A model generated the notes under the pieces. That model worked only from the letters and a program-made list of their open reading frames with translations, was not told the DNA's origin and did no database searches. A stretch of 50,808 bases of DNA from a virus. The stretch is from UHGV virus genome UHGV-1367122; one strand, given 5' to 3'. Made by a program: the position numbers and the translations under genes. Shown here in pieces: positions 1 through 50,808 of this stretch (position 1 is the first letter of the stretch; each line of letters opens with the position of its first letter).

Positions 1-75
1 GCTAAGAGCCTATGGGGCTTATGCGGCTAAGAGCCTATGGGGCTTATGCGGCTAAGAGCCTATGGGGCTTATGCG
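1..75. repeat. Tandem direct repeat, 25-bp unit GCTAAGAGCCTATGGGGCTTATGCG, three copies; the same array resumes at the window end
   Basis: Three exact consecutive copies are visible from base 1, and identical units occur at 50757-50808. Confidence 0.9.
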
Positions 76-100
76 GCTAAGAGCCTTAACGGCTCTTAGC
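76..100. other. Perfect palindrome GCTAAGAGCC-TTAAC-GGCTCTTAGC built from a partial fourth repeat unit; it spans the stop codon of the minus-strand CDS 86-403
   Basis: 10-bp stem with a 5-nt loop; a second hairpin GGCTTT...AAAGCC follows at about 100-128. Confidence 0.7.
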
Positions 101-403
101 GGCTTTTAACTTATCCGGGTCAAAGCCTAGTAATCTTATGGCCAGGTCCGCTGCGGTTTTTAGGCAATTTTCGAATATGCCCATCGCGTCGGCCCCGGTG
201 GCCGCAAAATACGGCCAACCCAACTCGTCGTAGTACTCCATATGGTCCGGGTCGGTTAAGTCTTCGGCGGTAAGTTCGCTATTTTTAACTAAATCTAAAA
301 AAAGCTTAGTAGCCTCGTTAATTAAGGCCAATTTAGTAGCCTCGGGGTTGCGCCAATAGGCAGCATAAAAAGCGTTAAAGTTTTTTAATACGTTCGTGTT
401 CAT
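86..403 (-). CDS. Hypothetical protein (105 aa), first gene of the leftward unit that crosses the junction
   Basis: ORF track; preceded at 471-544 by a copy of the conserved 75-bp leftward promoter-like element. Confidence 0.6.
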   Translation of the reverse strand: MNTNVLKNFNAFYAAYWRNPEATKLALINEATKLFLDLVKNSELTAEDLTDPDHMEYYDELGWPYFAATGADAMGIFENCLKTAADLAIRLLGFDPDKLKAAKSR

Positions 404-470
404 GGCTTATAATTTTTAGGATTATTTGGCAATAGCGCCTAGATGCCGCGACGCGCTGCGCCGCTATCAT

Positions 471-544
471 CTTTATTATTATACCACGAAGATAGCGATT
501 TATTTTTAGCTTCGGATGCATTTTATACTAACGAAGGTTAAAAG
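471..544 (-). promoter_or_regulatory. Copy 1 of a conserved ~75-bp element (contains GGTATAATAATAAAG on the minus strand), putative early promoter
   Basis: Near-identical copies lie at 48763-48836 and 50541-50615, each directly upstream of a minus-strand gene; a partial copy is at 569-610. Confidence 0.55.
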
Positions 545-637
545 CTTTTAGGAGCGTAAAACTTTTTATCCGCGGAAATTTTTTATACTAATAAAGGCTA
601 AAAAATTAGTGGCTGCCCAAGCCGTTAGCAAAAATTA

Positions 638-663
638 GGCCCCCGGTTGGGAGGCCCGGGGCC
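638..663. terminator. GC-rich hairpin GGCCCCCGG-TTGGGAGG-CCCGGGGCC with a T-run on the minus strand (TAATTTTTG)
   Basis: 8 of 9 G:C pairs; the minus-strand reading is followed by T5; lies in an 840-bp noncoding region. Confidence 0.45.
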
Positions 664-792
664 CTTTATATGTATATAACAAAGCATCGTCAAAGAGCAG
701 AAAATTTTTTGGCTCTAAGGCATTCTCGCAAAGCGCCTAACAAGTCTTGAAATAAATAAAAGGCCTTTCAGGTATTCTCGCAATATGGCTAG

Positions 793-837
793 AAACAATG
801 TAAACAATGTAAACAATGTAAACAAAGTATTGTTTAC
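793..837. repeat. Three direct 12-bp repeats AACAATGTAAAC followed by an inverted copy ATTGTTTAC (iteron or operator-like)
   Basis: Seen directly; the same arrangement recurs at 29238-29275. Confidence 0.85.
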
Positions 838-891
838 GCGAGAATGGTATAAAAGTAATTGATTTTCAATAAGATAGGCCATTATGTAAAC

Positions 892-1030
892 AAAGAAACA
901 AAAAAATATAACACTGGCCTAAAATATGATTTGATAGTATTCTATAGAGCAATTATATTATATATAAGAAACTATCAAACCTATATTAGTATATATAGTG
1001 ACTTTGTTTTTTTTGTTTCTTTGTTTATTC
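892..1030. repeat. Inverted repeats GTAAACAAAGAAACAAAAAAA (892-915) and its reverse complement (1003-1030) flanking a ~90-bp AT-rich spacer
   Basis: Seen directly; a parallel structure is at 29311-29440; another palindrome TAAACAA-N12-TTGTTTA is at 1050-1076. Confidence 0.7.
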
Positions 1031-1205
1031 ATTAATAATCAATAGGTTATGAGTAAACAAAGCTCTCGCAATTGTTTATTGTGTTTATTTCTATTCTCGC
1101 AGTAAATAATTTTCATTCTCGCTGAAAAATTTACATTCCCGCAAAAATAAATTCTAATAATATACATTTAACATATAATTGATTGCCTGTTTGAATTATA
1201 TTTTG

Positions 1206-1232
1206 TACCTTTGCCCTATAAAAATTAAAACT
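1206..1232 (+). promoter_or_regulatory. Putative Bacteroidota-type promoter TACCTTTGCCCTATAAAAATTAAAAC (a -7-like TAnnTTTG) ahead of the structural arm
   Basis: TACCTTTG matches TAnnTTTG; a nearly identical box TATCTTTGCCTTAGAAAATAAAAC at 29527-29553 heads the replication module. Confidence 0.5.
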
Positions 1233-1240
1233 TTTCAGCC

Positions 1241-1858
1241 ATGTTTGAAATCAGCGAAAAAATAATAGAAACTGACTGCGAAAGTATGCTCACATCAAAA
1301 TTTGCTGTATTTATGATTGAATTCGAATACGACAATAGAGTATATGTTGGGCATACTATAATGAAGACAGTTAAATCGGAAGTACGCTCATTTGTAAATT
1401 CTGTGCTAGATGAAAGCATAAAACACGGCGAATTATTAAAGCAATCAATGAGCAAAAGTAAAACTCTTTATCTTACAATAAAAGAGCCAGAAGAGTACAC
1501 ACTAGATTCCATATTTAAGCTAAAATATGATTTGATATTATCCTGCGGAAGTTATGAGCCGTTTGGCTTTAATAAAATATGCATGATAGGAAATAAATAT
1601 GAAGCGGAAAAAAAGTATATAAGACAAATACTAAAAGAAGTTGGTAGTTTGTATAAAAAAACGCCATTAGCCTCAAATGCTAGGTCTATAAAAGAATATA
1701 GTTTTGATGCTAATAGCAGAGAATATAAACTTGTAGCTGAATGGCCGTCAATAACTGCGGCAGCACGGCACTATAATCTTAATGCTAGTAACATTGCGGC
1801 TTGCTGCACCGGAAGATTAAATACAGCGTATAGCCGTCTATGGAGATACTCGGACTAA
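1241..1858 (+). CDS. GIY-YIG / NUMOD1-like homing-endonuclease-like protein (205 aa)
   Basis: Degenerate GIY...YVG N-terminus (VFMIEF...RVYVGHT); C-terminal SITAAARHYNLNASNIAACCTGRLNTAYSRLWRY resembles the NUMOD1/IENR DNA-binding motif of I-TevI-type enzymes; free-standing next to terminase. Confidence 0.45.
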   Translation: MFEISEKIIETDCESMLTSKFAVFMIEFEYDNRVYVGHTIMKTVKSEVRSFVNSVLDESIKHGELLKQSMSKSKTLYLTIKEPEEYTLDSIFKLKYDLILSCGSYEPFGFNKICMIGNKYEAEKKYIRQILKEVGSLYKKTPLASNARSIKEYSFDANSREYKLVAEWPSITAAARHYNLNASNIAACCTGRLNTAYSRLWRYSD

Positions 1859-1871
1859 AAAAATCAAAAGT

Positions 1872-2660
1872 ATGAGTAAAAAAGATAAAATAGCAGAGCA
1901 GCTTAGTGACTTACTGCCCGATAGACCTAAAATGCCAGGCCTCAGTAACCCGGATGCCCCAAAAATGGTAGAGGAAGAGGCCGCGCGTATTAAAGCAAGG
2001 CAAGATGCTAAAGAGGTAGCCCGTATAAAGTACCTAGAGAAGCAAAAACTTCGTAATTTAGAGGCCAAACAGGCCGAGCGCCAGGCTTTGGCAGAAGAGC
2101 TAGGCCGGTATGAGCTTCCGGCAGGCCAAACAATTCATCAAGCTAAGCAAATAGCGGAGCAAAAAAAGAAAATCGAGACGCTTGAGGCTATTGAGGCGCA
2201 AGTCGTTCAGCCTTTGCACCCCGCTGAGCTGGCAGACAATACTCCCGGCAAAAAAACGTATTCTAATATGGTCAGGCAGGCTATTCAAATGCAAGGCACT
2301 ACGCGCCCAGAAGTGCTTAAATTGCTCGCATCATTAAATATTAACCTAAATGTTCAACTCTCAAAACAAGATACAGCTAATTTATTGGCTTGCCTGCTGA
2401 CCTGTAATGAGGCTCAACTTGCGGCACTATATAATAATAAAAAAATACCTATTGTCATTAAAACAGTCATTAAGAGATTGCAGGAAGACGCGAAGCTTGG
2501 CAATATAGAGACAGTTGAAAAGTTGTGGGATAGAGTGTTTGGCAAAAATGCTATGTCCCTCAATCTTCCAGAGCAGACCCAATTGGAGACGGGCATTCTG
2601 CCAGATGTACCGGTAAGCCGCGAAGCCTATATAGTTATTAGAGATACGCTATTAAAGTAA
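1872..2660 (+). CDS. Putative terminase small subunit (262 aa)
   Basis: Position immediately upstream of the large terminase; charged coiled-coil N-terminus; no motif confirmation. Confidence 0.35.
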   Translation: MSKKDKIAEQLSDLLPDRPKMPGLSNPDAPKMVEEEAARIKARQDAKEVARIKYLEKQKLRNLEAKQAERQALAEELGRYELPAGQTIHQAKQIAEQKKKIETLEAIEAQVVQPLHPAELADNTPGKKTYSNMVRQAIQMQGTTRPEVLKLLASLNINLNVQLSKQDTANLLACLLTCNEAQLAALYNNKKIPIVIKTVIKRLQEDAKLGNIETVEKLWDRVFGKNAMSLNLPEQTQLETGILPDVPVSREAYIVIRDTLLK

Positions 2661-2675
2661 TATACGTGCACGTAC

Positions 2676-4283
2676 GTGCATTACAACATAGATAATATGC
2701 CACAAGAAAGATTTAAGTCATTAAAGGAGATGCAAAATGAGGTGGACAGTAGCAAAAATAGCGCGGTAAACCCCAAAGAGCTGCTAAGGCTTGAACTTTT
2801 AACGTCATTCGAAAAATATACAAAAGCGCTGTTTAAGGCGCAATACCACCGGTCCTTTATAGTAGCCGAGCATCATAAGAAGATGTTCTCGGCGCTGCAA
2901 GATGTTGTAGACGGTAATTGTAAACGCCTTATTATTAATATCGCGCCACGATACGGGAAAACAGAACTTGTAATTAAGTCATTTATATCATGGTGTTTCG
3001 CGCTTAACCCAAAATGTAGGTTTTTGCATCTATCATATTCAGATATACTTGTAAATGATAATTCAGATACAATTAGGTCCATTATGATGGAGCCACTCTA
3101 TACAACTCTTTTCCCCCAATCAGCTCTTGCATCCGAGAAGGGCTCAGCTAAGAGGTGGAAGACCAAGGCTGGAGGAGAGCTGTACGCCGTATCAACCCAA
3201 GGCCAGGTAACTGGTTTTGGTGCAGGAAATGTTGATATTGACCCGGAACTTGACAAAATGGATGGCGGCAATAACATTTTCGTATTTGACGACCATACAA
3301 ATGAAATGCTGAACATGATTGGCGCCACTACTAACATATTTCAAGGCGCTATTGTCATCGACGACCCAATTAAACCAGAAGATGCGGAGTCTGATATTGT
3401 GCGTGAGCGTATTAACCTGCGTTTTGAAAATACTATACGTAACCGTACTAACTCGCGTAATACACCAATCATAATTATTATGCAAAGGCTACATGAGCAC
3501 GACTTGTGCGGCTATTTGCAAGAGATAGAGCCGGATGAGTGGACCGTATTATCGCTTCCAGCAATCCAAACAGACCCAGAAACAGGAGAAGAGCGCGCAT
3601 TGTGGCCTATGAAGCACACCTTGGAAGAACTCTATAAGATGAGAGCGCTTAATCCGGTTGTGTTTGATACGCAGTATATGCAAGACCCGACGCCTAAAGA
3701 GGGTCTTATGTATGCCGAGGGCTTCAGAACGTACAGAAGAGAGGAGCTGCCATCTGGCAATAAGGCAATTCAGAAATGGAATTACACAGATACTGCTGAT
3801 ACAGGTGCAGATGATTTGTGCTCTATATGCTTTATAAATACGCCAGAGTATGCGTACGTGACAGATGTTTTGTTCACAGACGCCCCTATGGAAGTGACCG
3901 AAAATAAGAATGCGGAGATGCTCACTAGAAATCAAACTGTAGAGACACTAATCGAATCGAACAATGGTGGTAGAGGCTATGCGCGCAATGTCAAACGTAT
4001 ATTAAGAGTTGATATGAAGAACTTTAGGTGCGTTATACGGACATTTACGCAAACAGAAAATAAGAAAACACGCATTTATACTAACTCTGCCTGCGTTATG
4101 AACGACATATTGTTTCCAGAAGGGTGGGAAAGGAGATGGCCTAAGTTTTATAGCGCCCTGATGTCTTATAGAAAAGATAACAAAAAGCGTAACCAGCATG
4201 ATGATGCGCCAGATGCGTTAACAGGCGTATATGAGATGCACGCTAAAAAAGGAGGCAGGAAGAAAATCAAAACTCGTAATTAA
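2676..4283 (+). CDS. terL: Terminase large subunit (535 aa)
   Basis: Walker A-like APRYGKT; size, gene order before portal, and C-terminal acidic nuclease-like region. Confidence 0.7.
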   Translation: MHYNIDNMPQERFKSLKEMQNEVDSSKNSAVNPKELLRLELLTSFEKYTKALFKAQYHRSFIVAEHHKKMFSALQDVVDGNCKRLIINIAPRYGKTELVIKSFISWCFALNPKCRFLHLSYSDILVNDNSDTIRSIMMEPLYTTLFPQSALASEKGSAKRWKTKAGGELYAVSTQGQVTGFGAGNVDIDPELDKMDGGNNIFVFDDHTNEMLNMIGATTNIFQGAIVIDDPIKPEDAESDIVRERINLRFENTIRNRTNSRNTPIIIIMQRLHEHDLCGYLQEIEPDEWTVLSLPAIQTDPETGEERALWPMKHTLEELYKMRALNPVVFDTQYMQDPTPKEGLMYAEGFRTYRREELPSGNKAIQKWNYTDTADTGADDLCSICFINTPEYAYVTDVLFTDAPMEVTENKNAEMLTRNQTVETLIESNNGGRGYARNVKRILRVDMKNFRCVIRTFTQTENKKTRIYTNSACVMNDILFPEGWERRWPKFYSALMSYRKDNKKRNQHDDAPDALTGVYEMHAKKGGRKKIKTRN

Positions 4284-4284
4284 T

Positions 4285-4500
4285 ATGGAAAAGATGATAA
4301 GCCCAAATGGTGTAAAAGCAAATATGTGTTGCGCAAGTTGCTTATATTACAACTCTATACGATTTTTTTTTGCAAGCCATAATATAAAAAGATTGTGTAC
4401 TAAGAAAGATAAAGCTATAGTTGATGGTAGGTATAAATGCGGGTATTATGTAATGGCTAAATTCTTTCAAGAACGAGGCTATAAGACGATAAAAGATTAA
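4285..4500 (+). CDS. Small Cys-containing hypothetical protein (start trimmed to the ATG after the terL stop)
   Basis: ORF track 4231-4500; the in-frame ATG at 4285 avoids overlap with terL. Confidence 0.3.
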   Translation: MEKMISPNGVKANMCCASCLYYNSIRFFFASHNIKRLCTKKDKAIVDGRYKCGYYVMAKFFQERGYKTIKD

Positions 4501-4753
4501 TTTCTCGCGATATTCTCGCAAATAAAATAGCTTTATTTATTATATAATGTATACTTTATTAGTAATGAATTTTAGTTCGCGTGGCTTAAATAAAATTTTT
4601 ATGGTTAAATATGTTAAAGAACAATTATGTTTCAGTAGATATTAGTATATTTGCCTAGTAAAGAAGTAAAACTTCGGTACGTAAAACAGATAATTCGATG
4701 CTAGTTAAGGGTAGCTACTCGGTAATGTATAACAATTAAAATTATAAACATTT

Positions 4754-5404
4754 ATGGGATTAAATTGTGGATGTCCCGCCGGCGCACACATTGCGGACCT
4801 CGAAATAGCGGAATGCAAAGAGAGCATGGGGCAGGTACAAAAAGTTGCTTTCCAGCGTATCTATAAGACCGCAGGTGAGAAGAACTCCGTTGCTGACCCG
4901 ACTAAAAAGGCCTCGTTTGCAACTTTGTTTTCCGCTTCTGACGGCAGTAAAATGACAGTTTCTCCTTATATCCAGGGGCCTACGTCTGAACCTGGCGCTG
5001 CTCGTACATTTGGTGGCGGTAATCAGACCCTCGGCGGTATTGAAATCACTATTGGCCGTGAGCCTACCACGTTCTCGGCTACCATTTATCAGGAGAGCCA
5101 AAAAACTATCGCCCAGTTAAAGCAGTACATGTGTGAAAATGTAGGCGTCTGGTTGATTGATGAAAATGGCAACATTGGGTGCCTTGTTGATGACGTAAAT
5201 GAGCCCGGAGCTTATTACCCGATTCCAATTGGCAAACTGTTTGTGGGTGACAAGAAGCTAGGCGGGTTTGAGGAGCCAGATAGCAACGCTATCGAATGGT
5301 CATTCTTCCCCAACTGGAGTGACAAATTTATTATTATCAAGCGTGAGTCTCTTGACTTTAACCCTCTTACCGATTGGGTGAATGTATCATCCTCTAGTGT
5401 TTAG
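4754..5404 (+). CDS. Hypothetical virion-associated protein (216 aa) with GC-rich, high-expression-like codon usage
   Basis: ORF track; the overlapping antisense ORF signals GC-rich codon bias like the capsid gene. Confidence 0.45.
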   Translation: MGLNCGCPAGAHIADLEIAECKESMGQVQKVAFQRIYKTAGEKNSVADPTKKASFATLFSASDGSKMTVSPYIQGPTSEPGAARTFGGGNQTLGGIEITIGREPTTFSATIYQESQKTIAQLKQYMCENVGVWLIDENGNIGCLVDDVNEPGAYYPIPIGKLFVGDKKLGGFEEPDSNAIEWSFFPNWSDKFIIIKRESLDFNPLTDWVNVSSSSV

Positions 5405-5480
5405 AGTGGTAGCTTCAGCCGACTGGAGTTCTCCACTGATTTCGCCATAGGCTGAAAGGCTCCAAAGGTCAAATAAAAGT

Positions 5481-5693
5481 ATGAGAAAGAAAAAAGAAAA
5501 AACAGTAACGTTAGTTGTGCCTAAGTACAATATCAAGCAGGAATTCGGTGTTGAACATGCCGAGCGCCTGCTTGATATGGGCACGCTACTGAACGGCGGG
5601 TGGGAACTGCCAAAGGATAGTAATTATATATACGATTTGGAAAATGGCCTTAGAGTTAAGTCAGATAAAGCAGATTCTGCAAAAGCCGTCTAA
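5481..5693 (+). CDS. Small hypothetical protein (70 aa)
   Basis: ORF track; Lys-rich N-terminus. Confidence 0.3.
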   Translation: MRKKKEKTVTLVVPKYNIKQEFGVEHAERLLDMGTLLNGGWELPKDSNYIYDLENGLRVKSDKADSAKAV

Positions 5694-7386
5694 AAGACAG
5701 GTTATTCAGAAGGCTGTAAATATGCAGCGCCGTCTTAGGTTTCATACTGAGACGAATATCGCCGTATCTGATATTAACCAACCTACTACTGTTTTCTTAC
5801 AATGGGTTAAGGCCCTTCTCCCAAAGGATAAGTTCAACATTTTCCTTCAGCTGTTCAAATTTCCGCTACCCACTCCCGCTGTAGTTGAGGACGTCTATAG
5901 AGAACTCGAAAGAGTTTTCTATAGCCGTAACTCATCTAGCTCATATCAGTTTACTGATTCTGAGCTTGCAGAAGACTGGGCTAATTATAAAAAGAGCTCT
6001 CTTAATGAGCCGGAGGTATGGAAGACAACCGGTTGGGAGAGAATGCAAGTATCGCCTAACAGTATTTTGGTGGTTGACTTGCCGAAAATTCAAAAATCAT
6101 CTCGCCCAGAGCCCTATTTTTATTGGCTCGAGATTGACGCGGTTATTGATTATAAGCTTTCAAAGCTTGATGACAATGCTTTTGAATGGCTTATTTTCAA
6201 TCAGCCTAACCGTCAGATAGCTGTATTTGATGATACTTACATAAGAGTTTACCAGTTAAACGAAAAGAATGAAATTCAGTCTCTAGTTTCAGAGGCAAGA
6301 CACAATTTAGGGTATTGCCCTGCTCGTTTCTTTTGGTCTACTCAGCTTAATGAGAAAAACAAAGACCTTAAGAAAAATCCAATTACAAAGGAGCTATCAA
6401 ACCTTGATTGGTATTTGTTCTTTGCCTTGTCAAAGCAGCATTTAGACTTGTATGCGCCTTATCCTATATATAGCGCGTATGAAGCTGATTGCAATTTTGA
6501 AAATAATGAGACTGGCGATTATTGCGATGGCGGTTTTCTGCGCAATGCAAAAGGAGAATACAAAATCCTTAACGACGGCACAGTTGAAAGGTGTCCGTGC
6601 TGTAGTGAAAAGCGTATAGCTGGCCCTGGCTCGTTCCTTGAGGTCCCGGTACCTAATCAGTCCGAAGGCGTGGCAGATATGCGTAATCCTGTGCAGATTA
6701 CCACTATTGATAAGGCTTCACTTGATTATAATGTCAGTGAGTGTGCGAGACTAAAAAATGAGATTGTTATCTCTGTAGTTGGCTCAGGAGGAACGGTAAG
6801 TGAAAAAGAAGCAATTAATGAAACGCAGGTAACGGCTAACTTTGAGAGCAAAACATCTGTTCTTAATGCGCTAAAGACCAACTTCGAATTGGCACAAAAA
6901 TTCATCGAAGATACTATTTGCAAACTCAGATATGGAGATGCTTTCATCTCATCGTCTATTAGCTGGGGTACAGAGTTTTACGTTTTTACTGTAACGGAAC
7001 TATACTCTAAGTACAAGCAGGCAAAAGAAAATGGGGCCTCTAACTCAGAACTTGATGCTATTTCGCAACAAATTCTTGAAGTTGAGTACCGTAACAACCC
7101 TCTTGTACTTCAAAGAATGCTGATTTTGAAGCAACTTGAGCCTTATCCACATAAAACGCTGGATGAGGTAATAAAGTTGTTTGAAAAAGGGTTACTAGAT
7201 GAAAAACGCGTAAAGCTGAAAATCAATTTTAATACTTTGGTTGATAGGTTTGAGCGTGAAAACATTAATATAATTGAGTTTGCATCTAAAAAACCACTGA
7301 GAGACAAAATAAATATCATAACAAATAAACTTTTAGAATATGTCGCAGAAGATGGAATTGCAACAGCTACGGAGCCACAGTCTTGA
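5644..7386 (+). CDS. Putative portal protein (580 aa)
   Basis: Size and position between terminase and scaffold/capsid genes; no motif confirmation. Confidence 0.45.
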   Translation: MALELSQIKQILQKPSKRQVIQKAVNMQRRLRFHTETNIAVSDINQPTTVFLQWVKALLPKDKFNIFLQLFKFPLPTPAVVEDVYRELERVFYSRNSSSSYQFTDSELAEDWANYKKSSLNEPEVWKTTGWERMQVSPNSILVVDLPKIQKSSRPEPYFYWLEIDAVIDYKLSKLDDNAFEWLIFNQPNRQIAVFDDTYIRVYQLNEKNEIQSLVSEARHNLGYCPARFFWSTQLNEKNKDLKKNPITKELSNLDWYLFFALSKQHLDLYAPYPIYSAYEADCNFENNETGDYCDGGFLRNAKGEYKILNDGTVERCPCCSEKRIAGPGSFLEVPVPNQSEGVADMRNPVQITTIDKASLDYNVSECARLKNEIVISVVGSGGTVSEKEAINETQVTANFESKTSVLNALKTNFELAQKFIEDTICKLRYGDAFISSSISWGTEFYVFTVTELYSKYKQAKENGASNSELDAISQQILEVEYRNNPLVLQRMLILKQLEPYPHKTLDEVIKLFEKGLLDEKRVKLKINFNTLVDRFERENINIIEFASKKPLRDKINIITNKLLEYVAEDGIATATEPQS

Positions 7387-7405
7387 AGAAGTTAAAGCCT
7401 ATAAG

Positions 7406-7792
7406 ATGGAGGCTCAAAAACGTAAAGCCGAGCTTGAAGCCTTGAAAGCTAAAGGCGGTGAAGCCTGGACACCTGAATTGCAGGAAGAACTCGACGAGTT
7501 GGCTTTGTTCTTGGTAGACGTTGACGACGTCATTGAAGAAAAAATGGTTACTAAAACTGCTTCTTATAAGCCGGCGCCTGGAACAGAAAAGATGGTACAT
7601 TTGGCATTAGTACGGGGCCGCCGTTTTAACCCGCTCACCGGCAAAGAAGAATCAAAAGTATTTACTCAGTTGTTTACATTTGCAGAATGGCAGTTGTTCA
7701 AGAAGAATTACAAAAATCTAGGCTATACTGTTGTGGCTGCTATGCATGACCCTTATGGAGACGCCGCGGAGATTGTAACGAAAACCAATTAA
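7406..7792 (+). CDS. Head morphogenesis-associated hypothetical protein
   Basis: ORF 7340-7792 with an in-frame ATG at 7406 after the portal stop. Confidence 0.35.
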   Translation: MEAQKRKAELEALKAKGGEAWTPELQEELDELALFLVDVDDVIEEKMVTKTASYKPAPGTEKMVHLALVRGRRFNPLTGKEESKVFTQLFTFAEWQLFKKNYKNLGYTVVAAMHDPYGDAAEIVTKTN

Positions 7793-7813
7793 CAACTTAA
7801 AATTCAAAGCTAT

Positions 7814-8761
7814 ATGTTAACAATTGAGATGCTTCGGCAGAGTTCAGCCCTTTCAGGCCTTACAGATACCCAGTTTACCGCTATTGCTGAAATGTCAAAA
7901 AATGACGAAAATGCGGTCATTGGAACAAAGATTGGCGCTCTGCACGGCCAGTATGATGCTGATATTTTTGGCATTACCGGTATCAAGAAAAAAGACGGCG
8001 AAAAAAGCTACGACTACGCAAAGCGTGTACTCGGCGAGTATAAAACAAAGGCTGAGTCTGTAAAAACAATTCAGACAGAGCTTAGCGCAGCTAAGGCCCA
8101 AGTTACAGAGCTTCAGTCTAAGCTTGAAAAAGGCGCAGGAGATGAAACTTTGCGTCAGCAGCTAAAAGATGCCAAGGCACAAGTTACTCAGCTTCAGGAG
8201 CAGCTTCAAACAAAAGAAACGGAGTTTAACTCTAATAAAACAGAGTTTGAAACTACTCTTAAGAATACGCATGTAGATTATGCTTTCCAAGCTGCTACAG
8301 CTGGTCTTAAGTTCAAAACCGGTATTACTGAGCCAATTCAGAAGACACTGCTTAATGCCGCTAAAGCAGAAGTGCTGGCAAAAGGAACTCCTGATTTTAT
8401 CGAAGACGGCCACGGTGGCAAAAAGCTTGTTATCCGCGGCGCCGACGGCAACATCCTTAACAATCCTAAGAATAACCTCAATCCGTATACAATGCAAGAG
8501 CTTGTTATGGAAACATCGCTGAAAGATGTAATTGAAGTTGGCCGCCAGCAAACTGGAGGCGGTACAGAAGGCTTTGGGTCAGGCTCTGGCGGTACGGGCG
8601 GAACACTCGACTTGTCTGGCATCAAGAACCAAGTAGAAGCTGACAAAGCTATTGAGGCCCATCTACTTGCAAATGGCCTAACCAGAGATTCTCAAGAGTT
8701 TGCAGACCAGTCTTTGCAATTGAGAACGGAAAACAATGTAGCAAGCTTGCCTATCAAATAA
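7814..8761 (+). CDS. Putative scaffolding protein (315 aa, coiled-coil, Gly-rich C-terminus)
   Basis: Heptad-rich QxxLxxAKAQVTELQ repeats; located immediately before the capsid gene. Confidence 0.5.
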   Translation: MLTIEMLRQSSALSGLTDTQFTAIAEMSKNDENAVIGTKIGALHGQYDADIFGITGIKKKDGEKSYDYAKRVLGEYKTKAESVKTIQTELSAAKAQVTELQSKLEKGAGDETLRQQLKDAKAQVTQLQEQLQTKETEFNSNKTEFETTLKNTHVDYAFQAATAGLKFKTGITEPIQKTLLNAAKAEVLAKGTPDFIEDGHGGKKLVIRGADGNILNNPKNNLNPYTMQELVMETSLKDVIEVGRQQTGGGTEGFGSGSGGTGGTLDLSGIKNQVEADKAIEAHLLANGLTRDSQEFADQSLQLRTENNVASLPIK

Positions 8762-8841
8762 ATAGAAAAGTGCTATGAAGGCGTAAAAGGGTAATGCACC
8801 ATAATAGCAATAATGTATAACAATTAAAAACTTAAAAAGTT

Positions 8842-9951
8842 ATGAGCTTAGTATTAACTCGTATCCAGAACATTCGTGCGAACTCGAATCTCGATAAGTT
8901 TGAGTATCGCCCCAGTAGATACGGTGCGCTGAATGCTTTCATGGTGCAGTCCGAAGACCCTACTGGCATCCTTACCGAGGAGCTGAAGCAAAAGGCAAGA
9001 ACTTCTATCGGTAATACTCTCGAAACTCCGGTAATTGACTATGACGCCGATATTACCATTGGTAATACCCGTACATTGACAATCAACGACAGCGAGAACA
9101 CCTCTAAGATGGTGCAGATTACGTTTGCCACGTACGCTTGGGGCTTCACAATTGCTCCCGCTATGTACATGAACAACGAAATTGGCATCCAGCGGGACTT
9201 TGAAACCAAGATGATGAAGTATATTTACAAGTTTGCTCAGAAGCTTGATGAGGTTGCTCTTGCTGCTTTGGCTGCCAATAAAACTAAAGTTCTGAAGAAT
9301 AAACTGCTGTATGACTTCTCGACCAACGCAGTTAACGCCAAGTGGTCGGAGCGCGAAAATGTATTTGGTGACCTCGAGGTTATGATGGGTGCAAATGACT
9401 TCTATGGTCAGCTGCATATTGTTGGCGACCCGGGCATTGAATCCATTATGCGTAAGCTTGAACAGCATGGGCTTTACAATGACGTAAACAAGCAGAATGA
9501 ATTCGGTAACAAGATTGTCCACTTGACAAACAATCTTGCCACTACTCCGGGTAAGTATGCCCAGGGCTATGCTGTAAATGCCGGTTCACTTGGCATGTTG
9601 ACTCGCTTTGAGCGTGACTGTCTGCTTGGCACTGTTTCTGGCGATGGCCATGAGTGGGGTATTGCTACTCTACCTCTGCTGAATATGCCTGTAGGTACGT
9701 ACTTCTATGATTCTGTCGGTGACTATCACACCATTGCTGGCGCCGCTACTGAAGACATGGTTCGTACCCGTAAAGAGCATTACGGTTTTGCCGTGGATGT
9801 AGCATTCCTTACTTCTTACAACAGTAACAGCGCTGCTCTGCCTAGTCCTATCCTTGCATTCAACATTTCTAGCGAAAATGCTGTTTATGCTAAGCCTGTT
9901 GTAGTGGTTAACTCAGAGGATAGCCCTGTTAATACCAAGGCTGTTGTTTAA
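8842..9951 (+). CDS. Putative major capsid protein (369 aa)
   Basis: Gene order, size, GC-rich codon usage (antisense ORF artefact 8854-9522), strong hairpin with T-run directly downstream. Confidence 0.55.
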   Translation: MSLVLTRIQNIRANSNLDKFEYRPSRYGALNAFMVQSEDPTGILTEELKQKARTSIGNTLETPVIDYDADITIGNTRTLTINDSENTSKMVQITFATYAWGFTIAPAMYMNNEIGIQRDFETKMMKYIYKFAQKLDEVALAALAANKTKVLKNKLLYDFSTNAVNAKWSERENVFGDLEVMMGANDFYGQLHIVGDPGIESIMRKLEQHGLYNDVNKQNEFGNKIVHLTNNLATTPGKYAQGYAVNAGSLGMLTRFERDCLLGTVSGDGHEWGIATLPLLNMPVGTYFYDSVGDYHTIAGAATEDMVRTRKEHYGFAVDVAFLTSYNSNSAALPSPILAFNISSENAVYAKPVVVVNSEDSPVNTKAVV

Positions 9952-9993
9952 TAGCGAGATGCAAAGTCTTTGAGTTGTTATAGCTTTGAAGGG

Positions 9994-10040
9994 CAGGGAG
10001 TGGCTGAGGCTAAATTAGTCTTAGTTACCTCCCTGTTTTT
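9994..10040 (+). terminator. Rho-independent terminator-like hairpin (CAGGGAG...CTCCCTG + TTTTT) after the capsid gene
   Basis: 7-bp GC stem, inner GAGG/CCTC pairing, T5 run at 10036-10040. Confidence 0.5.
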
Positions 10041-10060
10041 ATTATTAAAACTAAAAAACT

Positions 10061-11425
10061 ATGGTTAGAGCCAACGATATACAAGATAAATTGCTTCACC
10101 TAATAGGGTGGGCGCAGAATTATGATACGTCAGAGCTAAAAATATCTGATGCTTTAACCGTGAGCGAAAGTGGCCTATACTTTCAGCAAGTCCATACTTT
10201 GCTTACATTACAGAATCTGGCTTGTATCGCTCCGGACTTTAAGAATATGGCTTTTGAAGAGTACAATGCTGAAAAACCATATTCTAAAGGTAATGTAGTA
10301 AAGTATGATGAAAAGCTGTATAAAGCATTACAAAAGGCCTTAAACAAGCAGCCTGATATTGAATTTGAGTATTGGGTAGAAACCAATCCGTTTTCTGACT
10401 GGCTTGAAAGCAAAACAAAAGCGAGTATTCAAAAAGCTATTACAAGGTATTGCAATGAGAAAACCGCACAAGGAACACTTAAAACTTTGTGCGAAAATAG
10501 AACCCTATTTGATGGAGCTGGCCGTTTAGTAGATACGGTAAAAAACAGAAAAAACTTAGTAGGCTTTGAAATTGTACCTATGCGGGCAAAAGGTGTAACT
10601 ACAAAAATCAATAAGATAGGTTTACAATTTACAGAGCCTGGCGAATATATATTGTATCTTATGCACTCCAGCATGGATGCTCCAGTTAAGATAATAAAGC
10701 TTAATAAGGTACGTAAAAACAGCATTGAATGGTTTTCACTTAATGACGTATACATGCCTTATCAGAGTGAAGATAATGATGCCGGGGGAAGCTGGTATTT
10801 ATGCTATTTTCAATCTGAACTTCCAAAAGGAAGTCAGGCTATTAGAAAAGACAAAGACTGGTCTAAAGAGCCTTGTAGTTCATGCTCACGCAGAGAATAC
10901 CTGGCCTGGATGGCTTGGTCAAAGTATATAGAAGTGCATCCATTTTTTGTAAATGAGGAGCTGGTATGCTCTGATACTTCAAGTGGTGACTTTAATAGCG
11001 ATTTTAGCAGCGATTTTAACACCTCCTACGAAAAAGACTCTTTTCATTTATGGGATGTTGAAAATAATCAATATACCTATGATAACAACTACGGCTTAAA
11101 TCTTGAGTTAACTATAAGCTGTGATATTACAGATTTTATAATTGAGCAGCGAATGTTATTTCAGGATGTTATAGCGAAACAAGTAGCGGTAGATATGCTT
11201 CGTGAATTTGCCTATAACGCCAATGTTCGTACGAACAGGCATTCTATAAATGCGTCTAGACTTGATATATTGTACGAGGTTGACGGTGATTCTTCGTCTA
11301 TGAAAAAATCAGGTCTTAACTATCAGCTTGACATGGCATTTAAGGCAATTAAGCTTAGTACTGAGGGCCTAGATAGGGTCTGTCTTCCTTGCAGAAATAA
11401 TGGTATAAAATATAGAACAGTATAA
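10061..11425 (+). CDS. Hypothetical structural protein (454 aa), possible major tail or sheath-like protein
   Basis: Position between capsid and tape measure; contains DFNSDFSSDFN repeat; no motif confirmation. Confidence 0.35.
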   Translation: MVRANDIQDKLLHLIGWAQNYDTSELKISDALTVSESGLYFQQVHTLLTLQNLACIAPDFKNMAFEEYNAEKPYSKGNVVKYDEKLYKALQKALNKQPDIEFEYWVETNPFSDWLESKTKASIQKAITRYCNEKTAQGTLKTLCENRTLFDGAGRLVDTVKNRKNLVGFEIVPMRAKGVTTKINKIGLQFTEPGEYILYLMHSSMDAPVKIIKLNKVRKNSIEWFSLNDVYMPYQSEDNDAGGSWYLCYFQSELPKGSQAIRKDKDWSKEPCSSCSRREYLAWMAWSKYIEVHPFFVNEELVCSDTSSGDFNSDFSSDFNTSYEKDSFHLWDVENNQYTYDNNYGLNLELTISCDITDFIIEQRMLFQDVIAKQVAVDMLREFAYNANVRTNRHSINASRLDILYEVDGDSSSMKKSGLNYQLDMAFKAIKLSTEGLDRVCLPCRNNGIKYRTV

Positions 11426-11426
11426 T

Positions 11427-11894
11427 ATGGCTGTAAAAAGGTATAATGCAACACTTCGTAATCTTGAATACAGACTAAGAGCATTCAAGGATAACTTACC
11501 TATGCTATTAGAGGACATTGTTCGTGATAAAGAGGACGTGATAGTATCCGCGATAGCGGATGACCAGTTGTATCGTAGAGGTATCAATGGCCGAGGTGAA
11601 AAGATAATGGAGTACATGCCATATAAGCCTAAAACTATACAGATAAAAAAGAAAAAAGGTCAACCCACAACTAGAGTTACACTACGAGATACCGGAGCTT
11701 TTCATGAATCTATGTATGTTGTGTTTGACGCAGAGGGATTTTATATAACAGCAAGTGACGATAAAACTCAAGACCTTATTAGTAAGTATGGAGAAGAGAT
11801 ATTCAGGTTAACTGATAAAAACTTTACAAGAATAGTTCGCTTACATTTAAGAAAAGAGCTTGTTAAACGGTTAAAAAGGGCCATAAAGCGATGA
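11427..11894 (+). CDS. Hypothetical tail-module protein (155 aa)
   Basis: ORF track, start adjacent to the previous stop. Confidence 0.4.
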   Translation: MAVKRYNATLRNLEYRLRAFKDNLPMLLEDIVRDKEDVIVSAIADDQLYRRGINGRGEKIMEYMPYKPKTIQIKKKKGQPTTRVTLRDTGAFHESMYVVFDAEGFYITASDDKTQDLISKYGEEIFRLTDKNFTRIVRLHLRKELVKRLKRAIKR

Positions 11895-12526
11895 AAGAAA
11901 ATTCTGTACAAATAGTGTATAAAGATAATCCTGTACTACTTGATAAGATATTGCAGGATATGCAGAAGTCGCTTATGAAAAAACTTAAGTGGCTTAATTA
12001 CGCATTTGGAAGGGCATACAAGCTTGTAGAGCATAGACCAGATGGTAATAAATTTATACACCCAGCTATATATAATGGTAATAGCGAGTATGTTTCACTG
12101 CTGCCAAACGATAATTTTGGTAATTTCTCATGGTTTGATATATATGACCCACAAAAAATTACCCAGGTTGTGCAGTCCTTACCTCAGTATACATTTAGCG
12201 GTGCAATTATATTCTGGTACGATATAAGTAGTATTTATGAAGACGAAACTGTATTACATACAGAAGAAGTAAAAGATGAAATAATACGCGTCTTAACAAC
12301 ACCGGGTCTTATTACTACGACAGGTAAACTTATTATTGACGCTATATATGAGCGTTTTGAAAACATATATAAAGGCTACTCTGTAGAAAAAATATATAAT
12401 AATTACACATATAAGGGAGAGGGTATACAAGATATTGATAAGCAATTCTTTATGTACCCATATGCTGGAATTAGAATCGAGTTCACTTTAACAACAAGAG
12501 AGTTATGTCAACGATATATTTTATAA
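11891..12526 (+). CDS. Hypothetical tail-module protein (211 aa)
   Basis: ORF track, 4-nt overlap with the upstream gene. Confidence 0.4.
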   Translation: MKENSVQIVYKDNPVLLDKILQDMQKSLMKKLKWLNYAFGRAYKLVEHRPDGNKFIHPAIYNGNSEYVSLLPNDNFGNFSWFDIYDPQKITQVVQSLPQYTFSGAIIFWYDISSIYEDETVLHTEEVKDEIIRVLTTPGLITTTGKLIIDAIYERFENIYKGYSVEKIYNNYTYKGEGIQDIDKQFFMYPYAGIRIEFTLTTRELCQRYIL

Positions 12527-12777
12527 TAATGGCTTCCGCGCTGACTTGCATATCACTTACAGCAGCATTTATTATTTTATTAATAGGTAAATTAGGCGTG
12601 CGTGATAATATAGTCGAGGAGGCGCCGCCACTTATTTCTAAATTATTTGACTGCGATTTTTGCCTAAGTTTTTGGACGTCGGTCATTCTCGCTATTATTC
12701 TCGCTATTATATTTAATGAGCCTAGTATTCTATTCATCCCAATAATATCAACGCCTATAACACGAATTTTGCTATGA
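12505..12777 (+). CDS. Small membrane protein (90 aa, two predicted TM helices)
   Basis: Hydrophobic stretches IYFIIMASALTCISLTAAFIILLIG and WTSVILAIILAIIF. Confidence 0.35.
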   Translation: MSTIYFIIMASALTCISLTAAFIILLIGKLGVRDNIVEEAPPLISKLFDCDFCLSFWTSVILAIILAIIFNEPSILFIPIISTPITRILL

Positions 12778-13547
12778 AAAGCCTACTTATAAATAATAAG
12801 GTTATACGGGTTTATGATAGTATAGACGAAATGCCTATTATAAACTTCCAAAAATACAATAAGTATTTACTTATTGATTCTGGTATCGGGTCCGATGCCG
12901 ATGACATTGATGCTCATATAACTCGTATCGCTAAGTTCATTAATAGCAATAATAAAAAAAATGCGCTGCTTGAATTACAGAATATGAGGCAGAGTATGTA
13001 CATGGTGAACAATGAAATTTCTCCGAAATACTTAGCCTTTGCCGCTCTTGTTCATAGTATAGACGGTGAGGAAGCCAAGGACCTATCAGATGATGGGCTT
13101 AAAAATATGCTTGAAAGGCTCAAAGAAATTAAGCACTCAAGAATTATAGACTTTTTAGCATGGCTTAAAAAAAAAGTAGCGGCGGAGCTCGAAACATACT
13201 TTCCTGGAGACTTCGTAAGCCCAAAGGAAAAGGACGTGTATGACAAGCTTAAGCAAAGAACGCTCCTGGTATTGGACACTATTATAAATAATACTAATAA
13301 TAAGGAGCAAATAGAATCTATAGACACTTTAATGCTTGGCATGTACAGCCCAAAATCCTATACCGGGAGTGAATCCGTAGAGGTAAAGTATGATAAGTAT
13401 TTTGAGAACGCGTGCTTTTTTATAGCGCAAAAAACAGGTATGGACGCGAGGAAAATGACCGTGTTCCAATTTTATAATGCTGTTGATAATATAAAAAAGC
13501 TGGTAGAAGCAGAAAATAAAAGCATTAATAGACATAAAAGCAGGTAG
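12774..13547 (+). CDS. Hypothetical protein (257 aa), possible tail assembly chaperone
   Basis: Immediately upstream of the tape measure gene. Confidence 0.35.
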   Translation: MKSLLINNKVIRVYDSIDEMPIINFQKYNKYLLIDSGIGSDADDIDAHITRIAKFINSNNKKNALLELQNMRQSMYMVNNEISPKYLAFAALVHSIDGEEAKDLSDDGLKNMLERLKEIKHSRIIDFLAWLKKKVAAELETYFPGDFVSPKEKDVYDKLKQRTLLVLDTIINNTNNKEQIESIDTLMLGMYSPKSYTGSESVEVKYDKYFENACFFIAQKTGMDARKMTVFQFYNAVDNIKKLVEAENKSINRHKSR

Positions 13548-13549
13548 TT

Positions 13550-16500
13550 ATGGCAGAGGAAGATAAGATAAAATATAGCGACATCATACAGCCGGATGAT
13601 TCGATTGAGAAGCTCGTAACACAAATGGGCGAGCTTAACAAGTCGTATGAAGAAATGGTAAAAGCCATTAGCTCCGGTGCAGAAAAAATTGTAAAGTCTA
13701 TTAAATCTGCAAGTGGCGCTACAACTGATGGCAGAAAAGCAATAGATGAAGCGGCTATAGCCGCCTCAAGGCTTGAAAAGGCACATACAGAGCTCAGTAT
13801 AGCGTTATCCGATACAGGTAAACAGATTGCGTGGCTTAAAGCGCAAACAGCAGATGCAAATAAGGCTACTGTAGAACAGCAGCGTTATTTGCAGCAAGCA
13901 GTAACTTCTTATGATAGACTTAAGTCAGACTTAAAAGAAGCCGTGTCATCGTATAAGGCCCTTACAGACGAAGAAAGGGCCAATAGCCAGACTGGACAAA
14001 AGCTTTTGAGCGATATTATCAGCCTCAAAGAGCAGATTAAGGCGCTCGATGCGGAGATGAAGCCTCATATTCATACTTTAACTGAGGTACAGAAAGCGGA
14101 GCAAAAATTAGCTTACTCGCAATCTGAAGAGGGACAGAAATTACTCGAGCTGAAAGCTAAAATTGCCGAAGTAAATAAGGCTACTGCAGAACAGCAGCGC
14201 TATCTCAAGCAGGCGTCTTCCTCGTATGATAGACTAAAATCTGATTTGGAGCGAGCCGTTGAACTCTATAAGTCCTTGACTGCGGCCGAGAGAGCGGATA
14301 GCGAAATGGGGCAGCAGGTCCTCGCCTATATTCTTAATTTGAAAAATCAGATTAAGGCGCTTGACGCGGAGATGAGCACTCATATGCAAACCCTAACAGA
14401 GGTGCAAAAAGCAGAGCAAAAATTAGCCTATTTGCAATCTGAAGAGGGGCAAAAGTTACTCGAGCTGAAAGCTAAAATTGCTGAAGTAACGGCGGCTAGA
14501 AGGCAACAGAAAAAGACTACTGACCCTCTAGCGCAAGCACAAGAGAAATTAACATACGCGAGGTCGGAGGAAAACCGGCAATTAAAGCTCTACTCTACTC
14601 TGATACAAGAGGCTAATCGTATCGCAAAATTACAAGTAATAATTAATAATTCCGCGGAGGGCTCCTATAATAGGCTTTCGGCGCAGTACGCTTTGAATAA
14701 AATAAAGCTTAATCAGATGTCTCAGGCCGAAAGAGAAGCTACGGATAGCGGTAAAAAGCTTGAGGAAGAGACCGCTGCAATATATCAGCGGATGATTAAG
14801 CTGCAAGAGGCTACTGGTAATTATACATTATCAGTAGGGCGTTATGAAAAAGCTTGGTTTGGCTTAGGGCTACAAGTATCGCAAGTGGTTCGAGAGCTTC
14901 CTGCAATTGCTGTTTCACTCAATACATTCCTCTTAGGTATATCGAACAATGTACCTATGGTTATTGACGAAATTAATAAGCTGCGTGCTCAGAATAAACT
15001 TTTGCAGAAAGAAGGCAAAGCTACTGTAAGTGTAACTAAGTCAATGGTAAAGGCCCTCTTCTCTTGGAATACTGCACTGGTAGTAATACTTACAGTGCTT
15101 TCAATGTTCGGTAGCCAAATTGTTGATTGGATAGGTAAGCTTTTTAAGGCCAAAAATGCCGCTATTTCTACAAGTGAGGCCCTTAGTAATATAGCTAAAG
15201 AGCTAGAAAGCACAAATGCGAGCTACGGTGAGAATATAGTAACGCTTAAACGGTTACAACAGGAGTGGAAAAACCTTAAAACTACAGCGGAGAAAAATCA
15301 ATGGATTAAAGATAATCAATCAGAATTTAATAAACTCGGCGTCGCTATAGATGGTGTAAATGACGCCGAGAATATATTCAACCAAAATACTACTAATGTT
15401 ATTAATGCTCTTAAGCTTAGAGCAAAAGCTGCGGCTGCTCAGAAATTAGCTGCAGAAAAATATGAAGAGGCTCTTGTAAATATAAATAAAGCAGAAGCAA
15501 AAGGGGTAGGTAAAGTAAATGAAAAAGGCGAATTACAGCTTACTCCAGAGGCGCAAGCAGGTCTTGCTAGAGAAAATCAATTTGCATCATTGGCGGGCCC
15601 GTCGTTTAGTCCTCAATATGGCGGCTCCTCAGGGGCGGCTTCAGGTGGCTATAAAACCACGGCGGTTGTTATGCAGGCGCGGGCATTAGTAGAAGAAGCA
15701 AATGCTGCGCAAAAAACTGCAGACGCCTATTTTGATTTAGCAGACGGCTACGAAGCGGCCGCCAAAGCGCAGCTTGAAGCTGCTGGAATTGATGAGCCGC
15801 GTAAGACAACCAAGGCTAGGACGCGTGAGCCTCGTGAGCCTCGTGACCTTACTAGCGTTATTAACCAGAATAGCATAAAGGCTCAAAAAGAATATGAAGA
15901 AAGCGTAACGGCGTTACAGAAAGACGAATTCGCTAAGAGGCGTAAAACTGCTGCTGACGAAGTACAGAATGAGAATAATAAACTCAGAGAGATGCTTCGT
16001 AAGAACGATGAGTATGTAAAAAATGTAGATGGCAAATATAAAAAACTTACTGAAGACCAAAAGAAGCAAATAGAGCAGCAGAATACCTGGATAAACGGCA
16101 CTATAGCGAATAATCTTAAAGCCTTAGCACTTCAATTAGAGCAAATACAGAGGGAGCAAGTTGCGAATTCTCTTAAACTCCAGCGCGAAACTCAGACAGG
16201 TGTTGTTAGTCCGGCCCCTATAGCAGAAAATGAGCCTAAGAATACAGAAACAACTGTTACTACAAATGTAACCGTTACTCGAGATGCTTCTCAGATTGAG
16301 GCCTCGCTAGTAGAAGAAAGAGAGCTCATGAGGCAAAACCTTGAGGCCGAGTATAAGTTGATACTGGACACTAATGCGAAGTTATTAGAGGCTGGTGACG
16401 AGCAGGCACGGTCTGAGGAGGAAATACTTATTGAGTTTAACAAGAAAAAGCTTCAACTCTACGCAGACTACGATAAGCAAATACTTGAGGCCAGAGAGCG

Positions 16501-17833
16501 TGATATTGAAAATCAGCTTGAACTTGTAAAGAAAAGCACAGAAGAAGAATTGCAATTGCTGTTACAGCAAAATGAAGTACGTAGGCAATTAGCATTGGCA
16601 GAGAACGCTGCTAAACCCGCCTCTGAGCAAGTAAGCAGCTCAGTAATAAATGCTAAGTTTGATAAGTCTGCGGCTCAGGTGAAGGGCTCATTTGAAATGA
16701 CCGGCTTTGAAGAGCAACAAGCGCTTGACGAAGCTGTATTCAATGAGGTTGAGCGCAGTGAAAGAGAAATAACCAGGTTTAAGCTTGAGCTAGAGAAAGC
16801 TCGGTGGGAAAAGCAAATACGCTTAGCCGAATCTGGTGGCCTTAATTGGAGCCAGGCGCAAATTGACGCAGCGAAAGCCTCCGTAAAAGGCATTGACCGA
16901 GAACTAGAAGACCTTGATGACTTTGTTGGAAACATTGGAAAAAAGGGTCTAGGCACTACTTTGCTTGAAAATTTAGGCTTTAGCGACGACCAAATTGACG
17001 CACTGAAAGACGCTACAAATATAGTAGTAGAGCAGCTTAAGTCTATAATGGACGCAGAGATAGAGTTGGCTGAGCAGGCAGTAGAAGCTGCTGAAAAGCG
17101 TGTAGAAGCTGCACAAAATGCTTATGACGCTGAAGTTGAGGCCCGTAACAATGGCTATGCTAACAATGTTGCTACCGCTAAAAAAGAATTAGAGCAAGAA
17201 AAGAAAAATCAGCAAGAAAAACAGAAACTACTCGCAGAAGCCCAAAAGCGTAAGGAGGCTCTCGATACAATAACTCAGGCCTCATCGTTAATAACGGCGT
17301 CCGCTAATTTGTGGGAGTCGTTCTCGAAAATACCTATTGTTGGTCCGGCTCTTGCTGGTGCAGCAATCGCTGCAATGTGGACTTCGTTCGCTGTAGCAAA
17401 GGTTAAAGCAAAGCAGGTGACTGCAAGCCAAGAATATGGCGAAGGCGGTCTTGAGTTCCTTGAAGGTGGCTCACATGCCTCTGGTGATGATATAGACTTG
17501 GGAGCAAAGAATAGTAAAGGCAAAAAAATGAGGGCTGAGGGCGGCGAGGCTCTTGTAATAATCAATAAGAGGAGAACAAGAAAATATAGGAAAGTACTGC
17601 CAGGCATAGTTGACAGTCTAAACAAGGGCATTTTTGAGGATAAGTATATTAACGCGTTCAATAAGACTGGCGACGTAAATATAGCGCTTAACTCGGAAAA
17701 AGTCATAGATTTGTCGCAGATAGAGCGCGATGTACGTTGCATCAAAAAACAGAATGAGACAAGGTACTACATGTTGCAAAACGGTATGCTTGTCATGCAA
17801 AGTAAAAACGTTAAACGAATTATAAAGAATTAA
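13550..17833 (+). CDS. Tail tape measure protein (1427 aa)
   Basis: Very long coiled-coil protein with internal TM segments (VVILTVLSMFGSQIV; IVGPALAGAAIAAMWTSFAV), located after chaperone-like genes; contains a ~100-aa tandem duplication. Confidence 0.8.
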   Translation: MAEEDKIKYSDIIQPDDSIEKLVTQMGELNKSYEEMVKAISSGAEKIVKSIKSASGATTDGRKAIDEAAIAASRLEKAHTELSIALSDTGKQIAWLKAQTADANKATVEQQRYLQQAVTSYDRLKSDLKEAVSSYKALTDEERANSQTGQKLLSDIISLKEQIKALDAEMKPHIHTLTEVQKAEQKLAYSQSEEGQKLLELKAKIAEVNKATAEQQRYLKQASSSYDRLKSDLERAVELYKSLTAAERADSEMGQQVLAYILNLKNQIKALDAEMSTHMQTLTEVQKAEQKLAYLQSEEGQKLLELKAKIAEVTAARRQQKKTTDPLAQAQEKLTYARSEENRQLKLYSTLIQEANRIAKLQVIINNSAEGSYNRLSAQYALNKIKLNQMSQAEREATDSGKKLEEETAAIYQRMIKLQEATGNYTLSVGRYEKAWFGLGLQVSQVVRELPAIAVSLNTFLLGISNNVPMVIDEINKLRAQNKLLQKEGKATVSVTKSMVKALFSWNTALVVILTVLSMFGSQIVDWIGKLFKAKNAAISTSEALSNIAKELESTNASYGENIVTLKRLQQEWKNLKTTAEKNQWIKDNQSEFNKLGVAIDGVNDAENIFNQNTTNVINALKLRAKAAAAQKLAAEKYEEALVNINKAEAKGVGKVNEKGELQLTPEAQAGLARENQFASLAGPSFSPQYGGSSGAASGGYKTTAVVMQARALVEEANAAQKTADAYFDLADGYEAAAKAQLEAAGIDEPRKTTKARTREPREPRDLTSVINQNSIKAQKEYEESVTALQKDEFAKRRKTAADEVQNENNKLREMLRKNDEYVKNVDGKYKKLTEDQKKQIEQQNTWINGTIANNLKALALQLEQIQREQVANSLKLQRETQTGVVSPAPIAENEPKNTETTVTTNVTVTRDASQIEASLVEERELMRQNLEAEYKLILDTNAKLLEAGDEQARSEEEILIEFNKKKLQLYADYDKQILEARERDIENQLELVKKSTEEELQLLLQQNEVRRQLALAENAAKPASEQVSSSVINAKFDKSAAQVKGSFEMTGFEEQQALDEAVFNEVERSEREITRFKLELEKARWEKQIRLAESGGLNWSQAQIDAAKASVKGIDRELEDLDDFVGNIGKKGLGTTLLENLGFSDDQIDALKDATNIVVEQLKSIMDAEIELAEQAVEAAEKRVEAAQNAYDAEVEARNNGYANNVATAKKELEQEKKNQQEKQKLLAEAQKRKEALDTITQASSLITASANLWESFSKIPIVGPALAGAAIAAMWTSFAVAKVKAKQVTASQEYGEGGLEFLEGGSHASGDDIDLGAKNSKGKKMRAEGGEALVIINKRRTRKYRKVLPGIVDSLNKGIFEDKYINAFNKTGDVNIALNSEKVIDLSQIERDVRCIKKQNETRYYMLQNGMLVMQSKNVKRIIKN

Positions 17834-17837
17834 TGAT

Positions 17838-20321
17838 ATGACATCACCAAAATATATTTTCTATATTGGCGCCGCAAATAGTGGCCTGTATTTTAATCCA
17901 GGTACTGGAATAGATGATAACGGAGAATTTATAAGCGCCGTAGGTAAATACTCTTATGGCCCAGAAGAGTTAGTAGGCAATAAACTTATTTTCATTAATT
18001 TAGATTCTACTGAAGATTACTATAATTCAATTCTTTTCTATGATTCCTCTGAAAGTTTTATATCGTATGAACCCATCAAAGGGCCTAGCATCTTTGCTCC
18101 TCCTGCAAATGCTAAGTACTATGCCCTAAGATTCACTTCGAGCGATAAAGCCTTTATGTCGAAAAAAGACACTAATTTTGTATATTATGTTCAGCAGGTA
18201 AATCCTCACTATAAAGAACTTAGCAAGAAGTATGCCAAGGAAAACGGGCAAGAGTTTTTCCGTATCTCGTTAGAGGGTAAAATAAACCTATTTAATAGAG
18301 ACTTTGAGCTTGTATACTACTCTAGTGTTGAAGACCAAATGGTGCTCCTTGTAAATAAATATAACAGGGACTCCAGCAAGTGGGAGGAATACTACAAAGG
18401 CGAGTTTAATAAAACTGATTGTAAGTTTGATTACGCGAAGGGGTCCTGCGAGCTTAAAACTACAGCACTTGATGATTATAGTAGTATACTTTATAAGTAT
18501 GAGAATACCTACGATTTGATAAAGCTAGCGCCGCAAATATCAAAGATACACTTATGTAAGCGCCCTTTGATACAGATTTATGTAGCTGGCTCTAACTCTA
18601 TTACTAATTTCTTCGGTGGCGTTTACTGGGAAGATGATGTAAAGGAGCCAGTAGATTCTATTAGCGACTTACTAACTAAATACCATTTTGCGTATATAAA
18701 AACAGGAAATGAATTTTATATAAAGAATGCCGGCATACCCCAAGTTAATGGTGTGTATGCTGGTATGGACGGCGTATTTACTCAAGAGCAGGGCTGTACT
18801 TGCTATTTTGGCTCAATCGAGCCCAATGTTGCCACCAATGTGTATATAAAGCGAAATAGTGATGACGTAATTTTATACAAATCAGTAAATCAATATACAG
18901 GTAGTGGCGGCTACATAGGGAGAGAAGACGTAGAAATGGTAAATGTTAATGATAGTACAGATAGGTTCTATATAGAAAGCCCGTTTGTATATCGTATTTG
19001 CAAGAGGGTGCTGTGCGATGTTGATGAAGTAGAAGTAGATGGAGAGGTAAAAACTACGTCTGATTTGCCCTCCGATGATTTTGTGGTTGACAATAGAAAT
19101 TATAAAAAGTGTATAGGCCTAGAGGGAGGTTTGTTTTTTTGCACAACCGCTACAGATAGTGAGCCTACAAAGTACGGCATTAATGACTATGGTCAATACT
19201 TTACAAATAAGTTCATCCCGAGTACGGCTGGCTTAGGTAGGCCATTGCCTATTAGTAGAAGTTCCTGGGCCAATGCATCATTGTGGTATGTATATGATAA
19301 TTCTTATGAGGTCTTCGATGAAAAGTTACGAAAAGAGTATACTCTTAAGGATAGTTACAGCATAGCATCTGTAATAAGCGCGTTACTTAAAGAAATAGAC
19401 CCGACAATTAAGCATCTTTGGAGTTCCGCGTATAGCCGATTTTTATATGATACCAATGTGCCTATGCCGATGGACAGGTTTTATTTATACATAACACAAA
19501 AGACCAATGTCCTAAAAGGAGATTACGACCAGCCGGCACAAAAAGCGGAAATATCATTAGAGGCTGTGCTTAAAATGCTCCGTGATTGCTTTAGATGCTA
19601 TTGGTTCATTGAGGATGGGAAATTTAGAATTGAGCATATAAGCTTCTTTATGAACGGTGGCAACTATTTTAACTATGGGAAGACACAACTTGATTTTACA
19701 GAGTTAAAAGACCAGTTTAATAAAAAGCCGTATTCTTATTTCCAATCTGAAATTGAGTTTGATAAGTCTGACCTAAATTCTCGGTATGAGTTCAACTGGA
19801 TGGACGACGTTACAGACTTATTCGCTGGTTTGACGATAGATATTAAGTCTAATTATATACAGAAGGGAAAAACGGAGGAAATAAATATAAGTAATTTTTC
19901 CTCTGATATAGACTATATGCTATTAAACCCGCCCAACTTCTCAGAAGATGGATTCGCCCTACTGTGCCCTGTATATAATGGCGCGTATTTTGAGCTGCCT
20001 ATAATAAAAACGGAGTTGCTAGATGAAAACGGTGATAGATATAATGCTATAATACAGAACTATTATGCTTCGTGGGCTTATTTGATTAGGTTCTATCTGT
20101 ATGATATGCCGGCCTCAAGCCTTCACTGTAATGTATTAGGTGATTTATATGCGAATGGCATAAAGCATTGCATGCACAATACAATAGAATTTCCGTCTGA
20201 GGAGGACCCTGATAGGGTTGAGCTAATTAAAACACCTATGGGATATGGCAGGGTAGAAGAAATTCTAGTAAATATGCTAACCCGCATCGCAAAAGTTAAA
20301 CTGTCGTATGCTCCGAAGTAA
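17838..20321 (+). CDS. Tail or baseplate protein (827 aa)
   Basis: Large protein directly after the tape measure. Confidence 0.45.
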   Translation: MTSPKYIFYIGAANSGLYFNPGTGIDDNGEFISAVGKYSYGPEELVGNKLIFINLDSTEDYYNSILFYDSSESFISYEPIKGPSIFAPPANAKYYALRFTSSDKAFMSKKDTNFVYYVQQVNPHYKELSKKYAKENGQEFFRISLEGKINLFNRDFELVYYSSVEDQMVLLVNKYNRDSSKWEEYYKGEFNKTDCKFDYAKGSCELKTTALDDYSSILYKYENTYDLIKLAPQISKIHLCKRPLIQIYVAGSNSITNFFGGVYWEDDVKEPVDSISDLLTKYHFAYIKTGNEFYIKNAGIPQVNGVYAGMDGVFTQEQGCTCYFGSIEPNVATNVYIKRNSDDVILYKSVNQYTGSGGYIGREDVEMVNVNDSTDRFYIESPFVYRICKRVLCDVDEVEVDGEVKTTSDLPSDDFVVDNRNYKKCIGLEGGLFFCTTATDSEPTKYGINDYGQYFTNKFIPSTAGLGRPLPISRSSWANASLWYVYDNSYEVFDEKLRKEYTLKDSYSIASVISALLKEIDPTIKHLWSSAYSRFLYDTNVPMPMDRFYLYITQKTNVLKGDYDQPAQKAEISLEAVLKMLRDCFRCYWFIEDGKFRIEHISFFMNGGNYFNYGKTQLDFTELKDQFNKKPYSYFQSEIEFDKSDLNSRYEFNWMDDVTDLFAGLTIDIKSNYIQKGKTEEINISNFSSDIDYMLLNPPNFSEDGFALLCPVYNGAYFELPIIKTELLDENGDRYNAIIQNYYASWAYLIRFYLYDMPASSLHCNVLGDLYANGIKHCMHNTIEFPSEEDPDRVELIKTPMGYGRVEEILVNMLTRIAKVKLSYAPK

Positions 20322-20369
20322 AATTAGTGAGTTAAATATGTTAATAAATTTTTCCATATTGTATAATTT

Positions 20370-21239
20370 TTGTATATTTACCGCATGAAATTAGTTAACA
20401 ATAACATATCACCTTTGCCATTTTACGATGACATTGCTCTACAAAATCATCGTAAAGATTATGCGTTTGGCCAAATCTATCAACTGGTAACGTATAAAAA
20501 TATGTTATTGCCTTTTCAAGTAGTTTTATCAGGCGGAACGTCGATAGGTGAGGTCAGGCTATATGACTTTAATACCGGAAAGTATATAGGCATAACCAGC
20601 AGTATGAAGGAAAATGGCTTGACCCTTACGCAGTTTACAGGTTTTAAGCTATTAAAATACCCTGGTACTTTGCCCATTGTTGAAATAAAGCATGAGGGCC
20701 TATATTACTTAACTATTTACATAAATGGCTTAGGTACTATATACTCGGATTTGTTTTCAGTAACTAATAGGGTATCAGACTATTTACTTATAGAATACGG
20801 CAATTCATATAATTTTGAGCTCAAGAATGGTATCGTAGATTTCTCTGACAATTTCAAGTTTAAGTGCTACGTAAATGCCCAAATAGGAAAGCCTGAATAT
20901 GACTTTGAAGAAGAGGTCACTGAGCGAATGGGCTATACTTTCATCGAGAGCCAGGTAAGTAAGAAGATATATAAATTCACTTTTTTAGCCACAGAGTACT
21001 TATGTGATGCACTTAGAATTGTAAGACTTTGCGAAAATAAGCAAATTACCAGCAAGTCGCAAGTCTATGATTTGACCACATTTAATATGGAGCCTGAATG
21101 GGAAGACCAAGGAGATTTAGCTTCTGTGGAATGCGAATTTGAGACTGATACGGTTATTGCAAACCTAGGCGGATATGTGCCTAAATTAGCAGGCGGCGAT
21201 TTTGGCGCCGATTACAGTAACGATTATGAAAATCAATAA
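20370..21239 (+). CDS. Tail protein, hypothetical (289 aa)
   Basis: ORF track, within the tail module. Confidence 0.4.
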   Translation: MYIYRMKLVNNNISPLPFYDDIALQNHRKDYAFGQIYQLVTYKNMLLPFQVVLSGGTSIGEVRLYDFNTGKYIGITSSMKENGLTLTQFTGFKLLKYPGTLPIVEIKHEGLYYLTIYINGLGTIYSDLFSVTNRVSDYLLIEYGNSYNFELKNGIVDFSDNFKFKCYVNAQIGKPEYDFEEEVTERMGYTFIESQVSKKIYKFTFLATEYLCDALRIVRLCENKQITSKSQVYDLTTFNMEPEWEDQGDLASVECEFETDTVIANLGGYVPKLAGGDFGADYSNDYENQ

Positions 21240-21242
21240 GAT

Positions 21243-23174
21243 ATGGCAAAATGGGCTATCCTAAAGGCAGCAATAGCCGACGTTATAAAAGCTAATGGCA
21301 ATCGAGAGATAACAGGGCCGTTACTTCAAAATGTACTTAATAATATCGTAAGCTCTATTGGAGAAAATGCTACTTTTATAGGGCTAGCGACGCCTAGCAC
21401 TAGCCCCGGCGCACCTGATGGTCCATGCTTCTACATGGCGAATCTACCTGGCGTGTACCCTAATTTTAACGGGCTGGAAGTTAGCAATAGTGAACTAGCC
21501 GCTCTATGCTGGAACGGGAGTGCTTGGGCTAAGATTACAGTATTTAATAACGGGTTCATAGAGTACGCTTCATTTACCGGTAAAGTACCTTCGCTTAGCA
21601 TTACGGGTAGAACGTTTACTATACCGAGTAATTCTTTTATCAGTTCCCGCGGCATGTACGTGACTATAACCAATGATATTGTGGTAGGTACAACTGACAC
21701 GTGGGGCACGCATTTCATAATACTCGACGCAGATACGCAAAGCGCCAGAGTCAGACGGTCAAGCGAGGCACTAAATTTAGGGCCGCGGGAGCTATTAGTT
21801 GCGCTTGTTAAGTGGGACACTTGCGTATTGCAGGCTAATTTCGTAGACTACTATATTGATAACGCGAGAGTAGCTTTTAAGCCACGCGCAAAGAGTATAT
21901 ACTTCAGTGACTACATTACGCTGGTGTATAATAAAAGTACATTTCCGGCGCTTAACACCTCGGAATACTCGCTCACTTTCAAAAAGGGCTCTCTATTCTT
22001 CGGCAACGGGCTTAGTATTAGCCTTGATGCTGACGTGGTGGTAAGCCGGCCAGATGGCTATGGTACACACTACATAATCATAAATACCAATAAGGAGATA
22101 AAGGCAATATGGGACGCGAATGATAGCGGCAAAGGCCTCAGTGTAGATGAGGCTGTTATCTGCTGCGTAAAATGGAGCACCGGCATAGTTCAAGCAAATA
22201 TATTTAGCTACTATAAAGACGGAGAACTTATTAATTTTAAGCCGCTTAATAATACAAGCGTGAGTGCTAGCGCGCCAAAAATATATAACAATCGCTTAGA
22301 CCTACAGAGAGCGCAATTGCGCGTACTGGACATAGGTAATAGTTACACAAATGACTGCGTACATTATCTTCATAATTTAATAGGAGCCGCTGGCCTTGAC
22401 GTGTCAGATATGTGCCTCTATAAAGCTACTCGCGCTTCTGGGTCTTTCAAGACGTGGACCGACACTTACTACGATAGGGACACGCAAGACTACTCTATAG
22501 ACAAGGTGTGCGGTGGCATCAATGCTAATATAACTGGCACGCACGGGCCTAATGACGGGTCCCTGTTCAGAAGTGCTATTAGAGATAATGAATGGGACCT
22601 TATATTAATTCATCAGGTGTCTCAGTACGCGCCATATTATGAAGACTGGTCTGGTAGCGGCAGCGGCGGCTATTTGAACGATTTGATACGTATTATACGT
22701 CTAAACCAGCCAAAGGCCACAATAGGCTTTTTGCTAGTACATTCATATTGGAGCGGTTACTCGGGCAATACAGAGAAATCGTCACTTGAGAGATGGAAAC
22801 TAATTACTGAATCAGCTAAAAAATTAAGAGCAGACTATGACATAGATTTTATTATTCCCTATGGAACTGCCATACAGAATCTGAGGGCGAGTTCCTTAAA
22901 TAATGAGTACGACTTAACAGAGGACGGTACGCATAATGCAAATGGGCTAGCAGACTATACAGCTGCGTGCGCGTATTTCCAATCAGTGTTTGCGCCTAGA
23001 TATGGCGTTAGCGTTGTAGGCAATACTGCCCGCGTAACAGTAAGTCAAACCGGGCAATACCCAAGTAGCAGTATAAGTGTCACAGATGAAAACGCGGCAA
23101 TCGCTCAGAAAGCAGCGTTTCTAGCAACGTGCGACTGGTATAGTTGTGTAAACCCAGAGGTTATAGAAATCTAA
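21243..23174 (+). CDS. Tail fibre or receptor-binding protein with a C-terminal SGNH/GDSL hydrolase (esterase) domain (643 aa)
   Basis: N-terminal ~60 aa shared with the next gene; internal ~100-aa duplicated module; C-terminal blocks VLDIGNSYT (Ser block) and DGTHNANGL (DxxH block) typical of SGNH hydrolases. Confidence 0.65.
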   Translation: MAKWAILKAAIADVIKANGNREITGPLLQNVLNNIVSSIGENATFIGLATPSTSPGAPDGPCFYMANLPGVYPNFNGLEVSNSELAALCWNGSAWAKITVFNNGFIEYASFTGKVPSLSITGRTFTIPSNSFISSRGMYVTITNDIVVGTTDTWGTHFIILDADTQSARVRRSSEALNLGPRELLVALVKWDTCVLQANFVDYYIDNARVAFKPRAKSIYFSDYITLVYNKSTFPALNTSEYSLTFKKGSLFFGNGLSISLDADVVVSRPDGYGTHYIIINTNKEIKAIWDANDSGKGLSVDEAVICCVKWSTGIVQANIFSYYKDGELINFKPLNNTSVSASAPKIYNNRLDLQRAQLRVLDIGNSYTNDCVHYLHNLIGAAGLDVSDMCLYKATRASGSFKTWTDTYYDRDTQDYSIDKVCGGINANITGTHGPNDGSLFRSAIRDNEWDLILIHQVSQYAPYYEDWSGSGSGGYLNDLIRIIRLNQPKATIGFLLVHSYWSGYSGNTEKSSLERWKLITESAKKLRADYDIDFIIPYGTAIQNLRASSLNNEYDLTEDGTHNANGLADYTAACAYFQSVFAPRYGVSVVGNTARVTVSQTGQYPSSSISVTDENAAIAQKAAFLATCDWYSCVNPEVIEI

Positions 23175-23193
23175 CGCAATAAATAAAAATAAC

Positions 23194-24201
23194 ATGGCAA
23201 ATTGGGAAAATTTAATACAGGAAGTTTCCGACGTTATTAAGCCGAATAATAGTCAGGCAATAACTGGGCAGGTACTCCAGAATTCTCTTATAAACATTAT
23301 AGAAAAACTTGGCGAAGGCGCAACGTTTAGAGGCCTTGCTAATGAAGTTACAAATCCAGCAGATAAACATTTTGACGGGCCTAGTTTTTACATATTCAAA
23401 AATAGTAGAGACAGTAGTGTTACTTTAGCAAATTTTAGCCGTGTGCTTATTGACGCGTATGCTATATCTATTTTAATTAGCGAAGATGGCACTACGTGGG
23501 AAAGCATAGAATTTGCTAAAATTAGTAATTCTACTGTAGCTAATTCTAACGTATTAAATTCTAACATATTAAATCTTTGGGCGGGTCTTAATGACCAATT
23601 AAGCGTAAAAAAAGATGGTACCAATAAAGATATAATTGAAATTGGCACTGGAAGCATTATTGTTAAAGATGTTGCCTATGATTACGTAGACGCAATACTT
23701 ATTGACCCCCGTAGAAGAAAAATATCAATAGGTACGCAAACTGGTGGTGAAGCGTTATATATTGGTACAGATAAAGTAACTATTGGCCAAATTAACTCCT
23801 ACAACTCTAATAATCCCTTTATAAGTGTTGGTACTGCGGGATTCAAATTAGCTTTTGGCACATTAGGAAGCGCTGAAATTACTACAAACAGCATACGCAC
23901 TTATATCGGAACAGACCCAAATACTAGTAACATTAAAATAGGTGGTACTTTTAGTTCTTATGGTAATGTAGTTATTAATAGAAGTTCATCCCTAGATATT
24001 GGTGTTGATGCTGTAGTCCAAATACGTAGCGGCGTTGCTATAGGCACCGGCGTAGCCCCTAGCCAGTTTGAAAATGACGGTACCGTATATTTGGGCCCAA
24101 GCGCAAAAATAGGAACGGGTATAGCTATGTATGTGCAAATGGACAGCCTTATTATTAAGGATTTGATTAATGGTAAAACCGCGCAATTTCATCTTAGTTA
24201 G
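23194..24201 (+). CDS. Second tail fibre or receptor-binding protein (335 aa) sharing the N-terminal anchor domain
   Basis: MANWENLIQEVSDVIKPNN...ITGQVLQNSLINII aligns with MAKWAILKAAIADVIKANG...ITGPLLQNVLNNIV of the previous gene. Confidence 0.55.
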   Translation: MANWENLIQEVSDVIKPNNSQAITGQVLQNSLINIIEKLGEGATFRGLANEVTNPADKHFDGPSFYIFKNSRDSSVTLANFSRVLIDAYAISILISEDGTTWESIEFAKISNSTVANSNVLNSNILNLWAGLNDQLSVKKDGTNKDIIEIGTGSIIVKDVAYDYVDAILIDPRRRKISIGTQTGGEALYIGTDKVTIGQINSYNSNNPFISVGTAGFKLAFGTLGSAEITTNSIRTYIGTDPNTSNIKIGGTFSSYGNVVINRSSSLDIGVDAVVQIRSGVAIGTGVAPSQFENDGTVYLGPSAKIGTGIAMYVQMDSLIIKDLINGKTAQFHLS

Positions 24202-24203
24202 TT

Positions 24204-25106
24204 ATGAACAAAGTAAGTATTGTAATAACTGCATATAACGTAGCGCCCTATATACGCGAATGCTTGGAAAGTGTTTTCGCTCAGACGACGCCATGCGATG
24301 TAATAGTCGTTGACGATAAATCCACAGATGACACGCTGTCGGTAATAAAAAGCGTTGAAGTAAGTGATAATTTTTCACTTCGCGTCATTGAGAACAAAGA
24401 AAACGTAGGCGCTGGGTATTCGAGGTTTATTGGGCTCTCTGAATGCAAGACAGAATACGTTATACTGCTTGATGGCGATGATTATTATGCCAATTGCCAT
24501 TTCATACAGGACCTCTTACAAAAAGCAGAAGAGACCGACGCCGATATTGTTAGTGGCGGCATAACCATTAAAAGAGAGGACGGCTCATGGGATGCTACCG
24601 GCTACGGGGAAGGTGTATATACAAGTGCACTCGATAAAGTGGCTAAATTTTGGGGGGCCCGTACTGTATTCATGGTAAATAAGCTAATACGGAAAAAATT
24701 ACATGACAAAGTGCCCTATAGCAAGAGAAGATACATAGAGGACACTCCTGTAATAATACCTCAATTGTGGTATGCTAACAAGGTTGCGTACTGCGATAAT
24801 GCGGGGTATGTTTACAGAATGAGAAATTCTTCTCTTACACACACGACCGATACGGTAAAGGACATTATCTATAAAGGCCTTTGTTGGGTAGAGCTGCTCG
24901 AGTTCTTTAGCAACAACGATAAGGAGTTGTTAAATGCTATTAACCTAAAGTATTATATTAGAAATATAATATCCGCGCTTAATAGCATAAAACTAACAGA
25001 GGAGATGATTAAGCCGTATGAAAAAGACTGGTCTGAGTTCTCTATGAAGCTGTTTAACGTCATGAAAATAAACAGCATAGACGTAGTAGGCAATAAGGCA
25101 CAATAA
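24204..25106 (+). CDS. Family-2 glycosyltransferase (300 aa)
   Basis: N-terminal VSIVITAYNVAPYIRECLESVFAQT...VVDDKSTDDT and LLDGDDYY (DxD) motifs typical of GT2 (GT-A fold). Confidence 0.8.
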   Translation: MNKVSIVITAYNVAPYIRECLESVFAQTTPCDVIVVDDKSTDDTLSVIKSVEVSDNFSLRVIENKENVGAGYSRFIGLSECKTEYVILLDGDDYYANCHFIQDLLQKAEETDADIVSGGITIKREDGSWDATGYGEGVYTSALDKVAKFWGARTVFMVNKLIRKKLHDKVPYSKRRYIEDTPVIIPQLWYANKVAYCDNAGYVYRMRNSSLTHTTDTVKDIIYKGLCWVELLEFFSNNDKELLNAINLKYYIRNIISALNSIKLTEEMIKPYEKDWSEFSMKLFNVMKINSIDVVGNKAQ

Positions 25107-25180
25107 CCTAATAACTGTATAATATTCTTGCAAGATATTATAGTCAACTCAATGTTTAATCCTTAAAGAGTTTTTCAATT

Positions 25181-26044
25181 ATGGAAACCGAAAAAATTTA
25201 TTGTTGTGACAGAGGTGACAATGACAATGCACTAGCAGCCGCCATTCTGGCAAACGGTAATAACCGCAGAGACGATTGGGGTCCTATGGCAGCCATGATG
25301 AACAACAACTGGATGAACAATCCTTTTGCGTACCTCATGTTCCTTGCGCTGTTCCGCAACGGCTTTGGCGGATGGGGCAACGAAGATGGCTGCGGGCACG
25401 CCACTCAGGGCATTGAAACGCAGGCTCAGCTCAATGCCATCCGCACTCAGTTGCAGGATAATCAGAATGCCGATTGTATCAAGTCCGCTATCCAGGGCAA
25501 TGCCTTTGCCATCAGCCAGCTTGCGCAGAACCTTAATATCGACTTCAACACTCTCCAGAAGTGCTGCTGCGATGTTCAGGCCGCCATTCAGCAAGTTGCC
25601 GGTCAGGTTGGCTTCTCTACTGAGCGTGTTATCAACGCGGTTAACCTTGGTGACTGCAATGTTATTCAGGCGCTTCAGAACTGCTGCTGCCAGACCCAGC
25701 GCCAGATTGCCGATTTCCGTGCTGACATTCAGCTCCAGAACTGCAAAGACACTTGTGAACTCCGCAACGGTCAGCGCGACATTAGCGCTATCGTCGCCCA
25801 GGGCTTCTCGCAGGTGGGCTATGAAACTCAAAAGCAGACTTGCGACATTATCAACAATGCGAACGCCAACACGCAGCGTATTCTTGATACTCTGAACAAC
25901 CACTGGAAAGACGAGCAGGCACTGCAAATCCAGGACCTCAAATTCCAGTTGTCTCAGGAGCGCCAGAACAATCTGTTGTTGAACCGCCTCGGTGGTAATG
26001 GATGCAGCTGTGGCAACAGCTGTGGATGCGGTTGCGGCCAGTAA
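25181..26044 (+). CDS. Cys-rich coiled-coil protein (287 aa; CC/CCC motifs, C-terminal GCSCGNSCGCGCGQ), GC-rich codon usage
   Basis: ORF track; three overlapping frames stay open, showing atypical composition. Confidence 0.5.
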   Translation: METEKIYCCDRGDNDNALAAAILANGNNRRDDWGPMAAMMNNNWMNNPFAYLMFLALFRNGFGGWGNEDGCGHATQGIETQAQLNAIRTQLQDNQNADCIKSAIQGNAFAISQLAQNLNIDFNTLQKCCCDVQAAIQQVAGQVGFSTERVINAVNLGDCNVIQALQNCCCQTQRQIADFRADIQLQNCKDTCELRNGQRDISAIVAQGFSQVGYETQKQTCDIINNANANTQRILDTLNNHWKDEQALQIQDLKFQLSQERQNNLLLNRLGGNGCSCGNSCGCGCGQ

Positions 26045-26069
26045 TGTTTAACCATTAAACTATAAGATT

Positions 26070-26480
26070 ATGGTTACTTTATCGCCGGTAGGCTTAGCCG
26101 CTGCTCCTGTGACAAATCAAGCCGCGTTCTTGGCCACATTCAAGGAGAAACTGTGCCGCTGCGTTTGCGCAACTTCTACCAATCAACCATTCGCGACTGT
26201 TACTTATAGGAATGAGACACCTGTTCTTAATGGAACGACGGTATTCGTGCCTATTGTAGCAACCATTACAATTACCACGCCTAACGCCTGTAAATGCCAA
26301 GCTGAGACGCAGGTAATTAATGAACGCTTCATGGTCGCATTCCAAGGTAGAACGACACTTCCTGCGTCCGTCACTATTGCTCAGCTTGGAATGATGCAGG
26401 GCTTGATTAAAATAGTATGCGGTAAATCCAATTGCTATGCAATCAATAGTTCACTGACTGTAACTATTCCAGCTGCATAA
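26070..26480 (+). CDS. Small Cys-rich protein (136 aa)
   Basis: ORF track; 9 Cys including CRCVC; followed by a strong terminator. Confidence 0.45.
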   Translation: MVTLSPVGLAAAPVTNQAAFLATFKEKLCRCVCATSTNQPFATVTYRNETPVLNGTTVFVPIVATITITTPNACKCQAETQVINERFMVAFQGRTTLPASVTIAQLGMMQGLIKIVCGKSNCYAINSSLTVTIPAA

Positions 26481-26488
26481 ATAATTAG

Positions 26489-26552
26489 AGAGCGCCTGAG
26501 GGGCGGCAAAGAGGGAATGTTATAACCCCTCAGGCGCGCTCTTTTTGTATTT
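26489..26552 (+). terminator. Rho-independent terminator (GAGCGCCTGAGGGG...CCCCTCAGGCGCGCTC + TTTTTGTATTT)
   Basis: 14-bp GC-rich stem followed by a T-run. Confidence 0.75.
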
Positions 26553-26575
26553 ACACAACTTAAAAAATTAAAGCT

Positions 26576-27064
26576 ATGCTATTCAAAGATATTAAGCAAA
26601 ATTATCCTGTATACATTCTCAATAAACAGGATTTGAGCCTGACACAGGGCAAAGCCGTTCAGGTGCCGTTTCCTCGCATGGAAATGAACCAAAAAACCGG
26701 TAAGACTGAGATGGTGATTGATATTACCATTGAGGCAAATGGGAAAACTGCAACCTATGTAATCCCAGAAAACCTGTCCGTAACTTACTCTGGCAGCCTT
26801 ATCCTGTCAACTGACAAGATGAGTTTGGCGAGTGAAATTGAGGCTATGAAGAACACAGCCGAGCAGATATTAGCCTCTGTAGACCACCAAAGAGATGTAC
26901 TTGAGAAATCGTCCTCTTTGCTCGCTGAGCTCAATCCGGTATATAAAGAGAAACAGGAGACCGAGAAGCGCTTTAGTGCCATTGAGGAGACTGTAACTGG
27001 CGTAAAGGGGTCGGTAGACGAGCTGAAGAAAATGATGTCTGACTTCATAAAGAAAATGAGCTAA
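26576..27064 (+). CDS. Hypothetical protein (162 aa)
   Basis: ORF track. Confidence 0.4.
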   Translation: MLFKDIKQNYPVYILNKQDLSLTQGKAVQVPFPRMEMNQKTGKTEMVIDITIEANGKTATYVIPENLSVTYSGSLILSTDKMSLASEIEAMKNTAEQILASVDHQRDVLEKSSSLLAELNPVYKEKQETEKRFSAIEETVTGVKGSVDELKKMMSDFIKKMS

Positions 27065-27065
27065 T

Positions 27066-27608
27066 ATGAGACCTAGATTAAAATATATTATAGTAAAGCA
27101 CCATTCATGCGACTACAATGATAAGGAGCATGAAGATGAAGAAGTGGTAGTAGAAAGCAGAATAGCTACTCCACATGGTGAGCATAAGGTTAAATTTGAT
27201 TTGCCTTATGAGCAAACAGCTAATGCTCTTATGTCTGCAAAAGGATATTCAGAGTATGTTAAAAAGCATGGCTACCATTTTACAGACGCACTTGCAGAGC
27301 ATGTGAGCGGGATGATGGTAAATGCAAATGGCCAAAGCCATTCATGGACAACTTCTCAAGTCAAGAAGTCCATGGAAAGCCTTGGTCTTACAATTCCTAG
27401 TCATGTAACGCATGGAGACGCGGCATATCTCGCTAATATGTATTATGCAGACCTCTACCCAGACCCTCTTAAAGATGAAGCATCGTGCCTCAGAGCCGCT
27501 TATAAAATAGCTAACGACCCGGATGGCTATGAAGGCCTGATATTCTGCAGATGGACTGCTGATGCTATTGGTAAAGCCGTAAGTATTAACTGGGAAAAAT
27601 TTATATAG
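27066..27608 (+). CDS. Hypothetical protein (180 aa)
   Basis: ORF track. Confidence 0.4.
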   Translation: MRPRLKYIIVKHHSCDYNDKEHEDEEVVVESRIATPHGEHKVKFDLPYEQTANALMSAKGYSEYVKKHGYHFTDALAEHVSGMMVNANGQSHSWTTSQVKKSMESLGLTIPSHVTHGDAAYLANMYYADLYPDPLKDEASCLRAAYKIANDPDGYEGLIFCRWTADAIGKAVSINWEKFI

Positions 27609-27609
27609 T

Positions 27610-28083
27610 ATGCTAGAGTTAATTGAGGCCAAAAACTTTGATGGGCTGATATTTTTCATAGTTATTAGAGTTGGGATTATTTTAGTTTGTTGGCTTTTCA
27701 TGATACTTAGTAGCATAGTTGACTTTTGGAGTGGCACAACTACAGCAAAAGCATTAGGTCAAACGCTTATGTCGCACGGATTTCGCCGAACAGTTATAAA
27801 AATCGGCGACTATGTAAAGCTTATGCTTTTTGCACTTATGTTTGATATACTTGGAAGTCTTCTATCATTCTATATAATCCCATTTGCAACAATACTGTGC
27901 ACAATTGCAATTATGTATATTGAGGGTAAATCCGTTATAGAAAACAGTAGACGCAAAAAAGCTCACGCGGCAGAAGTGCCTGATATAGTTAAACAGATTG
28001 TGCAAGCTACTACTACTGAACAAGGCAATGAGATATTAGACAAAATAAGCAAGTTATTAGCGCTGAATGAGAAAGATAAATAA
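27610..28083 (+). CDS. Putative holin (157 aa, 2-3 TM helices)
   Basis: Hydrophobic segments; overlaps the start of the amidase gene. Confidence 0.55.
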   Translation: MLELIEAKNFDGLIFFIVIRVGIILVCWLFMILSSIVDFWSGTTTAKALGQTLMSHGFRRTVIKIGDYVKLMLFALMFDILGSLLSFYIIPFATILCTIAIMYIEGKSVIENSRRKKAHAAEVPDIVKQIVQATTTEQGNEILDKISKLLALNEKDK

Positions 28084-28480
28084 AATCATAGTACACTGCT
28101 CAGCCACTAAAGAAGGGCAAGATATTAAAACAGAGACAATACGAGATTGGCATGTAAATGGTAACCACTGGAAAGATATTGGTTATCACTACATTGTAGA
28201 ACTTGATGGCTCTGTTCATAAAGGCAGAGATGAAAGTATAATTGGTGCGCATTGCTCAGGCCATAATGCCGATTCAATTGGTGTGTGCTATGTGGGTGGA
28301 GTGGCCAAAGATGGTAAAACACCAAAAGATACGCGCACTGAGGCTCAAAAGCAATCTTTGCTCAAACTGCTCAAAGAACTTAAAGCAAAATATCCAAATG
28401 CGACCATACACGGACACAGAGAGTTTGCCGCAAAAGCCTGCCCCAGCTTTGACGCAAAGTATGAGTATAAAGACCTCTAA
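28067..28480 (+). CDS. N-acetylmuramoyl-L-alanine amidase (PGRP / T7-lysozyme-like endolysin)
   Basis: IIVHCSAT, GYHYIV, CYVGG...H...C zinc-ligand pattern of the Amidase_2 family. Confidence 0.85.
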   Translation: MRKINKIIVHCSATKEGQDIKTETIRDWHVNGNHWKDIGYHYIVELDGSVHKGRDESIIGAHCSGHNADSIGVCYVGGVAKDGKTPKDTRTEAQKQSLLKLLKELKAKYPNATIHGHREFAAKACPSFDAKYEYKDL

Positions 28481-28601
28481 AACTGATTAAAGCCATTCTC
28501 GCATATAAGAAATTATTCCGAGAATGGTTTTACTATAAAGTATGAGTAAACCTAAATAGTAATAATAACTTATAGCGAAAACGCGCGAGAATAATTAAAG
28601 C

Positions 28602-29240
28602 ATGAAAAAGATAATCATAAAAATAGCTATAGCTGCTGTTGCTATACTAGCATTATTGTTAGCATCCCATAAAATACGTACACTAAAAGAGGATAATGAA
28701 AGACTTTTAAGCAACCAGGAAATTTTGCTAACGCAGAAACAAACCATAATGGCGGAAAGCCAAGCATATAAAGTGTCTGACAGCCTTAACGCCGCTAAAG
28801 TATCTGGGCTTCAGTTTACTCTTAATGAGTACAAAAAATATAGAGCCCAGGACTTTCAACTCATAGAACAACTCAAAGTTAAAAAGTCTGACTTGCAAAA
28901 AGTCATTGATTCGCAAATAGAAACTATAAATAGCCTTTCTGCTAAGCTCGATGATTCTATAAGAATTGATACCATAACTAATATAGCTGACACACTAAAA
29001 TGCTTTAATTACAAGTCAAAATGGACAGACGTTTCCGGGTGTATAGACCTAAAACGTGAAAACATAAATATACAAATCAAAAATAGAGAGTCGCTTAAGA
29101 TAGTAGAAACCGTAGTGTATAAGCGCTTTTTAGGGTTCTTATGGAAAACCAATAAAGTAAAAGGTAGGCAAGTAGATGTTATAAGCGAAAATCCTAATAC
29201 CACAATAACTAATTTAGATTATGTTAGCGTAAAGCAGTAA
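28602..29240 (+). CDS. Spanin-like lysis protein (N-terminal TM anchor + coiled coil, 212 aa)
   Basis: MKKIIIKIAIAAVAILALLLA signal-anchor followed by a coiled coil; position after the endolysin. Confidence 0.4.
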   Translation: MKKIIIKIAIAAVAILALLLASHKIRTLKEDNERLLSNQEILLTQKQTIMAESQAYKVSDSLNAAKVSGLQFTLNEYKKYRAQDFQLIEQLKVKKSDLQKVIDSQIETINSLSAKLDDSIRIDTITNIADTLKCFNYKSKWTDVSGCIDLKRENINIQIKNRESLKIVETVVYKRFLGFLWKTNKVKGRQVDVISENPNTTITNLDYVSVKQ

Positions 29241-29275
29241 ACAATGTAAACAATGTAAACAATTCATTGTTTACA
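29238..29275. repeat. Three direct GTAAACAAT(G) 12-bp repeats plus inverted copy TGTAAACAAT-TC-ATTGTTTACA
   Basis: Same architecture as 793-837; begins at the stop codon of the upstream gene. Confidence 0.85.
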
Positions 29276-29310
29276 CAAAAATGGTTGAAAATCAATCACT
29301 TATATAAGCC

Positions 29311-29440
29311 GTAAACAAAGAAACAATAAATCTATTAAATCTCTCTAATAACGCCTAATTACTAATTTTATGTTAATAAAATTTTAATAAATTAAATTAG
29401 GAATATAATAGCAATTGTTTCTATTGTTTCTTTGTTTACA
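29311..29440. repeat. Inverted repeats GTAAACAAAGAAACAATA (29311-29328) and reverse complement (29416-29440) flanking an AT-rich ~85-bp spacer
   Basis: Seen directly; parallels 892-1030. Confidence 0.7.
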
Positions 29441-29526
29441 ATTTGCTAAAAATTGCAAGCTGCGTTAAAAAAATAAAAAATCAGAAAAAATGTATAAAAA
29501 AATTTTTTTCTTTTATAAAAAGTTTT

Positions 29527-29553
29527 TATCTTTGCCTTAGAAAATAAAACAAT
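29527..29553 (+). promoter_or_regulatory. Putative promoter TATCTTTGCCTTAGAAAATAAAAC (TAnnTTTG -7 box) heading the replication module
   Basis: Near-identical to the box at 1206-1232. Confidence 0.5.
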
Positions 29554-29569
29554 AAAATTAACCAGATAT

Positions 29570-29983
29570 ATGGAACAGTTCAATATCAAAAATGTGATTG
29601 AGTACTACAAGCTGAATACAGAAGATTTAGCAAAGGTACTATTTCCTGCCATTAAATATCCAAAGCAGGCACTTGATAGAGTACTGAAAGGCGAAGGTAC
29701 TCTGGACATTACGCAGGTTGAAAAATTGGCCAACTATATTGGCGTGTTAGTAACTGATTTGTTCTCAGCAAATACCTGGAAAGGCTCTGCTGAAGATGGG
29801 TGCCTTACTTTACTGAAAGGCCAGTATAAAGCCAAGCTTAATTATAATGGCGTGTACTTATCTATATATAAAGATAATGTACTAATCGAGCAGAAAATAT
29901 CAAATATACCTAGCATGACAATTCAAGAGTTTATTAACTTTTTAGATAACTTAATTAAAAATTATGAAAATGGAAGCCATTAA
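29570..29983 (+). CDS. Hypothetical protein (137 aa), possible HTH regulator
   Basis: ORF track; weak helix-turn-helix-like segment; first gene after the promoter. Confidence 0.35.
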   Translation: MEQFNIKNVIEYYKLNTEDLAKVLFPAIKYPKQALDRVLKGEGTLDITQVEKLANYIGVLVTDLFSANTWKGSAEDGCLTLLKGQYKAKLNYNGVYLSIYKDNVLIEQKISNIPSMTIQEFINFLDNLIKNYENGSH

Positions 29984-30410
29984 AATTTCCGTAGAGGTTA
30001 GCGTAAACCTGTCAGAAAATACGCAGAACTTCATCAAGTCGCTGTTTGGCGGCACAATAGCGGCAGTAGCAACGCAGACCCAAAAATCCACTCCCGAGGC
30101 ACCTGCCGCATCCGCTAAACCGGCTTCTCAGCCAGTCACCGCGGTCACTCCTGACGCTGAAGCACCTGCCGCTGAAGCACCTGCCGCTGAAGCACCTGCC
30201 GCTGAAGCACCTGCCGCTGAAGCACCTGCTGCTGAAGCACCTGCCGCTGCTTCTAAAAGCATAGAAGACGTGCGCAAGATGCTTGTCCAAAAAGTAGACG
30301 CACATCGTGACGCCATTAAGCAGAAACTCAATGAGTTGGGTGCACCAAGCGTAACAAAACTCGACCCGTCTAAATATGACGATATGTATAATTTCCTTAA
30401 TTCACTTTAG
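29964..30410 (+). CDS. Protein with a (EAPAA)x7 tandem-repeat linker (148 aa)
   Basis: 15-bp DNA repeat GCTGAAGCACCTGCC x7 at 30166-30255. Confidence 0.5.
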   Translation: MKMEAIKISVEVSVNLSENTQNFIKSLFGGTIAAVATQTQKSTPEAPAASAKPASQPVTAVTPDAEAPAAEAPAAEAPAAEAPAAEAPAAEAPAAASKSIEDVRKMLVQKVDAHRDAIKQKLNELGAPSVTKLDPSKYDDMYNFLNSL

Positions 30411-30594
30411 TAACATGGCTAATGAAAAGAAGCTGCGAGAAGCAGCAATCAAGTTCCGCAAGGAAAACCAGAGACAGCACAGTTTGTATTCAATACTGCT
30501 TTCAAGAATGGCCAAATTTATCACAAAGTCTGGAGCGCCTGAGGTAACTGTAGGCGTAGAATATGATGGGTATTATGAGTTTGCAAACGACTAG
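30376..30594 (+). CDS. Small hypothetical protein (72 aa)
   Basis: ORF track. Confidence 0.3.
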   Translation: MTICIISLIHFSNMANEKKLREAAIKFRKENQRQHSLYSILLSRMAKFITKSGAPEVTVGVEYDGYYEFAND

Positions 30595-31786
30595 TACTAA
30601 GTTACAGGGGCATAGCCAAAGAGACCACGCGCTACTGTCCGCGTCAGGTGCGTCAAGATGGCTTAATTGCACTCCGTCGGCGAGGCTTGAAGATGAGCAT
30701 GGAGAAAAGAAAGGTTCTGTATATGCTCAAGAAGGCACGCTGGCGCATGAACTCGCCGAGCTTTATATCAAGCGTGACACTCTGCTTGTTATTAGCGAGC
30801 AGGAGTTCAATCAGCGACTTGAAGAAATTATGGCAAATGAGCTGTTTAATGAGGAAATGCTTGACGTAGTTCCAACTTATACAGATTACTGCGCTGCTCA
30901 ATTAGTAGAAGCTAAAACAGTAAATCCATTAGCCGTAATGGAGATTGAGCAGAAGCTCGATTTGACAGATTTTGTGCCTGAGAGTTTCGGGACAGCGGAT
31001 TGCGTTATAATCAATGACAACCTTATGGAAGTCATTGACTTAAAGTACGGAAAAGGAGTTCCTGTGTATGCCGAATGGAATAAGCAACTTATGCTTTATG
31101 GCCTTGGGGCGCTGCAGAAATATGATACTATGTATGATATATCTGAGGTACGATTGACAATTGTACAGCCGCGTATCAACAATATATCTTCATGGCAAAT
31201 ATCTGTAGAAGAGCTTCGCAAATGGGCCGAAGAAGAGCTCAAGCCAAAAGCAGAACTTGCTTTCGAAGGCAAAGGTGAACTCAATGCTGGAGAGTGGTGC
31301 CGATTTTGTGCTGTCCGTAATCAATGTAGAAAGTTGTATGAGCAGCAGCTTGAAATAGCCAAGTATGAATTCGCGGAGCCGCCACTTCTTACAGATGACG
31401 AGATTGTGGATATTATACGCCGAGCTCCAAGGCTTATTGAGTGGACTAACTCTATTACAGAGTATGCGCAGTCGAAAGCCATTACAGAAGATAAGCAATG
31501 GCCCGGCCTTAAACTTGTAGAAGGCGTAAGTAGGCGCAAATGGGTTGACGAGGACAAAGCTTCAAGCGCCATATTTGCGCGGTGCCCAGAGCTAACAGAG
31601 GACGATATATTTAGCATGAAGCTCAAGCCAATTACTTCCATTGAGAAGGTGGTAGGCAAAACGCGTTTCTCTAAGCTGCTTTCGGACGTGGTAATAAAAC
31701 CACAAGGTAAACCTACTCTTGTACCACTTGAAGACAAGAGGCCCGCGATGGGGTACAGCCAAGCAAAAATAGACTTCAAAGAATAA
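30563..31786 (+). CDS. Cas4-like PD-(D/E)XK exonuclease, DUF2800 family (407 aa)
   Basis: ADCVIINDNLMEVIDLKYGKG nuclease core and C-terminal Cys cluster CRFCAVRNQC; adjacent to a DUF2815 gene as in many phages. Confidence 0.7.
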   Translation: MMGIMSLQTTSTKLQGHSQRDHALLSASGASRWLNCTPSARLEDEHGEKKGSVYAQEGTLAHELAELYIKRDTLLVISEQEFNQRLEEIMANELFNEEMLDVVPTYTDYCAAQLVEAKTVNPLAVMEIEQKLDLTDFVPESFGTADCVIINDNLMEVIDLKYGKGVPVYAEWNKQLMLYGLGALQKYDTMYDISEVRLTIVQPRINNISSWQISVEELRKWAEEELKPKAELAFEGKGELNAGEWCRFCAVRNQCRKLYEQQLEIAKYEFAEPPLLTDDEIVDIIRRAPRLIEWTNSITEYAQSKAITEDKQWPGLKLVEGVSRRKWVDEDKASSAIFARCPELTEDDIFSMKLKPITSIEKVVGKTRFSKLLSDVVIKPQGKPTLVPLEDKRPAMGYSQAKIDFKE

Positions 31787-31819
31787 TAACTCAAGTATAA
31801 CGATTAAAAATTTACAAAA

Positions 31820-32383
31820 ATGAGTAACCAAGTAAATTCAACAAAAGTTGTAACCGGCAAAGTAAGATTTTGCTATGTGAACGTGTTTGAGCCCACAGCA
31901 ATGAATGAGGGCGAAACTCCTAAGTACAACGTTTGCATCCTTATCAGTAAGAACGATAAGGCCACCATCGACAAAATCAAAAATGCGATTGCTGCCGCAA
32001 AAGAAGCAGGAAAGGCTAAACTCGCTAATAAGAACGGTCAGCTTCCTGCAGACGCGGCTCTTAAGCTCCCACTTCGTGATGGCGATGTAGAGCGCGCGGA
32101 TGACCCGGTTTTTGAAAACTGCTACTTCATCAATGCTAACTCCAACAGAAAGCCTAGCATTGTTGACCGCGACCTTAATCCTATTATGGAAAAAAGTGAG
32201 TTTTACAGTGGCTGCTATGGCCGTGCGTCGATTAACTTCTACGCCTTTAATGTTTCGTCCAAAGGTATTGCGGCAGGACTTAACAATCTTCAAAAGCTCG
32301 AAGATGGTGAGATGCTGGCCGGTGGCTCAACTGCTGAAGAGGACTTTGGAGGCGAAAATGCTTTCAATGATGAGCTGATGTAA
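31820..32383 (+). CDS. DUF2815-family phage ssDNA-binding protein (187 aa)
   Basis: VTGKVRFCYVNVFEP...PLRDGD...YFINANS...YSGCYGRASINFYAFN...GLNNLQ plus an acidic C-terminal tail (DFGGENAFNDELM). Confidence 0.7.
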   Translation: MSNQVNSTKVVTGKVRFCYVNVFEPTAMNEGETPKYNVCILISKNDKATIDKIKNAIAAAKEAGKAKLANKNGQLPADAALKLPLRDGDVERADDPVFENCYFINANSNRKPSIVDRDLNPIMEKSEFYSGCYGRASINFYAFNVSSKGIAAGLNNLQKLEDGEMLAGGSTAEEDFGGENAFNDELM

Positions 32384-32403
32384 TTTTCCTCTCTGCCTCA
32401 GCA

Positions 32404-32484
32404 AGTATAGTAGTTTAATGGTAAAACCACAGAGCGCCATTGGTTTGTGTGCCTGTTATGCGGGTTCGAGTCCCGCCTATACTC
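32404..32484 (+). tRNA. tRNA-like element (81 nt) with canonical acceptor, D and T arms but no regular anticodon stem-loop
   Basis: Acceptor AGTATAG/CTATACT, D-arm GTTT-AATGGTA-AAAC, T-arm GCGGG-TTCGAGT-CCCGC all perfect; the 31-nt central region fits no 5-bp stem/7-nt loop in any register. Confidence 0.45.
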
Positions 32485-32512
32485 CTATTTGTAATATAAA
32501 TTTTATAGGCGT

Positions 32513-33301
32513 ATGCTATCATATAAAAATTTGGTTAACAGCATTTTAAGTCAGAATGACTTACGAGAAAATAGAACTGGAGTAGACGCTATTAGCGTCT
32601 TTGGCCGGTCATTAAGGCATGATATGAGATTGGGTCTACCTATTCTCACTACTAAAAAAATTAATACGAAAGCCTGCATTCATGAGTTATTATGGTTTAT
32701 AAACGGCGGCACAAATATAAAGTACCTTAATGACAATGGCGTGCATATTTGGGATGCCTGGGCAGATAGCAACGGAGAGCTTGGCCCTATTTATGGAAAG
32801 CAGTGGCGCAATTCAGGACCTAAAGGTATTGACCAGGTAAAAAATGTAATTAACCTAATAAATACGTGTCCCTATTCTCGCCGTATTATAATAGACGCCT
32901 GGAATCCGTCGGATATTAAAGATATGGCTCTTCCGCCATGTCACGTGCTATATCAATTTTACGCAGAGCCAGTCACAAGGCACTTAAGCCTTTGCGTTTA
33001 TATGCGCTCGGCAGATATTTTTCTTGGTGCGCCTTTTGATATAGCGGAAGGCGGTATATTTCTTAGCCTTATCGCTGAGGTAACAGGGTATACACCAAAG
33101 GACCTTATTTATTATTTCGGCGACGCCCATATATATGCTAATCATTTAGAGCAAATACAGCTACAAATAAAAAGGCCTTGCTTTGAGCTGCCTAGGCTTG
33201 AGCTTAATCATAAAAGCGATATATTTGACTATAAATATGAGGACTTTAATATAGTAGGTTATAAATGCCATAGCGCAATAAAAGGTACGGTAGCTGTATG
33301 A
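32513..33301 (+). CDS. thyA: Thymidylate synthase (ThyA family)
   Basis: LWFINGGTN, catalytic LPPCH motif, GDAHIYANH with the Asn expected for dUMP rather than dCMP specificity. Confidence 0.75.
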   Translation: MLSYKNLVNSILSQNDLRENRTGVDAISVFGRSLRHDMRLGLPILTTKKINTKACIHELLWFINGGTNIKYLNDNGVHIWDAWADSNGELGPIYGKQWRNSGPKGIDQVKNVINLINTCPYSRRIIIDAWNPSDIKDMALPPCHVLYQFYAEPVTRHLSLCVYMRSADIFLGAPFDIAEGGIFLSLIAEVTGYTPKDLIYYFGDAHIYANHLEQIQLQIKRPCFELPRLELNHKSDIFDYKYEDFNIVGYKCHSAIKGTVAV

Positions 33302-35253
33302 ATAAATTGTATATTGATATTGAGACGTATTCATCTGTAGATATTTGTGAATCTGGCGCCTATAAGTACATTGAATCTGGCGATTTTGAAGTACTATTAA
33401 TAGGGTATGCCTTTAACGATGGCCCTGTTAAAGTGCTAGACTTATGCCAAGGAGAGACTATGCCAGAAGATTTAGAATTGGCCCTGCTAAGTCCAGAGTA
33501 TATTAAAGTTGCGCATAACGCTGTATTTGAGCGCCTTAGTTTTAGGAGGTTAGGCTATACAATTCCGATTGAACAATGGTATTGCACTTTAGTTAAGTCA
33601 GCGTATTGCGGTTTACCTTTATCTTTGGACCAAGTCTCTAAAGTACTTAATTTAGAGAATAAAAAGCTCGACACAGGAAAAGCTCTTATTAAATACTTTT
33701 CGAGCCCGTGTAAGCCGACACGGGTTAATGGAATGCGTACTAGAAATTACCCTGAGCATGCACCAGAGAAGTGGGAACTCTATAAAGAGTACAATAAATA
33801 TGACGTATTAGCCGAGCGAGAGATATTTAAGCGATTAGAGGCATATGATATGCCAAAGGCAGAGTGGACCCTTTATAAAGTAGACCAAGAGATAAATGAC
33901 CGTGGTATTATGGTTGATTTAGAGCTAGCAAACTCGGCTGTTGTTGTTAACAATACATACTCTAATAAGCTAATAGAAGAAGTAAAAGCTTTAACGGGCA
34001 TTGCAAATCCAAATTCTACAGTACAGATAAAGAATTGGATTCAAAAACAAACAGGCCTAGTCGTTGATTCTCTAAATAAAGCGGCCATACAAAAAGTATA
34101 TGCTACGTTTGAAAAATACCCAAAAGTAATAAGGCTACTTGATTTAAGGGCTAGGCTAGCTAAGACCTCTATTAAGAAATACTATGCTATGCTCAATTGC
34201 GCGATGAAAGATAATAGAGTGCGAGGCACCTTTCAATTTTATGGCGCGAATCGTACAGGCCGATGGGCGGGCAGATTAATACAGTTACAAAATTTATCAA
34301 AAAACCATACGCCTGCTATAGAGATGCCGCGTGAAATTATACGGGCACGCGATATTGATACGGTAGAATTATTATACGACGACGTTGCTGATATTTTATC
34401 TCAACTAGTAAGAACTGCTTTTATTGCACAAAAAGGAAAATTATTTGCGGTAGCAGACTTTTCGGCGATAGAAGCTAGAGTTATATCTTGGCTTTCTGGT
34501 GAAGAGTGGCGTATGGATGTATTTAGAGGTGACGGTAAAATTTATGAAGCTACAGGCTCTAAGATGTTTAATGTGCCAGTGTCTGCCATAACTAAGGGCT
34601 CGGAGCTTAGGCAAAAGTCAAAAATATCTGAGCTCGCTTTGGGCTACGGCGGTTCTATTGGTGCGCTGCAGCGTATGGGCGGTGAACGTATGGGCCTGTC
34701 TAATACAGAAATGATAAGCCTTGTTCACAAATGGCGAAATAGCAATCCAAAAATAGTAGAGTATTGGCATAAGTTAGAAGCTGCCGCAAAGGAAGCAATC
34801 AAGTATAAAAAGCGAGTAATGGCTAATAATAAGATAGCATTTGATGCAGACGCTAATTACCTTATGATGGTTTTACCTAGTGGCCGTAAGCTATTTTATA
34901 GAAACCCCATAATAAAAAAGGCGCCCGACAAAACTAGTCCCTCTATATTTTATGAAGGTCTTATACAGACTACAAAGCAGTGGGGCATAATAGATACTTA
35001 TGGCGGGAGCCTAGCTGAAAATAGCTGTCAGGCTGTTGCTAGAGACCTTTTGGGTGTTGCTATGATTAACTTAGCAAAAGCAGGTTATAATATAGTAGCT
35101 CATGTGCATGACGAAGTTATAGTGGAAGTTCCACAAGAAAATGCGCAGCAGCATTATGAAAATATAATTAAGCTAATGACGCAGACGCCTGACTGGGCCT
35201 TAGATTTACCACTAAAAGCTGACGGATATATAACGCCTTTTTATCAAAAATAA
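33298..35253 (+). CDS. Family-A DNA polymerase with 3'-5' exonuclease domain (651 aa)
   Basis: Exo I YIDIETYS; Pol motif A DFSAIEARVISWL; motif B RQKSKISELALGYGGS; motif C VAHVHDEVIVE. Confidence 0.9.
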   Translation: MNKLYIDIETYSSVDICESGAYKYIESGDFEVLLIGYAFNDGPVKVLDLCQGETMPEDLELALLSPEYIKVAHNAVFERLSFRRLGYTIPIEQWYCTLVKSAYCGLPLSLDQVSKVLNLENKKLDTGKALIKYFSSPCKPTRVNGMRTRNYPEHAPEKWELYKEYNKYDVLAEREIFKRLEAYDMPKAEWTLYKVDQEINDRGIMVDLELANSAVVVNNTYSNKLIEEVKALTGIANPNSTVQIKNWIQKQTGLVVDSLNKAAIQKVYATFEKYPKVIRLLDLRARLAKTSIKKYYAMLNCAMKDNRVRGTFQFYGANRTGRWAGRLIQLQNLSKNHTPAIEMPREIIRARDIDTVELLYDDVADILSQLVRTAFIAQKGKLFAVADFSAIEARVISWLSGEEWRMDVFRGDGKIYEATGSKMFNVPVSAITKGSELRQKSKISELALGYGGSIGALQRMGGERMGLSNTEMISLVHKWRNSNPKIVEYWHKLEAAAKEAIKYKKRVMANNKIAFDADANYLMMVLPSGRKLFYRNPIIKKAPDKTSPSIFYEGLIQTTKQWGIIDTYGGSLAENSCQAVARDLLGVAMINLAKAGYNIVAHVHDEVIVEVPQENAQQHYENIIKLMTQTPDWALDLPLKADGYITPFYQK

Positions 35254-35257
35254 TACT

Positions 35258-37657
35258 ATGCAAGTAGGTAAATTAGAATACGATATAAATCTCAATATAG
35301 CTATTGGGCTGAGCGCCGCAAGTAAAGTTTGGAAAAATACCAAAATTGCTTGGAGCGCCTTGGTTCAAAAGCTGTCCGCGCCAGTTGTAACTACAGAAAC
35401 GTATAGGCAATTTATACAGGCTACAAAAGATGAACAAAGTAAAATAAAAGATGTCGGCGGATTTGTTGGTGGCTTTCTCACAAATGGGCGCCGCGATAAG
35501 TCTAATGTTCTATACCGTCAGCTTATCGCATTAGATATAGACTTCTCACATGAAAATTTTTGGTGGGATTTTACAATGCTTTTTGACTGCGCGGCCGTAA
35601 TACACTCAACGCACAAGTCATGTGCAGAAAAGCCTCGCCATAGACTACTAATTCCGCTTGATAGAGAGGTGTCTCAAGAAGAGTATCAGGCTATTGCACG
35701 AAAAGTTGCGGGAGACTTAAACATTGATTTATTTGACCCTTCGACTTTTGATGTAAATAGACTTATGTTTTGGCCCTCTATATCGTCGGATGCTGAGTAC
35801 TACTTTGAATATCAAGATGGTCCATTTCTTGCAGCCGATTATATACTGGGACTATATACAGACTGGCATGATACAAGTGAATGGCCAACAGCTTCTGATA
35901 GCAGTAATGTTATAATGCAAGCTATAAAGAAGCAAGAAGACCCGGCTAATAAAAAAGGCATAGTTGGCCTATTTTGCAGAGCGTATACAATTCAAGAAGC
36001 AATATCTGCGTTTCTTTCAGACGTGTATGAGCCTGCGGGAGAGAATAGATATACTTATATAAATGGTTCGACTGCCGCTGGGCTTATTGTATATGATGAT
36101 AAATTTGCGTATTCTCATCATGGAACAGACCCGGCGGGTCAAAGGCTGTGTAACGCTTTTGACTTAGTCCGTATACATAAATATAGCAGCCTAGATACAG
36201 GAAAAGAAAAGAGCGAGCAGGATAAAAAGAGTTTTAAGGCAATGGAAGAGTTTGCCGCAAAAGACTCGCAGATAAAAAAGCGTATCGCAGAAGAAAAATT
36301 AGCTGAAGCAAAGTTCGAGTTCGCTGAAGAAGTAGAGCTACCAGAAGAAGAGCAAGATAATTCTTGGACGTCAGAACTTACGGTAAATACAAAAGGAGAG
36401 TACGAAAATTCTGCGAATAACTTAAATATCATATTCCAGTTTGACCATTTTCTTAAAAATGCTTTCAAGTTAAATACCTTTGATAATAAAAGATATGTTA
36501 CAAAAACTCTTCCATGGCGCAAAATCGATGATGTGGAGCCTATTCGTGATGTTGATTATTCTGGTGTACGTAATTACATTGAGTGTATTTATGGCATTGT
36601 GTCTAGTCAAAAAGTTGACGATGCACTTGCGCTTGAAATTGAAAAGAAGAAATTTCACCCAATAGTTGAATACATAAAATCCTTACAATGGGATGGTGTA
36701 CAACGCGTAAATACATTGCTTATAGACTACTTTGGCGCAGAAGATAACGCCTATACGCGAGCGGCTATAAGAAAAATGCTATGCGCAGCCGTGACAAGAG
36801 TATTCCATCCGGGTACTAAGTTTGATACAGCTCTTATATTAGTAGGTCCTCAAGCTACGTATAAAAGTACATTCGTAAAAAAACTCGGTAAAAACTGGTT
36901 TTCAGATACTTTTACAACAGTACAGGGTAAAGAATCTTTTGAACAAATACAAGGGGCGTGGCTTATTGAAATAGCTGAGCTTTCAGGCCTTAAAAAAGCA
37001 GAAGTTGAAACAATTAAGCATTACATATCAAAATGTGAAGATTCATTTAGGCCTGCATATGGTAGAACTATAGAAACATATAAAAGACAATGCGTGTTCT
37101 TTGGTACTACCAATTCAAAAGACTTTTTGCGTGACCCAACAGGAAATAGACGCTTTTTGCCGGTAGATGTGAGGCCGGAATACGTCACCAAAAATGTGGT
37201 GGAGGAGCTTACAGATGAAGACATAGACCAAATATGGGCAGAAGCCTATGAAATGTATAAACAGGGCGAGCCCTTATATATGACCGGCGAAGAGGATATG
37301 ATTGCTAAGCTTGAGCAATATAAGCACTCAGAACAAGATGAGCGTAAAGGTATTATTGAAGAGTATCTAAATGCAAAATATCCTGACAACTGGGCTAGCA
37401 TGGACCTTTATGATAGGCGTAGATGGCTAGAAGACCCGTTATCCCAGGTAGGAACAGCCCAAAGGGAATTCGTGTGTGTAGCTGAAATATGGTGTGAATG
37501 CCTCGGCAAAGAGAAAAACGATATGTCAAGGTATAACACCAGAGACATAAATGACATATTACGTTCGTTGCCTGAGTGGGAAGCCTCCACTTCAACAAAG
37601 AACTTTTCAATATACGGTAAACAGAAGTATTACAAACGTAAAGACAGCTTATTATGA
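35258..37657 (+). CDS. Bifunctional primase (AEP/prim-pol-like N-terminus) and P-loop helicase (VirE/D5-like C-terminus), 799 aa
   Basis: LIALDIDFSH (DxD) in the N-terminal part; Walker A GPQATYKST and downstream acidic motif in the C-terminal part. Confidence 0.65.
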   Translation: MQVGKLEYDINLNIAIGLSAASKVWKNTKIAWSALVQKLSAPVVTTETYRQFIQATKDEQSKIKDVGGFVGGFLTNGRRDKSNVLYRQLIALDIDFSHENFWWDFTMLFDCAAVIHSTHKSCAEKPRHRLLIPLDREVSQEEYQAIARKVAGDLNIDLFDPSTFDVNRLMFWPSISSDAEYYFEYQDGPFLAADYILGLYTDWHDTSEWPTASDSSNVIMQAIKKQEDPANKKGIVGLFCRAYTIQEAISAFLSDVYEPAGENRYTYINGSTAAGLIVYDDKFAYSHHGTDPAGQRLCNAFDLVRIHKYSSLDTGKEKSEQDKKSFKAMEEFAAKDSQIKKRIAEEKLAEAKFEFAEEVELPEEEQDNSWTSELTVNTKGEYENSANNLNIIFQFDHFLKNAFKLNTFDNKRYVTKTLPWRKIDDVEPIRDVDYSGVRNYIECIYGIVSSQKVDDALALEIEKKKFHPIVEYIKSLQWDGVQRVNTLLIDYFGAEDNAYTRAAIRKMLCAAVTRVFHPGTKFDTALILVGPQATYKSTFVKKLGKNWFSDTFTTVQGKESFEQIQGAWLIEIAELSGLKKAEVETIKHYISKCEDSFRPAYGRTIETYKRQCVFFGTTNSKDFLRDPTGNRRFLPVDVRPEYVTKNVVEELTDEDIDQIWAEAYEMYKQGEPLYMTGEEDMIAKLEQYKHSEQDERKGIIEEYLNAKYPDNWASMDLYDRRRWLEDPLSQVGTAQREFVCVAEIWCECLGKEKNDMSRYNTRDINDILRSLPEWEASTSTKNFSIYGKQKYYKRKDSLL

Positions 37658-37851
37658 TAGTAAATTTTTATAAGAGAATAGGTGTAGAATGGCGCAGAGA
37701 CCAAGACTATAAGTTAATTGCTTCTAAGAATATAGAGTGCATTCCACAAAAAGGAACGTTTATTAAGCTCTCGGGGCAATTGTTTATAGTAGACAGAATA
37801 TACTTTGATATGTATACATGTGAATATAGCATTTATATTATAAGGGCATGA
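37654..37851 (+). CDS. Small hypothetical protein (65 aa)
   Basis: ORF track. Confidence 0.3.
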   Translation: MIVNFYKRIGVEWRRDQDYKLIASKNIECIPQKGTFIKLSGQLFIVDRIYFDMYTCEYSIYIIRA

Positions 37852-38057
37852 AGTTTGTAATAGTAAGAGCTAAATGCAAGCTCTCAAATGAAGGTACTAA
37901 AGTACTTCAGTATGATGCAGATAATGTTACAGAACAAAATGCTTGTGATGATATAGAAGTATTTAGAGCGAATTTGAAAAAGACAATTGAGGCACAAATG
38001 GGAGTTGCTGTAAGGTCAATAACATTAACTTATGAAGAACGCGACGATAGAAAGTGA
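37848..38057 (+). CDS. Small hypothetical protein (69 aa)
   Basis: ORF track. Confidence 0.3.
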   Translation: MKFVIVRAKCKLSNEGTKVLQYDADNVTEQNACDDIEVFRANLKKTIEAQMGVAVRSITLTYEERDDRK

Positions 38058-38334
38058 AAAGGTAATTGAGCGTAAATTAGTTGAAGCTGTAAAAGCAAAT
38101 GGCGGTATGTGCATAAAGCTTTTATGCGACCACCTACTCGGCCTACCAGATAGAATGGTCTTAATGCCTCATAGCAAAATAGCCTTTGCTGAGCTAAAAA
38201 CAACTGGGCAAAAACCACGGCGTATTCAAGTATTTATGCACAACAAACTTAGAAATCTAGGCTTCAGGGTCGAAGTTATTGATACAGTGGAAGGTGTAAA
38301 TAATTTTATAAATAGCATAATTTTTAACAAATGA
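38032..38334 (+). CDS. VRR-NUC domain nuclease (100 aa)
   Basis: GLPDRMVLMP...AFAELKTTGQKPRRIQ (PD...E.K core); classic partner upstream of the SNF2 helicase. Confidence 0.65.
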   Translation: MKNATIESEKVIERKLVEAVKANGGMCIKLLCDHLLGLPDRMVLMPHSKIAFAELKTTGQKPRRIQVFMHNKLRNLGFRVEVIDTVEGVNNFINSIIFNK

Positions 38335-38735
38335 CAGAAAAGGAATTAAAAGATACACGCGCGAAAAACGAGGAGCTAGTGGCTAAAGCGTGTGTTTATA
38401 CTAATGCAGCCTATGCGCTCGTAGAAGTGGCAGACAGCATTATGCTAGATGTTAACGGCATGCTGAAGAGCGTTGGCGCAGAATTAAACAGAGGCGAAAA
38501 AGCCAAATATAAAAATGCGCTAAAAGTCGGAAAGAATTTTAAGGTATGGCTAAAAGATTTAGCAAAAATTGTATATGAAATAGATAACGCAGAGCACGCC
38601 TTAGAAGATTCTGATATGTTATACGACATAATGCTCCTTATAATAGATAGGTGTGGTGGAGAAATGGACACGCTGACTAAAATAAGGGCTATGCTATTCA
38701 ATAATTTTAAGTCAAAATATGGCTACTATAAATAG
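38331..38735 (+). CDS. Hypothetical protein (134 aa)
   Basis: ORF track. Confidence 0.4.
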   Translation: MTEKELKDTRAKNEELVAKACVYTNAAYALVEVADSIMLDVNGMLKSVGAELNRGEKAKYKNALKVGKNFKVWLKDLAKIVYEIDNAEHALEDSDMLYDIMLLIIDRCGGEMDTLTKIRAMLFNNFKSKYGYYK

Positions 38736-40179
38736 TATGTTAGTAGAGTCTGATTTGCATAATTATCAAAAAGCTTGCGTTGAGCATATAATTACTCACC
38801 CATTTTGCGGAGTATTTCTGGATATGGGTTTAGGTAAAACCGTGTCAACGCTTACCGCTATAAATTATCTTATGAATGACTATTGCGAAATAAACACGAC
38901 TTTAGTAATCGCTCCAAAGCGAGTAGCTGAGTCTGTTTGGCAAGAAGAAGCTGAAAAATGGACCCATTTACAGCATTTACGTTTTTCAAAGATAATGGGC
39001 ACTCAAAAACAGCGCGTGGCCGCCGTTATGGAAACAAAAGCTGACATATATATAATCTCAAGAGATAATATAGCATGGCTGTGTGCGTTATATGGCGGCG
39101 GCAAGCTGCCATTTGATATGGTAGTAATAGATGAGCTCAGCAGCTTTAAGTCTTACAAGTCTGTTAGATTTAAGGCACTACGTGGAGCAAGGCCCTATCT
39201 TAAGCGCTTAGTAGGCCTAACAGGTACCCCGGCGCCTAATGGGCTTATTGATTTGTGGCCCCAAATATATCTTATGGATAGAGGGGACCGGCTAGAAAAG
39301 ACTATTTCTAGGTACAGAGAAAAGTATTTCCGGCCGGGCCAAACAAATGGTCACGTGGTATATTCTTATAATTTGATGAGTGACTCAGAGCAGCTTATTC
39401 ATAAGAAAATAGAGGATATTTGCATAAGTATGAAAGCTGATGATTATCTTGAAATGCCTATGCGCACAGATAATTATATTAGGCTTAGAATGCCGGACGA
39501 CGTAAAAAGGCAATACGATGATTTCGAAAAGAATAAAGTACTTGACTTACTTAGCACAGTTGAAACAGTAGAGGAAGAAGACGAAAATGGCAATATTGCG
39601 CTTGTGCAAAAGCCTGTTGAAGTAAATGTGGTAAATGCAGCCGCTTTATCAAACAAATTATTGCAGTTTGCAAACGGGGCTATCTATGACGAAGATAAAA
39701 ATGTGTTTCCAATCCATGATATTAAACTTGAGGCCCTTAAAGAAATAGTCGAAGCCACTAATGGGCAATCCGTGCTCGTAGCGTGGACCTACCAATTTGA
39801 TAGAGACAGAATACTTGAGCACTTAAAAAGCTATAAACCAAGGGAGTTAAAAACCAATAAAGATATAGAAGACTGGAATGTTGGTAAAATACAAGTGATG
39901 CTAGCGCACCCAGCTTCCGCAGGCCACGGGCTTAATCTCCAGGCAGGCGGGAATATAATAGTCTGGTTTGGACAAACCTGGAGCCTAGAACTATATCAAC
40001 AATTCAATGCCAGATTATACCGCCAAGGCCAACAAAAAGGAGTTATTGTACACCACCTTATTATGAAAGATACACATGATGAAGATGTAATACAAGCTCT
40101 TAAGGCGAAGGACAGAAAGCAAAATGCTCTTATGGATAGTATAAAAGCAAAAATTAACAAATATAAAAAATTTATGTAA
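38719..40179 (+). CDS. SNF2-family (DEAD-like) helicase (486 aa)
   Basis: Motif I LDMGLGKT, motif II VVIDELSSFKS, motif VI QFNARLYRQGQ. Confidence 0.85.
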   Translation: MATINSMLVESDLHNYQKACVEHIITHPFCGVFLDMGLGKTVSTLTAINYLMNDYCEINTTLVIAPKRVAESVWQEEAEKWTHLQHLRFSKIMGTQKQRVAAVMETKADIYIISRDNIAWLCALYGGGKLPFDMVVIDELSSFKSYKSVRFKALRGARPYLKRLVGLTGTPAPNGLIDLWPQIYLMDRGDRLEKTISRYREKYFRPGQTNGHVVYSYNLMSDSEQLIHKKIEDICISMKADDYLEMPMRTDNYIRLRMPDDVKRQYDDFEKNKVLDLLSTVETVEEEDENGNIALVQKPVEVNVVNAAALSNKLLQFANGAIYDEDKNVFPIHDIKLEALKEIVEATNGQSVLVAWTYQFDRDRILEHLKSYKPRELKTNKDIEDWNVGKIQVMLAHPASAGHGLNLQAGGNIIVWFGQTWSLELYQQFNARLYRQGQQKGVIVHHLIMKDTHDEDVIQALKAKDRKQNALMDSIKAKINKYKKFM

Positions 40180-40181
40180 CT

Positions 40182-40505
40182 ATGGGACGTAATGGAAAAA
40201 AGGAACCGGTATTTACAAGGCTAGTAGAATTTGTAAATGGCAATGTAGGAAAAATAGTAACCTCACAGGAAATACTATTAGGAAATGAACCTAGTAGAGC
40301 CGCAGAAACAGCATATCTATACAAGCTAATAAAGCTAGGCTATGTAAGGCCCGCGAATAAAGGCTTTGTAATGCACAAAGATACAACGTATGAAATACTA
40401 AAGCCTTTTCCGCCTAAATATAATTCTGTAGCGCTTATGAAAGAGCTGAGAATAGCTAATGGTTTAATTCCTGAAAATAATACAAGTAAAATAGAACTGA
40501 GTTAA
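40182..40505 (+). CDS. Hypothetical protein (107 aa)
   Basis: ORF track. Confidence 0.35.
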   Translation: MGRNGKKEPVFTRLVEFVNGNVGKIVTSQEILLGNEPSRAAETAYLYKLIKLGYVRPANKGFVMHKDTTYEILKPFPPKYNSVALMKELRIANGLIPENNTSKIELS

Positions 40506-40620
40506 TAAGTGTCAAATATGTAATTTTTAGAATAAAAAAATTTTCTATTCTCGTAAAAAATTAGTATATTTGCATATAGATAATAAAAGATAAGATAATA
40601 ACTAACTTTAATATATAAAT

Positions 40621-40827
40621 ATGGAAAGAAAAATAGGAGAAGTATTTAACTACCACTACAGTGTTAAGCTGCAAGTAGCCGAATCCGATGTTAAGTCCGG
40701 ATGCAAGGGATGCTATTTTGAAGATTCCTTCCAAGGCCGTTGCAGAAGGCCCGTAGAGTATAGTATGAGTTGTACTAATATAGACAGAAAGGACCATAAA
40801 AATGTAATTTTCAGAGAAGTAAAATAA
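40621..40827 (+). CDS. Small Cys-containing hypothetical protein (68 aa)
   Basis: ORF track; an ATTCTCG box lies upstream at 40546. Confidence 0.3.
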   Translation: MERKIGEVFNYHYSVKLQVAESDVKSGCKGCYFEDSFQGRCRRPVEYSMSCTNIDRKDHKNVIFREVK

Positions 40828-40839
40828 TAATTTTAAGAT

Positions 40840-41139
40840 ATGAGTAACATACTAGAAAGAGCAAATAAAATCGTGAATGAGCGCTCAGAAGAAAAAGAGC
40901 GTCAATATGGGCCCTTTAATTTATCAATGGAAAAAGCTGCGCTTATTTATAACCTTATGGCTCCAAAAGGCGAGCGAATAACTACGGCTGGCATGTATAG
41001 AGCAATGATAGCCCTTAAATTATCACGTGAATCGCACGCGCACAAAGAAGATAACCTCCTCGACGCAGTGGCATATATAGGAGCTCTGAATGATTATCTT
41101 GAAGAAAACGGCGGGTATTATGAATCACAAAAAAGATAA
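40840..41139 (+). CDS. Hypothetical protein (99 aa) with an ERQYG motif
   Basis: ORF track; not assigned. Confidence 0.35.
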   Translation: MSNILERANKIVNERSEEKERQYGPFNLSMEKAALIYNLMAPKGERITTAGMYRAMIALKLSRESHAHKEDNLLDAVAYIGALNDYLEENGGYYESQKR

Positions 41140-41142
41140 GTT

Positions 41143-41637
41143 ATGAACGAGAAATTGAATTTGGTAGAAATACTAAAAGATTGTCCAACAGGAACTAAGT
41201 TGTATTCAACTGTATTTGGAGAAGTTGAATTTGACCACTATGATAAAAGTAGCGTTGAATATCCAATCTTCATAAGACTGGAAAATTTAGCCGGACGTGA
41301 AAGTATTACTGCAGAAGGAAAGTTATTTGCGAACTATGACGGAGAATGTATTTTGTTTCCCAGCAGAGAGCAGAGAGATTGGTCTAAGTTCAAGCAAAAT
41401 AAGGAGAGGTTTGACCCTAAGACATTGAAGCCATTTGATAAGGTGTTAGTGAGAGATTCAGGCGCTTACTCGCGGAGATGCGCATTTTATTCTCACACAA
41501 AAGAAAACGATAGCCAATTTAGATACGTAACTGAAAATAGTGCGTATGAATACTGCATACCATACAACAATGACACTAAGCATCTTATTGGTAAAACAGA
41601 AAATGCACCAGAATTTTATAGATATTGGGAGGATTAA
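41143..41637 (+). CDS. Hypothetical protein (164 aa)
   Basis: ORF track. Confidence 0.35.
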   Translation: MNEKLNLVEILKDCPTGTKLYSTVFGEVEFDHYDKSSVEYPIFIRLENLAGRESITAEGKLFANYDGECILFPSREQRDWSKFKQNKERFDPKTLKPFDKVLVRDSGAYSRRCAFYSHTKENDSQFRYVTENSAYEYCIPYNNDTKHLIGKTENAPEFYRYWED

Positions 41638-41640
41638 GTT

Positions 41641-41988
41641 ATGACAAGAGAAGAAGAAATAAGGAATGCGATTGATACAATAATTCCAATACGACCTTCT
41701 GAGAACGGAAGAACTTATGAACAGGCGTTGATGGCGACTGGCTTTGGAAAAGGCGCAAAGTGGGCAGATGAACACCCTAAAAATCCTTGGATAAGTGTTA
41801 AAGATGATTTGCCTTGTAATCACGCAGAAATGCTTCACCCAATGTGTAATATCAAAACACAATGTGTTATTACAAGTATAAGAGGACTTTGTTATATAAA
41901 CAATATGCTAAAATATAAAGACAAGTGGATAAGGGAAATGGATAAACCTACTCACTGGACGCCGATTCCTAAACTGCCTAAAGAATAG
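41641..41988 (+). CDS. Hypothetical protein (115 aa)
   Basis: ORF track. Confidence 0.35.
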   Translation: MTREEEIRNAIDTIIPIRPSENGRTYEQALMATGFGKGAKWADEHPKNPWISVKDDLPCNHAEMLHPMCNIKTQCVITSIRGLCYINNMLKYKDKWIREMDKPTHWTPIPKLPKE

Positions 41989-42024
41989 GTATATGTAAGA
42001 TAATTTTTATAAAATACAAGTAAC

Positions 42025-42453
42025 ATGAAAGACGCATTATTTAAGATTGATGAATTCTGCAAAGCTAACCGCATTGAGTATATAGTTACGGGAACCATGG
42101 CCCTATATTTACTCGGCGTTCCTTCACGGTATATTCCGCAGGATATAGACATTAAAGTATTTAACCTGACAGGAGAACAGGTTAAAATGCTTAAACAACT
42201 CCAATTTTTGTCTGGCCTTAATAACTCAAATTATGAAGATGGCGAGTGCTATTCGTTCATTGTAAATGGCGTAAAGATTAATGCCATTGTAGGCCTAGCA
42301 AAATTCGAAGAGCAATATGTAAGCCTTAATTTTGCCGGCAATATAGACGTGCAGCTCGTGAAAGGTGCACTTATCGATAAGATGAAGCTTAAAAGAGAGA
42401 AAGATAAAGACTATTTAATCGACCTCGTCGGCAATTTAACTTCTTTGATATGA
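42025..42453 (+). CDS. Possible minimal nucleotidyltransferase-fold protein (142 aa)
   Basis: GTMALYLLG...QDIDIKV loosely resembles the GS...DxD nucleotidyltransferase core. Confidence 0.3.
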   Translation: MKDALFKIDEFCKANRIEYIVTGTMALYLLGVPSRYIPQDIDIKVFNLTGEQVKMLKQLQFLSGLNNSNYEDGECYSFIVNGVKINAIVGLAKFEEQYVSLNFAGNIDVQLVKGALIDKMKLKREKDKDYLIDLVGNLTSLI

Positions 42454-42944
42454 AATTTGCAAAAGTAAGAGATGTAAAGTCTCCAGTTCGGGGGACTGGT
42501 AAAGCGGCCGGAATTGATTTTTTCGTGCCAAATTTTGGCGGTAACAAGGGCCTAATAGTTAATCCCGGGGCAGACGTACTTATACCGTCTGGCATTAAGA
42601 TGGAAATTCCGGAGGGCTATATGCTAATGGCCGCAGACAAATCTGGGGTAGTAACTTCCAAGTGGGCCTGCATTGGCGCCGGTAGAACACCAAAGGCAGA
42701 GGCCTTTGAAAGCATTGTTATCCTAGGCGCTAAAATTGTAGACGAAGACTACCAAGGAGAAATTTTCATACACCTTATAAATGTAGGTAGGGCTAAAGTT
42801 TACGTTAAGCCTGGTATGAAAATGGCACAATTTATTCTCGTGCCGGTGTCTTATGAAATGCTTGAAGAAGTGCCAGAAGCAGAGCTTTTTAGCCGTTTAT
42901 CTGCGCGCGGCGATGGCACCCTTGGCTCGACGGGAAGCTATTAA
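42450..42944 (+). CDS. dut: dUTP pyrophosphatase
   Basis: Motif I AAGIDFF, motif III GAKIVDEDYQGEI, motif V RGDGTLGSTG. Confidence 0.85.
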   Translation: MKFAKVRDVKSPVRGTGKAAGIDFFVPNFGGNKGLIVNPGADVLIPSGIKMEIPEGYMLMAADKSGVVTSKWACIGAGRTPKAEAFESIVILGAKIVDEDYQGEIFIHLINVGRAKVYVKPGMKMAQFILVPVSYEMLEEVPEAELFSRLSARGDGTLGSTGSY

Positions 42945-42961
42945 ATCGAATAATTTACGCT

Positions 42962-43050
42962 TTATTCTCGCGCGTCACATGGCACTTAAAGTATGAAGCA
43001 AAAGGAAAATACTCAGAAAACTAAGTGCTCCATAAAACGCGCGAGAATAT
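42962..43050. promoter_or_regulatory. Inverted repeat TTATTCTCGCGCGT ... ACGCGCGAGAATAT (ATTCTCGC boxes) flanking a 61-bp spacer
   Basis: Seen directly; belongs to the dispersed ATTCTCGC motif family. Confidence 0.5.
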
Positions 43051-43225
43051 AAAATTAAATAATTCACTTATAATGGACGCGTACACCCTTATAATAGACA
43101 GCCCCATTGAATTAGAGGCAGAAATGTGCAGGTATAATAGCCACACAAGAGAAGAACTTGAAGAGATTCTTAAGCAAGAATATAATGCAAGTCTAGTATT
43201 AAATTTCAAAATATAGAGGACTATC

Positions 43226-43414
43226 ATGATGAAAAAAATAATTAGCTACGCTTGGCGCGTATTAGGCGCTTTTTATTTCCCGGTATACCTAGTATTTTGG
43301 GTACTTCACAAAATAGCAAGACTTATTTTAGCGCTATCCTATTTTGGAATGCTTAATAAGAGAACAGGTAATGACATAATTAAACACTTATTTATGTGGC
43401 ATGGAAAGCATTGA
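43226..43414 (+). CDS. Small membrane protein (62 aa)
   Basis: ORF track; hydrophobic segment VLGAFYFPVYLVFWVL. Confidence 0.3.
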   Translation: MMKKIISYAWRVLGAFYFPVYLVFWVLHKIARLILALSYFGMLNKRTGNDIIKHLFMWHGKH

Positions 43415-44261
43415 AGAAAAAGGCGGCCACTTAGAAGACAGTGAGCTATATGATTTTATAGAAGAGATACAAAGCGAAGACGTAAAAGGAGAAAGCACCG
43501 AAAAAACAAGCGGCGAGGCGCAAGATATTATTTCAGAGCTGCCTGAAAACGCTGAAATTGAGGCCTATTACGGTAATGACGCCTGGAGAATGCCGCCTAT
43601 ATATGCGGGAAACCAAGGTCGTATTACTGTACTATATGGGCCTGAAGTTAAACAAAAAGCGGCTGAAGGGCGCAGAGAAGCCGCTAAAGAAAAAAGTCGG
43701 CGCCTAAAAAATGAGAGACTGCGTATTCAACGAGAAGCCTTTAGTCAGGAGCTAATAAGTTTAAGCGACAAAATAGAAACGCCGCATATAAAATTGCTTA
43801 TAGCCGCGCTGACGAAAGAGCATACTCGCATGATAAATAGGTACTCCAGTTTTATAAATAACCGGCTTACCTCGTTACTAAATCCTTTTATACCACCCCG
43901 CTTAAAAAATTGTAGGCTACTTTATCCGGATTCCATACGCATGAGCCCTGGCTTTATGTATAAAGCGAGTAAAGAATACGGGAACGGGTTAACCTTCTGG
44001 GCGACGCCTTTAATACCCTATTACTTTGCGCAAAATACAGAGCAGGCCATACTACTAAAAAACAAGCCTACATTTTTATACTCAATTGATAAGGCTGTAG
44101 GCTTTTACCATTGGCACTTAAAACAAAGGCAAGAAAAAGAGCTTAGATACGCCTCTGCTGTTATACAAAAAGGCGTCTCTTCTTATTATGATTTGCTTAA
44201 GTTTAATCCTTTTTGGTTTGAAGTACTGTATAACGAATTAAAAAATAAACAAGATGACTAA
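43401..44261 (+). CDS. Hypothetical protein (286 aa), translationally coupled to the downstream response regulator
   Basis: The stop overlaps the start of 44254-44952. Confidence 0.45.
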   Translation: MESIEEKGGHLEDSELYDFIEEIQSEDVKGESTEKTSGEAQDIISELPENAEIEAYYGNDAWRMPPIYAGNQGRITVLYGPEVKQKAAEGRREAAKEKSRRLKNERLRIQREAFSQELISLSDKIETPHIKLLIAALTKEHTRMINRYSSFINNRLTSLLNPFIPPRLKNCRLLYPDSIRMSPGFMYKASKEYGNGLTFWATPLIPYYFAQNTEQAILLKNKPTFLYSIDKAVGFYHWHLKQRQEKELRYASAVIQKGVSSYYDLLKFNPFWFEVLYNELKNKQDD

Positions 44262-44952
44262 TCAAGTTGCGCTACCACGCATACTAGTCTATCAAGACGA
44301 AGACTGTAGCGTATTATTAGAGTATTTAACTTTTTGTGGATTCGGAGTAATAGAGGCCACAGAAGAAAATGTGCTGGCTAAAATACAGGATGGCCGGTAT
44401 GATATGTGTATTATAAGCCCACTTAAGGCTTGCGCAAAAGATAATTTTAAGCTTTTACGGGCGCAAAAAGAGGCTGATAAAAACAAGCCCATAATTTTTT
44501 TATCCGGCTTATCCGCGTATACTTGTAAGATAGAAGCCTTTGAGCTAGGCGTCGATGACTATGTTATCCGGCCCTTTAATTTTGAGGAGCTCGTTTATAG
44601 AATAAAGGCTTTATTAAAGAGGTGCGGTATTAAAAGCCGAAAAATAGAGGACACTTATAAAATAGGTAACTATACCTTTAATACGCAGTTCAAAAGCTTG
44701 GAGTTAAAAGGAACAGAAATAAAGCTAACTATCATAGAAAACAAAGTACTTGCCCTCTTATGTGCGTACCAAAACGAGATACTTACAAAAGAAATGTTAT
44801 TGCGCGATATATGGGGAGACGATAATTTTTTTATTAAGCGTAGCTTAGACGTTCACGTATGTAGGCTGCGAAATCATTTGAAACAGGACAGTAATATAAA
44901 AATAGAAACGGTTAGGGGTTTAGGCTATTCCCTTACGGTATCTAATAACTAA
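44254..44952 (+). CDS. OmpR/PhoB-family response regulator (receiver domain + winged-helix DNA-binding domain), 232 aa
   Basis: REC-like ILVYQDED...RYDMCIISP...PIIFLSG...GVDDYVIRPF (conserved Lys replaced by Arg); C-terminal LTIIENKVLALLCAYQNEILTKEMLLRDIWG...RSLDVHVCRLRNHL...IETVRGLGYSL matches the Trans_reg_C domain. Confidence 0.75.
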   Translation: MTNQVALPRILVYQDEDCSVLLEYLTFCGFGVIEATEENVLAKIQDGRYDMCIISPLKACAKDNFKLLRAQKEADKNKPIIFLSGLSAYTCKIEAFELGVDDYVIRPFNFEELVYRIKALLKRCGIKSRKIEDTYKIGNYTFNTQFKSLELKGTEIKLTIIENKVLALLCAYQNEILTKEMLLRDIWGDDNFFIKRSLDVHVCRLRNHLKQDSNIKIETVRGLGYSLTVSNN

Positions 44953-45002
44953 GATTGTTTACGGCGCGCGCGAGTGGACCCTTGGCCTACACTCTATATA
45001 AT

Positions 45003-45033
45003 AATAGGGCTGCCATACAGTGGCAGCCCTATT
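45003..45033. terminator. Bidirectional terminator hairpin AATAGGGCTGCCA-TACAG-TGGCAGCCCTATT between the convergent arms
   Basis: Perfect 13-bp stem flanked by AT-rich sequence on both sides; all upstream genes are +, all downstream genes are -. Confidence 0.7.
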
Positions 45034-45050
45034 ATAATACAATATCGCTA

Positions 45051-46091
45051 TTAGATAAGCGGGTCCGCTTCATTTGCAGCGTCCGCCGACTGCGTGTCCG
45101 CTTCATTTGCGGCGTCTGCCGACTGAGCGGCCTGAGCCGCCAAATAAGCCTCTAGCTTAGCCTTTGCCTCGGCAAGCACCTTGCGCTTTGCCTCTAGTAC
45201 TTGCTCCGCTTTTTGCAGCCGTTCCTCAGCTTTTTTTACAGCCTCTTCGCAGAAAAGCACGCGCTCCTGTGGATTAAAAGATTCTGAGTTGCCTTTGTTT
45301 TCAAGGCGCGCACGATACTTCTTATTGCGTGCCAGACCCTCTTCGTCAAAGTCTTCGGCAATTTGCAAGTCGGCACTTGTTACTTTGTATACAAATTTTA
45401 CTGCCTCGGGGTCCTCGGCCGTGGGTGCAGGCGTTGCTATTTTGTAGAGCAAGCTCTTGGCTCGTTTGTCAATAACTATTGCTACAATACGGCCGTCACG
45501 GTAGTCTACTTTTTTGCCTACGTTTTCAACGGCTTTGCTAAGCTCCTCTTCTACTCTTTCGGGAGTCCATTCTACACGGTCTTTTGCTTTGCGCTTTTTT
45601 CTTTCAAGCGTTACGGTGGTATCCAGTATCTTCAGCAGCTTGCTGTCATGCACCTTAACAATACGGCGGCTATCGTTGGTCTTAATAGCGTAAAGCACTT
45701 TGTTGCTGCGCTTGTCCTCTACGACGCCGGCTATATAGCCGTCAACCCACTCAGCGCTATTAAAAGGCACAACCTGACACATGTGGTAAAGGTTGCCTTT
45801 TAACTCGGCAGCAATAGCGTGCCGTTCCTCGTCAGTCAGCTTGGCTGCTTTATTTTGCGCGCGACCGCTATAAAGCGGGTTAAGCCCATCATTATTCTCG
45901 GCGGCCTCAATTGCGGCCTCTTCCTCGGGAGTAAGAGGCTCTTCGTCTACAGCCTCAGCAGCATTAGCCATTTCCATTTGTTCGCGCTTGGCAAGCTCGG
46001 CCTCAATAGCCGCTTTGTCCTCTTCGTTTGCCGTTGCCAGGAGGGCATTTAATTTCTTCGTCGCCAGCTTCTTAAAATTTTTGGTTGCCAT
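45051..46091 (-). CDS. Hypothetical acidic, Ala/Glu-rich protein (346 aa) with C-terminal tandem QSADAANEAD repeat
   Basis: ORF track; 30-bp tandem duplication at about 45060-45125. Confidence 0.5.
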   Translation of the reverse strand: MATKNFKKLATKKLNALLATANEEDKAAIEAELAKREQMEMANAAEAVDEEPLTPEEEAAIEAAENNDGLNPLYSGRAQNKAAKLTDEERHAIAAELKGNLYHMCQVVPFNSAEWVDGYIAGVVEDKRSNKVLYAIKTNDSRRIVKVHDSKLLKILDTTVTLERKKRKAKDRVEWTPERVEEELSKAVENVGKKVDYRDGRIVAIVIDKRAKSLLYKIATPAPTAEDPEAVKFVYKVTSADLQIAEDFDEEGLARNKKYRARLENKGNSESFNPQERVLFCEEAVKKAEERLQKAEQVLEAKRKVLAEAKAKLEAYLAAQAAQSADAANEADTQSADAANEADPLI

Positions 46092-46226
46092 AGTTTTGAA
46101 AATTAAAAGAGTTAAACGTTATTTTTGCTTTTTGCTCTATTTTCATGTACAAAGATACTAACTTTTTTTGAGCCGCAAAAGTTTTTATATAAATTATTAC
46201 GCTAAAATTATTTAACACCTCTGGTG

Positions 46227-46385
46227 TTATTCGTCCGCGTTAACCACGCCCAAGACAACTGCGAGAGCTATAAGGGCTAAGGCGCTAATAACAAGCCAGA
46301 AAGGCGAAAATGCCTCAATAAAAGGCACACCTAAAAACACGACAAGCATGCTGACACCGTTTAATAAATTTTTATACCGTTTCAT
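46227..46385 (-). CDS. Small hydrophobic protein (~52 aa, two TM segments), below the ORF-track size cut-off
   Basis: Manual translation MKRYKNLLNGVSMLVVFLGVPFIEAFSPFWLVISALALIALAVVLGVVNADE. Confidence 0.3.
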   Translation of the reverse strand: MKRYKNLLNGVSMLVVFLGVPFIEAFSPFWLVISALALIALAVVLGVVNADE

Positions 46386-46390
46386 TTTAC

Positions 46391-46894
46391 TTAATTATTA
46401 ATGGTTAGTACTACATGGGCTTCGCCATACACGCGAACCTCGCCACACACCTCAGAGTTACCGTACACGTTAACTCCACCGCACACGTGAGCCCTGCCAT
46501 GTACATGGGCCTCGCCGTGCACACGGGCCGCGCCATATACATAGGCCTCATCGTACACATGGGCCTCGCCGTATACCCAAGCCTCGTCGTCTATATGGGC
46601 TTCACCATACACGTGCGCCCACCCACATACGATGGCCTCGCCGTATATTTGAGCCTGGCCGTATACTTGAGCCTGGGCGTACACGATGGCATCATCATAC
46701 ACATACGCGCTGCCGTACACGCAGGCCTCGCCGTACACCCAGGCCATATCATGCTGCGATAAGTTTTCTTCGCTTTCGATAAAGCCACCTTTATCGCCTT
46801 TTTTAACTCGGCCGAAATCCCGTAAAGCCTCTATCCTGTAGAGGGTGTGGCCGTCAATAGTAATTGTCTCCTGAGTGAGCTTGTACTTTTTCAT
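46391..46894 (-). CDS. Hexapeptide-repeat (xVYGEA) protein, paralogue A: conserved ~48-aa N-terminal domain + ~18 repeats
   Basis: N-terminus MKKYKLTQETITIDGHTLYRIEALRDFGRVKKGDKGGFIESEENLS; 18-bp DNA periodicity. Confidence 0.7.
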   Translation of the reverse strand: MKKYKLTQETITIDGHTLYRIEALRDFGRVKKGDKGGFIESEENLSQHDMAWVYGEACVYGSAYVYDDAIVYAQAQVYGQAQIYGEAIVCGWAHVYGEAHIDDEAWVYGEAHVYDEAYVYGAARVHGEAHVHGRAHVCGGVNVYGNSEVCGEVRVYGEAHVVLTINN

Positions 46895-46915
46895 TTTAGT
46901 AAGTTTTAAGGGTTG

Positions 46916-47695
46916 CTATTTTACGTTAGGCACCTTGTCGTATGCGCGGGCCTGCCCACACACACAGGCCTGGCCGCTCACGATAGCTCCGCCATGCACG
47001 CGAGCCTCGTCGTACACGCGAGCCTCGTCGTACACGCGAGCCATGTCGTACACCAAAGCTTCGCCATACACCAAAGCCCTACCGTACACCCAAGCCCTGT
47101 CGTACACACGGGCCTGACCATACACACAGGCCTGGCCGCGCACTACAGCCTTGCTGTACACATAGGCATGGCCGTATACGCTAGCCGTGTCGTGCACACA
47201 GGCCCAGCCGTACACGTTAGCCTCGCCGTACACGCGGGCACAGCCATACACCCAGGCCCCACCGTACACACGGGCCTGACCGTACACGCGAGCCTCTTCG
47301 TACACATAGGCTTCATCATACACACTGGCCTCACCATACACCCAAGCCCCGCCATACACGACGGCCCGGCCATACACAATAGCTTTGTCGCACACGATGG
47401 CCTCGCCATACACGCGAGCCCGGTCACACACAGCGGCCTCACTATGTATGTGGGCGTCGCCGCACACACAGGCCTGACCGCGTACGATAGCCTGACCGTA
47501 CACACGGGCCTTACCGTACACACGGGCCTTACCGTATACCCAGGCCGTGCCATCGTGCGATAGGTTTTCTTCGCTTTCGATAAAGCCGCCTTTGTCGCCT
47601 TTTATAACGTCGCCGAAATCCCGTAAAGCCTCTATCCTGTAGAGGGTGTGGCCGCCAATAGTAATTGATTCCTGAGTGAGTTTGTACTTTTTCAT
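46916..47695 (-). CDS. Hexapeptide-repeat (xVYGEA) protein, paralogue B: same N-terminal domain + ~35 repeats
   Basis: Nearly identical N-terminus; conserved upstream context TAAAACTTACGAAAATG. Confidence 0.7.
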   Translation of the reverse strand: MKKYKLTQESITIGGHTLYRIEALRDFGDVIKGDKGGFIESEENLSHDGTAWVYGKARVYGKARVYGQAIVRGQACVCGDAHIHSEAAVCDRARVYGEAIVCDKAIVYGRAVVYGGAWVYGEASVYDEAYVYEEARVYGQARVYGGAWVYGCARVYGEANVYGWACVHDTASVYGHAYVYSKAVVRGQACVYGQARVYDRAWVYGRALVYGEALVYDMARVYDEARVYDEARVHGGAIVSGQACVCGQARAYDKVPNVK

Positions 47696-47779
47696 TTTCG
47701 TAAGTTTTAGTATTGTATATTTTGCATCGTGCCGCCGTAGGTGTCGCTCCTAAGCCGTTTCTTTCCGCGGCGGCTAGAG

Positions 47780-47968
47780 TTACGCGTTTTCCTGAGGAGT
47801 GCCGTCCCATTCCGCTTGTTGCTCTAGCACAATATACCGTGCTTTCTTCACCCGGCACATAAGTGCAGCATAGCACTCCGCGTCCTTTAGGTTTTCAAAG
47901 CGCTCCATAATAGCGGGACTAAAAGTAGAGCTGTAGGCTTTAGCTACGTAAAAAATTTTTGTTTCCAT
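47780..47968 (-). CDS. Small hypothetical protein (62 aa)
   Basis: ORF track. Confidence 0.35.
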   Translation of the reverse strand: METKIFYVAKAYSSTFSPAIMERFENLKDAECYAALMCRVKKARYIVLEQQAEWDGTPQENA

Positions 47969-48007
47969 TTTACTATAATTTAAGTTATTAATACATTTAG
48001 AGTTTTA

Positions 48008-48253
48008 TCAAAGGTACGTTGTAAATCGGTTTGCCATGCGCAGCGCGGTGTCTTTAGATAGTAAATCAAAGCAACCCGTCCACTCCTCTTTGCGGATTAG
48101 TTTGCCGTCAACAAACTCCCACATATCTATGGTATCGCGGATAAATAAATAGCTGTGTTTACTAATACGCACCTTTACGCCGTTATCGCCTGTCACAACA
48201 AAACAAGGCCGCGGCTTGCCGTCAACATAAAATTTTGTTTTTCTCACTTCCAT
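48008..48253 (-). CDS. Small hypothetical protein (81 aa)
   Basis: ORF track. Confidence 0.4.
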   Translation of the reverse strand: MEVRKTKFYVDGKPRPCFVVTGDNGVKVRISKHSYLFIRDTIDMWEFVDGKLIRKEEWTGCFDLLSKDTALRMANRFTTYL

Positions 48254-48272
48254 TTTACTATAAATTTTAGAA

Positions 48273-48506
48273 TTATTTCACGCCCATTTTTCGCGCGTAC
48301 TCATCTATTTGCTCGCGCGTAAGCCACTCCGGCTTTACGGGCAACAAATCATAAAGCTCACGCATTTTATCGATTTGTTTTTGCTCGTCGCGGGCCCAAA
48401 GGCAGTGCACCGCAGTTGGGTGCCCGTGTTGGGCAAGGTAGTACTCGCAGTCGCAGCGAAGGCGGTCCAATAGCATGTAGTTAAATTTATTTTGGTCCAT
48501 AATCAT
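48273..48506 (-). CDS. Small hypothetical protein (77 aa)
   Basis: ORF track. Confidence 0.4.
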   Translation of the reverse strand: MIMDQNKFNYMLLDRLRCDCEYYLAQHGHPTAVHCLWARDEQKQIDKMRELYDLLPVKPEWLTREQIDEYARKMGVK

Positions 48507-48750
48507 TACGCATAAAGTTGGTTAAATAAAGCCTTTTGCCAAACATTGTTATATAGGGGAGCGCATTTCTTGTGGTGTAACGTATTTCTTGCCACCGGCC
48601 GCGGATTATTTCCGTGCCACGTGAGGACCAATGTATTGTAGACCTGTAGCGCGCCGCGTCTCCTTGCCGGTTGATTTGGATTTCCAGCTTCTCGGCTATG
48701 CCATTTATTAAATAGCCGTGAGATATAAATTCGTTCCTATTGTTTTCCAT
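48487..48750 (-). CDS. Small hypothetical protein (87 aa), first gene downstream of 75-bp element copy 2
   Basis: ORF track; element 13 bp upstream. Confidence 0.45.
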   Translation of the reverse strand: MENNRNEFISHGYLINGIAEKLEIQINRQGDAARYRSTIHWSSRGTEIIRGRWQEIRYTTRNALPYITMFGKRLYLTNFMRNDYGPK

Positions 48751-48762
48751 AATGCTTTACTA

Positions 48763-48836
48763 TTTATTATTATACCTCAAAGGTAGCGCTTTATTTTTAA
48801 CTACGGAAATTTTTTATACTAACGAAGTCTAATTTT
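48763..48836 (-). promoter_or_regulatory. Copy 2 of the conserved ~75-bp leftward promoter-like element
   Basis: Nearly identical to 50541-50615 and 471-544. Confidence 0.55.
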
Positions 48837-48879
48837 TAGGCTATTAAGTAACTATTTCCCAGCGTTTCACTTTATTAAT

Positions 48880-49293
48880 TTACCCGACGATAGAAATTTT
48901 GCCTCCGTCGTTGTAGTACTTCATGCCCAGCACGCTGTACACCGGTGTGAAAATGGGGTAACCATGTCTACCTAAGTTGTAAAAGCCGCAAAATGTAAAG
49001 TCTTCGGGCGCTGTGTCGCGAATTATTTCTAACTCGCGATAATCCAGCGGCTGCCCTTTTCGCGGCTCGCCGTTGCCCTTAATAAGGCTCCGCAGCCATT
49101 GCAGTCCCTTCGCGCCTTGCTCTGGCGTTACGGGTATGCCATAGCCATCATTAATCCTATCTAAAAGGTTGTAGTCGAACACGTCGTGCCCCTCGTTATT
49201 GGAGCGGTTTTTAAGTAAGCGTATTTCTTGCTCTTTAATGTCGCCATTGTTGCGCACATTCTCAAAAATTTCTTCGTTTGTTGTCTTTTTCAT
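48880..49293 (-). CDS. Hypothetical protein (137 aa)
   Basis: ORF track; shares upstream context TAAAACTTACTAAAATG. Confidence 0.45.
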   Translation of the reverse strand: MKKTTNEEIFENVRNNGDIKEQEIRLLKNRSNNEGHDVFDYNLLDRINDGYGIPVTPEQGAKGLQWLRSLIKGNGEPRKGQPLDYRELEIIRDTAPEDFTFCGFYNLGRHGYPIFTPVYSVLGMKYYNDGGKISIVG

Positions 49294-49336
49294 TTTAGTA
49301 AGTTTTAAGGATTAGTATTATAGCTGGGTCTACTAC

Positions 49337-50050
49337 TTAATAAGCCTCATACATTTCGCTTTCGCCGCGCACGATGGCCCGGCCACGCACTTTAGCCCGG
49401 CCGTACGCACGGGCTTTGTCGCATATAACGGCCTGGCCGTACACCTCGGCACAGTTGTACACGCGGGCTTCGCCATATACGCAGGCGTAGCCGTACACCT
49501 CGGCCTCGCCGTACACCTCGGCCTCGCCGCACACGCGGGCATGCCCTTCTACCTCGGCATAGCCGCACACGCAAGCTTTATCATATATGTACGCCTCGCC
49601 GTACACGCGGGCCCTATCGTATATCGACGCATTGTCGTTTGCGCCGGCCTTACCGTACACGCGGGCCCTATCGTATACACGAGCCTGACCTTCTACATCG
49701 GCATAGTCGTATACGCGGGCCCAATCATATACACGAGCCTTGTAGTACACCTCGGCCTCGCCGTACACGCGCGCATAGTCGTATACGCGGGCCTCGCCGT
49801 ACACCTTAGCATTGCCATATACGCAGGCCTCGCCATACACATGGGCCTCGCCATACACATGGGCCTCGCCATATACGCGAGCCTCATCGGCAACCCAGCA
49901 CGTGCCGTCGTGCGATAGGTTTTTTTCGCTTTCGATAAAGCCGCCTTTATCGCCTTTTTTCACGTCGCCAAAGTCCCGTATGGCCTCTATCCGATAGAGG
50001 TTGCAGCCGTCAATAGCAATTGATTCCTGAGTGAGTTTGTACTTTTTCAT
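49337..50050 (-). CDS. Hexapeptide-repeat (xVYGEA) protein, paralogue C (~31 repeats); start moved to the conserved MKKYKL
   Basis: The ORF-track N-terminal extension (to 50164) covers the conserved upstream motif TAAAACTTACGAAAATG, so the internal ATG at 50050 is preferred. Confidence 0.65.
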   Translation of the reverse strand: MKKYKLTQESIAIDGCNLYRIEAIRDFGDVKKGDKGGFIESEKNLSHDGTCWVADEARVYGEAHVYGEAHVYGEACVYGNAKVYGEARVYDYARVYGEAEVYYKARVYDWARVYDYADVEGQARVYDRARVYGKAGANDNASIYDRARVYGEAYIYDKACVCGYAEVEGHARVCGEAEVYGEAEVYGYACVYGEARVYNCAEVYGQAVICDKARAYGRAKVRGRAIVRGESEMYEAY

Positions 50051-50136
50051 TTTCGTAAGTTTTAGGTTACTATGGCGCCCAGTAGGAGAATCGAACTCCC
50101 GCGCAGCCTCCCAGGCCTGGGCTATGGTGGCTCGTA

Positions 50137-50520
50137 TTATTCCGGTATTACTACTATTGTCCATTCGAAGCCAGTCGCTCTTTCTAGGCGCTCCCGCTCG
50201 TACTCAGCCGCGCGCGGGCTACCGCAGATAGTTGGGCAATAGTCTTTGCGGCATCTCTTGGGCTGCACCATCCACTTTCTGAGGTCCGTGCTTTTCTGCA
50301 GCATCCGGTGGATATGCTCCGCCCAGAAGCTTCGGGCCGCACAGTCGTCAGCGCTCTTGCCGGTGCTTTGTAAAACGGCATCCTCTTGGTCTGTGCTGTC
50401 AATTTCGGCGCGGTCGCCATATCGGCCATAAGTTACACGGCAACCTAGCTCCGCCGCTTTGTCAATTAAGGCCTGCCATTGCTTGTTGGCGTATTCGTTT
50501 CGGTAGTACGTTTTAACCAT
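50137..50520 (-). CDS. Hypothetical protein (127 aa), first gene downstream of 75-bp element copy 3
   Basis: ORF track. Confidence 0.5.
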   Translation of the reverse strand: MVKTYYRNEYANKQWQALIDKAAELGCRVTYGRYGDRAEIDSTDQEDAVLQSTGKSADDCAARSFWAEHIHRMLQKSTDLRKWMVQPKRCRKDYCPTICGSPRAAEYERERLERATGFEWTIVVIPE

Positions 50521-50540
50521 TTTGCTTAAGGATTATTATT

Positions 50541-50615
50541 CTTTATTATTATACCGTGAAGATAGCGCTTTATTTTTAACTACGGAAATTTTTTATACTA
50601 ACGAAGTCTAAAATT
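50541..50615 (-). promoter_or_regulatory. Copy 3 of the conserved ~75-bp leftward promoter-like element
   Basis: TTCTTTATTATTATACCGTGAAGATAGCGCTTTATTTTTAACTACGGAAATTTTTTATACTAACGAAGTCTAAAA; minus-strand reading gives GGTATAATAATAAAG about 30 nt before the ATG. Confidence 0.55.
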
Positions 50616-50756
50616 TTTAAGTAATCCGCATTTTTTCCTGGGGGGGCTAGCGTCTAAAAAATGTTAAATATCGTTAGGGCTTTGGCAATTTTAGCACTTT
50701 TCCCACGGGGCATTAAGCTGCGAAGGAGCCAGCATTATAAAGACCAAAGGGGGCTA

Positions 50757-50808
50757 GTGCTAAGAGCCTATGGGGCTTATGCGGCTAAGAGCCTATGGGG
50801 CTTATGCG
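50757..50808. repeat. Two further copies of the same 25-bp tandem repeat, truncated by the window end
   Basis: Exact match to the unit at 1-75; implies a circular permutation or terminal redundancy junction. Confidence 0.9.

Follow-up and report, generated by a model that had tools for sequence, protein, structure and literature searches.

The window, by which we mean the whole 50,808-nt stretch of DNA analyzed, is a ~51-kb (50.8-kb) Bacteroidota phage genome that carries two near-identical noncoding modules, in which AAACAA repeats face each other across an AT-rich core. Region 1 lies ahead of the packaging and structural operon, just upstream of the terminase genes, and region 2 lies ahead of the replication operon; on a circular map the two units are ~28 kb and ~22 kb apart. 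An earlier note on this DNA had described twin noncoding regions of one architecture, and all of the features it listed were found where it placed them. The features of region 1 and its promoter box are:

774-782 (plus strand), with its inverse at 837-845: motif ATTCTCGCA, flanking the outer array
791-837 (no strand): outer iteron array, four direct 9-bp units (AGAAACAAT, GTAAACAAT twice, GTAAACAAA) and an inverted unit at 829-837
857-871 (no strand): palindrome AATTGATTTTCAATA with core TTGATTTTCAA, kept in all lineages examined
886-901 (plus strand): inner-left iterons GTAAACAA and AGAAACAA, at 8-bp spacing
902-1003 (no strand): AT-rich core, GC 0.22
1004-1028 (minus strand): inner-right iterons, three inverted copies, with TTGTTT at 1004, 1013 and 1021
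1053-1088 (no strand): extra iteron group, GTAAACAAAG on the plus strand and ATTGTTTATTGTGTTTAT as two inverted copies, one of them degenerate
1206-1213 (plus strand): Bacteroidota-type -7 box TACCTTTG, preceding the ATG at 1241 by 28 nt and heading the packaging and structural operon

Those of region 2 are:

29237-29274 (no strand): outer iteron array, three direct GTAAACAAT units and an inverted unit at 29266-29274; the stop codon of a DUF6549 gene and the first unit overlap
29284-29296 (no strand): palindrome GTTGAAAATCAAT, in the orientation opposite to the region 1 copy
29311-29326 (plus strand): inner-left iterons, GTAAACAAAGAAACAA
29327-29413 (no strand): AT-rich core, GC 0.16
29414-29439 (minus strand): inner-right iterons, three inverted copies, with TTGTTT at 29416, 29425 and 29433
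29527-29534 (plus strand): Bacteroidota-type -7 box TATCTTTG, ahead of the gene that opens the replication operon (ATG at 29570)

Both units follow the same order, with an outer array of three to four direct copies and one inverted copy, a TTGAWWWTCAA palindrome, two inner iterons, an AT-rich core of 87-102 bp, and three inverted iterons, and each unit is roughly dyad-symmetric. The repeat unit is 9 bp long, GTAAACAAT, with AAACAA as its core hexamer. The earlier note had seen three direct 12-bp repeats followed by an inverted copy; the repeats and the inverted copy are there, but the 12-mer AACAATGTAAAC proved to be an overlapping reading of the 9-bp tandem unit. Its count of three direct copies holds for region 2 but not for region 1, which has four, the first being AGAAACAAT at 791-799. 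Likewise, the inverted pair of elements ~100 bp apart around an AT-rich spacer was recovered, but the right arm consists of three iterons rather than two. Iteron spacing follows nearly the same pattern in both regions (> 9 > 9 > 9 > 10 < .. > 8 > 108 < 9 < 8 < for region 1 and > 9 > 9 > 10 < 46 > 8 > 94 < 9 < 8 < for region 2), and the inner arms form perfect inverted repeats of 20 nt in region 1 (the 1004-1028 stretch with 887-906) and 18 nt in region 2 (the 29414-29439 stretch with 29311-29328). The TTGAWWWTCAA palindrome is common to both regions, at 859 and 29285, with three matches against 0.31 expected; it was missing from the list in the earlier note.

Several counts set these regions apart from the rest of the genome. 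GTAAACAAT occurs eight times in the window, compared with 0.67 expected, and seven of the eight copies fall inside the two regions. Inverted pairs of GTAAACAAAGAAACAA were found twice (886-901 with 1013-1028, and 29311-29326 with 29424-29439) where 0.08 would be expected. About 540 bp hold 21 of the 68 genomic copies of AAACAA/TTGTTT, with nine in region 2 and 12 in region 1 (13 if the degenerate copy is included). Per 250 bp, the hexamer clusters reach 10 and 9, while the next best in the genome has three and the maximum in 300 simulated genomes was five. In addition, the AT-rich cores rank second (919-998, region 1) and third (29330-29409, region 2) among the least stable 80-bp windows of the genome, and the two AT-rich spacers differ in sequence while their iterons match.

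The promoter box that the earlier note had placed at the end of each region is present and conserved in relatives, with a column identity of 0.97, but it is a separate downstream element and not part of the iteron unit. The -7 consensus of the Bacteroidota sigma-A factor is TAnnTTTG. Reading the sequence by eye revealed no clear -33 TTTG at the expected distance in either region, and a scan of positions 1-1400 for sigma-70 promoters and terminators gave results at chance level. The iteron end nearest to the -7 box lies 88 bp upstream of it in region 2 and 118 bp in region 1, the sites as a whole lying about 90-180 bp or more upstream. This distance varies between the regions and between relatives, and the orientation of the unit relative to the promoters is not conserved either.

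We searched IMG/VR for relatives and obtained at least 143 confirmed by the exonuclease and at least 186 confirmed by the large terminase. The earlier note had proposed looking for the repeats in related phages; the iteron units are kept in more than 70 of them, and the twin elements are real and conserved. The layout of region 2 is invariant in all 73 relatives that cover it. Region 1 varies more, some relatives having an eroded copy, and seven or more hexamers are kept in 36 of 54 covered loci. Mean pairwise identity is 0.97 in the iteron-core columns, 0.88-0.90 in the other noncoding columns, and 0.74-0.81 in flanking coding DNA. In three relatives (L020-L022), the left and right inner arms shift their spacing together, from 8 to 9 bp. 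Outside this group, a blastn search of GenBank phages with region 1 gave no match, a megablast search of the same phages with the first 12 kb returned only a 650-bp coding match, and a 19-mer from the unit, searched against 185,579 species-representative bacterial genomes, gave chance matches only and no complete unit.

More distant relatives keep the design with other repeats. In lineage B, which has diverged to about 74% identity in TerL and about 62% in VapE, the iterons are GGGTAAC/GTTCACC, while the 9-bp spacing and the palindrome are the same as in the window. Six contigs carry these iterons at both region-1-like and region-2-like positions; thus, the two copies co-vary, a conclusion that draws on three iteron specificities only, which follow phylogeny. 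Region 2 of lineage B is inverted relative to region 1 and to its flanking genes. This inversion, together with the differing distances to the -7 box, means that the unit, judged from its sequence, is orientation-independent. In phage BF486P2, the two regions resemble each other (210 bp, 67% identity, E 2e-20) and not those of the window; k-mer enrichment there was weak, the two regions holding 8 of the 27 copies of CATTTTG, and did not yield a clearly definable iteron. Three lineages thus retain the twin design although their unit sequences are no longer recognizably alike, both copies keeping the same lineage-specific iterons. This persistence, and the match of the iterons across differing AT-rich spacers, makes it exceedingly improbable that the second copy is a neutral duplicate lacking any role for itself, a view for which the variability and erosion of region 1 could be cited.

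Since both copies change their iteron sequence together between lineages and the iteron cores are the most conserved noncoding columns, the dedicated phage DNA-binding protein that the earlier note had postulated is well supported, although the recognition sequence it gave, TGTAAACAA, is slightly off, the core being AAACAA within the 9-bp unit. Three phage proteins could read the iterons or the palindrome:

29570-29983 (plus strand): 137-aa protein weakly matching an XRE-type HTH, encoded by the gene that follows region 2, a minor candidate reader and possible binder of the palindrome
35258-37657 (plus strand): 799-aa primase-helicase, the proposed iteron reader, homologous to SaPI1 Rep1; residues 473-690 form a VapE-like SF3 ATPase and residues ~700 to 799 a C-terminal winged-helix domain
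44254-44952 (plus strand): atypical OmpR/PhoB-family response regulator, a rival reader, with a receiver domain and a winged helix-turn-helix

The third protein, encoded at the end of the replication operon, raises the alternative that the units are operator or enhancer arrays, on which an OmpR/PhoB-family regulator would bind head-to-tail along tandem AAACAA and switch the two rightward operons in coordination. The ORF is a full-length family member (Trans_reg_C, 3.3e-20; profile match to PrrA 1ys6, 9.5e-29, residues 1-228) and 78 of 79 lineage-A relatives encode it. Although overall identity drops to 48%, the region of its recognition helix, KRSLDV..C.LR, does not vary, which parallels the invariant iteron core, and its phospho-acceptor position is G or S, so no kinase would be needed for the regulator to act. 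The stop codon of the regulator gene is closely followed by a single isolated iteron (ATTGTTTAC, 44954-44962), and BF486P2 has neither the OmpR-type gene nor AAACAA iterons. Members of the OmpR family bind direct repeats, and the half-sites of known boxes, such as TGTTTA-N5-TGTTTA for PhoP and GTAAA-N5-GTAAA for CpxR, resemble the TAAACA iteron; the phage combines tandem direct repeats having a TAAACA/GTAAA-like half-site with a gene for a family member. However, OmpR-family repeats typically have a period of 10-11 bp and lie at or just upstream of the promoter -35 region, whereas the phage iterons have a period of 8-10 bp, stop about 90-180 bp or more short of the -7 boxes without conserved promoter spacing, and converge around a melt-prone AT core, an arrangement that is not a feature of OmpR-type operators. 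Moreover, the lineage B contigs that cover the syntenic region (L373-L376) hold no OmpR-like ORF (HMM E<=1) and yet keep the twin iteron units, and relative L409 has the same TAAACAAT iterons with no OmpR-type gene in the syntenic place. Operator arrays of this kind therefore appear unlikely. As a universal, parsimonious reader the regulator was rejected, as viral-contig scans did not find it in lineages B and C or in the syntenic place of L409.

A second possibility is that the XRE-type protein is a Cro/CI-like autoregulator whose operators are the units, binding the GTAAACAA-N4-TTGTTTAC palindrome that ends the outer arrays and/or TTGAWWWTCAA and controlling both operons. Lineages A, B and C all keep its gene next to region 2, on the downstream side, the ends of the outer arrays are 20-bp palindromes, and the protein diverges to 30-45% identity between lineages with different iterons. 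Its HTH_26 match is weak, falling below the curated Pfam threshold (18.5 bits compared with 22). In addition, the majority of the iterons form direct repeats or widely separated inverted sets rather than dimer-sized palindromes, the TTGAWWWTCAA palindrome stays constant while the protein falls to about 30% identity, and the sites are far from the -7 box, all of which makes this a very improbable explanation of the units.

We also considered other functions of repeated sites, namely a centromere-like partition site of an episomal prophage, recombination or inversion sites between the copies, and packaging recognition sites. Ribbon-helix-helix proteins of the ParR/omega type bind centromeres made of short repeat arrays in mixed orientation, which the phage arrays resemble; the two copies are mutually inverted in lineage B, and region 1 adjoins the terminase genes on their upstream side. 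Nevertheless, no ParA/ParB, integrase or recombinase was detected among the roughly 40 ORFs scanned, a set taken from outside the structural genes, and a second packaging site ahead of the replication genes would make little sense. The lack of any unit copy in the bacterial genomes searched also argues against a resident prophage or plasmid state, and an AT-rich, melt-prone core between convergent iterons is needless for partition, recombination or packaging. We therefore regard this group of functions as very doubtful.

The remaining candidate reader, the primase-helicase, belongs to a replication module that also encodes a DUF2800 nuclease, an Enc34-type SSB, PolA, a VRR-NUC-like nuclease and an SNF2 helicase. 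Its gene lies 5.8 kb downstream of region 2, and about 14 kb separate it from region 1, the next unit downstream on the circular map. The ORF matches the Pfam VapE-like_dom at 3.4e-82 and carries a PHROGs primase annotation in its N-terminal half. A phmmer search of the PDB gave 7pds (SaPI1 Rep1) as the sole match, with E 6.4e-71 and residues 368-728 aligned to 15-381 across the ATPase region. AlphaFold2 modeled the last 120 aa with a pLDDT of 84.6 and a beta-alpha-alpha-hairpin topology, and in a Foldseek search of the PDB with this domain the six 7pds chains came out on top (E 3e-5 to 3e-4, TM 0.63-0.67), all others having E > 0.1. The sequence-level match to Rep1 ends before the C-terminal domain, and the likeness of that domain is structural only (20-24% identity) and comes from a predicted model. 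The window, L410 and L409, all with TAAACAA iterons, share a putative recognition helix, SRY(N/K)TR(D/E)IN(D/E)ILR, and a wing, STKNF, while lineages B and C differ at the putative recognition-helix and wing positions. Because the XRE-type protein diverges between the same lineages (30-45% identity), such changes do not assign the iteron reader uniquely.

The twin modules are most likely a known kind of element and not a new one. As summarized in PMC9371898, with its references 28 and 29, SaPI origins have 6-12 penta- or hexanucleotide iterons and an AT-rich center with at least two iterons per side in opposite directions, and lie immediately downstream of rep. In the same system, PriRep5 is described as a 790-aa primase-helicase fusion that no longer binds the origin once its C-terminal domain has been removed. 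The phage units agree with this design in their count of hexanucleotide cores and in their opposed iterons, two direct and three inverted, around an AT center, and the phage VapE protein is likewise an SF3 helicase fused to a primase, with the domain order of PriRep5 and a C-terminal winged helix whose fold is predicted. Unlike the SaPI origins, however, the phage candidates are not immediately downstream of rep, they occur in a Bacteroidota tailed phage rather than in a Gram-positive satellite, there are two copies per genome, each upstream of an operon promoter, and each unit adds a conserved palindrome and an outer array of direct repeats with one inverted copy.

[quoted passage not shown] One of them lies among the replication genes and the other among the late genes, intergenic between transcription signals, and oriR has been proposed to stall forks and thereby trigger the switch to concatemeric replication (PMC6316719). 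The window also has two similarly organized copies of repeats with an AT-rich stretch; the SPP1 repeats, in contrast, are not convergent around an AT core. In SPP1, the origins are bound by a protein distinct from the helicase, gp38, which is accompanied by a DnaB-type helicase and a loader, and oriL is inside gene 38 (PMC6316719); Pfam and PHROGs scans detected neither DnaB nor a helicase loader among the phage ORFs scanned, so machinery of the SPP1 type was not encountered.

Two further systems bear comparison. Satellite phage P4 has an octamer iteron, TGTTCACC, at two cis regions, ori and crr, which is read by the C-terminal winged-helix domain of alpha, a primase-SF3-helicase fusion; ori and crr are built differently, and P4 requires each of them in cis. 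There is a striking similarity between the P4 octamer and the lineage B iteron GGTTCACC. No P4 structure was among the significant Foldseek matches of the modeled C-terminal domain. Classical iteron-plasmid origins of the RepA/pi type have iterons of 17-22 bp, a WH1-WH2 Rep initiator and usually DnaA boxes. They differ from the phage units, which are 8-9 bp long, and Pfam and PHROGs scans revealed no Rep_3-type initiator.

The earlier note had left operators and replication origins as alternatives. The origin reading fits better, because the unit matches the SaPI Rep-type design, the phage encodes a Rep1/PriRep5-like helicase with a matching C-terminal domain, and neither distance nor orientation relative to the promoters is conserved; the operator reading is weakened by the position of the sites far upstream of the -7 boxes and by the absence of the OmpR-type protein from lineages that keep the twin design. 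With moderate confidence, we predict that the two regions are twin Rep-type origins read by the phage primase-helicase, or an origin and an auxiliary copy as in SPP1 oriL/oriR. Each would be a replication-origin-type cis element for a self-loading SF3 initiator-helicase of the SaPI Rep1/PriRep5 kind. We infer how binding, melting, firing and the roles of the two copies may be arranged. The C-terminal winged-helix domain of the 799-aa VapE primase-helicase would recognize the AAACAA iterons, two helicase assemblies would form on the oppositely oriented inner iteron sets, the AT-rich core of 87-102 bp between them would melt, and the fused primase domain would start synthesis. The outer array and the conserved palindrome would probably contribute to cooperative binding and bending, and a conserved factor of the phage or the host may bind the palindrome. 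Either both units would fire, or region 2, invariant and at the head of the replication operon, would be the main origin and the more plastic region 1 an auxiliary site. Such a site could fire as a further origin, or it could block forks and switch the replication mode, in line with the proposal for SPP1 oriR. Since each unit sits just upstream of a Bacteroidota-type promoter, transcription of the two operons may also respond to initiator binding.

An extension of this idea, which we hold to be decidedly unlikely, is a coupled replication-transcription switch, in which the two units would do more than duplicate an origin. Here, the helicase and, in lineage A, the atypical, phosphorylation-independent OmpR-type regulator would compete for the AAACAA sites at both units, and their occupancy would time the change of mode, with theta replication early on at region 2 giving way to arrested forks and concatemers at region 1, and would gate both promoters. 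If so, the phage would have recruited a response-regulator fold to read origin iterons.

To our knowledge, replication origins of gut Bacteroidota phages are essentially unmapped, and a full-text literature search for "Bacteroides phage" together with "iterons" found nothing. If the twin regions are origins read by the self-loading SF3 helicase, they would give precise, testable origin coordinates for a phage family abundant in human-gut metagenomes, as well as a ready pair of cis element and initiator for Bacteroides phage or plasmid vectors. The lineages would then offer a natural series of iteron and winged-helix variants that differ in specificity (AAACAA, GGGTAAC/GTTCACC and, in BF486P2, a third type), with which origin recognition by self-loading SF3 helicases could be studied. 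Furthermore, the SaPI Rep-type origin design would extend from Gram-positive satellites to Bacteroidota tailed phages, and the window would provide a second example of the SPP1-like two-origin layout.

Other properties of the sequence bear less on this choice. GC skew is monotonic with gene orientation and, as nearly all genes are on one strand, is uninformative for origin mapping. Across the whole window, the only Rfam match was a tRNA at 32404-32484, with nothing in either region; a known structured RNA in either of them is therefore not supported. Single-strand folding of the inner-arm units yields long hairpins (z -5.8 and -6.7), which arise because the iterons are inverted and do not discriminate between the models.

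The window appears to be an entire, circularly closed phage genome (~50.8 kb). Both of its ends (50759-50808 and 1-103) are spanned by a tandem repeat of 25 bp (GCTAAGAGCCTATGGGGCTTATGCG, at least five copies), followed by a hairpin (GCTAAGAGCC..GGCTCTTAGC). Contigs from many relatives stop in this neighborhood, which represents a break in the assembly or else a genuine end of the genome. All genes from 1241 to 44952 lie on the plus strand; GC skew along the window was uninformative. The nearest GenBank phages are the Bacteroides fragilis phage BF486P2 and its kin (68% identity in the primase-helicase), and relatives in IMG/VR were confirmed by the exonuclease (at least 143) and by the large terminase (at least 186), many of the listed contigs being ~50 kb.

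Features of the window surrounding the twin noncoding units
404-1240, region 1, divergent intergenic region ahead of the packaging and structural operon
2676, plus strand, large terminase
29241-29569, region 2, between the DUF6549 gene and the first gene of the replication operon
After region 2, plus strand, replication module (DUF2800 nuclease, Enc34-type SSB, ThyA, PolA, VapE primase-helicase, VRR-NUC-like nuclease, SNF2 helicase)
45051-50520 and 86-403, minus strand, leftward GC-richer module (GC 0.50-0.54 against 0.41 for the genome)

The leftward module encodes three paralogous β-solenoid proteins (YdcK repeats, weak bactofilin matches) and an LPD11-domain protein; a promoter-like block is repeated at ~460-600 and ~50540-50615. 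A tRNA gene (32404-32484; Rfam, 46.4 bits) separates the SSB gene from that for thymidylate synthase.

All elements that an earlier note had described in regions 1 and 2 were found in both, far above chance, except that its 12-bp repeat proved to be an overlapping reading of a 9-bp tandem unit, GTAAACAAT, with the core AAACAA. If AAACAA is written as > and TTGTTT as <, the spacing signatures are almost identical: > 9 > 9 > 9 > 10 < ... > 8 > 108 < 9 < 8 < plus one extra group in region 1, and > 9 > 9 > 10 < 46 > 8 > 94 < 9 < 8 < in region 2. The inner arms form perfect inverted repeats of 18-20 nt and enclose AT-rich cores (GC 0.16-0.22) that are the second and third least stable 80-bp stretches genome-wide. 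Each region also has a palindrome, TTGAWWWTCAA, placed after its outer array and before its inner-left pair (857-871; 29284-29296). The -7-type boxes, TACCTTTG and TATCTTTG, are found farther along, downstream of the units.

The layout of region 2 was identical in all 73 relatives in which the locus was covered. Across 64 distinct sequences, mean pairwise identity was 0.97 for both the iteron cores and the -7 box, 0.88-0.90 for other noncoding columns and 0.74-0.81 for adjacent coding DNA. In some relatives the gene upstream of region 2 is replaced, yet the starting base of the unit is unchanged. In region 1, the left half of the unit is kept in most relatives and the right half and spacer are variable; of the 54 loci covered, 36 hold at least seven hexamers. 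We judge the twin-unit arrangement to be real and functional. One subgroup of relatives (L020-L022) shows a shift of both inner arms, left and right, from 8- to 9-bp spacing.

Further comparison covered two more distant lineages. Lineage B (TerL ~74%, exonuclease ~62% and VapE ~62% identical), which has a different module in place of the leftward one, carries the iteron GGGTAAC/GTTCACC at the same 9-bp spacing, together with the palindrome, a CACTTATATAA block and an AT-rich core as in the window. A 16-mer specific to this lineage occurs at both region-1-like and region-2-like positions in six contigs; here the region-2 unit has the opposite orientation to region 1 and to the genes that flank it. 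In BF486P2 (lineage C), where iterons are ill-defined, similarity links the two corresponding intergenic regions to each other (210 bp, 67% identity, E 2e-20) but not to those of the window. Judged from lineages A (the window and close relatives) to C, the twin design is ancestral and its copies evolve in concert. This concerted change, seen among few, phylogenetically nested specificities, argues for one phage-encoded, sequence-specific reader serving both units, as the earlier note had supposed in proposing a dedicated phage protein. The same pattern also argues that each unit is self-contained, has approximate dyad symmetry and would function without a fixed geometry to the neighboring promoter.

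One candidate reader is an atypical OmpR/PhoB-type response regulator (44254-44952), a genuine full-length member of a family that binds direct repeats; it is kept in 78 of 79 lineage-A relatives, and its recognition helix is invariant. However, the gene is missing from BF486P2 and, in the stretches retrieved, from lineage B contigs that span the syntenic region and from the equivalent locus of the divergent relative L409, all of which keep iteron units; moreover, the 8-10-bp period and the distance to promoters are atypical for the family. The operator alternative of the earlier note is a minority possibility. The regulator has G or S at the phospho-acceptor position and is probably kinase-independent; its best PHROG match is phrog_731, of unknown function. 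An XRE-type HTH protein encoded after region 2 is a second candidate and is kept in all lineages, but its HTH match is weak and such a protein suits palindromes better than direct arrays. Adjoining the 3' end of its gene is a 148-aa ORF (29964-30410) with a low-complexity (EAPAA)n repeat, whose C-terminal 50 aa are kept in all lineages (54-59% identity).

The third candidate reader examined is the 799-aa VapE primase-helicase, whose sole PDB sequence match was SaPI1 Rep1 (7pds, E 6.4e-71). AlphaFold2 modeled the last 120 residues of this protein confidently (pLDDT 84.6), giving a winged-helix-like topology (β-α-α-hairpin), and the significant PDB matches of this predicted domain were the six Rep1 chains only. 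SaPI Reps are self-loading initiator-helicases that recognize penta- or hexanucleotide iterons through a C-terminal winged helix; their origins hold 6-12 iterons around an AT-rich center, at least two on each side in opposite orientation, and deletion of the C-terminal domain of PriRep5, a 790-aa primase-helicase fusion, abolishes origin binding (PMC9371898). The window units share all described features of SaPI origins except position relative to the rep gene. The window, L410 and L409 (the last with a C-terminal domain only 66% identical and a different genome organization) all have TAAACAA iterons, and these three phages share the putative recognition-helix and wing residues; lineages B and C differ at these residues. 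Together, these results support the origin alternative of the earlier note, and we suggest that the units are best filed in the Rep-type iteron origin class, as a conserved pair. Beyond architecture and homology, we infer each step: the C-terminal domain of the primase-helicase would bind the iterons, and the protein would assemble to the left and right of the AT core, melt it and then prime synthesis. The two units would be two origins, or region 2 the main origin and region 1 an auxiliary site. SPP1 is a documented precedent: one origin-binding protein binds its two similarly organized origins, and a role in stalling forks and triggering concatemeric replication has been proposed for the second (PMC6316719).

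In some relatives, a ~1.1 kb insertion splits the large terminase or an HNH-like ORF lies ahead of it (L373, 15588-15842 and 16998-18311; L132, ~2044-2600), and the L410 primase-helicase is called as two ORFs (8448-9848 and 10001-10531). Insertions of the homing-endonuclease or intron type are the probable explanation.

The palindrome and an adjacent (C/T)ACTTATATAA block also occur in L373 (~13010 and ~13170) and L409 (~2845, ~3028 and ~3095) and are kept between lineages with different iterons; this constancy suggests that a conserved phage or host factor acts at the palindrome. The region-2 copy of the palindrome, AATCAATCACTTA, would fit the consensus for E. coli IHF, WATCAANNNNTTR. Another motif family, ATTCTCGCA, occurs at 722, 774, 837 (minus strand), 1093, 1115 and 1135, at 28495/28517/28584, at 40547 and at 42964/43040. 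It flanks the region-1 array on both sides, forms direct repeats ~21 bp apart ahead of the structural-operon promoter, is arranged as inverted pairs within two further intergenic regions, and has a copy 11 nt ahead of the -7 box at 40567. In relatives, CGAGAAT lies 6 nt ahead of the replication-operon -7 box, and two contigs (L007 and L103) carry 24-bp tandem units. The motif may be a promoter-associated regulator site. A GC-rich hairpin at 637-657 (AGGCCCC...GGGGCC, then TATATA) is conserved in position across lineages A, B and C and has a terminator-like score on the minus strand.

Follow-up and report, generated by a model that had tools for sequence, protein, structure and literature searches.

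A paralogous family of YdcK-type hexapeptide-repeat proteins in the accessory arm of a gut phage

The window, i.e. the whole 50,808-nt stretch of DNA that was analysed, comes from a Bacteroides-type gut phage carrying three copies of a gene family related to YdcK (genes A, B and C, Table 1). All three lie on the minus strand, where the first-pass annotation had placed them, and their reading frames were confirmed; the stop codon of gene B precedes the ATG of gene A by 21 nt. The N-terminal 48 amino acids are, as already noticed in that annotation, almost identical in the three proteins (81-88% amino acid and 84-91% nucleotide identity). Comparison of the paralogous N-domains gave dN/dS values of 0.19-0.32 at dS of 0.2-0.56, and judged by these ratios the N-domain is under purifying selection. 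Homology among the paralogues sets in abruptly about 14 nt ahead of the ATG, and the leader TAAAACTTAC[G/T]AAAATG is common to all of them. Since gene C shares both this leader and the N-terminus with A and B, we place its start at 50050 and not at the upstream ATG at 50164.

Table 1. Features of the three-gene family and its surroundings (positions in the window).
Feature	Position	Strand	Remarks
Gene A, YdcK-type solenoid protein, 167 aa	46391..46894	-	
Gene A N-domain	46751-46894	-	
Gene A array, 19 hexads	46409-46750	-	followed by 5-aa tail and stop
Gene B, YdcK-type solenoid protein, 259 aa	46916..47695	-	ORF
Gene B N-domain	47552-47695	-	
Gene B array, 35 hexads	46922-47551	-	
Gene C, YdcK-type solenoid protein, 237 aa	49337..50050	-	ORF, open upstream to 50164
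Gene C N-domain	49907-50050	-	
Gene C array, 31 hexads	49349-49906	-	
Perfectly periodic 48-nt stretch in gene C, GEAHVY GEAHVY	49826..49873	-	30-nt exact direct repeat, offset 18
Overlapping spurious ORF, 216 aa	46913-47563	+	
Overlapping spurious ORF, 136 aa	47143-47553	-	
Overlapping spurious ORF, 125 aa	49541-49918	+	
Leader TAAAACTTACTAAA upstream of gene A	46895..46908	-	
Same leader upstream of gene B	47696-47709		
Same leader upstream of gene C	50051-50064		
Same leader upstream of g137	49294-49307		
g137, 137-aa protein directly downstream of gene C	48880..49293	-	
g52, small hydrophobic 52-aa protein directly downstream of gene A	46227..46385	-	ORF
Core of ~80-nt repeated intergenic element, upstream of g87	48784..48826	-	
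Second copy of ~80-nt element, upstream of g127	50563-50605		

Behind the N-domain, each protein consists of hexads uninterrupted in register. The numbers of about 35 and 31 previously given for B and C proved right, while gene A has 19 hexads instead of 18. Pooling of all 85 hexads gave the consensus [G/D]-x-A-x-[V/I]-Y, with Gly/Asp in 79, Ala in 79, Val/Ile in 80 and Tyr in 58 of them, both x positions being hypervariable (more than 3 bits). The register had been described as not matching the canonical hexapeptide signature; in fact the hexapeptide rule is obeyed by Val (i) and Ala (i+4), and the sole deviation is Tyr at i+1. At the DNA level, Tandem Repeats Finder reports long rows of period 18 with 61-74% matches, the 18-bp units share a mean pairwise identity of 0.58-0.61, identical units occur in runs of two to three only, and the longest exact internal repeats of the three arrays measure 16, 28 and 30 nt. 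The arrays are thus far from the near-perfect tandem repeats suggested at first. At Ala, Val and Gly sites the first two codon positions hardly change, and the third one varies.

Repeats often misassemble, several frames are open here on both strands, as had been pointed out (see the spurious ORFs in Table 1), and short-read assemblies of this phage have contig ends within the paralogous N-domains; the arrays might accordingly be taken for assembly artefacts or for non-coding tandem repeats open by chance. We see practically no chance of this. With the units so divergent, the longest exact repeat (30 nt) is shorter than the assembly k-mers (k119, k127), and the same arrays were recovered from independent metagenomes, so that they are not artefacts of assembly. 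That coding constraint is at work follows from the codon-position pattern, from dN/dS below 0.35 and from the more than 2,000 protein homologues, and the repeat signal lies far above chance (HMM E-values down to 1e-117). The artefact or non-coding reading is effectively refuted already.

Comparison with independent samples revealed that the periodic stretch in gene C is the site of an 18-bp, one-hexad polymorphism. A 50.8-kb contig (ENA ERZ27229705 k119_86072) differs from the window by one 18-nt gap in gene C and is otherwise identical over 6.8 kb; its gene C allele encodes 231 amino acids with 30 hexads, exactly one GEAHVY fewer than the 31 of the window. Since the window allele was itself confirmed in a third sample (contig L108, 100% identity over 2,133 nt), single-unit copy-number change, to which the arrays had been suspected to be prone, is demonstrated. 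In-frame indels of one to three hexads likewise separate near-identical orthologues found elsewhere. An independent gut metagenome contains gene B at 100% identity over 1,175 nt, and the identity or near-identity of B and A across independent samples argues against rapid diversification of these two genes.

The N-domain and repeat combination had not been recognised as a characterised family, which no longer holds: YdcK (E. coli b1428/Salmonella; PDB 2F9C and 2PIG) has the same architecture, and Pfam, NCBIfam and PHROG models exist for it or its relatives. Against PF18836 (YdcK beta solenoid repeat, gathering score 30 bits), B and C scored 63.0 (E=9e-18) and 43.5 bits, gene A falling marginally under the threshold with 28.9 bits; the E-values for the three proteins are 9e-18, 1.7e-11 and 8e-7. 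PHROG models matched all three still more strongly, phrog_5070 at E=9e-62 to 5.5e-117 (the latter for gene B) and phrog_7964 at E=3e-58 to 1.6e-92 (1.8e-85 for gene C). In a phmmer comparison of gene B with 2f9c/2pig (E=6.8e-14), the alignment included the N-domain, which is homologous to that of the crystallised YdcK; the common pattern is YRL..L.QI.A..DF.DVKAG..GG.....N.LSQ.G.CW. The N-domain alone, used as query, matched 4,644 cluster representatives. The best NCBIfam family is YdcK_fam, and since the scores against NF040481 (81, 97 and 95 bits) lie well under its 350-bit equivalog cut-off, the three proteins are distant relatives of YdcK and not its orthologues.

The YdcK solenoid also carries the motif VYG[DNH]A[RT]V found in A-C, and with it the same register feature. 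YdcK, however, is encoded on the chromosome, is 326 aa long and has irregular coils, and its C-terminal half is longer and less repetitive, whereas A-C are phage-borne, multi-copy and length-polymorphic, with perfectly regular arrays right after which the protein ends. A-C further belong with PHROG 5070, 7964 and 20149 (function unassigned), exemplified by Sfi19 orf229 and a hypothetical protein of Bacteroides phage BF10P2, whose members are found in many unrelated phages, in regions that are early or accessory. Most of these members have an extra C-terminal domain of about 70 amino acids (WWSSGR-type, DUF7666/DUF5758 and others) that A-C lack. By sequence comparison, genes A-C are almost certainly lineage-specific paralogues in the YdcK-type beta-solenoid family, which bears out the proposal of a paralogous beta-helical family with variable repeat number, and they are further members of a known, widespread and functionally unstudied phage gene family. 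A literature search found no paper giving a function to YdcK or its phage relatives, and consequently the match does not place A-C in a family of known function.

YdcK is labelled a putative transferase in databases, and some phage homologues are annotated as acyltransferase or "trimeric LpxA-like". A-C might therefore be trimerising left-handed beta-helix acyl- or acetyltransferases that modify a host or phage substrate, and sub-threshold NCBIfam matches to LpxD, GlmU, LpxA and NeuD point weakly the same way. We regard this as quite improbable. The enzyme models scored 12-33 bits against cut-offs of 160-666 (e.g. 31.5 against 207), Pfam Hexapep (PF00132) matched none of the three at E<=1, and neither a conserved surface His/Asp/Ser nor inserted loops could be seen in an alignment of 45 sequences and in the register. 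Compared with LpxA, LpxD, GlmU and Cam (gamma-carbonic anhydrases included), A-C thus lack catalytic residues and loops and have Tyr at i+1 instead of Gly/Ala/Glu/Asp. Arrays of 12-35 hexads with single-hexad changes are also hard to square with a fixed active-site geometry, and no paper demonstrating activity of YdcK was found. In the same alignment, the only invariant columns (I21, G33, G36, G37 and W52) are in or just after the N-domain, and all conserved columns of the repeat region but one (G193) are Ala/Val.

The AlphaFold2 (AF2) model of B predicts a three-sided solenoid with two-residue strands every six residues (pLDDT 80.4; above 90 for residues ~90-200). It superposes on right-handed helices at 2.8-4 A (2.8-3.5 A for TibA and Ag43) and on YdcK and all other left-handed helices at 11-12.5 A; Foldseek gave a TM of only 0.31 against 2pig, and its matches other than YdcK are all right-handed helices. 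The model is probably of mirror hand relative to the left-handed crystal structure 2F9C, and because of this conflict it is not secure in detail.

Taken at face value, the right-handed model would suit bactofilins (PF04519), likewise three-sided beta-solenoids with about 18 residues per turn, and A-C could then be polymer formers whose solenoids stack into filaments and reorganise the infected cell. B and C score 26.8 and 25.3 bits against this DUF583 domain, just under its gathering threshold of 27.9, the NCBI pipeline calls several phage homologues "polymer-forming cytoskeletal protein", and the C-terminal ends of A-C have no cap domain. Gene A reaches only 16.0 bits, however, and YdcK matches better and significantly, including the N-domain that bactofilins, with their roughly six turns and disordered tails, do not have; with such a folded domain at the N-terminus, head-to-tail polymerisation would be blocked there. 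Moreover, the pLDDT is 56-71 in four of five AF2 models of B, and the gene A model fails past residue 84. We consider filament formation rather improbable.

Rods built of repeats, with surface positions at regular intervals and genes in an accessory arm, also bring to mind mimics of DNA or other polyanions by which DNA-binding proteins of host defence or replication would be titrated. Genes A and C would suit this role, being acidic (net charge -12 and -7, array pI 4.6 and 5.1), but B is neutral to basic (+1, pI 8.3), and these net charges weaken a general mimic role. Arg is the commonest residue at surface position 4 (24 of 85 hexads), and the 45 aligned sequences show no conserved charge pattern. 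The likeness to the DNA-mimicking pentapeptide-repeat proteins Qnr and MfpA is one of concept alone (an idealised solenoid with variable surface acting as inhibitor): their period is five and not six, they are four-sided instead of three-sided, they share no homology with A-C, and A-C are not uniformly acidic. DNA mimicry of this kind appears very improbable.

Next, we examined the genomic context. A-C sit among small genes of the leftward accessory arm, as described before; going only by gene order, this arm is probably early. A-C are inserted at two distinct points of a conserved backbone, and the family is found in none of the loci of 80 syntenic relatives, about 39 of which span the whole arm. 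A-C are thus accessory within this phage lineage. Besides preceding A, B and C, the leader also precedes g137 (four exact matches in the window versus about one expected at <=3 mismatches), and g137 has a 26-nt leader plus the MKK codons in common with gene A. No relative of g137 was found in viral contigs or syntenic loci, nor any Pfam or PHROG match. The g52 gene had no tblastn match in the 80 syntenic loci and adjoins gene A in an independent contig (L106) too; g52 and B-A may have entered the genome together. The two copies of the ~80-nt element share a 43-nt exact repeat (none expected by chance), and the copy at g87 contains TACCTTTG, fitting the Bacteroides -7 promoter motif TAnnTTTG. 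Promoter scans were not significant; as a candidate regulatory region or promoter, the element would serve the two transcription units that hold B-A and C.

The conserved N-domain and variable array suggest how the proteins could be built. The 48-aa beta-rich N-domain would cap one end of the solenoid, and the loop-free hexads would coil three per turn into a three-sided rod of roughly 6 (A), 12 (B) and 10 (C) turns. By the canonical hexapeptide rule, Ala and Val would occupy the core, and the two hypervariable positions together with Tyr/Gly would lie at surface and corners. Because the solenoid has no conserved surface and no active-site loops, we infer that A-C are probably non-enzymatic binding or scaffold proteins. 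The N-domain would be the functional end that stays constant, and the rod would be a spacer or interaction surface variable in length and residues, its length shifting as single 18-bp units are gained or lost, the step seen in gene C.

Such proteins might act in phage-host interplay, i.e. host takeover, counter-defence or exclusion. The family has an early or accessory context elsewhere too: the Streptococcus phage Sfi19 member (orf229) follows a cro-like gene 1.3 kb from AcrIIA6, and other phage members adjoin cI-like repressors and YqaJ/RecT modules. In the source phage, a neighbouring gene encodes LPD11, a domain associated with polyvalent conflict proteins. PADLOC models gave no family for A-C at E<=0.1, and a chromosomal member in a non-prophage context in Regiella shows that the family also occurs outside phage conflict. 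A role in host interaction or counter-defence is accordingly put forward as tentative. For the explanation as a whole, in which A-C are non-enzymatic capped solenoid proteins of the accessory arm that bind or scaffold in host interaction, we lean slightly in favour.

One may go further and imagine a widespread phage display scaffold, in which slipped-strand events add or remove single hexads, the two surface positions diversify to bind and neutralise host defence or takeover targets, variable C-terminal heads come and go, and batteries of paralogues such as A-C cover several targets; this reading as a whole seems to us unlikely. If true, phage counter-defence or host-takeover proteins would gain a new and very large family, and YdcK its first function. 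Among homologues, repeat number ranges from 12 to 35 hexads, the C-terminal domain is DUF7666, DUF5758, DUF3310, the unannotated WWSSGR domain or none, and some proteins contain two to four tandem modules. Most viral loci examined have one copy as against three in the source phage, and paralogue expansion recurs in two large, likely phage, contigs with four and five copies.

The three minus-strand genes A, B and C encode YdcK-type beta-solenoid proteins that all start with MKKYKLTQE, and their first 48 residues, which constitute a common N-terminal domain (N-domain), show 81-88% protein and 84-91% DNA identity. Homology among the paralogues begins abruptly about 14 nt before the ATG, within a common leader, TAAAACTTAC[G/T]AAAATG. 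Since this leader and the abrupt onset of homology place the start of gene C at 50050, we rejected the 275-aa version of the gene, which would start at 50164. After residue 48, six-residue repeats (hexads) follow in one unbroken register in each protein, 19 in A, 35 in B and 31 in C. Over these 85 hexads the consensus is [G/D]-x-A-x-[V/I]-Y, with Gly/Asp present in 79, Ala in 79, Val/Ile in 80 and Tyr in 58, while both x positions are hypervariable (entropy >3 bits).

The existence of three hexapeptide-repeat paralogues sharing an N-domain and carrying hexad arrays, as proposed in the first-pass annotation, is thus real, but the near-perfect 18-bp tandem repeats it described at the DNA level are not. 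Tandem Repeats Finder (TRF) reports 61-74% matches in the long period-18 rows of the arrays, mean identity among the 18-bp units is only 58-61%, and exact internal repeats reach at most 16, 28 and 30 nt. Codons for the conserved Gly, Ala, Val and Tyr residues hardly vary at positions 1 and 2 but do so at position 3 (GCC/GCT/GCG, GTG/GTA, TAC/TAT). For the N-domain, dN/dS among the three genes is 0.19-0.32 and dS 0.2-0.56, and the paralogues are therefore old and constrained. Because of their Gly, Ala and Val content, the arrays reach 56-62% G+C versus 40.8% for the genome.

Coordinates of the YdcK-type genes and of neighboring features in the minus-strand arm
Feature	Position	Strand	Length	Remark
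Gene A	46391-46894	minus	167 aa	ORF listing
Gene B	46916-47695	minus	259 aa	ORF listing
LPD11 stand-alone domain protein	48273-48506	minus		PF18824, E=9e-27; kept in 42 relatives
Repeated intergenic element	48757-48838 and 50536-50619	minus		flanks g127-C-g137 block
g137	48880-49307	minus	137 aa	including leader
Gene C	49337-50050	minus	237 aa	inside longer ORF 49337-50164

Long ORFs out of frame with the genes or antisense to them, also predicted beforehand, do appear in the ORF listing; the arrays generate spurious ORFs such as 46913-47563(+) and 47143-47553(-). In Streptococcus phage Sfi19 (NC_000871), RefSeq orf129 (4089-4478) lies wholly within the YdcK-type orf229 in a different frame and is the same sort of spurious repeat-generated ORF. 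An 8-bp inverted repeat (CGATAAAG-N4-CTTTATCG) occurs in all three N-domain coding regions (46777-46796, 47578-47597 and 49933-49952). We rejected these as plus-strand terminators in favor of a codon-level palindrome (D-K / F-I, in GDKGGFIE), and the repeat is probably coincidental, arising from complementary D-K and F-I codons.

All three proteins match the Pfam family PF18836, 'YdcK beta solenoid repeat' (E=9e-18 for B, 1.7e-11 for C and 8e-7 for A), as well as PHROGs 5070 and 7964, both of unknown function (E down to 1e-117), and PHROG 20149 matches the N-domain alone. A PDB sequence search returned only Salmonella YdcK (2F9C/2PIG, from structural genomics; E=6.8e-14), with the N-domain within the alignment, and YdcK carries the same motifs (IYGDARV / LYGNATI / VYGHARV). 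The domain combination, which had at first gone unrecognized, is therefore already catalogued, and A, B and C are a real feature, new members of a known, functionally uncharacterized family, and their novelty is modest. In the Pfam profile search the canonical Hexapep model did not match any of them. Their register, V(i)-Y-G-x-A(i+4)-x, satisfies the classical hexapeptide rule at two of its three constrained positions; the single departure is Tyr at i+1. The best NCBIfam family is YdcK_fam, at 81-97 bits, far below the 350-bit equivalog cut-off. Enzyme-family scores far under cut-off, the absence of a catalytic signature and the freely varying length of the hexad rod all speak against A, B and C being acyltransferases. 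PADLOC returned no match for A, B or C, megablast of the region against cultured phages gave no match, an exact scan with a 26-nt pattern from the N-domain coding start found nothing in viral_contigs or metagenome_contigs, and Rfam and tRNA scans found no RNA element in the region of the three genes.

An AlphaFold2 (AF2) model of B, built from a 45-sequence alignment (pLDDT 80.4, pTM 0.72), shows two-residue strands every six residues, describing a three-sided solenoid in which each turn comprises three hexads; core pLDDT is >95. The other four models of B had pLDDT 56-71, and the prediction for A was confident only for the N-domain and the first ~5 hexads, failing past residue 84. The B model superposes at 2.8-4 A on right-handed solenoids (TibA, Ag43, pertactin, tailspikes) versus ~12 A rmsd on all left-handed helices, and Foldseek returned weak matches which, except for YdcK, were right-handed helices. 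The modeled solenoid thus appears opposite in hand to the YdcK crystal structure; the predictor may have failed to get the hand of such idealized hexad repeats right. A three-sided solenoid is supported, and homology favors a left-handed, YdcK-like geometry. A bactofilin-like polymer would agree with the hand of the AF2 model and with a Bactofilin Pfam score just under threshold, but YdcK is matched far better, and at one end polymerization would be blocked by the N-domain.

Returning to the YdcK-type solenoid, conserved columns of the repeat region in the 45-sequence alignment are all Ala/Val except G193, and the invariant I21, G33, G36, G37 and W52 lie in or just after the N-domain. The analysis shows a capped-solenoid architecture with a surface devoid of conserved residues or loops. 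A, B and C would accordingly be pictured as non-enzymatic binding or scaffold proteins, in which the N-domain may serve as the constant functional end and the rod, of roughly 6, 12 and 10 turns in A, B and C, as a surface variable in length and composition. They would probably act early in phage-host interplay. A general DNA-mimic role was rejected, as net charges of -12 (A), +1 (B) and -7 (C) argue against it.

The family reaches far beyond this genome. The N-domain alone (50 aa) retrieved 4,644 cluster representatives at 50% identity from 1.84 billion proteins, and the full-length protein search at least 2,065 clusters. Many N-domain matches carry two to four N-domain-plus-rod modules, which gives the adjacent B-A pair, 21 nt apart, the look of a two-module protein that has been split. 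In most homologues there is an additional C-terminal domain (an unannotated WWSSGR type, DUF7666/DUF5758 or DUF3310), which A, B and C lack, as do a minority of homologues; in one homologue a MazG-like region stands at the N-terminus. The family is present in 80 cultured phage records (Streptococcus, Liberibacter, Bacillus, Vibrio, Xanthomonas, Bacteroides, Mycobacterium and others), under annotations varying from hypothetical and acyltransferase to 'trimeric LpxA-like' and 'polymer-forming cytoskeletal protein'. The phages concerned infect Firmicutes, Bacteroidota, Proteobacteria and Actinobacteria, and their family genes consistently occupy early or accessory positions. In Sfi19, orf229 follows a cro-like gene, 1.3 kb from AcrIIA6 and before Gam/Sak4; at other loci the family gene stands beside cI-like repressors and YqaJ/RecT modules or amid strings of small unknown genes. 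Batteries of paralogues occur elsewhere, with four copies in a 172-kb contig and five in a 239-kb contig, both likely large phages.

Repeat number does change in these genes, and a single-hexad polymorphism is directly documented. Other metagenomes contain this same phage. Over 6.8 kb, contig k119_86072 of ENA ERZ27229705 (50,805 bp) and the window differ only by a single 18-nt gap. The gap takes away one of two identical GEAHVY hexads in C (30 in the contig versus 31), and its position coincides exactly with the one 48-nt stretch of perfect periodicity (window 49826-49873). Because this stretch is far below the assembly k-mers (119 and 127) in length, the arrays do not stem from misassembly, and that reading is refuted. 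Slippage, suggested earlier for the arrays as a whole, holds for short perfect runs such as the site of the 18-bp gap in C, but over most of their length the arrays are too degenerate for it. The 31-hexad allele of C was recovered from a third sample through its neighbor g137, with 100% identity over 2,133 nt; independent samples show no difference in B and a one-base difference in A. Clean indels of one to three hexads, all in frame, separate near-identical orthologues within groups of database homologues. Neither the 237-aa nor the 275-aa version of C has an exact entry in the gene index, and A, B and C are all absent from the cluster table. Further alignment gaps in k119_86072 may lie at the 25-bp repeats at the two ends of the window.

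The ~50.8-kb genome is that of a tailed phage and encodes terminase, portal, tape measure, DNA polymerase, primase-helicase and exonuclease. Its last 50 nt are identical to its first 50 nt; the window is therefore a complete genome, either circularly closed or terminally redundant, and its junction carries a tandem repeat. The 25-bp unit, GCTAAGAGCCTATGGGGCTTATGCG, is present in 3.4 copies at the start (1-86) and in two at the end (50759-50808). Bacteroides fragilis phages BF503P4 and BF486P2 have portal proteins 74% identical to that of this phage. No Shine-Dalgarno sequences precede the genes, in keeping with a Bacteroidota host.

The minus-strand arm that houses A, B and C (45051-50520) is divergent from the remaining genome, and its other genes are small and unannotated, bar an LPD11-domain protein. 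LPD11 has been described in 'polyvalent' conflict proteins of phages, plasmids and conjugative elements, without mention of YdcK. As relatives we took 80 IMG/VR contigs of ~50 kb encoding the 346-aa protein g346 at 51-56% identity, in which the backbone order is g127-g87-LPD11-g62-g346 (small genes named by length in aa). None of the 80 fetched loci, ~39 of which cover the whole arm, contained a YdcK-type gene (tblastn E<=1e-5), leaving no repeat copy number to compare across these syntenic relatives. In the window, C and g137 stand between g127 and g87, and B, A and g52 (a 52-aa protein 3' of A) between g62 and g346. Because the relatives are devoid of the family and the insertion points lie in the backbone, the YdcK-type genes are a lineage-specific accessory acquisition at two sites.

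The protein g137, encoded 3' of C, has the same 26-nt leader and MKK start (CCTTAAAACTTACTAAAATGAAAAAG) as gene A and is unrelated to A beyond them; it resembles a cassette exchanged behind the start of a YdcK-type gene. No relatives of g137 were found in viral contigs. An intergenic element of ~80 nt with a 43-nt exact core is repeated upstream of g87 and of g127, and the g87 copy contains TACCTTTG. It may be a duplicated promoter or operator, a candidate promoter region of the two transcription units. Scans of the arm for sigma-70 promoters, Bacteroides-type promoters and terminators gave nothing above shuffled expectation. We infer early expression of the arm.

The YdcK-type family is very large and has had a crystal structure since 2005, yet we found no paper assigning it a function and no functional study of YdcK, PF18836, DUF7666, DUF5758 or phage hexapeptide/polymer-forming cytoskeletal relatives. 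With three diverged paralogues of minimal head and rod in a Bacteroides-type phage, close relatives without them and a single-hexad polymorphism, the window is a clean natural system and an entry to this orphan phage family. If its members are host-interaction factors, thousands of phage genes labeled 'hypothetical', 'acyltransferase' or 'polymer-forming cytoskeletal' would gain annotation. In practical terms, the arrays yield spurious overlapping ORFs, one of them in RefSeq, and break short-read assemblies.

Several other features of the genome deserve mention. An OmpR-type response regulator at 44254-44952 (+) (Trans_reg_C E=3e-20, receiver domain below threshold) is kept in 73 of the 80 related contigs, with no kinase evident nearby. 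In-frame coding tandem repeats occur at 30150-30249 (15 bp x 6.7, inside ORF 29964-30410) and at 45059-45125 (33 bp x 2, C-terminus of g346, ADAANEAD...ADAANEAD). A tRNA gene at 32404-32485 (+) (Rfam tRNA 46.4 bits, 82 nt), reported by ARAGORN as 'tRNA-???' with a four-base anticodon (ccat), possibly has an enlarged anticodon loop or is an odd tRNA-Met-like gene.
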